Part shown: piece after piece, positions 1 to 32,000 of the stretch
Position numbering within the stretch: position 1 is the stretch's first letter
Layout: each line of letters starts with the position of its first letter
NCBI RefSeq assembly: GCF_001457615.1
Contig: NZ_LN831024.1
Coordinates: forward strand, 4,260,001 to 4,292,000
Source of the DNA: Pseudomonas aeruginosa
Lineage (GTDB): Bacteria; Pseudomonadota; Gammaproteobacteria; Pseudomonadales; Pseudomonadaceae
Direction of reading: 5' to 3'
DNA length: 32,000 nucleotides
Made by a program: the position numbers and the translations under genes
The notes under the pieces: model-generated
What the model was told of the DNA's origin: nothing
Database searches by the model: none
Seen by the model: only the letters and a program-made list of their open reading frames with translations

Positions 1-2388
1 CACACCCACAGCATCCGCACCTATTCGGTCCAGGGCGCGCTCGGCGACATCCCGGCGCTGGCCGAGGCGTTCGGCCTGCGCGTCAGCCTGGGCATCTGGC
101 TCGGCCCGGACCTGGCCGGCAACGAGGCCGAGATCGCCCGCGCCATCCGCATCGCCAACGAGTCGCCGAGCGTGGTGCGAGTGATAGTCGGCAACGAGGC
201 GCTGTTCCGCCGCGAGGTGACGGCGGAACAGTTGATCGCCTACCTCGACCGGGTCCGCGCGGCGGTCAAGGTTCCGGTGACCACCGCCGAACAGTGGCAC
301 GTCTACCGCGAACACCCGGAACTGGCGCAACACGTCGACCTGATCGCCGCCCACGTCCTGCCCTACTGGGAGGCTACGCCGGTGGCCGACGCGGTGGACT
401 TCGTGCTCGAACGCGCGCGCGAACTCAAGGCCGCCTTCCCGAGGAAGCCGCTGCTGCTCGCCGAGGTCGGCTGGCCGAGCAACGGGCGCATGCGCGGCAG
501 CGCCGAGGCGACACCCGCGGACCAGGCCATCTACCTGCGGCGCCTGACCAACGCGCTCAACGGCGAAGGCTACAGCTACTTCGTCATCGAAGCCTTCGAC
601 CAGCCCTGGAAGGTCAGCGCCGAAGGCTCGGTGGGCGCCTACTGGGGCGTCTACAACGCCGACCGCAAGGCCAAGTTCAACTTCACCGGGCCGGTGGTGC
701 CGATTCCCAAGTGGCGCGCCCTGGCCATCGCCTCGGCGGTACTCGCGGTACTCGCCTTCACCCTGCTGCTGATCGACAGTTCCTCGCTGCGCCAGCGCGG
801 GAGGACCTTCCTCGCCGTGGTCTCGTTCGCCTGCGCCTCGGTGCTGGTGTGGATCGCCTACGACTACAGCCAGCAGTACAGCACCTGGTTCAGCCTGACC
901 GTCGGCGCGTTGCTGGGCGTCGGCGCGCTGGGGGTGGTCATCGTGCTGTTCACCGAGGCCCACGAGCTGGCCGAGGCGGTCTGGACGCGCAAGCGGCGCC
1001 GCCCATTCCTGCCGATCACCGCCGCGCAGGCCTATCGGCCCAAGGTGTCGATCCACGTGCCCTGCTACAACGAGCCGCCGGAACTGCTGAAGCAGACCCT
1101 CGACGCCCTTGCCCGCCTCGACTACCCGGACTACGAAGTCCTGGTGATCGACAACAACACCCGCGACCCGGCCGTCTGGCAGCCGGTCGAGGCGCACTGC
1201 GCGCGCCTGGGCGAGCGCTTCCGCTTCTTCCACGTCGCCCCGCTGGAAGGCTTCAAGGCCGGCGCGCTGAACTTCGCCCTGGGCCACGTGGCGGCGGACG
1301 TCGAGGTGGTCGCGGTGATCGACGCCGACTACTGCGTCGACCCCGACTGGCTCAGGCACATGGTGCCGCACTTCGGCGACCCGCGGATCGCCGTGGTGCA
1401 GTCGCCGCAGGACTACCGCGACCAGCACGAGAGCGCCTTCAAGCGGCTCTGCTACGCCGAGTACAAGGGCTTCTTCCACATCGGCATGGTCACCCGCAAC
1501 GACCGCGACGCGATCATCGAGCACGGCACCATGACCATGATCCGGCGCAGCGTGCTGGACGAGCTGAGATGGCCGGAATGGTGCATCACCGAGGACGCCG
1601 AGCTGGGCCTGCGGGTGTTCGAGAAGGGCCTGTCGGCCGCCTACTTCGAGCGCAGCTACGGCAAGGGGGTGATGCCCGATACCTTCATCGACTTCAAGAA
1701 GCAGCGCTTCCGCTGGGCCTACGGCGCGATCCAGATCATGAAGCGGCATACCGACGCCCTGCTGCGCGGCCGCGGTCCCGACGGCAGCCGCCTGACCCGC
1801 GGCCAGCGCTACCACTTCGTGGCCGGCTGGCTGCCGTGGATCGCCGACGGCCTGAACATCTTCTTCACCCTCGGCGCGCTGCTCTGGTCGGCGGCGATGA
1901 TCATCGTGCCCAAGCGCGTCGACCCGCCGCTGCTGATCTTCGCGATCCTGCCGCTGGCCCTGTTCGTCTTCAAGGTCGGCAAGATCCTCTTCCTCTACCG
2001 GCGCACCGTCGGCGTCGACCTGCGCGACTCGTTCTTCGCCGCCCTCGCCGGCCTGTCGCTCTCGCACACCATTGCCAAGGCGGTGCTGTACGGCTTCGTC
2101 ACCCGCGGCATCCCGTTCTTCCGCACGCCGAAGATGCGCTCCAGCCACGGCCTGCTGGTGGCCCTGGCGGAGGCCCGCGAGGAAGTCTTCGTGATGCTCC
2201 TGCTGTGGGGCGCGGCGGCCGGCATCGTGGCGGTTCAGGGCGTGCCGAGCCGCGACCTGCTGATCTGGGTCGCCATGCTCCTGGTGCAATCGCTGCCCTA
2301 CCTGGCGGCGCTGGTCATGGCCCTGCTCTCGTCGCTGCCGAAACCGCGCGAGGAACTGGCCGGCGGCGCCGAGCGGATCGGCGGTTGA
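1..2388 (+). CDS. ndvB: GH17-like glycosidase / family-2 glycosyltransferase fusion, cyclic beta-1,3-glucan synthase NdvB-like; the 5' end lies outside the window
   Basis: Frame 1 is open from base 1 (HTHSIRTYSVQG...), so the track's start at 172 is internal. The N-terminal part has GH17-like strings (VIVGNE, AEVGWPS). The centre has GT2 signatures (VSIHVPCYNEPP, VIDADY, QSPQDY, QRFRWAYG), followed by several hydrophobic TM segments. It sits next to dapE, as recalled for PAO1 PA1163. Confidence 0.85.
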   Translation, partial: HTHSIRTYSVQGALGDIPALAEAFGLRVSLGIWLGPDLAGNEAEIARAIRIANESPSVVRVIVGNEALFRREVTAEQLIAYLDRVRAAVKVPVTTAEQWHVYREHPELAQHVDLIAAHVLPYWEATPVADAVDFVLERARELKAAFPRKPLLLAEVGWPSNGRMRGSAEATPADQAIYLRRLTNALNGEGYSYFVIEAFDQPWKVSAEGSVGAYWGVYNADRKAKFNFTGPVVPIPKWRALAIASAVLAVLAFTLLLIDSSSLRQRGRTFLAVVSFACASVLVWIAYDYSQQYSTWFSLTVGALLGVGALGVVIVLFTEAHELAEAVWTRKRRRPFLPITAAQAYRPKVSIHVPCYNEPPELLKQTLDALARLDYPDYEVLVIDNNTRDPAVWQPVEAHCARLGERFRFFHVAPLEGFKAGALNFALGHVAADVEVVAVIDADYCVDPDWLRHMVPHFGDPRIAVVQSPQDYRDQHESAFKRLCYAEYKGFFHIGMVTRNDRDAIIEHGTMTMIRRSVLDELRWPEWCITEDAELGLRVFEKGLSAAYFERSYGKGVMPDTFIDFKKQRFRWAYGAIQIMKRHTDALLRGRGPDGSRLTRGQRYHFVAGWLPWIADGLNIFFTLGALLWSAAMIIVPKRVDPPLLIFAILPLALFVFKVGKILFLYRRTVGVDLRDSFFAALAGLSLSHTIAKAVLYGFVTRGIPFFRTPKMRSSHGLLVALAEAREEVFVMLLLWGAAAGIVAVQGVPSRDLLIWVAMLLVQSLPYLAALVMALLSSLPKPREELAGGAERIGG

Positions 2389-2502
2389 GGTCGAGCGAGG
2401 CGTCGGGACAGCCGGCTCCGCTCGCCTAAACGGCGTCCCTTCGCCCGCGTTTATGCTTTAAGATTCCCCCTTTCCGCTCGACCCGCTCAGGATGCACTCC
2501 CC

Positions 2503-3654
2503 ATGACCGCCTCTTCGCCGAGTCTCTCGCCGACCCTCGAACTCGCCTGCGAGTTGATCCGCCGCCCCTCCGTCACGCCGCTCGACGCCGACTGCCAGGC
2601 CCTGATGATGCGCCGCCTGGAAGCCGCCGGCTTCGCCCTGGAGCCGATGCGCATCGAGGAGGTGGACAACTTCTGGGCACGGCGCGGCGGCGACGGCCCG
2701 GTGCTGTGCTTCGCCGGGCACACCGACGTGGTCCCCACCGGCCCGCTGCAGGCCTGGCAGCACCAACCCTTCGACGCCCTGATCGACGACCAGGGCATGC
2801 TCTGCGGGCGCGGCGCGGCGGACATGAAAGGCAGCCTGGCGTCGATGATCGTCGCCGTCGAGCGCTTCGTCGCCGACCACCCGGAGCACAAGGGTGCCAT
2901 CGCCTTCCTCATCACCAGCGACGAGGAAGGCCCGGCCCACCACGGCACCAAGGCGGTGGTCGAGCGCCTCGCCGCACGCGGCGAGCGCCTGGACTGGTGC
3001 ATCGTCGGCGAACCGTCGAGCACCAGCCTGGTCGGCGACGTGGTGAAGAACGGCCGCCGCGGCTCCCTCGGCGCCAAGCTGACCATCCGCGGCGTACAGG
3101 GCCATGTGGCCTACCCGCACCTGGCGAAGAACCCGATCCACCTGGCCGCCCCGGCGCTGGCCGAACTGGCGGCGGAACACTGGGACGACGGCAATGCCTT
3201 CTTCCCGCCGACCAGCTTCCAGGTTTCCAACCTGAACTCCGGCACCGGCGCCACCAACGTCATCCCCGGCGAACTGACCGCGCTGTTCAACTTCCGCTTC
3301 TCCACCGAATCCACCGTCGAAGGCCTGCAGAAACGCGTCGAGGCGATCCTCGACAAGCACGGCCTGGACTGGCACGTCGAATGGGCGCTGTCCGGCCTGC
3401 CGTTCCTCACCGAGCCGGGCGAACTGCTCGATGCGGTGGCCGCCAGCATCAGGGCGGTCACCGGCCGCGAGACCCAGCCCTCGACCAGCGGCGGCACCTC
3501 CGACGGACGCTTCATCGCCACCATGGGCACCCAGGTGGTCGAACTCGGCCCGGTCAACGCCACCATCCACCAGGTCAACGAGCGGGTCCTGGCCAGCGAC
3601 CTGGAGCTGCTCACCGAAATCTACTACCAGACCCTGGTGAGGCTGCTCGCCTGA
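2503..3654 (+). CDS. dapE: Succinyl-diaminopimelate desuccinylase (M20 peptidase family)
   Basis: 383-aa ORF with DapE/M20 motifs: [39 protein letters not shown]3-rich codon usage typical of the host. Confidence 0.93.
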
Positions 3655-4457
3655 TGCTGATCTGCCCGCTCTGCTCCGCCGCCCTGGGCGAGGTCGACAA
3701 CGGCGTCGCCTGCCCCGCCGGGCACCGCTTCGACCGCGCCCGCCAGGGCTACCTGAACCTGCTGCCGGTGCAGCACAAGAAAAGCCTCGATCCGGGCGAC
3801 AACGCCGCCATGGTCGAGGCCCGTCGCCAGTTCCTCGGCGCCGGCCACTACGCGCCGCTGGCCCGGCGCCTGGCCGAACTGGCCGCCGAACGCGCGCCGC
3901 GACGCTGGCTGGATATCGGTTGCGGCGAGGGCTACTACAGCGCCCGGCTCGGCGAAGCCCTGGCAGGCGCCGAAGGCTATGCCCTGGACATCTCCCGCGA
4001 GGCAGTGAAACGCGCCTGCCGCCGCGCGCCGCAGTTGTCCTGGCTGGTGGCGAGCATGGCCCGGCTGCCGCTGGCCGACGCCAGTTGCGAGCTGATCGCC
4101 AGCGTGTTCAGCCCCATCGACTGGAACGAAGCCGTGCGCGTCCTCGCCCCCGGCGGCGGCGTACTGCGCCTGGGCCCGGCCAGCGCGCACCTGCTGGAAC
4201 TGCGCCAGCGGCTCTATGACGACGTGCGCGACTACGCCGACGACAAGCACCTCGCCGGCCTGCCCGCGCAACTGCGCCTGCGCCACACCGAGACCCTCGA
4301 GTTCCGCCTGGCGCTGGACAGCTACGACGCGCGGGAAAACCTCCTGGCCATGACCCCGCACGGCTGGCGGGTCAACCCCGAGCGCCGCGCGCGAATCCTG
4401 GCCGAACCCTTCGAAGTCAGCGTGGCGGTGCGCTACGATTGGCTGCAACGCGACTGA
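3654..4457 (+). CDS. rlmA: 23S rRNA (guanine-N1)-methyltransferase RlmA/RrmA-like SAM-dependent methyltransferase
   Basis: The ATG at 3654 shares its A with the dapE TGA (3652-3654). It has an N-terminal Zn-ribbon (CPLCsaaL...CpaGH) and the SAM motif LDIGCGEGYY. The product is 267 aa. The track shows only a longer out-of-context ORF in the same frame (2706..4457). Confidence 0.85.
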   Translation: MLICPLCSAALGEVDNGVACPAGHRFDRARQGYLNLLPVQHKKSLDPGDNAAMVEARRQFLGAGHYAPLARRLAELAAERAPRRWLDIGCGEGYYSARLGEALAGAEGYALDISREAVKRACRRAPQLSWLVASMARLPLADASCELIASVFSPIDWNEAVRVLAPGGGVLRLGPASAHLLELRQRLYDDVRDYADDKHLAGLPAQLRLRHTETLEFRLALDSYDARENLLAMTPHGWRVNPERRARILAEPFEVSVAVRYDWLQRD

Positions 4458-4474
4458 CCGTCCCCGAGGACCCC

Positions 4475-4858
4475 ATGCGCCAACCGGATATCGAGATCTA
4501 CCTGAAAGACGCCGAGCACGCGGCCGTCGCCGCCTGGCTGGAACAGGCGCTGGGACCCTGCGGCCCATGGCAGGAGCACGGCCAGACCCTCAAGTGCACC
4601 GCCCGCGGCGAGCACGGCGCGGTGCGCGTCACCTGGCTGCCGAAGGCGGTGGGCAAGTGGCACAGCCTGTTCTTGGAGAGCGACAGCACGCCCTGGGACG
4701 ACGACCTCGCCTGCGCCAGGGCCGCGCATGCCGCGCTCGGCGTGGAGATCCGCTGCGCGCCGGGCGGCTGGGAGGAAAACCAGGGCGAAGAGGACGCCGA
4801 CCGCTGGCTGCGGGTCGACGCCGGGGGCGTCGAGGAAATTACCTGGCGCACCGCCTGA
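4475..4858 (+). CDS. Hypothetical protein (127 aa)
   Basis: Start chosen at the ATG at 4475, which has a GAGGA RBS 5 nt upstream (4466-4470). Host-like GC3-rich codons. No recognisable motif. Confidence 0.6.
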   Translation: MRQPDIEIYLKDAEHAAVAAWLEQALGPCGPWQEHGQTLKCTARGEHGAVRVTWLPKAVGKWHSLFLESDSTPWDDDLACARAAHAALGVEIRCAPGGWEENQGEEDADRWLRVDAGGVEEITWRTA

Positions 4859-4926
4859 ACGACGAAAACCCCGCGCTGCGAGGGGCCGCCCAACGGGGGC
4901 CTGGCGGGGTGGATGCGCTGGATGAC

Positions 4927-4952
4927 AAAAGCCCGTCTTGCGACGGGCTTTT
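4927..4952. terminator. Bidirectional rho-independent terminator between convergent genes
   Basis: Perfect hairpin AAAAGCCCGTC-TTGC-GACGGGCTTTT, flanked by an A-run on one side and a T-run on the other. It lies between the 4858 stop (+) and the 4964 stop (-). Confidence 0.85.
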
Positions 4953-4963
4953 GCTTGCGGGAA

Positions 4964-5173
4964 TCAGACCTTGGAGACGTCTTCCGCTTGCAGGCCTTTC
5001 TGGCCCTGGATCACCGAGAATTCCACTTTCTGGCCTTCCACCAGGGAGCGGTGACCCTCGCCGCGGATGGCGCGGTAGTGAACGAACACGTCCGGACCGC
5101 TATCGCGTTGAATGAATCCATAACCTTTGGCGTCATTGAACCACTTGACGGTTCCGACCTCACGATCAGCCAT
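4964..5173 (-). CDS. Cold-shock domain protein (CspA family, 69 aa)
   Basis: [24 protein letters not shown]...VFVHY contains the RNP1 (KGYGFI) and RNP2 (VFVHY) motifs. The track ORF (to 5278) over-extends the N-terminus; the ATG at 5173 gives the canonical length. Confidence 0.92.
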
Positions 5174-5492
5174 TACCACACTCTCCAACTTGCAATTTTT
5201 TATAAGTGGCCTTCCCAATCCGGGAAGACTTCGACGGTTCGGCTGCGCAACGCTGTTCTTGTTATCCGACCCCGGCAAAATGCCGTTGGAGCGGGCATTT
5301 CGAATGGCGTTCCACTAGCCACCGCGTCCCGGAGTATAAACAAACGAGTCCAACTGAAAAGGACTTTTTTAGCCCCTGGCGGAATACCCGCCACGCCCGG
5401 CGGGACTGGCCTTTCGATATGTTTTCGCTACGCCTGGAATACGTCTGCGCAAGCACTTGCAGATAGCTAGCCGCCATATTTCCGTCGGCTTT

Positions 5493-7109
5493 TCAGCGGT
5501 CGCGCAGACCCGCCTTGCGCGGCCAGGCCAGGGTGAAGCAGGCACCGCCCAGAGTCTCGCTGCGGCCGATGGAGGCCCGGCCGCCATGCCAGTAGACGAT
5601 CCGCCGGACGATGGACAGTCCCAGGCCATGCCCGCCGGAAGCACGGGTCCGGCTGTCGTCCAGGCGTAGGAATGGCGTAAAGAGCCGCTCCCATTGCGCC
5701 TCCGGCACCCCCGGCCCGTCGTCCTCGACATCCACCCGGCAACGCTCCAGGCTGACCCGGTAGCTGATCCTGACCCGACGATCGGCATGCCGCAGCGCAT
5801 TGGTCAGCAGGTTCTGCAAGGCCCGATGCAGGTAGCGCGGCTCGGCCTCGATCCAACTGCCCAGCTCCTCAGGCACCAGCGCGCCCTCCTCGCAACTGAC
5901 CAGCACCTCGCGGCGCAGCGGGGCGATCTCCTCCACCACCTGGCGCACCAGCACGCCCAGCTCCAGGCGCTGGTAGGTCAGCGGCGGCGAGCCCTGTTCC
6001 AGGCGCGCGTAGGTGAGCATCTCGTCGACCAGCTTGTCGAGGTCCTGGATATCGTTGTCCATGCCCTCCAGGTACTTCAGGCGGGCGCCGTCGGTCTCGG
6101 CGGTCTCGATCATCTCCAGGCCGAAGCACAACCGCGCCACCGGCGTGCGCAGCTCGTGGGACACCGCGCGAACCATCTCGCGCTGCACCGTCAGCAGCCG
6201 GTGGATGTGCTCGGCCATATGGTTGAAGGCCGCGCCCAGGCGTCCCACCGAGTCGCCTCCGCGCACCTCGACGCGAGTATCCAGGCTGCCGCGGGCGATC
6301 CGCGTGGCGGCCGCCTCCAGGCTGCGCAGGCGCTGCTCCAGGCGACGCACCAGCAGGTAGGTGATCAGGCCGATGAAGCTCAGGCACAGCGCGCCGAGCA
6401 GCAACAGCAGCTGCGGCGGATAGGGGTTCATCTGGAACAGCGGGCCCAGCTCCAGCACCCAGGGCGTGTCGAGGATGCCGGCGAAGATGCGGATCGAGTC
6501 GCCGTCCTTGCCCAGCGCCATCACCGTGTCGCCCTCCACCACCCGCCGGCGCTGGTCGTCGTCGAGGTCCAGTTCCTTGACCTGGAGCAGGTGCACCGGG
6601 AAGCCGAAGCGCTTGTCGCGGACGATCCGCGCCAGGTGGTAAGGCTGTTCGCTGGCCGGGTAGCGCACCAGTTCGTCCATCAGCAGGTAAACCGTGGCCC
6701 GCGCCAGTTGCTCGCTGACCTGCTGCACCTCGCCGCTGAGCACCAGGTTCTCGGCGGCGCTGGCCTGGGTATAGACGGTGACGGCGTGCTCGGCGGTCTG
6801 CTTCACCAGCACCTGGCCGTTCATCAGGCGCGCGCGGCTGCGTCCGTCCATCCGCAGCTCATCCAGCCCGCGCAGTTGCAGGGGAATCCCCAGCAAGCGG
6901 CTCCACTGCGCCAGGGCGCGCTTGCGCTCGGTGGCGGTCATCGGTTGCAGGTTGTCGGCCATCAGGCGGAAGGTGCCGCGCGCCAGCTCCTCGCGGTAGT
7001 GCTCGCCGCGCACCTCGTTGATCCAGTGCAGGCCGAGCAGGCCCAGGCCGCTGACCAGCAGCAGGGCCAGGAGCATGCCGCCATAGATGCGCAGGAAGAT
7101 GGATTTCAT
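5493..7109 (-). CDS. Two-component sensor histidine kinase (2 TM, HAMP, HisKA, HATPase)
   Basis: Start at MKSIFLRIYGGMLLALLLV (ATG at 7109). H-box SHELRTPV. ATPase boxes DDGPGV and GGHGLGLSIV. The upstream 330 aa of the 868-aa track ORF is an out-of-frame read across the regulator gene. Confidence 0.9.
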   Translation of the reverse strand: MKSIFLRIYGGMLLALLLVSGLGLLGLHWINEVRGEHYREELARGTFRLMADNLQPMTATERKRALAQWSRLLGIPLQLRGLDELRMDGRSRARLMNGQVLVKQTAEHAVTVYTQASAAENLVLSGEVQQVSEQLARATVYLLMDELVRYPASEQPYHLARIVRDKRFGFPVHLLQVKELDLDDDQRRRVVEGDTVMALGKDGDSIRIFAGILDTPWVLELGPLFQMNPYPPQLLLLLGALCLSFIGLITYLLVRRLEQRLRSLEAAATRIARGSLDTRVEVRGGDSVGRLGAAFNHMAEHIHRLLTVQREMVRAVSHELRTPVARLCFGLEMIETAETDGARLKYLEGMDNDIQDLDKLVDEMLTYARLEQGSPPLTYQRLELGVLVRQVVEEIAPLRREVLVSCEEGALVPEELGSWIEAEPRYLHRALQNLLTNALRHADRRVRISYRVSLERCRVDVEDDGPGVPEAQWERLFTPFLRLDDSRTRASGGHGLGLSIVRRIVYWHGGRASIGRSETLGGACFTLAWPRKAGLRDR

Positions 7110-7192
7110 CGGCGAGCCCCCGGCCGCTGTCCGCTGCTGTTGATTCTGGCCGACCGGGACGCCCGCGCCCCGGCCCGCAGGAAAAAAGCGCC

Positions 7193-7903
7193 TCAGCCCT
7201 CGCCGACGAACAGGTAGCCCTTGCTGCGCACGGTCTTGATCAGCCGCGGGTGCATCGGGTCGTCGCCGATCTTCGGGCGGATCCGCGAGATGCGCACGTC
7301 GATGGAGCGGTCCTGGCCGTCGTACTCGATGCCGCGCAGGGCGTTGAAGATCTCCTCGCGGGAGAGAATCCGCCCGGCGTTCGCCGCCAGCAGCCAGAGC
7401 AGGTCGAACTCGGCGCTGGTCAGCTCGATGGTGGTCCCGTCCAGCCAGGCCTCGCGCATCGCGTTGTCGATCACCAGGCGACCGAACGCCAGGCGTTTGC
7501 TGTCCGCCGCCGGGGCGCCCGCTTCCGGCGCCTCGCTGCGCCGCAACAGGGCACGGATGCGCGCCAGCAGCACACGCGGGCGCACCGGCTTGCACACGTA
7601 GTCGTCGGCGCCCATCTCCAGGCCGAGCACCTCGTCCATGTCGTCGGTGCGCGCGGTGAGCATCAGGATCGGACCGTCGAATTGCGGACGCACCTGGCGG
7701 CAGATGGACAGGCCGTCCTCGCCCGGCAGCATCAGGTCGAGCACCACCAGGTCCGGGCGTTCGGCGAGGATACGCGCCGCCGCCAGTGCGCCGTTGGCTT
7801 CGATGTCGACCTTCAGGCCGTTGCCTTCCAGGTATTCCCGGGTCAGCTCGGCCAGGCGTCGATCGTCCTCGACGATCAGGATGCGCCAGGCTTCTTGCTC
7901 CAC
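7193..7903 (-). CDS. OmpR/PhoB-family response regulator
   Basis: GTG start with a strong GAGGAGG RBS. Receiver motifs: ILIVEDD, VVLDLMLPGEDG, MLTAR. C-terminal winged helix: IKTVRSKGYLF. Confidence 0.92.
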   Translation of the reverse strand: MEQEAWRILIVEDDRRLAELTREYLEGNGLKVDIEANGALAAARILAERPDLVVLDLMLPGEDGLSICRQVRPQFDGPILMLTARTDDMDEVLGLEMGADDYVCKPVRPRVLLARIRALLRRSEAPEAGAPAADSKRLAFGRLVIDNAMREAWLDGTTIELTSAEFDLLWLLAANAGRILSREEIFNALRGIEYDGQDRSIDVRISRIRPKIGDDPMHPRLIKTVRSKGYLFVGEG

Positions 7904-8013
7904 ACAGCCTCCTCGTATCGCGGTCCCGGAGCCGCCGTGCGGCCCCCCTCAGAGCGGCCCGCATTGTAGCCAATACGGGGGCCGCGCGGCAGCACGCGAG
8001 GAACATCTTGCAA

Positions 8014-8029
8014 ACACTACATATTGTGG
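8014..8029 (+). promoter_or_regulatory. Candidate NrdR box in the nrdA leader
   Basis: ACACTACATATTGTGG matches the recalled NrdR-box consensus acaCwAtATaTwGtgt at 14 of 16 positions. It fills the spacer between TTGCAA (8008-8013) and TAGGGT (8031-8036). Confidence 0.5.
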
Positions 8030-8442
8030 GTAGGGTGCGCGCCCCGAAAGGTTGGGGAGTAGGTCTGCGCCGGTGCTTTCCGAGGGCGACGAATGGCATT
8101 CTCCAGCGCTGCCGCGGCCTACGGACGCTTCCTAGGACTCACGCACAGAAGACCCACACTTTATCCACAGGTTTCCCCCAGACTGTCACCTTGCAAACAC
8201 CCCATTAGCGCATTATCTTGTATCCCCATCGTCGCCACCCCCTATATCTTGGGTTTCGAGCGCACGAACGGCTACAACGGAACCAACCGCGCACGGACCA
8301 CTCTGATGGCTCCGGCGGCTCCGCAAAAAAGCATTTTCCAGACGTACTGAAAGCATCGACGGCGCTCACCGCAAGGAGCCCTTCATGACGTTGGAAAAGC
8401 GGTACGGGTGTTGCAACGGACGCTGTAAACAGACAGTCAACA

Positions 8443-8458
8443 CCACTAGGTATTGTGT
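8443..8458 (+). promoter_or_regulatory. Second, weaker candidate NrdR box
   Basis: CCACTAGGTATTGTGT matches about 13 of 16 positions of the same consensus and lies 180 bp upstream of the nrdA ATG. There is no canonical partner box at about 31 bp. Confidence 0.3.
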
Positions 8459-8636
8459 TCGACGGCAAAACGCCACGAACCCGCCAGGGCCAGGGAGGCA
8501 CTCACAGTCCCCACCCTCAGCATTCGAATGAAGCAGCCGCCGCGAGGCCGGCTGCCCGGCTCTTTATCGATTCAAGGGAATGGGCGCCCCGGCGCCCGCT
8601 AGCAAAACCATTACGAGAACGTGGAGATACCCACCC

Positions 8637-11528
8637 ATGCATACCGACACCACACGCGAGAACCCGCAGGCCAGCGCGCCGCAGGCCGCCGATTCGTCGC
8701 AGGATCTGGCCGCCACCGCGCCGGGCCAGCTGCGCGTGATCAAGCGCAACGGCACCGTAGTCCCCTACACCGATGACAAGATCACCGTGGCCATCACCAA
8801 GGCGTTCCTCGCCGTGGAAGGCGGCACCGCCGCCGCCTCGTCGCGTATCCATGACACCGTGCGCCGCCTGACCGAGCAGGTCACCGCCACCTTCAAGCGC
8901 CGCATGCCGTCCGGCGGCACCATCCACATCGAAGAGATCCAGGACCAGGTCGAACTGGCCCTGATGCGCGCCGGCGAGCAGAAGGTCGCCCGCGACTACG
9001 TGATCTACCGCGAAGCCCGCGCCGCCGAGCGCAAGAACGCCGGCGCCGCCAGCGATGTCGCCCAGCCGCACCCGAGCATCCGCATCACCCGCGCCGACGG
9101 CAGCCTGTCGCCGCTGGACATGGGCCGCCTGAACACCATCATCAGCGAAGCCTGCGAAGGCCTGGCCGAGGTGGACGGCGCGCTGATCGAGCGCGAGACC
9201 CTGAAGAACCTCTACGATGGCGTCGCCGAGAAGGACGTCAACACCGCCCTGGTGATGACCGCGCGCACCCTGGTCGAGCGCGAGCCGAACTACTCCTACG
9301 TCACCGCCCGCCTGCTGATGGACACCCTGCGCGCCGAAGCCCTGGGCTTCCTCGGCGTGGCCGAGAGCGCCACCCATCACGAGATGGCCGAGCTGTACGC
9401 CAAGGCCCTGCCGGCCTACATCGAGAAAGGCGCCGAGTTCGAGCTGGTCGATGCCAAGCTGAAGGAATTCGACCTGGAGAAACTGGGCAAGGCCATCGAT
9501 CACGAGCGCGACCAGCAGTTCACCTACCTCGGCCTGCAGACCCTGTACGACCGCTACTTCATCCACAAGGACGGCATCCGCTTCGAACTGCCGCAGATCT
9601 TCTTCATGCGCGTGGCCATGGGCCTGGCCATCGAGGAGAAGGACCGCGAGGCACGTGCCATCGAGTTCTACAACCTGCTGTCGTCCTTCGACTACATGAG
9701 TTCCACCCCCACCCTGTTCAACGCCGGCACCCTGCGTCCGCAGCTCTCCAGCTGCTACCTGACCACCGTGCCGGACGACCTGTCGGGCATCTACGGCGCC
9801 ATCCACGACAACGCCATGCTGTCGAAATTCGCCGGCGGCCTGGGCAACGACTGGACCCCGGTGCGCGCGCTGGGCTCCTACATCAAGGGCACCAACGGCA
9901 AGTCCCAGGGCGTCGTGCCCTTCCTGAAAGTGGTCAATGACACCGCGGTCGCGGTCAACCAGGGCGGCAAGCGCAAGGGCGCGGTCTGCGCCTACCTGGA
10001 GACCTGGCACCTGGACATCGAGGAATTCCTCGAGCTGCGCAAGAACACCGGTGACGACCGTCGTCGTACCCACGACATGAACACCGCCAACTGGATCCCC
10101 GACCTGTTCATGAAGCGCGTCTTCGACGACGGCTCCTGGACCCTCTTCTCGCCGTCCGACGTCCCCGACCTGCACGACCTCTACGGCAAGGCCTTCGAGG
10201 AGCGCTACGAGTACTACGAGGCCCTGGCCAGCTACGGCAAGCTGAAGCTGCACAAGGTCGTCCAGGCCAAGGACCTGTGGCGCAAGATGCTCTCCATGCT
10301 GTTCGAAACCGGCCACCCGTGGCTGACCTTCAAGGACCCGTGCAACCTGCGCAGCCCGCAGCAGCACGTGGGCGTGGTGCACAGCTCGAACCTCTGCACC
10401 GAGATCACCCTGAACACCAACAAGGACGAGATCGCCGTCTGCAACCTGGGCTCGATCAACCTGGTCAACCACATCGTCGACGGCAAGCTGGACACCGCCA
10501 AGCTGGAGAAGACCGTCAAGACCGCGGTACGCATGCTCGATAACGTCATCGACATCAACTACTACTCGGTCCCGCAGGCGCAGAACTCCAACTTCAAGCA
10601 CCGTCCGGTCGGCCTGGGCATCATGGGCTTCCAGGACGCCCTGTACCTGCAGCACATCCCCTACGGTTCGGACGCGGCCATCGCCTTCGCCGACCAGTCC
10701 ATGGAAGCCATCAGCTACTACGCGATCCAGGCTTCCTGCGACCTGGCCGACGAGCGCGGCGCCTACCAGACCTTCCAGGGCTCGCTGTGGTCGCAAGGCA
10801 TCCTGCCGATCGACTCGGAGAAGAAGCTGATCGAAGAGCGCGGCGCCAAGTACATCGAAGTCGACCTGTCGGAAACCCTCGACTGGGCGCCGCTGCGCGA
10901 GCGCGTACAGAAAGGCATCCGCAACTCGAACATCATGGCCATCGCGCCGACCGCGACCATCGCCAACATCACCGGCGTCTCGCAGTCGATCGAGCCGACC
11001 TACCAGAACCTGTACGTGAAGTCGAACCTCTCCGGCGAATTCACCGTGATCAACCCCTACCTGGTGCGCGACCTCAAGGCCCGCGGCCTGTGGGACCCGG
11101 TCATGGTCAACGACCTGAAGTACTACGACGGTTCCGTGCAGCAGATCGAGCGCATCCCGCAGGACCTCAAGGACCTCTACGCCACCGCGTTCGAAGTCGA
11201 GACCCGCTGGATCGTCGAAGCCGCCAGCCGTCGCCAGAAGTGGATCGACCAGGCCCAGTCGCTGAACCTGTACATCGCCGGCGCCTCGGGCAAGAAGCTC
11301 GACGTGACCTACCGCATGGCCTGGTTCCGCGGCCTGAAGACCACCTACTACCTCCGTGCCCTGGCTGCCACCAGCACCGAGAAGTCCACCATCAACACCG
11401 GCAAGCTCAACGCCGTGTCGGCCGGTGGCAACGACGGCCTGCAAGCCGCCCCGGCCGCCGAGCCGAAGCCGGCGCCGGTGCCGCAGGCATGCAGCATCGA
11501 CAACCCCGACTGCGAAGCCTGCCAGTGA
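8637..11528 (+). CDS. nrdA: Class Ia ribonucleotide reductase, alpha subunit
   Basis: The ATG at 8637 (GGAGAT RBS) gives 963 aa. N-terminal ATP-cone (VIKRNGTVVPY...). Catalytic loop SSNLCTEI. C-terminal Cys pair (DCEACQ). The track start at 8580 adds 19 unlikely residues. Confidence 0.95.
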   Translation: MHTDTTRENPQASAPQAADSSQDLAATAPGQLRVIKRNGTVVPYTDDKITVAITKAFLAVEGGTAAASSRIHDTVRRLTEQVTATFKRRMPSGGTIHIEEIQDQVELALMRAGEQKVARDYVIYREARAAERKNAGAASDVAQPHPSIRITRADGSLSPLDMGRLNTIISEACEGLAEVDGALIERETLKNLYDGVAEKDVNTALVMTARTLVEREPNYSYVTARLLMDTLRAEALGFLGVAESATHHEMAELYAKALPAYIEKGAEFELVDAKLKEFDLEKLGKAIDHERDQQFTYLGLQTLYDRYFIHKDGIRFELPQIFFMRVAMGLAIEEKDREARAIEFYNLLSSFDYMSSTPTLFNAGTLRPQLSSCYLTTVPDDLSGIYGAIHDNAMLSKFAGGLGNDWTPVRALGSYIKGTNGKSQGVVPFLKVVNDTAVAVNQGGKRKGAVCAYLETWHLDIEEFLELRKNTGDDRRRTHDMNTANWIPDLFMKRVFDDGSWTLFSPSDVPDLHDLYGKAFEERYEYYEALASYGKLKLHKVVQAKDLWRKMLSMLFETGHPWLTFKDPCNLRSPQQHVGVVHSSNLCTEITLNTNKDEIAVCNLGSINLVNHIVDGKLDTAKLEKTVKTAVRMLDNVIDINYYSVPQAQNSNFKHRPVGLGIMGFQDALYLQHIPYGSDAAIAFADQSMEAISYYAIQASCDLADERGAYQTFQGSLWSQGILPIDSEKKLIEERGAKYIEVDLSETLDWAPLRERVQKGIRNSNIMAIAPTATIANITGVSQSIEPTYQNLYVKSNLSGEFTVINPYLVRDLKARGLWDPVMVNDLKYYDGSVQQIERIPQDLKDLYATAFEVETRWIVEAASRRQKWIDQAQSLNLYIAGASGKKLDVTYRMAWFRGLKTTYYLRALAATSTEKSTINTGKLNAVSAGGNDGLQAAPAAEPKPAPVPQACSIDNPDCEACQ

Positions 11529-11791
11529 TCGCGCGTCGCTGAACGGCGTCCGTGTCGCGGCCGGGCAAGCCGGACTCCTCGCGTGGGTTCGGCCTGCCCG
11601 GCGCCTGACGGTCGCTCGTCCAGCGCCACGCTGGCAGCGCAAGGCCCCTCGCCAGGGCCAGGAACAATCCCCTTCTTCCCTCCGGGGGAGAAGAACGGCC
11701 CGGCCAGACCGTGCCGGACCACCGCTTTCGCGTGCACCTCACGCCCCATATCCAGGCCGCCGAGACGGCCGCCAGACCAGGAGAGAGCAAG

Positions 11792-13039
11792 ATGCTGAGC
11801 TGGGACGAATTCGACAAAGAAGACCCGACCGAAGCCAAGGCCGCGCCCGCCGCCGCCCAGGCCGTTGCCCAGGGCCATGACAAGCTGGACGACGAAGCCG
11901 CCGGCTCGGTGGAAGAAGCGCGCGCCGTTTCCGCCGACGACTCCGACGCCGTCGCCCGCGCCAAGAAAGCCCTGAACGACCTCGACATCCAGGAAGGCCT
12001 GGACGACCTCGAAGGCTCCGCCGCGCGCGTGCAGGTCGGCGACAAGCAGATGATCAACGCCCGCGCCGACCTCAACCAGCTCGTCCCCTTCAAGTACGAC
12101 TGGGCCTGGCAGAAGTATCTGGATGGTTGCGCCAACCACTGGATGCCGCAGGAAGTCAACATGAACGCCGACATCGCCCTGTGGAAGAGCAAGGACGGCC
12201 TCAGCGAGGACGAGCGGCGCATCGTCATGCGCAACCTCGGCTTCTTCTCCACCGCCGACTCGCTGGTCGCCAACAACCTGGTGCTGGCCGTGTACCGCCT
12301 GATCACCAACCCCGAGTGCCGCCAGTACATCCTGCGCCAGGCCTTCGAAGAGGCGATCCACACCCACGCCTACCAGTACTGCATCGAGTCGCTGGGCATG
12401 GACGAGGGCGAGATCTTCAACATGTACCATGAGATCCCCAGCGTGGCGAAGAAGGCCTCGTGGGGCCTGAAGTACACCCGCTCGATCTCCGACCCGATGT
12501 TCCAGACCGGCACCCCGGAAACCGACCGCCAGTTCCTGCGCAACCTGATCGCCTACTACTGCGTGCTGGAAGGCATCTTCTTCTACTGCGGCTTCACCCA
12601 GATCCTCTCCATGGGCCGCCGCAACAAGATGACCGGCACCGCCGAGCAGTTCCAGTACATCCTCCGCGACGAGTCGATGCACCTGAACTTCGGCATCGAC
12701 GTGATCAACCAGATCAAGATCGAAAACCCGCACCTGTGGGACGCCCAGATGAAGGACGAGGCGACCCAGATGATCCTCCAGGGCACCCAGCTGGAGATCG
12801 AATACGCGCGCGACACCATGCCGCGCGGGGTGCTGGGCATGAACGCGGCGATGATGGAGGACTACCTGAAGTTCATCGCCAACCGGCGCCTGACCCAGAT
12901 CGGCCTGAAGGAAGAGTATCCGGGGACCACCAACCCGTTCCCGTGGATGTCGGAGATCATGGACCTGAAGAAGGAGAAGAACTTCTTCGAGACGCGGGTT
13001 ATCGAGTACCAGACGGGCGGAGCGCTGAGCTGGGATTGA
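11792..13039 (+). CDS. nrdB: Class Ia ribonucleotide reductase, beta subunit
   Basis: The ATG at 11792 with an AGGAGAG RBS gives 415 aa. Diiron/ferritin-like motifs [12 protein letters not shown] and RDESMHLNF. Acidic N-terminal extension. Confidence 0.95.
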
Positions 13040-13112
13040 GATTCTCGATTTAGGTCAAGACCGTTAGACGCTGTCGCCGGAAAGGGATTTCGGGACAGTG
13101 GTAGAGATGAAG

Positions 13113-13140
13113 AGCCCCGCCTTGTGCGGGGCTTTCCTTT
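13113..13140 (+). terminator. nrdB rho-independent terminator
   Basis: AGCCCCGC-CTTGT-GCGGGGCT followed by TTCCTTT. This is the last GC-rich sequence before the AT-rich insertion. Confidence 0.8.
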
Positions 13141-13226
13141 GTCAAGAAAAAATGTTCCGATAAGCTATGCTAGGTTGACGATATAACGAAACCACTGATC
13201 TAGAGCCAGTCAGTAAGGGATTAAAT

Positions 13227-14945
13227 ATGGCAAACAAGACTGACAATCTTCCAGACTTCCTTCAGGACTACGCATCTCTTTTTAGTCATTTCCAAGGCCA
13301 GATGGATGGTTTAACAACCGTTCAAATTGGAGATAAATTTGCCTCTTTAGCAGAACATTTGATTCCTCATACCGAGGCAGGCTCAGACTTTGAAAGAGCA
13401 ACAAAGTCAAAAAAGAGCTGGGACAAAGGTGTAGACCTAATATTTCAACACAAAGAAATTAACGGCGTAGAGCTAAGAGTACAGTCAAAATACACCATTT
13501 CGTCAGTAGATGATGTAGACTTAATTATAAGCAAATTCCAAGAGTACGACTCAAAAGATGCAACCAACAAACAACACGAACTAGACCTACTAGGATCATT
13601 AGAAGAAGATAGTCGACAGACAAGCAAATACCTGATAATAACCTCCTCGAAAATATCAAACATAATAGCAAAGTTCTTAGAGAGCCAACGTCCATCAAGA
13701 TTTTTCCTTGAGAGAATAAAAAAAGAAAAACGCTTTCATTATATCGATGGAATAGAAATACTAACCACTATACAGAGCATATATAGAAGTACATACATTC
13801 GCCCCCAAGAAACAAAACTAATATTCCAAACGCCTCACATCAGGGTTAACAATGTATACATTGGAGTACTACCTTGCAACGAACTTCGACGCGTATACGA
13901 AGAAGCTGGTGACTCTATATTCTTTGAAAACATTCGTGAATGGTTAGGATTCCAAGGAAAAAAAGTAAAATCCGGCGGGGTTCGTGAAACAGTCAATGAA
14001 GCAATAGCATCAACACTCGAAGACTCGCCAGAGAAAATGCTCGAAAGAAATAACGGCATAGTAATCAGAGCATCACAAGTGGAGGAAACCTCAAACTCAT
14101 CCTTGAAACTAAGAGATGCTAGTATTGTAAACGGCTGCCAGACTACTATGAGTGTATTTTTCGTCAATCCTGCCGATGGACATGTGCTAGCAAAAATTGT
14201 AGAGACAGAAGATTCATGGGAGATAGCTAAGGCGGCCAATTTCCAGACAGAAATAGAACGAATAGAACTTGAACTAGCCAGATATCTAAGACCACAACTT
14301 GCCAGATCTGTTGGAGCAGAGAATAATTTTAAATTCGACCAAAAAGAAGTAACAAAAGGCAAATCAGCCTTTGCTCTACTCGACCAAATATATAAAGATG
14401 AAATTTGCTATGATGAACTAAAATCGATATTTATCGGACTATTTTCACGCTCTGCAAACAATGCGATATCGCCAAACTATACCGAGCTTAGAATTGATGT
14501 ACTTCAAAACTTCGAAAGAGACTCTGAAAAATCTAAATTCCTAGAGGCTCTTTTCGTGCTCCACAGCAAATCATCTACGGCGATGGAGTCTTTGAAAGAT
14601 GGTTTGTTAAAACCTGAAATTATGGATCTATTTAAAAGATTTTGGAAAGAAGACAAACCATCATATAGGGCATTTGTCACACTCTTAGCCATATTCAGCG
14701 CCCTTGACAAAAAAAATCGCAGGTTTGAAGACTACAACGACATAAAGAGCGGAATAATAAAACTAGCAGGACAAATAGAAATCGACCCCGGCGAATACAT
14801 AGAAACATATATAAAAGCCTTTAAAACTATAGCGCTAGACGTCCTCAAAGGCAGCGAGGACAAGGATAAAATGCTGCAAAGCATGTATCATCACATTGGC
14901 TCAATGAATTTTGAAAATGCTTTACTATCCATGTCACTATTGTAA
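13227..14945 (+). CDS. AIPR-family (abortive infection phage resistance-like) protein with an N-terminal PD-(D/E)xK / Mrr-like nuclease motif, 572 aa
   Basis: Single long ORF in an AT-rich block, with an AAGGGA RBS. Residues 234-306 read ENIREWLG..VNEAIASTL..NNGIVI..IVNGCQT, which I recognise as the AIPR (PF10592) core. Residues 66-88 read DKGVDLIF...ELRVQSKY, which fits D-x(n)-QxK nuclease geometry. I recognise no motif in the C-terminal ~250 aa. Confidence 0.75.
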   Translation: MANKTDNLPDFLQDYASLFSHFQGQMDGLTTVQIGDKFASLAEHLIPHTEAGSDFERATKSKKSWDKGVDLIFQHKEINGVELRVQSKYTISSVDDVDLIISKFQEYDSKDATNKQHELDLLGSLEEDSRQTSKYLIITSSKISNIIAKFLESQRPSRFFLERIKKEKRFHYIDGIEILTTIQSIYRSTYIRPQETKLIFQTPHIRVNNVYIGVLPCNELRRVYEEAGDSIFFENIREWLGFQGKKVKSGGVRETVNEAIASTLEDSPEKMLERNNGIVIRASQVEETSNSSLKLRDASIVNGCQTTMSVFFVNPADGHVLAKIVETEDSWEIAKAANFQTEIERIELELARYLRPQLARSVGAENNFKFDQKEVTKGKSAFALLDQIYKDEICYDELKSIFIGLFSRSANNAISPNYTELRIDVLQNFERDSEKSKFLEALFVLHSKSSTAMESLKDGLLKPEIMDLFKRFWKEDKPSYRAFVTLLAIFSALDKKNRRFEDYNDIKSGIIKLAGQIEIDPGEYIETYIKAFKTIALDVLKGSEDKDKMLQSMYHHIGSMNFENALLSMSLL

Positions 14946-15014
14946 ATAACTCCCTAAGGAGCTATTCCTCAAATTTTTATTTTCTGACACTCCCTTTTCG
15001 CCTCCCGGCGAGTC

Positions 15015-15089
15015 ACTTTTGCCAGTCGCGGCAAAAGTAACCAAAAACGCTTGCCCCTGCATCCGGCCCCAGTCGCTTCGCGACTGGGG
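15015..15089. repeat. Pair of perfect 9-bp-stem hairpins within a GC-rich non-coding block
   Basis: ACTTTTGCC-AGTCGC-GGCAAAAGT (15015-15038) and CCCCAGTCG-CTTCG-CGACTGGGG (15067-15089). Both contain AGTCGC. Weaker hairpins lie at 15128-15144 and 15155-15169. The block resembles interspersed Pseudomonas repeat DNA that is often mis-annotated as small ORFs; this is recollection, not checked. Confidence 0.5.
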
Positions 15090-15711
15090 TTCCCTCCCTC
15101 CATCGCCGTTCCGGGGGCACGCCGCCACGGTCCTTCGTGGACCGAGGCGGCTTTCGCGGCATCCTGCCGCTCAACCCCCTACACGACGATTCCGCTCGGC
15201 CTCCTGATGGGGCGGACCGGAGCGTCGGATATTTCTCTGGAAGAGGTAGGGCAAATCACGCACAGCGTGATTCGCAAGATGGGGCAGAGTTGCCAAGCGC
15301 CGGGCGGCGCAGGTTTGGTAAAAAGCCTTGTTTCATGTGGTTTCTTTGATAGAGAGAGTCTTTCAGCTTCGCTCATTCCGCTCGGTTGTTTCGTTCCTCT
15401 CGTCTCAATACTCTGCCACCGGCGCCTAAGAAACGCTAAACCACGCAGCGGCCAGACCGCTCCCGACAGCCAAGCGGCTTTTTTGAGTCTGCGGTATTCT
15501 CTCGCCCTCAAAATCTCTGCAACGCCGGGAGTGGACGAATACAAGACCCGAAAGGGAAATATGTCCGGCCCTCTGCGTGGGGTTTTCTTAACTCCCGGCA
15601 CCCCAGCCCAAGAAAGCTGGTCACATCACGCAGAGGTAACGGAAATGCCTATCACCAATCCCATATCTCCATCCACACCGCTTCATCCCACTACCTCCCC
15701 GGAGGTGCGCC

Positions 15712-16265
15712 ATGTCTGACGCCCCCCTCCACTACAGCCGTTTCACCCACCACCATCGGGTCCTGCGCGCCGTGCTGCTGGATGAGGAAGGCTGGTTCGT
15801 GCTCTCCGACCTGGCACGGCTGCTGGGCCGTTACCTGGGCGGTCGGGCGCCGGCGGCGTTGTGTGACGAGGCGCCGTGGCCGCTGGCGACGGCGGAACAG
15901 CGCGAGCGCTTGTTCGCCCTCTGCCATGCGCTGGAGCGGCATCTGGACACCGATCAGTGGCGGCTCGCCTGGCTCCATGACGAACGCCACGGGCCACGCC
16001 AGGACTGCCTGGTCAGCGAGTCCGGGCTCTACGCTCTGCTCTGGCTCGCAGCGCCTGGCGCGGCACGGGGTTTGCGCGTTGGGTCAGCGGCTCGGTGCTG
16101 CCACGCCTGCGCAGCCAGTCCCGCCCCAACGCCACGCCCCAGCGCGCCGTGCTGCACTGGAAAACCGCCGAGATCGACACCCTGCACTGGCAAGGCAAGA
16201 CCTGGATCCCCCTCTCCGACTGCCCCCAACTCCTCGACAGTCCACGCCCGCTGATCCGGGCCTGA
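15712..16265 (+). pseudogene. Bro-N domain (prophage antirepressor-like) gene with a 1-nt frameshift
   Basis: Frame 1 reads MSDAPLHYSRFTHHHRVLRAVLLDEEGWFVLSDLARLLG...LVSESGLYALLW. The Bro-N consensus continues in frame 3 (FARWVSGSVLPRLRS...LIRA*, stop at 16263-16265). The frame switch falls in the GGGGTTT tract at 16067-16073, and the LY-to-F spacing (13 residues) fits Bro-N. Confidence 0.65.
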
Positions 16266-16470
16266 CCCCGTCATACGCCCTGAAAGGAGTCAGGGCTTGA
16301 AGCAACAGAGTGATCTTTTCCCTCATGACCACTAAAAATCTAGGTTTTTCCAGTAACGCTCTCTTTCTTTACAACTATCAGGCCAAGGAAGAGCACTCTA
16401 TTGCCAAATAGAATATTTTTAAATTTAAAAAGAACCCCCATGCAGCAGGACCTTCCTCTACAATCTATAG

Positions 16471-16704
16471 TTAGGCGTAAACCCCAATAAAATACTCCAA
16501 TCCAACCGGAAGCTTTTCGCCTATAACCTCCTCAATCCTTACAACATCATCATTCTTAATAGGATATTCACCCTCAATATTCTCACCCTTCTTCCAACGC
16601 ATCACCTCCATAACTTGCGAAATATATTCGAAAGGAACAGTTTTTTCATATTTCAAGGACTCATCATTTCCCTATGGTAGGTACCCAGAAATCAATACAG
16701 TCAT
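16471..16704 (-). pseudogene. Putative immunity gene of the E3-like rRNase cassette, with an in-frame TAG at codon 11; a 61-aa TTG-initiated ORF (16471..16656) remains open
   Basis: The ATG at 16704 overlaps the toxin-remnant TGA in an ATGA arrangement, the classical position of a bacteriocin immunity gene. The reading frame gives MTVLISGYLP*GNDES(L)KYEKTVPFEY... I see no similarity to ImmE3, so the assignment rests on position only. Confidence 0.4.
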
Positions 16705-16965
16705 GTTTCTACACTCCTTTTTGGATCAGCAGACTTCGTGCGAGCACCAGTATTAGAATCAAACCCTCCCAAGTGCCACCCTCTCTTGTCATACATCTCA
16801 AAACTGCCATGCTGAGAATCCCATTTATAGATATTCCCTTTTATCCTTCCAATGCTTCCGCAACCCACCACCACCTTGAATAGAAGTTTTTGGCTTAGCT
16901 CTCAAGGCGTCGGGGAAGGCAGGTAGTGTTGCCGGAGCAGGATAGTAATACACAAGGCTTTCAAT
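16701..16965 (-). pseudogene. Colicin E3 / pyocin S6-type 16S rRNase cytotoxic domain remnant (no N-terminal domains, one internal frameshift)
   Basis: The minus-strand translation reads IESLVYYYPAPATLPAFPDALRAKPKTSIQGGGGLRKHWKDKR, then a frameshift near 16836-16845, then NIYKWDSQHGSFEMYDKRGWHLGGFDSNTGARTKSADPKRSVET*. It aligns by eye with the recalled colicin E3 C-terminus DYHPAPKTENIKGLGDLKPGIPKTPKQNGGGKRKRWTGDKGRKIYEWDSQHGELEGYRASDGQHLGSFDPKTGNQLKGPDPKRNIKKYL. An in-frame TGA lies immediately upstream at 16966-16968. Confidence 0.8.
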
Positions 16966-17051
16966 TCAAAATCGCAGACTCACGCATTTTGCGACTGACG
17001 CACTAACTGACAATTCGGCGATTTACATCTGCTCTCGAAGCATGGATTGGC

Positions 17052-17088
17052 TAAGAAACAGGCGAAGCCCATAAACTGACTTCGCCTG
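17052..17088 (-). terminator. Rho-independent terminator downstream of the ImmD-like gene
   Basis: 9-bp stem CAGGCGAAG / CTTCGCCTG (17059-17088) followed on the minus strand by TTTCTT (17053-17058), about 30 nt after the 17120 stop. Confidence 0.7.
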
Positions 17089-17119
17089 ATCTATATCTTC
17101 GGATATAAAGGATCATCAG

Positions 17120-17392
17120 CTAGATATATTTATATTTCTTCAAAAGCCCTCTAACTTCCTGCTTTAGCTCCTCTTCATTTATCTCACCATCATTATCCTT
17201 CGGTCCATCCGTGAAGCAATCTGCCATTCCAAACATAAGCCTGAGGCAAGCGCCAAGATTATCATCATCCTTTTTCAGCAAGCCTGACGCACCTTCGCTA
17301 CGCCACATTTCAAAGAATTTTTTTGTGAAACTCTTTCCGCTTAACGATCCATCCAAAAAATTTCTTGCAAGATCAATAAGTGCCATGCTCAT
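17120..17392 (-). CDS. Colicin D immunity (ImmD)-like protein, orphan immunity gene, 90 aa
   Basis: MSMALIDLARNFLDGSLSGKSFTKKF...EINEEELKQEVRGLLKKYKYI parallels the recalled ImmD sequence ([24 protein letters not shown]...[21 protein letters not shown]) in length and at both termini. The ORF is intact, its ATG lies 6 nt after the upstream toxin-remnant stop, and it has its own terminator. Confidence 0.8.
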   Translation of the reverse strand: MSMALIDLARNFLDGSLSGKSFTKKFFEMWRSEGASGLLKKDDDNLGACLRLMFGMADCFTDGPKDNDGEINEEELKQEVRGLLKKYKYI

Positions 17393-17398
17393 TTAAAT

Positions 17399-17620
17399 CA
17401 TCTCATTCTCAAAATAGTTTTTTCCTGTCTGCTTCCTGGCTCAAGATACCACCCTGACAAAAACATTCCATCCTCTTTGAGAACAACCACAATACTAGTA
17501 TCAGGACTGTAAAATAATTGGATCCTTGATACCTATGACAAACCCCTTGCAAATTATGTCGTGCTTTATCGAAGCGCTCCTGCCTTATCTGCATGACTTC
17601 TTCATAAATGTACGATTTGG
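17399..17620 (-). pseudogene. Colicin D-type tRNase domain C-terminal remnant (multiple frameshifts)
   Basis: The last 33 codons read SPDTSIVVVLKEDGMFLSGWYLEPGSRQEKTILRMR* (stop 17399-17401), against the recalled colicin D end NPNTMNVVIIKSNGEFLSGWKINPDADNGRIYLETGEL. Upstream homology continues in two other frames: CKGFVIGIKDPIILQ matches EKGTYRREKGSKVYFN spacing, and ERFDKARHNL matches KFRDAIEEHL. The upstream limit is approximate. Confidence 0.6.
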
Positions 17621-17909
17621 CGTTGTCGCCTTCAGCTTCCCGCTGGACTCCCTTGACCTTACGAGTCATCCGCTCGTAATCTTCCGGCCACAACGCTTGC
17701 TCCATGCGCAACGATGCCTGACCCAGCAAATGCAGCAGGCCGAACAGGCGCATATCGTTGGTGGCAACGATGTGTTCTCGAATCCACTCGTGGGTTACTC
17801 CGCAGGCCAGATGTGTTTCTGGCGTTGATGTGCTGTCATAGTCGGCTCGGAATCCCGCTTCTTTGGCGAGCTGTGCCCAGTGCTGGCCAATGCCTGGTGT
17901 TGGATGTAC

Positions 17910-18169
17910 TCATTTGCTCATCCACTTGCGCAGCAGGCGCTTTTTCAGGGACGCGCGTTCTTGCGGGTTGTGTCCCTTGAGGTTAGCGACACGATCTGCC
18001 GTAGCAGCCTGGCGTATGAGGGGCCAGTAGGAACGCCCATCCTTACGTGGCACCAGTGTTATTGACCTGACTTTCCAGTAGGGAGAGGTGGGCTGCTGGC
18101 CAACGTGGAGAGCTCGCTACGGCAGCTCGTGCGCCCGACGATGGGTGTTTTGCGGTGGTTGCGGCTCAT
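17910..18169 (-). pseudogene. Frameshifted small conserved hypothetical gene (~86 codons)
   Basis: The ATG at 18169 gives MSRNHRKTPIVGRTSCRSE... and stops after 36 codons. The reading continues in another frame ([48 protein letters not shown], stop 17910-17912). The span of 260 nt is not a multiple of 3. I recall this as a widespread small hypothetical family but cannot name it. Confidence 0.4.
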
Positions 18170-18230
18170 AATGTGATTGTCTTCAAGAATATTCAGGACA
18201 GACTGTCAAGATAGAGCAGCGTCAACATGG

Positions 18231-18258
18231 AACAAGCCCCGTCGAAACGGGGCTTGTT
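18231..18258 (-). terminator. Hairpin terminating the pyocin-immunity operon
   Basis: AACAAGCCCCG-TCGAAA-CGGGGCTTGTT, a perfect 11-bp stem 10 nt downstream of the immunity stop. It has no clean U-tract. Confidence 0.6.
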
Positions 18259-18267
18259 GATGGCCAA

Positions 18268-18531
18268 CTAACCGGCCTTAAAGCCAGGAAGCCCCTTGGA
18301 AGCACGCCATTCTTTAACTTCCTTTACAACTCCAGCTGGGCTATCTTCTCTATTTTCGTTGGGGTAGTAAAGAAGGTCTGAGCCGCTTGGGTGTTCCGTT
18401 AGTTTTTTAAATTCAAGCACGGCTTGAATATGAGACTCCTCGGTAGGGAACTTTTTCTTATTGTTTGTGTATATGTCTTTAACAAACTCAAGAAACTCTT
18501 TTTCCGTATATTCGGAAATCTTGGACTTCAT
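18268..18531 (-). CDS. imm1: S1/S2-type pyocin DNase immunity protein (colicin E-DNase Im family, 87 aa)
   Basis: MKSKISEYTEKEFLEFVKDIYTNN...LLYYPNENREDSPAGVVKEVKEWRASKGLPGFKAG is the recalled 87-aa pyocin S1/S2 immunity sequence. Its ATG follows the pyocin TGA by 1 nt. Confidence 0.92.
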   Translation of the reverse strand: MKSKISEYTEKEFLEFVKDIYTNNKKKFPTEESHIQAVLEFKKLTEHPSGSDLLYYPNENREDSPAGVVKEVKEWRASKGLPGFKAG

Positions 18532-18532
18532 A

Positions 18533-20389
18533 TCACTTCCCTCCCGTGTGGATTTCTATATGACGTTTTGGCGTTACTGCAACAAGGTTCCCCATATTGT
18601 AAACGCCGCCTCCATCTGCTATTCGAACCTTGTGGTGGATTTCGATCTTTATTCTCCCGCCAGCCTGTTCTGACTCTCTGACATAAGGAGCACCTCCATC
18701 TCTCATTACAGCTAAACTACCAGGATTAAACTGTTTACTTAACTCAGGATCATTAGCCACAGCTATCCAGAATTGTTCCCGAAAGTCCCGCCAGTTTTTG
18801 AATGTCTTACCACGTAGTTTATCCGCAATCTGGCTTGGAATTGGAGCCCCCTCACCTTGAGAGGCGGCGCCGAGCCAATTACCGCTGACGGGCTGTCCCT
18901 TGCCAGTCGCAGCACCAGGTACATCCCGCGGATCCCTGAACATCACATAGATCGGCTTGATCCCCGAGTCGGCCGGGAAGCCGATGATCAGATCATCCGG
19001 TAGCGTCATCACTCCTGGATAGGTTTCTGGTTTGGCCTTCACCGGTGTGAGGGTCGCCCCCTCATATACCGGCACCGGCTTCGGTACGACCGGAGTGGTA
19101 CTCGAAGGGTTCTGGTTTCCGGGAGGACTCGCCGGCGTCCAGGTCAGGATAAGCGGCGGTGCTTCTGCGACCGTAGAGGGAACCGTAACCTCGTACAGTC
19201 CTGTCGCGGTGTTATAGGCCGCCATCCGGACTGGAACGGCTTTCGGAACGCTCACACCATCGGTGCTGACCACCGAAAGGGTCGTCGTGCTGCCCCGTGC
19301 CTCGTTGGTCAGTCGCATCGGCAGATCGACGGTACCACCTGCTTTTGCAACCGCGTTCAGATTTACGCTTGAGGGAAGCCCCAGCTTGTTGGCATCCATG
19401 CCCAGGGCGTAACGAACGCTATCGGGCGTTTGGTCCTGCCATTGCTCGGCAGTCCGGGAGGAGTAGGTCAGACTGGCAAAGCCCACGGCCATCACCGAGG
19501 GTGCTGAAGCCAGGACCCGGCCCAGGACGGCAATCGCATCGGAGATCGCTTGAGCAAGGGATGCGGCGCCTTGTGCGACCTGGATCAGACCCCGGCCTGC
19601 GGCGGTGGCGACAACGCTGCCATTGGCCGGCATGGCATAGGTATTGGCAGCTCTTATCGCCGCTTGCTGGCGGGCCTGCTCTTCGGCTTTGCGTTTGGCC
19701 TCAGCCGCTGCTTGTTCACGCGCCTTGTTTGCTGCGGCCGCCTCAATACTTGCTTTGGCGGCGGTCAACGTATTCATGCGGATCTGGAGACTACTGATCG
19801 CTTCGGTGAAGAGTTTTACGTTATAAGCTGCCGTGAGACCTTCCATTTCCCTGTCGAGGAAGCGCATATAGGCTTCAGGCCCGTTAATATTGCCTTCTCG
19901 CACCGCTTGTTCACCGATCTCTTCCGCCGTACGGGTAAGGAAATTCTTTGCACCCAGGCTGGTAATCTTCTTCTGATTCAGCAGTAGTTTTTGATTCTTT
20001 TGCTGGAGGGCGTTTCCAACGATGGTCAGACTGCGGTTGATGACGTCCAATGGTGCAAGATTCTTTGCCGGACCAAGAGCGGCATCAGCCTTATCCAGCT
20101 CGGCTTGTACCGACGCCTCAAGTTTTTTCTCGGCATCTCGGAACTGAAGCTCGATCTCCCTGCGTTTTTCTTTAACCTGAAGAGGAACATAGCGTCTGGG
20201 GTCAACGCCCAGATCAGCATAACTTTCAAACTCTTGCCAGCCATTTTCAGTGGACGAATCCAAGCCGTGCTCTATAGGTCTGGCAATGGGGCCAATGCCG
20301 GTACCTCCCCCAGGGCCGTAATAAACGTCTCCGCTTGCCGTGACAGTTGTAGAGTTGAAGTGGATAAGGTCAGCAATGGGTCGTGCCAT
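18533..20389 (-). CDS. pys1: S-type pyocin, S1-type large component with a C-terminal HNH DNase domain (618 aa)
   Basis: AGGAGA RBS. The C-terminal ~370 aa (from AAIRAANTYAMPANGSVV... to HHKVRIADGGGVYNMGNLVAVTPKRHIEIH) match the recalled pyocin S2 translocation and HNH domains. The N-terminal ~245 aa (MARPIADLIHFNSTTVTASGDVYYGPGGG...) differ from S2 (MAVNDYEPG...). The 618-aa length equals the published S1 size. Confidence 0.88.
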   Translation of the reverse strand: MARPIADLIHFNSTTVTASGDVYYGPGGGTGIGPIARPIEHGLDSSTENGWQEFESYADLGVDPRRYVPLQVKEKRREIELQFRDAEKKLEASVQAELDKADAALGPAKNLAPLDVINRSLTIVGNALQQKNQKLLLNQKKITSLGAKNFLTRTAEEIGEQAVREGNINGPEAYMRFLDREMEGLTAAYNVKLFTEAISSLQIRMNTLTAAKASIEAAAANKAREQAAAEAKRKAEEQARQQAAIRAANTYAMPANGSVVATAAGRGLIQVAQGAASLAQAISDAIAVLGRVLASAPSVMAVGFASLTYSSRTAEQWQDQTPDSVRYALGMDANKLGLPSSVNLNAVAKAGGTVDLPMRLTNEARGSTTTLSVVSTDGVSVPKAVPVRMAAYNTATGLYEVTVPSTVAEAPPLILTWTPASPPGNQNPSSTTPVVPKPVPVYEGATLTPVKAKPETYPGVMTLPDDLIIGFPADSGIKPIYVMFRDPRDVPGAATGKGQPVSGNWLGAASQGEGAPIPSQIADKLRGKTFKNWRDFREQFWIAVANDPELSKQFNPGSLAVMRDGGAPYVRESEQAGGRIKIEIHHKVRIADGGGVYNMGNLVAVTPKRHIEIHTGGK

Positions 20390-20458
20390 ATGTATCTCCT
20401 ACTTCCATGAGTGCATGGCTTATTATTTACGTCGAATTAGACTTTTTAAACGCCCCTT

Positions 20459-20524
20459 GCCAAATGAACGCCAATACACTGGAAATACACAGCAATCAAA
20501 CTGCAATATCCCGTATCCAATGAC
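20459..20524 (-). promoter_or_regulatory. P box (PrtN activator binding repeats) of the pyocin promoter
   Basis: The minus strand reads cATTGgatacgggatATTGcaGTttgATTGctGTgtatttccagtgtATTGgcGTtcATTTGgc. These are repeated ATTGnnGT units 70-135 nt upstream of the pys1 ATG, as described for pyocin genes. Confidence 0.75.
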
Positions 20525-20886
20525 CCAGAAGGCCCATCCTTGGCCATTCCCTTCTACGAAACGACCTCGTTTGCGCATGCGCCCATCCAGCGGTCATTTT
20601 CTGCACGAAAACCTCATCTACCCCTGCCAGTCACGGAAGCCGCATACCTTCGGTTCATTAACGAAGTCCCACCTTCAAAATTCATCCATGCCGCCCCTTC
20701 GCGAGCTTCCGGACAAAGCCACGCTGATTGCGAGCCCAGCGTTTTTGATTGCAAGCCGCTGCACCTGGTTAGGCCATTTCCGCAGCGCATGAAGTCCTGG
20801 CCGATATACCGGCAGGGCCAGCCATCGTTCGACGAATAAAGCCACCTCAGCCATGATGCCCTTTCCATCCCCAGCGGAACCCCGAC

Positions 20887-21255
20887 ATGGACGCCAAAGC
20901 CCTGCTCCTCGGCAGCCTCTGCCTGGCCGCTCCATTCGCCGACGCGGCGACGCTCGACAATGCCCTCTCCGCCTGCCTCGCCGCCCGGCTCGGTGCACCG
21001 CACACGGCGGAGGGCCAGTTGCACCTGCCACTCACCCTTGAGGCCCGGCGCTCCACCGGCGAATGCGGCTGTACCTCAGCGCTGGTGCGATATCGACTGC
21101 TGGCCATGCATGCCAATGCGAAGGCACAGGTCCTTCAGGAAGGTCTGCTCGACGGTCGCTACGAAGGCGCCCGTACCCTAACGCTGGCAGCGGATGCGCA
21201 ACTGGCGGCCGACAGCACGCTCGTGGTACGTCTTGGTTGCGCCGTCGCCGAATGA
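20887..21255 (+). CDS. Hypothetical secreted protein (122 aa, Sec-type signal peptide)
   Basis: MDAKALLLGSLCLAAPFADA/ATLD looks like a signal peptide. Strongly GC3-biased host-like codons. Weak RBS. No recognisable domain. Confidence 0.5.
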   Translation: MDAKALLLGSLCLAAPFADAATLDNALSACLAARLGAPHTAEGQLHLPLTLEARRSTGECGCTSALVRYRLLAMHANAKAQVLQEGLLDGRYEGARTLTLAADAQLAADSTLVVRLGCAVAE

Positions 21256-21282
21256 CCATCCACCGACCCAGCGAGGTTCGCG

Positions 21283-22062
21283 ATGCACCTGCTTTACCCC
21301 TCCGCCCCCGACCGCAGCAACGCGGTCGATGAACTCTTCGCCGAGGAATATGACGCGGCCCGTTCGGCAGGCTTGGCCTGTTCGCTGTTCTGCGACGAGG
21401 AACTGGAGAGTGGACGCTTTCGCGCCCGCCCGGAGTTTCCGGCAAACCCCAAGGTGCTGTATCGCGGCTGGATGCTCACACCGGAAAACTACGCTCGCCT
21501 GCACGGCGCGATTCTCGTCGCTGGCGGACGGCCCCTGACCAGTCCACAGCAATATCGGCACTGCCATTACTTGCCGGAGTGGTATCCGCTCTGTGAGGAC
21601 CTCACGCCGGCGACCCTGTTCCTGTCCAGGAACGCCGACTTCGAGACAGTGTTGGCGCAAAGCCCGTGGCGCGCCTGGTTCGTCAAGGACCATGTGAAAT
21701 CCCTGACCACCCAGCGCGGCTCGAAGGCCACCAATGCTGCGGAAGTGCGGGAAGTCCTCGATTCGATCGAGCGTTATCGAGGCACCATCGAAGGCGGTGT
21801 ATGCCTTCGGGAGTTCGAGGCGCTGCGTGCGGAAACCGAGGAACGCTACTTCGTTCTTCACGGCCGCGCTCACGGGCGTCTCGATACCGTCCCGCCGCTA
21901 GTGGAACAGGTGGCACAACGTATCGATTGCCCGTTCTTTTCCGTCGACGTGGTCGAGTCGGCCAGTGGCGAGTTGCGCCTGATGGAACTCGGCGATGGCC
22001 AGGTCTCCGACCGCAAGCAATGGCCCGCCGCACGCTTCGCGGCGATGCTGGCACAGGCATAG
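21283..22062 (+). CDS. ATP-grasp domain protein (short ~250-aa DUF4343-like class)
   Basis: WFVKDHVKS...IEGGVCLREF...ERYFVLHG...FFSVDVVESASGELRLMELGDGQVSD follows the pattern of short stand-alone ATP-grasp proteins. Host-like codon usage. Confidence 0.65.
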   Translation: MHLLYPSAPDRSNAVDELFAEEYDAARSAGLACSLFCDEELESGRFRARPEFPANPKVLYRGWMLTPENYARLHGAILVAGGRPLTSPQQYRHCHYLPEWYPLCEDLTPATLFLSRNADFETVLAQSPWRAWFVKDHVKSLTTQRGSKATNAAEVREVLDSIERYRGTIEGGVCLREFEALRAETEERYFVLHGRAHGRLDTVPPLVEQVAQRIDCPFFSVDVVESASGELRLMELGDGQVSDRKQWPAARFAAMLAQA

Positions 22063-22372
22063 TCGGAACCGCTGCAATCCCAACCCGACCAAGCTCCCCT
22101 TGATCGATCCTGAGGGAGCTCGTCACTCGCCCAGTGCCTCGACCAATTACTCTCATCCAAAGCCCAAGAACGGTTGTCCATCCCCTCGCCCATGGATATT
22201 TCTTCCACTCTGCAATCCAGTTCATAAATCCCATAAAAGCCCTCTTCCGCTCCCCGCCAGCCTCCCCGCATCCCGCACCCTAGACGCCCCGCCGCTCTCC
22301 GCCGGCTCGCCCGACAAGAAAAACCAACCGCTCGATCAGCCTCATCCTTCACCCATCACAGGAGCCATCGCG

Positions 22373-24289
22373 ATGCACCTGACACCCCATTGGATCCCCC
22401 TGGTCGCCAGCCTCGGCCTGCTCGCCGGCGGCTCGTCCGCGTCCGCCGCCGAGGAAGCCTTCGACCTCTGGAACGAATGCGCCAAAGCCTGCGTGCTCGA
22501 CCTCAAGGACGGCGTGCGTTCCAGCCGCATGAGCGTCGACCCGGCCATCGCCGACACCAACGGCCAGGGCGTGCTGCACTACTCCATGGTCCTGGAGGGC
22601 GGCAACGACGCGCTCAAGCTGGCCATCGACAACGCCCTCAGCATCACCAGCGACGGCCTGACCATCCGCCTCGAAGGCGGCGTCGAGCCGAACAAGCCGG
22701 TGCGCTACAGCTACACGCGCCAGGCGCGCGGCAGTTGGTCGCTGAACTGGCTGGTGCCGATCGGCCACGAGAAGCCTTCGAACATCAAGGTGTTCATCCA
22801 CGAACTGAACGCCGGTAACCAGCTCAGCCACATGTCGCCGATCTACACCATCGAGATGGGCGACGAGTTGCTGGCGAAGCTGGCGCGCGATGCCACCTTC
22901 TTCGTCAGGGCGCACGAGAGCAACGAGATGCAGCCGACGCTCGCCATCAGCCATGCCGGGGTCAGCGTGGTCATGGCCCAGGCCCAGCCGCGCCGGGAAA
23001 AGCGCTGGAGCGAATGGGCCAGCGGCAAGGTGTTGTGCCTGCTCGACCCGCTGGACGGGGTCTACAACTACCTCGCCCAGCAGCGCTGCAACCTCGACGA
23101 TACCTGGGAAGGCAAGATCTACCGGGTGCTCGCCGGCAACCCGGCGAAGCATGACCTGGACATCAAGCCCACGGTCATCAGTCATCGCCTGCACTTCCCC
23201 GAAGGCGGCAGCCTGGCCGCGCTGACCGCGCACCAGGCCTGCCACCTGCCGCTGGAGACTTTCACCCGTCATCGCCAGCCGCGCGGCTGGGAACAACTGG
23301 AGCAGTGCGGCTATCCGGTGCAGCGGCTGGTCGCCCTCTACCTGGCGGCGCGACTGTCGTGGAACCAGGTCGACCAAGTGATCCGCAACGCCCTGGCCAG
23401 CCCCGGCAGCGGCGGCGACCTGGGCGAAGCGATCCGCGAGCAGCCGGAGCAGGCCCGTCTGGCCCTGACCCTGGCCGCCGCCGAGAGCGAGCGCTTCGTC
23501 CGGCAGGGCACAGGCAACGACGAGGCCGGCGCGGCCAGCGCCGACGTGGTGAGCCTGACCTGCCCGGTCGCCGCCGGTGAATGCGCGGGCCCGGCGGACA
23601 GCGGCGACGCCCTGCTGGAGCGCAACTATCCCACTGGCGCGGAGTTCCTCGGCGACGGCGGCGACATCAGCTTCAGCACCCGCGGCACGCAGAACTGGAC
23701 GGTGGAGCGGCTGCTCCAGGCGCACCGCCAACTGGAGGAGCGCGGCTATGTGTTCGTCGGCTACCACGGCACCTTCCTCGAAGCGGCGCAAAGCATCGTC
23801 TTCGGCGGGGTGCGCGCGCGCAGCCAGGACCTCGACGCGATCTGGCGCGGTTTCTATATCGCCGGCGATCCGGCGCTGGCCTACGGCTACGCCCAGGACC
23901 AGGAACCCGACGCGCGCGGCCGGATCCGCAACGGTGCCCTGCTGCGGGTCTATGTGCCGCGCTCGAGTCTGCCGGGCTTCTACCGCACCGGCCTGACCCT
24001 GGCCGCGCCGGAGGCGGCGGGCGAGGTCGAACGGCTGATCGGCCATCCGCTGCCGCTGCGCCTGGACGCCATCACCGGCCCCGAGGAGGAAGGCGGGCGC
24101 CTGGAGACCATTCTCGGCTGGCCGCTGGCCGAGCGCACCGTGGTGATTCCCTCGGCGATCCCCACCGACCCGCGCAACGTCGGCGGCGACCTCGACCCGT
24201 CCAGCATCCCCGACAAGGAACAGGCGATCAGCGCCCTGCCGGACTACGCCAGCCAGCCCGGCAAACCGCCGCGCGAGGACCTGAAGTAA
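22373..24289 (+). CDS. toxA: Exotoxin A precursor (NAD+-diphthamide ADP-ribosyltransferase, 638 aa)
   Basis: ATG at 22373 with a GGAG RBS. Signal peptide MHLTPHWIPLVASLGLLAGGSSASA/AEEAFDLWNECAKACVLDLKDG. Furin site RHRQPRGW. Catalytic domain GYHGTFLEAAQSIVFGGVRAR...WPLAERTVVIPSAIP. C-terminal REDLK. The track ORF start at 21995 is an upstream over-extension. Confidence 0.97.
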   Translation: MHLTPHWIPLVASLGLLAGGSSASAAEEAFDLWNECAKACVLDLKDGVRSSRMSVDPAIADTNGQGVLHYSMVLEGGNDALKLAIDNALSITSDGLTIRLEGGVEPNKPVRYSYTRQARGSWSLNWLVPIGHEKPSNIKVFIHELNAGNQLSHMSPIYTIEMGDELLAKLARDATFFVRAHESNEMQPTLAISHAGVSVVMAQAQPRREKRWSEWASGKVLCLLDPLDGVYNYLAQQRCNLDDTWEGKIYRVLAGNPAKHDLDIKPTVISHRLHFPEGGSLAALTAHQACHLPLETFTRHRQPRGWEQLEQCGYPVQRLVALYLAARLSWNQVDQVIRNALASPGSGGDLGEAIREQPEQARLALTLAAAESERFVRQGTGNDEAGAASADVVSLTCPVAAGECAGPADSGDALLERNYPTGAEFLGDGGDISFSTRGTQNWTVERLLQAHRQLEERGYVFVGYHGTFLEAAQSIVFGGVRARSQDLDAIWRGFYIAGDPALAYGYAQDQEPDARGRIRNGALLRVYVPRSSLPGFYRTGLTLAAPEAAGEVERLIGHPLPLRLDAITGPEEEGGRLETILGWPLAERTVVIPSAIPTDPRNVGGDLDPSSIPDKEQAISALPDYASQPGKPPREDLK

Positions 24290-24300
24290 CTGCCGCGACC

Positions 24301-24332
24301 GGCCGGCTCCCTTCGCAGGAGCCGGCCTTCTC
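24301..24332 (+). terminator. toxA rho-independent terminator
   Basis: GGCCGGCTCC-CTTCGCA-GGAGCCGGCC followed by TTCTC, 12 nt after the stop. Confidence 0.8.
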
Positions 24333-24548
24333 GGGGCCTGGCCATACATCAGGTTTTCCTGATGCCAGCCCAATCGAATATGAATTCATCCTGATAGGTA
24401 ATCCGCCTAACCTGCGTCTGCCACGCTTTCGCTCGTCCCGGAAGCGGCCATAACAATTCCAATAGCCGACGAGGACTCTCCATGCTCACCCATCGCATCG
24501 GTGGCATCCGCCTTTCCCCTTCCCCGCAGCGCTCGCCCGGAGACCGCC

Positions 24549-26039
24549 ATGACTGATCTCCGCGATACCTCCCGCGACGAACGCCTGCTGGCGGCCCACG
24601 GCTATCGCCAGGAACTGGAGCGCGGGCTGAGCCTGTGGTCGTCCTTTTCCGTCGGCTTCGCTACCATCTCGCCGGTGGTGGGCATCTACTCGGTGATGTC
24701 CCTCGGCGCCATGAGCATGGGCCCCTCCTGGGTCTGGGTGGTGCCGCTGTGCCTGCTGCTGCAGTTCGGCGTGGCGCTGGTCTACGCCGAGCTGTCCTCG
24801 CAGTTTCCGCTGGCCGGCGGCTGCTACCAGTGGGTGCGGCGCCTGGTGGGCGACCGCCTGGCCTGGTTCACCGGCTTCCTCTACCTGGCTTCGGCGCTGG
24901 CCTCGCTGACTACCGTGGCCTACCTCGGTGGCTTCTGGCTCGGCCTGCTGGCGACCGGCGCGCCGCCGTCGGCCAACGGCCAGGTGCTCTGCGGCGCGCT
25001 GCTGCTGGCGCTGGGACTGGCGGTGAACCTGCTGGGGATCAACCCGTTGAAGTACTTCGTCAATGCCGGGATCGTCGCCGAGGCCATCGCCTCCATCGGT
25101 ATCGGCGTGCTGTTGCTGCTGTTCTTCCGCAACCATCCGCTCGATCTGCTGTTCAGCGGCCCGGGCGGCACAGGCGATGCGGACGGTTCCTACCTGGACG
25201 GCGTGCTGACCGCGCTGGCGGTGGGCGGCTGGGCTTTCCTCGGCTTCGACGCCTGCTCGCAGATTTCCGAGGAAACCACCGATGCCCGCGTCTCCACTCC
25301 CCGGGCGATCCTGCGCTCGATGCTGGTGGTGGGATTCACCGTGATGCTCACCGCCTTCGCCGTGACCCTGTCCTACCAGGACATCGGCGCGGTGGTCAGC
25401 GGCCAGGTGGTCGACCCGGTCACCCCGGCGGTGGTGGACGCCTTCGGCGCCTGGGCCGAGCGGCCCTTCGTCGCAGTGGTGCTGATCGCCTTCGTCGCCT
25501 GCGTGGTGTCGGTGCAGACCTACATCGGCCGGGCGATCTTCGGCATGGCGCGCGACGCCATCCTGCCCGGCTCCGCCCTGCTGCGCCGGGTCGACCGGCG
25601 CAAGGTGCCGATGGCGGCGATGGTCTGCAGCACGCTGCTGGCCAGCCTCGGCCTGGCCCTGGGGCTGAACGCCACGGCGGTCGGCACGCTGATCGCGTTC
25701 GGCAGCGGCGGTTTCTTCGTGGTCTTCCTGATCGTCGCCGCCTGCGCTCTCTGGGCCCGCCTCGTCGGCCGCTGGGACCCGGACAAGGGCGCCTTGCGCC
25801 TGGGGCGCGCGGGGCTGGCGGTGAACGTCCTGGCAGTCGCCTGGCTGTCTTTCGAGGCGCTCAACGTCGCCTGGCCGCGGGCCAGCCTCGCCCCGCCCGA
25901 CGCGCCCTGGTTCCAGGTCTGGGCGGTGGTCGTGGTGTTCTCCGCGCTGGCCGCGTTCGGCCTGCTCTACATGGTCATCGCCAAGCCGCATCGGCGCATC
26001 GCCACCAGCCTCAGCTTCGCCGCTCCGCCGGCGGACTGA
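24549..26039 (+). CDS. APC-superfamily amino acid/polyamine permease (496 aa)
   Basis: ATG at 24549 with a GGAG RBS. About 12 hydrophobic segments. APC-like N-terminal region (RGLSLWSSFSVGFATISPVVGIY). Confidence 0.85.
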   Translation: MTDLRDTSRDERLLAAHGYRQELERGLSLWSSFSVGFATISPVVGIYSVMSLGAMSMGPSWVWVVPLCLLLQFGVALVYAELSSQFPLAGGCYQWVRRLVGDRLAWFTGFLYLASALASLTTVAYLGGFWLGLLATGAPPSANGQVLCGALLLALGLAVNLLGINPLKYFVNAGIVAEAIASIGIGVLLLLFFRNHPLDLLFSGPGGTGDADGSYLDGVLTALAVGGWAFLGFDACSQISEETTDARVSTPRAILRSMLVVGFTVMLTAFAVTLSYQDIGAVVSGQVVDPVTPAVVDAFGAWAERPFVAVVLIAFVACVVSVQTYIGRAIFGMARDAILPGSALLRRVDRRKVPMAAMVCSTLLASLGLALGLNATAVGTLIAFGSGGFFVVFLIVAACALWARLVGRWDPDKGALRLGRAGLAVNVLAVAWLSFEALNVAWPRASLAPPDAPWFQVWAVVVVFSALAAFGLLYMVIAKPHRRIATSLSFAAPPAD

Positions 26040-26140
26040 CCCGCACGCGCCGGCCGTTCCGGCGCCTCCTCCGGTTGTTCCCGCACGCTGGCTTCGCGCC
26101 CGGCGGGGCCCGGCTCATCCTGCTTTCACGGAGCATCGCC

Positions 26141-27322
26141 ATGAGCGACCTGCATTACTGGAACTACCCCACCGATATCCTCTGCGGCGTCGGCGCCCTG
26201 GAACAACTGCCGAGGCGTTGCGCGCTGGCGGGCGCACGCCGGCCCCTGCTGGTCACCGATCCCGGCATGCTCGCCCTGGAGCCCCTGCGCCTGGTGCGCG
26301 AGTGCCTGGAACGCGCCGGCATCGACCATGACCTGTTCCACGAACTGTCGAGCAACCCCAGCCTCGCTGAAGTCCACGGCGGCGCCAGGCGCTTCGAGGC
26401 TGGCGGGCATGACGCGCTGATCGCTCTCGGCGGCGGCAGCGCCCTCGACGCGGCCAAGGGAATCGCCCTGCTAAGCCGCGATCCGCACGGCCTCGAACGC
26501 TTCGAATGGACACAGACGCTGCGCAGCTATCCGACCCTCGCCGACTACCCGCTGCTCGGCCTGCCGCCGCTGCTGGCGCTTCCCACGACCGCCGGCACCG
26601 GCTCGGAACTGGGACGCGAGGCGGTGCTGACCGACACGCAACTGGGCATCAAGCGGGTCGTCGGCCACCGCGAGCTGCTGGCCGCCTGCGTATTCCTCGA
26701 CCCGCGCCTGACCCGCGGGTTGCCGCCGGCGCTGAGCGCCGCCACCGGCATGGACGCCCTCACCCATCACCTGGAGGCGCTGTTCTCGCCGCTCTACCAT
26801 CCGATGTCGGCGGGCATCGCCCTGGAAGGCGTGCGCCTGGTCAGGCAGCACCTGGAAAACGCCGTGCGCGACGGCAACGACCTCGCCGCCCGGGAAGGCA
26901 TGCTGGTAGCCTCGGCCAGCGCCGCAGTGGCATTCCAGAAGGGGCTTGGCGGGGTCCACGCCCTGGCCCACCCGCTGGGCGCTCGCCATCACCTGCACCA
27001 CGGCCTGCTGAACGCCGTGCTGCTGCCCTACGTTCTGCTGGCCAACCGCCCGGCGGTAGAAGCCGACGCCGCGCGCCTGGCGCGCTACCTGGAACTCGAC
27101 GAAGCGAGCTTCGACGGCCTGCTGGCGTGGATCCTCGAACTGCGCGCGCGCATCGGCATCCCGGCGAACCTCGCCGCCCTCGGCCTGGATGGCGAGGACG
27201 CGCAATGGGTGGGCGAGCAGGCGCTGGCCGACCTGTCGTCCTCGGCGACCAACGCCCTGCCGCTCGATGCCCGGGATTATGCGCGCATCTACCGCCAGGC
27301 GGTGGCCGGGACTCTCGCCTGA
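26141..27322 (+). CDS. Iron-containing (group III) alcohol dehydrogenase family protein (393 aa)
   Basis: GGGSALDAAK nucleotide-binding motif, the PTTAGTGSE loop and the metal-ligand histidine cluster HALAHPLGARHHLHHG. The start at MSDLHYWNYP lies in the frame of track ORF 24635..27322. Confidence 0.88.
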   Translation: MSDLHYWNYPTDILCGVGALEQLPRRCALAGARRPLLVTDPGMLALEPLRLVRECLERAGIDHDLFHELSSNPSLAEVHGGARRFEAGGHDALIALGGGSALDAAKGIALLSRDPHGLERFEWTQTLRSYPTLADYPLLGLPPLLALPTTAGTGSELGREAVLTDTQLGIKRVVGHRELLAACVFLDPRLTRGLPPALSAATGMDALTHHLEALFSPLYHPMSAGIALEGVRLVRQHLENAVRDGNDLAAREGMLVASASAAVAFQKGLGGVHALAHPLGARHHLHHGLLNAVLLPYVLLANRPAVEADAARLARYLELDEASFDGLLAWILELRARIGIPANLAALGLDGEDAQWVGEQALADLSSSATNALPLDARDYARIYRQAVAGTLA

Positions 27323-27326
27323 GTGC

Positions 27327-28229
27327 TCAGGACCCCAGGCCGTGGACCTGCAGCAGGTCGTCGATGAAGGCGCGGGCGGCTTCGCTGAGAGGGCGCCCGG
27401 CATAGACGATCATGCTGTGCTCCACCGGATAGCTCAGCCGCTCCGGCAACAGCGCGCGCATCCGCCCGCGCTCGATCCAGGCTTCGGCGTAATGGGTCGG
27501 CAGGTAGCCCAGGTGGGTGCCGGCCAGCACGGCATGGGCGACCGCCTCCATGTGGTAGGCGGTGGCGCGGCTGCGCGACGGGCGTAGCGGCAGGACCAGG
27601 TTTTCCGGCAGGAAGCCATGCATCACCCAGTCACAGGCGGCGATCCGCTCCAGGGTCGGCTGCGCCTCGGCGAACAGCGGATGGCGATCGCCACAGAACA
27701 CGCCGATCTCTTCGCGATACAGCGGGCGGTATTCGAGGCTCGGCCGCGAACGGCTGAAATAGGAGATCGCCAGGTCCAGCTCGCCTTCGATCACCGCCAG
27801 TTCCAGCTCGGTGGGCGAATTGACGAAAAGGTTCAGCTGGACATCCTGGTCGCGCCGCTGGAAGCGCGCCAGCGCATCGCCGAAACGGGCCTGGGGCAAG
27901 GTCGCGAGATTGTCCGCCAGGCCCAGGTACAGCTCCCCGACCAAACGTCCGGACAACGCCTGCGCCTGGTCGCGAAACAGGCCGATGGCGTCGAACATCG
28001 TTCGCGAAGCCTCCAGCACCCGGCGACCCTTGGCGGTCAGTCGGAAGCCGCCCTTGCCGCGCTCGCAGAGCCGGTAGCCGAGGCGCTTCTCCAGGCTGGC
28101 GATGTGCATGCTGATGTTCGACTGGCTCATGTTCAGCTCGGCCTGGGCCGCGGTGAAACCGCCGCACTTCACCACGCAGGCGAAGATGCGCAACAGACGC
28201 AGGTCTAGGTCGGTGACGTTTCTCAGCAT
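27327..28229 (-). CDS. LysR-family transcriptional regulator (300 aa)
   Basis: The start at MLRNVTDLDLRLLRIFACVVKCGGFTAAQAELNMSQSNISMHIASLEKRLG is an N-terminal wHTH. Convergent with the ADH gene; the two stops are 4 nt apart. Confidence 0.88.
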   Translation of the reverse strand: MLRNVTDLDLRLLRIFACVVKCGGFTAAQAELNMSQSNISMHIASLEKRLGYRLCERGKGGFRLTAKGRRVLEASRTMFDAIGLFRDQAQALSGRLVGELYLGLADNLATLPQARFGDALARFQRRDQDVQLNLFVNSPTELELAVIEGELDLAISYFSRSRPSLEYRPLYREEIGVFCGDRHPLFAEAQPTLERIAACDWVMHGFLPENLVLPLRPSRSRATAYHMEAVAHAVLAGTHLGYLPTHYAEAWIERGRMRALLPERLSYPVEHSMIVYAGRPLSEAARAFIDDLLQVHGLGS

Positions 28230-28458
28230 GGCGGTCCGATCCGGCGCGAGGTCCCGCAGTCTAGCCGAGCGCCGCGACACGCGGCCATCCAGCGGCGGCG
28301 CACGGCGCACCAGAGGCGCTGGCGTATCATCGAAAATCTGGTCTATTCCAATTTCTTGAAAATACGTAGAAAAGTCCCGCCCAAAGGTGCCGCCAGGACA
28401 AGAAAATGCACCAATCCCAGGCAATCCCTCGAAAAAATCGAATCGTTTCGCCCTACTT

Positions 28459-28472
28459 TTGGTCTAGACCAT
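28459..28472. promoter_or_regulatory. Perfect palindromic GGTCTAGACC box (HutC/GntR-type operator candidate), site 1
   Basis: ttGGTCTAGACCat. The 10-bp core is identical to the core of the recalled DasR/NagR dre consensus (TGGTCTAGACCA). Confidence 0.5.
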
Positions 28473-28638
28473 AAAAATACCCAGTGCTAGATTGACCTTC
28501 GCCAGCCGGCCCAGCCTGACCGGATCGGCGCCACGCACCGCCACCAAGCCTTCACAATCCATCTCAGCCTCGGCAGGACCGAGCAGGAGCGCTTCGACAG
28601 CCAACCTTGCGCACGAAAAAAGTCATGGGAAAGGCATC

Positions 28639-28652
28639 TGGCCTAGACCATG
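28639..28652. promoter_or_regulatory. GGCCTAGACC box, site 2
   Basis: tGGCCTAGACCAtg matches the site 1 core at 9 of 10 positions and shares the flank CTAGACCAT. Confidence 0.4.
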
Positions 28653-28698
28653 CATCCGGACAGCTTTGCAGCAGCACAACAAGAACAACCTCCCCGCA

Positions 28699-28712
28699 CT
28701 GTCTAGACCCAT
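28699..28712. promoter_or_regulatory. TGTCTAGACC box, site 3
   Basis: cTGTCTAGACCCat lies 12 nt upstream of the MFS ATG (28723). A half-site-like TGGTCTAttcCA also occurs at 28339-28350. Confidence 0.4.
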
Positions 28713-28722
28713 AGGGACCCAC

Positions 28723-30056
28723 ATGAACAACCACAACGGTACCCTGCACCGTGGCTGGCAATCGCTCCAGCGCTGGCGCATCCAGATCTTCGTCATCACC
28801 TGGCTGGCCTACGCCGCCTTCTACTTCACCCGCAAGGCCTTCTCGGTGGCCAAGCTCGGCATCGCCGAAGACCCCTCCTTCGAGCTCGACAAGAGCGCCA
28901 TGGCCGATCTCGATGCCCTCTACCTGGCCGCCTACGCCGTGGGCCAGTTCATGTGGGGGGTGTTCGCCGACCGCTTCGGCACCCGCGTGGTGGTGCTCGG
29001 CGGTTTGCTCACCTCGGCGCTGGCGGCGCTGGTGATGGGTACCTTCGCCACCCTGCCGATCTTCGCCGCCTGCATGGTGGTCCAGGGCCTGGCGCAGTCC
29101 ACCGGCTGGTCGGGGCTGTGCAAGAACATCGGCGCCTTCTTCGCCACCTACGAGCGAGGCCGCGTGCTCGGCCTGTGGAGTACCTGCTACGCCTTCGGCG
29201 GGCTGGTGGCGACGCCGTTCGCCGGCTGGTGCGCCTACCGGTTGACGCATGACTGGCGCATGGCCTTCCTGTCCTCGGCGGGAGTGGTGCTGGCGGTGGC
29301 CGTGCTGTTCTTCTTCCTCCAGCGCAACCGTCCGCAGGACGTCGGCCTGCCGCCCGTGGAGGCCGAGGCCGCGCCCCCGCCAACGCGCCCCGGCCGAACC
29401 ATTCCGGCGCCCTGCTGAAGGCGCTCAGGAATCCCCACGTGCTGGTCCTCGGCATCGCCTACTTCCTGCTCAAGCCGGCGCGCTACGCGATCCTGCTCTG
29501 GGGCCCGGTGATCATCTACGAACGCATGCCGGAGATCGGCAAGGTCGCCTCGGCCATCGTGCCTTCGGCCTTCGAGGTCGCCGGGCTGGCCGGGCCGATC
29601 CTCATCGGCCTGGCCTCGGACAAGCTGTTCGGCGCCCGCCGCATGCCGGCCTGCGTGCTCAGCCTGGCGGCGCTGACCGTGAGCCTGGCGCTGTTCGTCC
29701 CGGCGATGCAGAGCGGCAGCCTGTACCTGGTGGTCAGCCTGCTGTTCATGATGGGCGTCACCCTCTACGGGCCGGACTCGATGATCAGCGGCGCCGCCGC
29801 CATCGACTTCGGTACCAGCGAAGCAGCCGGTACCGCCACCGGCTTCGTCAACGGCTGCGGCTCGGTCGGGGCGATCCTCGGCGGCCTGCTGCCGGGCTAC
29901 TTCGACACCCTCACGGTGTTCTTCGTGTTCACCGCCACCGCGCTGCTCGCCAGCCTGCTGCTGGTGCCGTTCTGGAACAGCCGGCCAGGCGCGTGCCGCG
30001 TCGAACCGAAGGCGCATGCCGGCGGGCCGCTGCTGGCGGCCGGCAAGCCGCGTTGA
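28723..30056 (+). pseudogene. GlpT/UhpC-like MFS organophosphate:phosphate antiporter family gene, split by an apparent -1 frameshift
   Basis: The N-terminal half (frame 1, 28723..29418) reads MNNHNG...WRIQIFVITWLAYAAFYFTRKAF...DRFGTR...RNRPQDVGLPPVE. The C-terminal half continues in frame 3 (..SGALLKALRNPHVLVLGIAYFLLKPARYAILLWGP.. to 30056). One extra base in the C5/C4 tracts around 29373-29395 would restore a single ~444-codon ORF. Confidence 0.7.
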
Positions 30057-30123
30057 AACCTCGCCGAACCACCGCCCGGCGCCAGGCGTGCCGGGCCAAT
30101 CCCTAGCGAACAAGGAACCGCCT

Positions 30124-30777
30124 ATGCCACTTGCCCTCTTCGACCTCGACGACACCCTGATCGACGGCGACTGCGCGACCCTCTGGGGGCGCTACATGAC
30201 CGAACTGGGCTGGGTCGAGAAGACCGCCTTCCTGCACCAGGAACGCCACCTCATGGAACTCTATGCCGAGGGCCGGCTGGCCATGGAGGACTACATGGAC
30301 TTCAGCCTGGCGCCCATCGCCGGCCGCACCCCGGCGGAGATCGCCGGCGCCGTCGAGGATTTCGTCGCGCGGATCATAGCGCCGCGCATCCACGCCGACG
30401 CCCTGCGCTGCCTGGAACGCCACCGCCAGGCCGGCGACCGCCTGCTGATCATCTCCGCCTCGGCGCACTTCCTGGTCAGCGCCATCGGCCGCCGGCTGGG
30501 GGTGGACGAGGTGCTGGCGATCGACATCGAGGAGCGCGACGGCCTCTACACCGGGCGCACCCGCGGCACCCTCACCTACCGCGAGGGCAAGGTCCGTCGC
30601 CTCGACGCCTGGCTGGCCCAGGAGGGCGAGACGCTGGCCGGCGCGACCTTCTATTCCGACTCGCGCAACGACCTGCCGCTGCTCTCGCGGGTCGACCGGC
30701 CGCACACGGTGAACCCCGACCCGGCGCTGCTCGGGCACGCCCGCGAGGCCGGCTGGCCGGTGCTGCAATGGCGCTGA
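30124..30777 (+). CDS. HAD-IB family hydrolase (SerB/phosphoserine phosphatase-like, 217 aa)
   Basis: ATG at 30124 with an AAGGAA RBS. Motif I is FDLDDTL, motif II is IISAS and motif III/IV is YSDSRNDLPLL. Confidence 0.85.
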   Translation: MPLALFDLDDTLIDGDCATLWGRYMTELGWVEKTAFLHQERHLMELYAEGRLAMEDYMDFSLAPIAGRTPAEIAGAVEDFVARIIAPRIHADALRCLERHRQAGDRLLIISASAHFLVSAIGRRLGVDEVLAIDIEERDGLYTGRTRGTLTYREGKVRRLDAWLAQEGETLAGATFYSDSRNDLPLLSRVDRPHTVNPDPALLGHAREAGWPVLQWR

Positions 30778-30858
30778 GAAGGCGCGCCGCGCTATACCGC
30801 CGGCGGCCCGGAAGCATTACCCTGTAGCCCCCCGGAGCCCCAGCGGAGAAGCGTCGAT

Positions 30859-31575
30859 ATGCGCGACGAGCCGTCCCGACCCCTGACGGTGATCTACCAG
30901 TCCCTGCGCGAGCAGATCGAGCGCGGCCTGCTCGCGCGCGGCAGCAAGCTGCCCAGCGAACGGCAGTTGAGCGAGCTGTTCTCGACCACCCGCATCACCC
31001 TGCGCGAGGCGCTCGGCCAGTTGGAGGACCAGGGCCTGATCTACCGCGAGGAACGCCGCGGCTGGTTCGTCTCGCCGCAGCGGCTGCTGTACAACCCGCT
31101 GGTGCGCAGCCACTTCCACGCGATGGTCGCCGACCAGGGCCGGGTGCCGGAGACCGAGGTGCTCGGCGCGGCGATGATCCCGGCCAGCGTCGACATCTGC
31201 CAGCGCCTGGAGCTGCCGGCGCTGTCGCGGGTGTTCCAGATCCGCCGGGCGCGGCGGGTCGACGGGCGGCTGGTGCTGTACGTCGAGCACTACCTGAATC
31301 CCGCCTACTTTCCCGGCATCGAGCGCTTCGACCTGACTCGCTCGCTGACCGATCTCTACGCCAACCACTACGGCATCCGCTACGGCCGGGTGCGCTTCGA
31401 GATGGTCCCGACCATCCTCCCGGCGGAAGCCGCCGGGCCGCTGCGGGTTTCGGTGGGCAGCCCGGCGCTGCAGATCGTGCGGGTCAACCGCGACCAGGCG
31501 GGCCGCCTGATCGACTGCGACCTGGAGTACTGGCGCCACGACGCGCTACAGGTCAACGTCGAGGTGCCCGAGTAG
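30859..31575 (+). CDS. GntR-family regulator, HutC/PhnF subfamily (wHTH plus UTRA-like effector domain, 238 aa)
   Basis: IYQSLREQIERGLLARGSKLPSERQLSELFSTTRITLREALGQLEDQGLI is a GntR wHTH. The ~150-aa C-terminal domain has UTRA-like length and pattern. GGAGA RBS. Confidence 0.85.
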   Translation: MRDEPSRPLTVIYQSLREQIERGLLARGSKLPSERQLSELFSTTRITLREALGQLEDQGLIYREERRGWFVSPQRLLYNPLVRSHFHAMVADQGRVPETEVLGAAMIPASVDICQRLELPALSRVFQIRRARRVDGRLVLYVEHYLNPAYFPGIERFDLTRSLTDLYANHYGIRYGRVRFEMVPTILPAEAAGPLRVSVGSPALQIVRVNRDQAGRLIDCDLEYWRHDALQVNVEVPE

Positions 31576-31740
31576 CGCTCCGCGGTCCTGTTCCTGGCGC
31601 ATGCATGACCGCCTGGCGGGTTTCCCGCCGCTTCCAGCGCATTGGTCGACCGCTGGGCACGCTGCGTCGACGCTGAGCGGTTGCCGCTGACGGCACGGCC
31701 TGCTAAAAGCGGCGACGACATTCGAAAATGCGATACGACC

Positions 31741-32000
31741 ATGAGCGACAGTGAAAAATCGAATAGCCGCCTGTTCGACCTCGACCTGCTCCGCGCCATC
31801 GTCACGGTGGCCGACTGCGGCAGCTTCACCACTGCCGCCGCGCGCCTGCACTCGACCCAGTCGACCGTCAGCCAGAAGGTTCGCCGCTTGGAGGAAATGG
31901 CCGGACACCGCCTGCTGGAGCGCGGCAACCGCGACGTGTTGCCGACCGACGCCGGCGATACGCTGCTCGGCTATGCCCGCCGCCTGCTGGCACTGAACGA
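31741..32000 (+). CDS. LysR-family transcriptional regulator, 3' end outside the window
   Basis: ATG at 31741. MSDSEKSNSRLFDLDLLRAIVTVADCGSFTTAAARLHSTQSTVSQKVRRLEEMAGHRLLERGNRDVLPTDAGDTLL is a LysR wHTH. It is absent from the ORF track because it runs off the window; the listed 31751..31996 ORF is the wrong frame. Confidence 0.85.
   Translation, partial: MSDSEKSNSRLFDLDLLRAIVTVADCGSFTTAAARLHSTQSTVSQKVRRLEEMAGHRLLERGNRDVLPTDAGDTLLGYARRLLALN

Follow-up and report, generated by a model that had tools for sequence, protein, structure and literature searches.

An AT-rich cassette downstream of nrdB in Pseudomonas aeruginosa encodes an AbiU-like candidate anti-phage protein with a predicted Mrr-type nuclease domain

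A variable site bordered by the nrdB terminator

The window analysed here is a 32,000-nt stretch of Pseudomonas aeruginosa DNA (GCF_001457615.1; NZ_LN831024.1, positions 4,260,001-4,292,000 of the forward strand); all coordinates are positions in this window, and the features given with coordinates lie on its plus strand. Directly after nrdB there is an AT-rich block of 1,855 bp (13141-14995) with a G+C content of 38%, as compared with 66% for the host genome. Measured in windows, the G+C content falls from 0.60-0.70 in nrdA/nrdB to 0.32-0.42 over 13200-14950 and stands at 0.67 at 15000-15199. The codon positions of the ORF in the block differ accordingly from those of nrdB (0.47/0.33/0.34 vs. 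0.59/0.37/0.93), most strikingly at the third position (GC3 0.34 vs. 0.93). Comparison with strains that have another gene at this site, in particular with an allele (L010) carrying the defence candidate PDC-S08, set the breakpoints of the variable cassette (13141..14995) between 13140 and 13141 and between 14995 and 14996; hence, the single-gene AT-rich insertion that a sequence-only reading had placed at 13141-14990 is real and was delimited to within 5 bp. Its left border is the intrinsic terminator of nrdB (13114..13140), which was found both in the sequence and by a terminator scan (stem GCCCCGC/GCGGGGC, loop CTTGT, T-run) and is kept in 3/3 alleles, while the homology of the insert allele with the other alleles stops at 13131 or 13140.

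The cassette starts with a 5' leader (13141..13226) that contains a Shine-Dalgarno-like AAGGGA at 13215-13220. A promoter scan of the leader (13141-13226) found no convincing sigma-70 promoter, and the only element conserved across species upstream of the AIPR gene was each host's own nrdB terminator. The leader is followed by the single intact ORF of the block (13227..14945, 572 aa), whose start is the earliest available start codon, located 6 nt past AAGGGA; a run of 572 codons without a stop would be expected by chance at the composition of the insert with p ~3e-18. The long ORF behind the nrdB terminator hairpin and its good ribosome-binding site were thus confirmed as first read. The GC-rich spacer beyond the cassette (14996..15688) is common to the PDC-S08 allele but mostly missing in the RAYT allele; it holds hairpins, degenerate REP remnants and a match to sRNA-Xcc1, and it lies outside the AIPR cassette proper. 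The sRNA-Xcc1 match was considered as a component of the cassette and ruled out, as it is absent at the related Pseudomonas and Chromobacterium loci. Within the window, the gene neighbours are nrdB and a Bro-N-like ORF. The site also adjoins a variable S-pyocin locus, which bears out the bacteriocin locus noted earlier next to the insertion, and toxA.

In other P. aeruginosa strains the same site carries either a RAYT transposase or PDC-S08 (a near-full-length PADLOC match for the latter, E 1e-142). The pattern is one of allele replacement, with no insertion into an empty site; the insert allele and the common RAYT allele differ over 2,557 bp (13132-15688). Moreover, all 48 homologous genes examined have a G+C content below that of their own flanks. 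The AIPR gene is accessory, and the cassette was horizontally acquired, the site directly after nrdB being one of replacement, a proposal of the sequence-only reading that is upheld by the alternative cargo found there. Searches of plasmid and phage collections returned distant AIPR-core matches only and no close relative; phage-borne relatives of the AIPR protein do exist. Published studies of P. aeruginosa hotspots and defence systems make no mention of the post-nrdB site, AbiU or AIPR (PMC10250203; PMC12035536).

Domain layout of the 572-aa protein

The product of the ORF (13227..14945; 100% identical to the cluster representative P0001) was called an AbiU-like AIPR family protein from the ORF, Pfam and PADLOC results. 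Pfam AIPR (PF10592) matches residues 232-500 with 102 bits against a gathering cut-off of 25 (E 6.7e-29), as the sequence-only reading had recognised from its motifs, and the same family was matched by 80/80 scanned homologues. The PADLOC model of AbiU was also matched (E 4.3e-21), residues 162-351 aligning with model positions 177-357 of 537, i.e., with 34% of the model; 71 of the 80 homologues match it too. Further matches were obtained to PADLOC MzaE (E 2e-10) and to PHROG 1841, which is annotated as abortive infection (E 2e-25), whereas a sequence search of solved structures gave only glutaredoxin/thioredoxin noise (E 0.4-0.6). In an alignment of 105 homologues, every family-invariant residue is present in the protein of the window.

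Residues 1-195 (13227..13811) form a predicted Mrr/MspJI-type PD-(D/E)xK nuclease domain, assigned from Pfam matches of the homologues and from Foldseek. Its predicted catalytic signature, D66-x-G68-x-D70...Q86-S-K88 (13422..13490), comes from the alignment: D66, G68, D70 and Q86 are invariant in 105/105 homologues, and K88 is shared by 100/105, the remaining 5 having Arg. In the protein of the window itself, Pfam Mrr_cat_2 reaches 14.4 bits, below the gathering cut-off of 22 (E 0.037); among 80 homologues, however, 19 match Mrr_cat_2 at E<=0.01 (best 1e-6) and 9 match Mrr_cat. The model of this domain (pLDDT 87.6) has MspJI (4f0p) as its top Foldseek match in the PDB, with a probability of 1.00, followed by HamA, EcoT38I, SfsA, AF1548, EndoMS and Cap4; models of phage 'restriction endonucleases' are also matched at a probability of 1.00. 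The Mrr-like D...QxK site proposed at the outset is therefore well supported by alignment, family and fold. A HEPN RNase domain, expected at the N-terminus from the 2012 description of AIPR, was not seen: no HEPN family matched, and an Mrr-type nuclease occupies this part of the protein instead.

The AIPR core (residues 196-400; 13812..14426) was delimited by Pfam, the alignment and the model, and its predicted ParB/sulfiredoxin-like fold is probably related to DUF262 and DndB. Its invariant residues are R237, N257, T263, N275, N276, G277, N302, G303, Q305, T306, K323, W331, N338 and Q340. The core motifs ENIR, RNNG and VNGCQT are present, and R237, N275, N276, G277, N302, G303, Q305 and T306 do not vary in the 105 sequences. 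Most motif positions given by the sequence-only reading hold (DKGVD at 66-70, QSK at 86-88, ENIREWLG at 234-241, NNG at 275-277 and VNGCQT at 301-306); the exception is the conserved Gln, which is Q305, residue 304 being Cys. The core was modelled with a pLDDT of 87. Its Foldseek matches in the PDB belong nearly all to the ParB/Noc/KorB/PadC/Srx group, each of them weak (E 0.1-2, probability <=0.51), and against BFVD the AIPR module matched the N-terminal part of GmrSD and DndB-type proteins with a probability of 0.93-0.96 over ~415 columns. The modelled module thus resembles the ParB/DUF262/DndB fold group. A nucleotide-binding motif of the GERR type, or of the DGQ(Q/H)R type seen in DUF262 and DndB, was not found; the equivalent stretch reads V-N-G-C-Q-T, with neither the Asp nor the Arg, so that nucleotide binding by the AIPR module is at most putative.

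The C-terminal region (residues 401-572; 14427..14942), bounded by the Pfam AIPR match (232-500), the alignment and the model, is predicted to be all-helical (pLDDT ~85-96). It had been taken, as the last ~250 aa, for a separate domain devoid of recognisable motifs, a view that found no support. The Pfam match reaches residue 500, and S407, N412, Y418, F469, R471, Y480 and R481 are conserved, several of them in an FxRFWKExKPxYR motif at about residues 469-481; the region is co-linear in all 105 homologues and in a deep search. The C-terminal region is part of the AIPR module and no separate domain.

Relation to AbiU and other nuclease systems

The closest described counterpart is AbiU (AbiUi/AbiU1) of Lactococcus lactis, which, like the insert protein, is a single protein of ~570-590 aa with an AIPR core and no required partner. 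Lactococcal AbiU is described as a nuclease-like, single-protein defence system with a restriction-endonuclease-like N-terminal part, and AbiUi alone gives phage resistance and delays phage transcription (PMC13064643). AbiU is counted among the PD-(D/E)xK defence systems (PMC13099982), has been validated in Vibrio together with the phage counter-defence Surt (bioRxiv 10.1101/2024.06.14.598830), and is catalogued in PADLOC and DefenseFinder, being present in ~4% of RefSeq bacterial genomes (bioRxiv 10.64898/2026.09.15.751803). In the insert protein, however, only the core aligns to the AbiU model (34% of the model length), and towards both termini the divergence is too great for a sequence alignment; the homology drawn here rests on the AIPR core, and the common nuclease N-terminus is taken from the published statements. 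With 221 cluster representatives at E<=1e-30, the subfamily of the insert protein is a small one; its main hosts are Acidobacteria, Chloroflexi and Cyanobacteria, alongside a Pseudomonas/Chromobacterium clade. The insert protein is very probably an AbiU/AIPR-type candidate anti-phage protein with a Mrr-type nuclease domain. The nuclease-AIPR layout, which had been put forward as an under-described architecture, is already catalogued as AbiU; it is no new fusion and no new kind of system, and its novelty was overstated.

GmrSD, BrxU and SspE (DUF262 + DUF1524) also combine a ParB-fold module and a nuclease in one polypeptide, but in the reverse order, the insert protein being nuclease-first. 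Their nuclease is a His-Me/HNH-like DUF1524 rather than a PD-(D/E)xK domain, their motif is DGQQR rather than NGCQT, and no sequence-level match to them was found. The structural match of the AIPR module to the N-terminal domain of GmrSD suggests, as a plausible working model, a nuclease that senses DNA and is gated by a nucleotide. The modification-dependent Type IV enzymes Mrr and MspJI share the D...QxK variant of the PD-(D/E)xK site, but there the nuclease is joined to winged-helix or SRA-like DNA readers, whereas in the insert protein an N-terminal nuclease is joined to AIPR. MzaE, a protein of the five-gene MZA system, has the AIPR core in common with the insert protein (NCBIfam E 1e-11), but with an NCBIfam score of 43.9 the insert protein falls short of the equivalog cut-off of 1050, the terminal domains differ and there are no mzaABCD neighbours. 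[quoted passage not shown] Viral 'DNA-sulfur modification-associated' proteins match our model with a probability of 0.96; DndB, however, lacks a nuclease domain and works within the dnd operon, and no dnd genes are present at the insert.

Proposed function and alternative explanations

We consider the block likely to be a single-gene cassette that was acquired horizontally, sits after nrdB and encodes an AbiU-like candidate anti-phage protein, in which an AIPR module would gate a nuclease. The defence reading draws on the accessory nature of the gene, the defence-candidate cargo PDC-S08 at the same breakpoints, the low G+C content relative to the flanks and the phage-borne relatives. We infer that the N-terminal nuclease domain is the effector. 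The AIPR module would serve as the sensor or switch; in the manner of the ParB-fold modules found in GmrSD, BrxU and SspE, it would bind DNA and possibly also a nucleotide, and would hold the nuclease inactive until a cue of infection appears. The released nuclease would then cut DNA, so that phage gene expression and replication are blocked, an outcome resembling that of lactococcal AbiU, which delays phage transcription. The cutting may be confined to the DNA of the phage, giving direct immunity in the way of a Type IV restriction enzyme, or may extend to the host, giving abortive infection; by analogy with AbiU, we lean towards a partial, phage-directed interference. Points against the defence reading are the lack of a clear promoter in the scan and the very low G+C content of the cassette, which suggests that it may be silenced by MvaT/MvaU.

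The protein appears to act alone, and the family has no conserved partner gene: systematic clustering of neighbours over ~48 loci revealed no recurring gene except nrdB, in agreement with the earlier remark that a partner was missing. Two candidate partners were rejected. The ~330-aa downstream genes of P. rhizoryzae, P. chlororaphis and an Acidobacterium are mutually non-homologous and have left no remnant in the window, and a 327-aa neighbour is conserved in one sister subclade only, is absent here and has a G+C content of 0.55, compared with 0.39 for the AIPR gene.

The linkage to nrdB itself is strict within the proteobacterial clade: in 7/7 lineages nrdB is followed on its own strand, within 2 kb, by the AIPR gene, which in 4 of them comes directly after the nrdB terminator; among these 4 is Chromobacterium, with a NrdB of only 64% identity. 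This linkage could point to a role in nucleotide metabolism, instead of or besides defence. Rather speculatively, a ParB-like nucleotide-gated switch and a functional placement after nrdB may together couple the candidate defence nuclease to the ribonucleotide reductase operon: read-through from nrdAB may rise as dNTP pools fall or replication stalls during phage takeover, so that expression of the nuclease would respond to infection, or else the protein may itself be a sensor of the nucleotide pool. A function that is not primarily defensive, namely a DNA-binding or nuclease factor tied to nrdAB (in nucleotide-pool control or replication stress) or a DndB-like regulator, seems to us improbable. 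It would suit the post-nrdB position, the failure of the scan to detect an own promoter and the regulatory role of the AIPR-core relative DndB (PMC3506569). Against this reading, the gene is dispensable, RAYT or PDC-S08 taking its place in other strains, and nrdB is missing from the neighbourhood of ~40 distant full-length homologues. Moreover, the intact, strictly conserved nuclease active site fits an effector and not a regulator, the insert is of foreign composition, and a defence candidate is among the other cargo of the site.

We also doubt that the gene is a silenced or inert foreign passenger, kept by addiction-like toxicity or drifting and of no current benefit to the host. A segment of 38% G+C in a genome of 66% is typical of MvaT/MvaU-bound DNA, the promoter scan showed no clear promoter, and some strains carry truncated versions of 302-535 aa, all of which speak for such a passenger. 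The ORF is nevertheless intact with all family-invariant residues, full-length 572-aa variants occur on >1,300 contigs, and other Pseudomonas species have, at this same site, orthologues of only 66-78% identity in which no motif is lost. The persistence of these orthologues with intact motifs indicates long-term purifying selection.

The identical protein is named 'ISNCY-like element ISPa4 family transposase' in NCBI RefSeq and UniRef, a name that the sequence-only reading had missed. As summarised in PMC9854967, ISPa4 goes back to Sokol (1994), who defined it in PAO-muc, upstream of toxA, with a length of 2,564 bp, close to the 2,557 bp of cassette plus spacer (13132-15688). The RefSeq, UniRef and ISfinder-derived annotation would thus make the block an insertion sequence of the ISNCY group and the 572-aa protein its transposase. 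In favour of such a role, restriction-endonuclease folds do occur in some transposition proteins, e.g., TnsA of Tn7. We regard this reading as highly improbable, for there are no terminal inverted repeats, direct repeats or target-site duplication at 13141/14995 or 13132/15688, searches with Pfam, NCBIfam and PHROGs gave no recombinase domain of the DDE, HUH, serine or tyrosine type (the domains being a Mrr nuclease and AIPR), the identical protein occurs in one copy each at the same chromosomal nrdB-to-toxA site in 24/24 contigs, 199 homologues (E<=1e-5) are annotated as AIPR and occur as single genes whose surroundings are unrelated, and the site shows allele replacement instead of empty-site insertion. 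Given the lack of inverted repeats, target duplication and a transposase domain, along with the one fixed location, the RefSeq transposase label looks wrong; 'ISPa4' is probably a sequence difference between two alleles, described in 1994, whose sole ORF was labelled a transposase by default.

This corrects a widespread misannotation: the gene stands as an 'ISPa4 transposase' on >1,300 contigs of P. aeruginosa, and 'ISPa4' is counted among the insertion sequences in surveys. It also identifies a small replacement site after nrdB, holding RAYT, PDC-S08 or the AIPR gene, that is not among the published core defence hotspots. AbiU/AIPR proteins are common, and the initial statement that the family has no established mechanism is still correct; the subfamily described here offers a confident model and a testable layout of a Mrr-type nuclease with a ParB/DUF262-like module, in P. 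aeruginosa, a tractable host with many phages.

A divergent AIPR protein in an AT-rich block downstream of nrdB

The G+C content is 0.60-0.70 across nrdA and nrdB, drops to 0.32-0.42 across approximately 13200-14950 and rises to 0.67 at 15000-15199, which gives the AT-rich feature recognised in the sequence-only reading sharp borders. At the third codon position, it is 0.34 in the AIPR ORF versus 0.93 in both nrdA and nrdB. Behind the nrdB terminator hairpin and its T-run (13114-13140), the block holds a single ORF (13227..14945, forward strand), which has an AAGGGA ribosome-binding site 6 nt before its start and encodes 572 aa; the chance probability of 572 stop-free codons at the composition of the block is ~3e-18.

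The product is a member of the AIPR family, as had been proposed from the sequence: Pfam AIPR (PF10592) covers residues 232-500 with a score of 102 bits (cut-off 25, E 6.7e-29), and PHROGs returned an abortive-infection family (E 2e-25). The motifs on which that proposal relied all lie at the residues assigned to them, except that the conserved glutamine is Q305 and not Q304. In PADLOC, the protein matched AbiU, a catalogued single-gene anti-phage system, significantly (E 4.3e-21) but only in part (residues 162-351 versus model positions 177-357 of 537). Its most likely placement is within the AbiU class, as a divergent member. PADLOC also matched MzaE (E 2e-10), an identity that we reject given an NCBIfam MzaE score of 43.9, far below the equivalog cut-off of 1050. 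Among 5.8 billion proteins, 199 homologues were found at E<=1e-5, most of them co-linear with it across ~570-600 aa and 33-45% identical; when 1.84 billion cluster representatives were searched exhaustively with a profile, 221 matched at E<=1e-30, 2,092 at 1e-10 and 5,704 at 1e-3. The group is a small, well-defined subfamily within a large family, and the gene had a lower G+C content than its flanks in all 48 homologous cases examined.

NCBI and UniRef name the exact protein 'ISNCY-like element ISPa4 family transposase'. ISPa4 was described in 1994, as summarised in PMC9854967, as a 2,564-bp element upstream of toxA in a mucoid PAO derivative; the window differs over 2,557 bp from the allele that carries a REP-associated tyrosine transposase (RAYT). 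We reject a transposase identity, since neither terminal inverted repeats nor a target duplication were found at the allele breakpoints, none of the 24 contigs read held a second genomic location for the identical protein, and Pfam, NCBIfam and PHROGs detected no transposase domain. On the simplest reading, 'ISPa4' would be the window allele segment, whose only ORF inherited the transposase name.

The nuclease and AIPR modules

An alignment of 105 homologues revealed that D66, G68, D70 and Q86 are invariant and that K88 is kept in 100 of them, with Arg in the remaining 5. From this conservation, the site reads as the D...QxK variant of PD-(D/E)xK, as in Mrr and MspJI, in agreement with the Mrr-like site noticed earlier. 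The window protein itself matches Pfam Mrr_cat_2 below threshold (E 0.037); at E<=0.01, this model was found in 19 of 80 homologues (best 1e-6) and Mrr_cat in 9 of 80. In the confident AlphaFold2 model (pLDDT 87.6, pTM 0.82), the best PDB fold match of the N-terminal domain is MspJI (probability 1.00), followed by HamA, EcoT38I, SfsA, AF1548, EndoMS and Cap4, all PD-(D/E)xK nucleases, and among predicted viral structures phage 'restriction endonuclease' models match at probability 1.00. A 2012 analysis gave AIPR proteins a HEPN domain (PMC3506569); no such domain was detected in the window protein, and a HEPN-AIPR identity is rejected.

For the AIPR module, no solved structure was detectable by sequence. 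Among the PDB fold matches of the full model, ParB, Noc, KorB, PadC and sulfiredoxin entries appear repeatedly; with the core alone (residues 196-400), they account for ~30 of the best 34, where the matches are weak (E 0.1-2, probability <=0.51). Predicted viral structures provide stronger model-based evidence. [quoted passage not shown] V-N-G-C-Q-T takes the place of the DUF262/DndB motif DGQ(Q/H)R, and nucleotide binding should therefore not be taken for granted. The last 170 residues, within the stretch previously taken for an unknown domain, are helical, well predicted and conserved at S407, N412, Y418, F469, R471, Y480 and R481. They lie inside the alignments of DUF262-like structures as well as the Pfam AIPR model and belong to the AIPR module rather than forming an extra domain.

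The nrdB site, its cargo and its flanks

The identical protein occurs on 24 contigs read, always as one copy and in the same gene order: nrdA, nrdB, the AIPR gene, a 184-aa Bro-N-like ORF, a variable S-pyocin locus, a DUF2195 gene and toxA. A look-up of the exact NrdB protein revealed other cargo at this site. The RAYT allele, which is the common one (locus L008 of another genome, 9526-10487), encodes a 177-aa Y1 transposase, named REP-associated tyrosine transposase by the sources and flanked by inverted REP doublets (GTAGGGCGAATAACG / GCTGGCGGATAACG; 9526-9559, 10146-10182, 10333-10348 and 10454-10487). A third allele (locus L010, 9361-10299, and L015) carries an 81-aa ORF and a 312-aa PF06189 '5'-nucleotidase' with a near-full-length PADLOC match to the phage-defence candidate PDC-S08 (E 1e-142). 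The variable segment spans 13141-14995 against the PDC-S08 allele and 13132-15688 against the RAYT allele; the nrdB site therefore swaps cassettes of a single gene while its flanks stay conserved. The clusters in the protein collection comprise ~1,350 (AIPR), ~1,100 (PDC-S08) and at least 1,260 (RAYT) contigs, and the P. aeruginosa GTDB representative genome has no match to the AIPR gene; the gene is accessory, as the earlier reading expected. Because the PDC-S08 match occupies the same breakpoints, the data suggest that the site is a small defence replacement island, one not mentioned in a published P. aeruginosa hotspot paper. Truncated versions (302, 374, 420, 520 and 535 aa) occur in some P. 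aeruginosa strains within the cluster of P0001, the representative identical to the window protein; 44 contigs carry one 302-aa form, suggesting that some lineages have inactivated the gene repeatedly.

ORF clustering within 3.5 kb at ~48 non-redundant loci gave nrdB as the only neighbour shared by at least four, consistent with the proposed absence of a partner gene, and the family amounts essentially to a one-gene unit. Same-strand genes of ~325-347 aa follow the AIPR gene in P. rhizoryzae, P. chlororaphis and an Acidobacterium; they are mutually non-homologous, leave no trace in the window and are rejected as partners. One sister Pseudomonas subclade (P. chlororaphis, P. retamae and a metagenomic lineage) carries, 37-47 nt downstream of the AIPR gene, a gene for a 327-aa Cys/His-rich protein (N-terminal CPNDAC...H..GCPY; L019 7760-8743, L023 6755-7744 and L086 6754-7740) that is 71-95% identical among them and has no Pfam or PADLOC match. 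The G+C content of this gene is 0.55 (AIPR gene, 0.39), and P. aeruginosa, the window included, lacks it. It may be an accessory gene of that subclade or merely reflect shared gene order.

In all seven proteobacterial-clade lineages (52-78% identity to the window protein), nrdB is followed within 2 kb, on the same strand, by the AIPR gene, which starts directly behind the terminator of the host nrdB in P. aeruginosa, P. rhizoryzae, a close P. aeruginosa relative and Chromobacterium; nrdB was nearby in none of ~40 distant homologues. NrdB of the close relative is 95% identical while its AIPR protein is only 66%, and Chromobacterium NrdB is 64% identical. No mobile-element signature explains this linkage, for which recombination with the conserved nrdB gene as an arm and preferred insertion near terminators are candidates. 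Functional coupling to nrdAB read-through is a third. A form of coupling in which a ParB-like nucleotide switch ties the protein to nrdAB or to nucleotide pools seems improbable.

Immediately to the right of the cassette, a GC-rich hairpin cluster (14996-15100; TCGCC-TCCC-GGCGA, GTCACTTTTGCC/GGCAAAAGTAAC and CCCCAGTCGC-TTCG-GCGACTGGGG) also occurs in the PDC-S08 allele; if up to 2 mismatches are allowed, GCCTCCCGGCGAG recurs elsewhere in the window, at 4756, 24532 and 27156, and a degenerate REP doublet remnant persists at ~15175-15276. A strong Rfam match to sRNA-Xcc1 (15524-15607, forward strand; 72.5 bits versus a gathering score of 53) lies ~105 nt upstream of the Bro-N-like ORF (15712-16254, forward strand); it is found in the AIPR and PDC-S08 alleles (L010, 10931-11020) and is absent from the RAYT allele and from related loci of other species. 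The ORF6N domain is related to KilA-N/Bro-N. In APSE phages this RNA family lies upstream of an ORF6N-domain gene (PMC7313666), and by analogy the match may be a 5' leader of ORF6N/Bro-N-like genes rather than a free-standing sRNA. An apparent 1-bp indel alters the position and end of the Bro-N-like ORF, which is 180 aa in the window versus 184 aa in loci L001-L007 and most other strains; given the low-complexity Pro/Ala/Arg-rich translation of its C-terminal half, the window copy may be frameshifted. The S-pyocin locus (16471-20389, reverse strand) comprises a 618-aa DNase-type pyocin (Pyocin_S + Col-Pyo_DNase; 18533-20389), its immunity gene (18268-18531) and an orphan Colicin_immun gene (17120-17392), along with further small AT-rich ORFs. 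Strains differ widely in the toxin domain encoded here (colicin D, DNase, CdiI-associated), and IS elements interrupt some of the loci.

Proposed function

The protein combines an intact, strongly constrained Mrr-type nuclease site with a predicted ParB/DUF262/DndB-like module, in a single-gene organisation with accessory status at a site that also hosts a defence candidate. AbiUi alone confers modest protection in Lactococcus (plating efficiency 0.1-0.01) and delays phage transcription (PMC13064643), AbiU-1 is classed among PD-(D/E)xK defence nucleases (PMC13099982), and AbiU has been validated in Vibrio and is countered by a phage anti-defence, Surt (bioRxiv 10.1101/2024.06.14.598830); its mechanism is stated as unknown (bioRxiv 10.64898/2026.09.15.751803). 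We infer that the window protein works like the AbiU class. The AIPR module would sense a DNA or nucleotide cue and release the N-terminal nuclease to cut DNA, and the outcome would be either phage-specific restriction or abortive infection. As in GmrSD, BrxU and SspE, a ParB-fold domain would control a nuclease, but the domain order is reversed and the nuclease fold is different.

The nuclease-AIPR architecture, previously regarded as under-described, corresponds to the established layout of AbiU. The new elements are the divergent AIPR subfamily with its model, a corrected annotation, an account of the replacement site at nrdB and the linkage to nrdB.

Follow-up and report, generated by a model that had tools for sequence, protein, structure and literature searches.

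Near the exotoxin A gene of Pseudomonas aeruginosa, an intact immunity gene follows a toxin gene of which only a broken 3' end is left. The question raised by this orphan is which toxin it once accompanied and whether its product can still be expected to protect the cell. The stretch of DNA that we analyzed, here called the window, is 32,000 nt long and covers the P. aeruginosa chromosome around exotoxin A; its relevant features are collected in Table 1. A sequence-only reading of the window had proposed an intact ImmD-like immunity gene with its own terminator, preceded by a decayed colicin-D-type tRNase domain. For the reasons given below, we consider it very likely that this is the relic of a pyocin SD3 cassette in which the toxin has been cut to 51 frameshifted codons and the immunity gene is intact, with a product that by homology would block SD3.

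Table 1. Features of the window that bear on the orphan immunity gene (positions are those of the window).
Feature	Position	Strand	Details
Exotoxin A gene toxA	21995-24289	+	Exotox-A domains
Pyocin S1 gene, active toxin	18533..20389	-	618 aa, HNH DNase type; Pyocin_S 125 bits, Col-Pyo_DNase 166 bits
Pyocin S1 immunity gene	18268..18531	-	87 aa; PF01320 at 123.5 bits
Hairpin just 3' of the S1 immunity gene	18231..18258	-	-20.8 kcal/mol, z=-4.3
Tn3-family transposon passenger genes, degenerate remnant	17559..18264	-	between S1 immunity gene and toxin remnant; not toxin-derived
Chimeric 114-aa ORF	17409..17753	-	residues 1-65 transposon passenger; rest is out-of-frame toxin remnant
Pyocin SD3-type (colicin D family) tRNase gene, 3' remnant	17393..17548	-	last 51 codons and stop, two 1-nt deletions
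Shine-Dalgarno change, GAGGTG to GAGATG	17401	-	G-to-A, 8 nt before ATG; specific to the window
Orphan immunity gene, pyocin SD3/S12 (ImSD3) type	17120..17392	-	uninterrupted, 90 aa and stop; colicin D immunity family
Intrinsic-terminator-like hairpin 3' of the immunity gene	17049..17088	-	stem 17088-17059, 11 pairs (7 G-C), T-rich tail
Pyocin S6-type (colicin E3-like rRNase) toxin 3' remnant, second relic	16701..16953	-	PF09000 Cytotoxic, E=1e-16
S6-type orphan immunity gene	16471..16704	-	77 aa; stop at codon 11 (16672-16674)

The orphan was assigned to a protein family with profiles, structures and a predicted model. The sequence-only reading had named two Pfam profiles by which its proposal could be judged. 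The first of these, Colicin_immun (PF09204), matched the uninterrupted ORF nearly end to end (E=9.7e-15, 55.4 bits; residues 1-86 on profile positions 1-87 of 88), above the gathering cut-off of 22 bits, which bears out the claim of an intact ImmD-like gene. Comparison with PDB sequences gave matches to the ImmD chains 1V74_B and 1TFK_B at E=7e-4. The AlphaFold (AF2) model of the orphan is all-helical, with helices at residues 3-13, 19-34, 44-57 and 73-86 and a mean pLDDT of only 68. When this model was used in Foldseek, the same two ImmD chains were the best two matches (TM 0.71-0.76, probability 1.00) and the next match had a TM of 0.38. Judged by its sequence and predicted fold, the orphan is a full-length protein of the colicin D immunity (ImmD) family. 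Weak matches of EF-hand Pfam profiles to residues 60-78 were also seen (17 bits, below the cut-off).

Upstream of the orphan, its ATG is directly abutted by the stop codon (TAA) of the toxin remnant. In comparison with the intact SD3 gene, one deletion lies after 17522 and the other in an A-run after 17424, and because of these two 1-nt deletions the last 51 codons pass through three successive frames. The peptide SIVVVLKEDGMFLSGWYLEPGS, from which a colicin-D-type remnant had been recognized, is encoded here in a frame that stops at 17398-17400, and it does align with colicin D (1TFK_A residues 54-91, E=2.7e-4). With an intact Pseudomonas colicin-D-type pyocin as the query, tblastn found the remnant at E=2.6e-10, and with the SD3 toxin the match reached only residues 699-740. 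After repair of the frame, the stub reads GVCHRYQGSQLFYSPDTSIVVVLKEDGMFLSGWYLEPGSRQEKNYFENEMI, with 42 of the 51 residues as in SD3. The second profile named beforehand, Colicin_D (PF11429), fell short. It gave no match to the raw three-frame translations of 17393-18270 and only 16.3 bits, against a cut-off of 25, on the frame-repaired remnant, the shortfall being due to the loss of all but positions 47-77 of the 84 in the profile. The Ser and Trp of FLSGW are kept in the stub; only about SD3 residues 690-740 remain. The catalytic Lys/His region (...KKYQSHADDFG... in SD3) is absent from the stub, and transposon DNA stands in place of the His region. In all, 689 of 740 toxin codons are missing in the window, and from what is left of its coding sequence the stub cannot be an active toxin. 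Searches with intact toxins (tblastn) found no intact SD3-type toxin gene in the 32-kb window, and the usual site of SD3 is this same toxA locus (loci L018 and L020).

How far the toxin remnant extends had been overestimated. The homology to SD3 ends at 17548, so that the toxin part is only 156 nt long; the proposed limit of 17620 lies about 70 nt too far, in sequence that is transposon-derived from about 17559. Likewise, the idea that the toxin homology hops across three frames is right within 17393-17548, where the two deletions account for it, and wrong further upstream, where the DNA is of the Tn3 family. The segment at 17559-18264 is G+C-rich and has 76-79% nucleotide identity to more than 1500 plasmids, and the homologous DNA of locus L015 comprises two small hypothetical genes; next to these are genes for a small transposase, a RelE/XRE pair and a recombinase. 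The chimeric ORF spans the boundary. Over its residues 1-65 it has 72% identity to a hypothetical protein of L015 (residues 55-119), it is called by gene callers in related loci and, from the gene order reported for PAO1 (PMC4905994), it is probably PA1152. We also considered whether RFDKARHNLQGF could be what an internal deletion had left of the catalytic motif of colicin D. This candidate was rejected; the stretch is instead 72% identical to the Tn3-family passenger protein, and intact toxins used in tblastn match nothing at this place.

To gain a better understanding of which toxin the orphan belongs to, we turned to loci where the toxin is complete. A scan of genome contigs provided a comparison set of intact colicin-D-type toxins that came from other Pseudomonas and from Serratia, with no P. 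aeruginosa locus among them, and a word-indexed protein search with toxin fragments gave almost nothing useful. Intact SD3 was located via the genomic contexts of near-identical immunity alleles, and SD2 via a metagenome scan. In L018 and L020, an immunity allele identical to the orphan at 87 of 90 residues (P0024) lies directly behind an intact 740-aa pyocin at the toxA locus. The 740-aa protein has Pyocin_S and Colicin_D (PF11429) domains, both above threshold, and we identify it as pyocin SD3 (=S12) because its length and architecture agree with those published (PMC4964976). By blastn, positions 17548-17051 of the window are 94.2% identical, with 2 gaps, to positions 3843-4342 of L018, and the matched part of L018 consists of the last 158 nt of the toxin gene, the immunity gene and the terminator.

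The SD3/ImSD3 pair of P. aeruginosa PA7 and its relatives (PMC4964976) thus has the TAA-ATG junction, the terminator and the last 51 toxin codons in common with the window (94% nucleotide identity). The differences are that these strains have the full 740-codon toxin where the window has 51 frameshifted codons, and that ImSD3 has D, E and S at the three positions of 90 where the orphan has N66, G82 and K88. SD1, SD2 and SD3 are all active pyocins with 90-aa immunity proteins (PMC4964976). Pyocin SD2 (=S11) with ImSD2 shares the toxin and immunity families and the chromosomal site with the SD3 relic (L046), but ImSD2 is only 54% identical to the orphan and the killing domains of SD2 and SD3 are 66% identical. 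Colicin D and ImmD of Escherichia coli (1V74, 1TFK) are more distant still. ImmD is of the same immunity family and has the four-helix fold predicted for the orphan, and the C-terminus of colicin D has a motif (...G.FLSGW...P..) in common with the remnant, but ImmD and the orphan are only about 30% identical, and the orphan is chromosomal, belongs with a pyocin-type delivery module and has no intact toxin beside it. From these comparisons, the cognate toxin of the orphan is specifically pyocin SD3/S12. The earlier proposal that the target would be colicin-D-like pyocins therefore holds for the SD3/S12 type (87/90 residues, 94% at the DNA level) and not for such pyocins in general, given the 54% identity of ImSD2. 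ImmD blocks the active site of the tRNA-cleaving toxin (Graille et al., 2004, as cited in PMC4964976), and by analogy the orphan is expected to act in the same way, by active-site blockade.

The gene itself has been described before, and public annotation gives its protein the name 'colicin immunity domain-containing protein'. Dingemans et al. (2016; PMC4905994) described an orphan PF09204 gene downstream of PA1152 in PAO1 and also in ATCC 25324 (an S1 producer) and DK2. Theirs is the gene of the window, in the same place and order (S1 or S2 immunity gene, PA1152-like ORF, tRNase-type orphan, S6 remnant, S6-type orphan, PA1153). In a PAO1-like locus (L024), DNA corresponding to 18600-16401 is 99.4% identical to the window and the orphan protein differs by N11D only. 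The authors proposed that such orphans broaden protection and proved protection for the S6-type orphan only; for the tRNase-type gene they named the Pfam family, without describing a toxin remnant in front of it or assigning it to a pyocin. Our analysis adds the assignment to SD3/S12, the recognition of the PA1152-like ORF as a transposon/toxin chimera, the point that the killing of PAO1 by SD2 is non-cognate for the orphan, and the probable weakening of the Shine-Dalgarno sequence in this strain. The last of these, together with a nonsense codon in the S6-type orphan, sets the window apart from the loci described by Dingemans et al.

The gene is widespread in this arrangement. For the identical 90-aa protein, public assemblies give 8570 index blocks, and its context does not vary; the PAO1 variant has 2947 such blocks and the allele that accompanies SD3 has 1840. 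Every locus with the identical protein has the gene order S1 or S2, its immunity gene, chimeric ORF, tRNase-type orphan, S6 stub, S6-type orphan and a Bro-N gene. A small proportion of the alleles are truncated or fused, among them the 53-aa form of DK2. The orphan gene is also mosaic: its first 90 nt are 23% apart between what we call A and B types and the remainder is 0.5-3% apart.

A second relic lies next door. The S6-type remnant, of about 250 nt, covers positions 36-80 of the 80 in the PF09000 profile, and stretches homologous to it are annotated by PGAP as 'colicin E3/pyocin S6 family cytotoxin' fragments. The 250-nt S6-type remnant in PAO1 has already been described (PMC4905994). Its plan is that of the SD3 relic, a toxin 3' stub followed by an immunity gene, and it differs in belonging to another family (rRNase, colicin E3-like) and in that its immunity gene, protective in PAO1, has a premature stop in the window. 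The reading frame is ...GYLP*GND... in the window, with S at the position of the stop in six related loci, and after repair of the stop the protein matches NF040643 (S6_alt_immun) at 84 bits. This nonsense codon is a hint that, in this lineage, selection on relic immunity genes is relaxed. Pyocins S1, S2, SD2, SD3 and S6 and an uncharacterized 661-aa pyocin all occupy the same toxA-locus site in different loci, and the site is visibly mosaic.

On this view, three toxin-immunity cassettes would lie one behind the other downstream of toxA, and the SD3 relic would be the second of them. Pyocin S1 and its immunity gene would be the active cassette, and behind it would follow the Tn3-family remnant, the SD3 (=S12) relic and the S6 relic. 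Displaced C-terminal toxin-immunity cassettes are known to pile up downstream of the active gene in other delivery systems and replicons, as extra immunity genes and toxin stubs on E-colicin plasmids and as orphan toxin-immunity modules in CDI and Rhs loci.

Whether the orphan is expressed was approached through signals in the DNA. The rho-independent terminator that had been placed at 17052-17088 was recovered, with an 11-bp stem, a folding energy of -20.9 kcal/mol and z=-4.3; its tail (TTTCTT) is only moderately U-rich. The terminator is also conserved where SD3 is intact, and it was inherited from the SD3 cassette. A search for a promoter of the orphan found three promoter-like sites, where 3.2 were expected in shuffled sequence. 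We do not take the 9-of-12 site at 17541-17514 for the orphan promoter, since such sites are no more numerous than in shuffled sequence, the intact gene has a poorer version of this one and L008-type loci have lost it by deletion. A literature search for expression of PA1152 gave nothing. The orphan lies about 860-870 nt downstream of the S1 operon on the same strand. Upstream of the pyocin S1 gene, at about 20460-20525, are ATTG..GT repeats that we take to be P-box-like. The hairpin just 3' of the S1 immunity gene may attenuate read-through from the S1 operon into the orphan cassette; it has no U-run, and the terminator scan made no call there. At the level of translation, all 22 related loci examined, including PAO1-like loci, loci with intact SD3 and nine with the identical protein, have GAGGTG where the window has GAGATG. 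From this change in the putative Shine-Dalgarno sequence, the ribosome-binding site of the orphan is probably weaker in this strain and translation may be reduced.

We next compared the immunity gene with its surroundings, because the sequence-only reading had held that selection kept the gene while the toxin decayed. Against the intact SD3 cassette, 8 of 273 sites differ in the immunity gene (2.9%, no indels), compared with 14 of 156 in the toxin stub (9.0%, with 2 indels) and 7 of 69 in the downstream spacer (10.1%). The immunity gene is thus less diverged than its flanks (Fisher p=0.003; Poisson P(8 or fewer)=5e-5). Its dN/dS against the SD3-paired allele is 0.22, and at the indel rate of the stub about 3.5 indels would be expected in its 273 nt, where none is observed. 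The toxin has been lost, with the immunity gene left intact, in at least four independent ways. In the A type and in L008 the junction lies at 17548 and at 17498, respectively; the B type has a decayed half-pyocin, and L019, L021 and L023 have a codon-126 frameshift. Both A-type and B-type alleles are intact beside toxin remnants riddled with frameshifts. By contrast, in B-type alleles that exist only as orphans, the immunity gene diverges by 1.8-4.0% and the flanks by 1.4-5.0%, with pN/pS of 0.24-0.94. Because gene and flanks diverge equally there, constraint during the orphan phase is not demonstrated in B-type alleles. Some of the low divergence from SD3 may date from the time when the gene was still paired with its toxin, and decay of the toxin first is expected from target size alone (2.2 kb compared with 0.27 kb, eight-fold). 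The truncated or fused alleles and the mosaic structure of the gene likewise speak against selection or are neutral to it. Together, these sequence comparisons give moderate support to the idea, which we find plausible, that the orphan is kept by selection.

Published killing data bear on the same point. Purified SD2 kills PAO1 (PMC4964976), and as this happens despite the orphan, either the orphan does not protect across the two types or it is silent. With ImSD2 54% identical to the orphan and the killing domains 66% identical, the test of PAO1 with SD2 is non-cognate, and killing by SD2 does not show failure of the orphan against SD3. In a 2026 preprint, a family of unannotated pyocin S12 orphan immunities, probably that of the window, was left out as non-protective with reference to McCaughey 2016 (PMC4964976), where the experiment given is this non-cognate killing of PAO1 by SD2.

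A silent relic would account for much of the above. The ORF would then be intact merely because it is short and because the cassette spreads clonally and by recombination, with no useful expression and no protection. Such a view fits promoter-like sites at chance level, the hairpin and transposon remnant that separate the orphan from the S1 operon, the mutated Shine-Dalgarno sequence in the window and the knockout of the adjoining S6-type orphan in this strain, as well as B-type alleles that evolve at the pace of their flanks, the existence of truncated alleles, the placing of what is probably this family among non-protective immunities in the 2026 preprint and the killing of PAO1 by SD2. It is harder to reconcile with an immunity gene three-fold less diverged from intact SD3 than both of its flanks (p=0.003) at a dN/dS of 0.22, with the absence of the roughly 3.5 indels expected, and with intact genes of both types next to frameshift-riddled toxin remnants; the analogous S6-type orphan, moreover, is protective in PAO1 (PMC4905994), and the SD2 test was non-cognate. 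Weighing these, we regard a silent relic as a serious but somewhat doubtful explanation. We hold the opposite extreme, in which the orphan is made constitutively and protects fully against the SD3 killing domain, to be possible and about as doubtful.

Two further explanations concern what an intact gene would be for. The orphan could protect against a colicin-D-type tRNase that is delivered by a CDI, Rhs or T6SS toxin and not by S-type pyocins. A metagenomic Pseudomonas-like contig (L002) with three tandem PF09204 genes and toxin fragments, typical of polymorphic-toxin arrays, and the SD3 locus of L018, behind which lies a truncated pyocin together with a CdiI_5-type immunity gene, are in line with this. 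However, the cassette in the window is 94% identical to that of the SD3 pyocin, the remnant continues the SD3 frame and a non-pyocin partner was found in none of the loci examined, so that we think this highly improbable. Alternatively, the relic could serve as a reservoir for recombination, giving homology for regaining or swapping killing-domain/immunity modules at the toxA locus. The mosaic occupancy of this site (S1, S2, SD2, SD3, S6 and the 661-aa pyocin) and the mosaic immunity gene, with 23% divergence between A and B types in the first 90 nt and 0.5-3% in the rest, speak for it. But a remnant without the catalytic half is unable to rebuild a toxin alone, the intactness of the ORF is left without a reason and direct evidence was not found; this too seems very unlikely to us.

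The reading that we prefer, an SD3 relic with an immunity gene that may still be of use, can be put as a sequence of events. The toxin gene would have been cut off to its last 51 codons with the loss of the catalytic region, and the two frameshifts would have been acquired later, while the 90-aa immunity gene and its terminator remained intact. The product, by homology with ImmD and ImSD3, would be a small four-helix protein that, in the cytoplasm, binds to SD3-type pyocins taken up by the cell, at the tRNase domain, and blocks their active site. A cell that makes this protein would resist SD3 producers without the cost of toxin production. The identity and origin of the orphan, the make-up of the relic and its wide spread are shown by the comparisons above; we infer that the orphan still binds SD3, is transcribed and translated, and is kept by selection for this protection.

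Orphan immunity genes decide which strains can be killed by a pyocin, and they therefore matter for strain competition and for the proposed use of pyocins as narrow-spectrum drugs. If constitutive and full protection by this orphan is real, the succession of killing domains replaced at this locus could be read off from the stack of relics. Because the orphan allele or its one-residue variant is present in a large part of the P. aeruginosa genomes sequenced (8570 and 2947 index blocks, compared with 1840 for the SD3-paired allele), there would be a species-wide, pre-existing immunity that would account for the rarity of SD3 producers and for the small number of isolates that SD3 kills. SD3-type killing domains would then be ruled out for therapeutic pyocins.

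In strains that are positive for SD3 (S12), the colicin-D-type tRNase pyocin, a truncated pyocin of 421 aa comes after the SD3 cassette (L018, which carries an intact 740-aa SD3 at the toxA locus, and L022). This protein is 82% identical to part of SD3 and differs at its C-terminus, and the next gene after it encodes a 155-aa immunity protein of the CdiI_5 type. At three further loci (L019, L021 and L023), the SD3 gene is full length with a frameshift near codon 126, and the immunity gene beside it is intact. This frameshift is a recent, independent inactivation of the toxin.

The B-type orphans, which are orphan-only alleles, have a far longer decayed pyocin relic upstream (L005, also L026 and L030) that spans SD3 residues ~507–727 in three frames, stops included. 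Because over its first 30 codons the B-type immunity gene differs by 23% from the window-like, SD3-derived A type, their sequences suggest that the B-type orphans descend from a different variant of colicin-D-type pyocin. The same chromosomal site in L026-type loci (L026, L005–L007 and L027–L035) also carries a pyocin, at most 661 aa long, with a Pyocin_S domain. Pfam recognised no killing domain in this pyocin and gave no matches to the 85-aa gene at the immunity position. The two may be an uncharacterised pair of killing domain and immunity protein. Outside P. aeruginosa, a metagenomic Pseudomonas-like contig (L002) contains an immunity array, with three PF09204 immunity genes in tandem, each with a terminator-like hairpin of its own. 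The first has a colicin-D-type toxin end in front of it and the second a toxin stub to which a recombinase-like fragment is fused.

Positions of the features described; those marked window are window positions
Sequence	Feature	Positions	Strand	Remarks
Window	AIPR (abortive-infection-type) protein gene	13227-14945	+	572 aa; PF10592, 102 bits
Window	sRNA-Xcc1 match (RF02221)	15524-15607	+	Rfam 72.5 bits, gathering score 53
Window	S6-type orphan immunity gene	16471-16704	-	
Window	Premature stop, codon 11 of S6-type orphan	16672-16674	-	
Window	EF-hand-like loop	17192-17227	-	in the immunity protein, region of residues 56-67 to 64-75
L018, L022	Truncated pyocin and CdiI_5-type immunity gene	4730-6462		
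L019, L021, L023	SD3 frameshift	~2153-2169		
L005	B-type pyocin relic	5560-6000		
L026	Pyocin (up to 661 aa) and 85-aa gene at the immunity position	1054-3296		
L002	Tandem PF09204 genes	1-1800		

In the window, the 90-aa immunity protein contains a loop, PKDNDGEINEEE, that, position 1 apart, looks like the calcium-binding loop of an EF-hand. EF-hand Pfam matches to it were weak and sub-threshold, its PDB matches were to troponin/myosin light chain, and the loop is the least confident stretch of the predicted structure. Elsewhere in the window, the sRNA-Xcc1 match has the AIPR gene on one side and a Bro-N gene on the other. The site taken by the AIPR gene holds a 177-aa transposase-like gene in most related strains; L041, a comparison locus, has the same arrangement as the window.

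In the window copy of the S6-type orphan immunity gene, which lies downstream of the SD3 relic, codon 11 is a premature stop; six related loci have a serine codon there. Since the gene stopped here is the orphan that was shown to protect PAO1 (PMC4905994), the window's strain may have lost immunity to pyocin S6.
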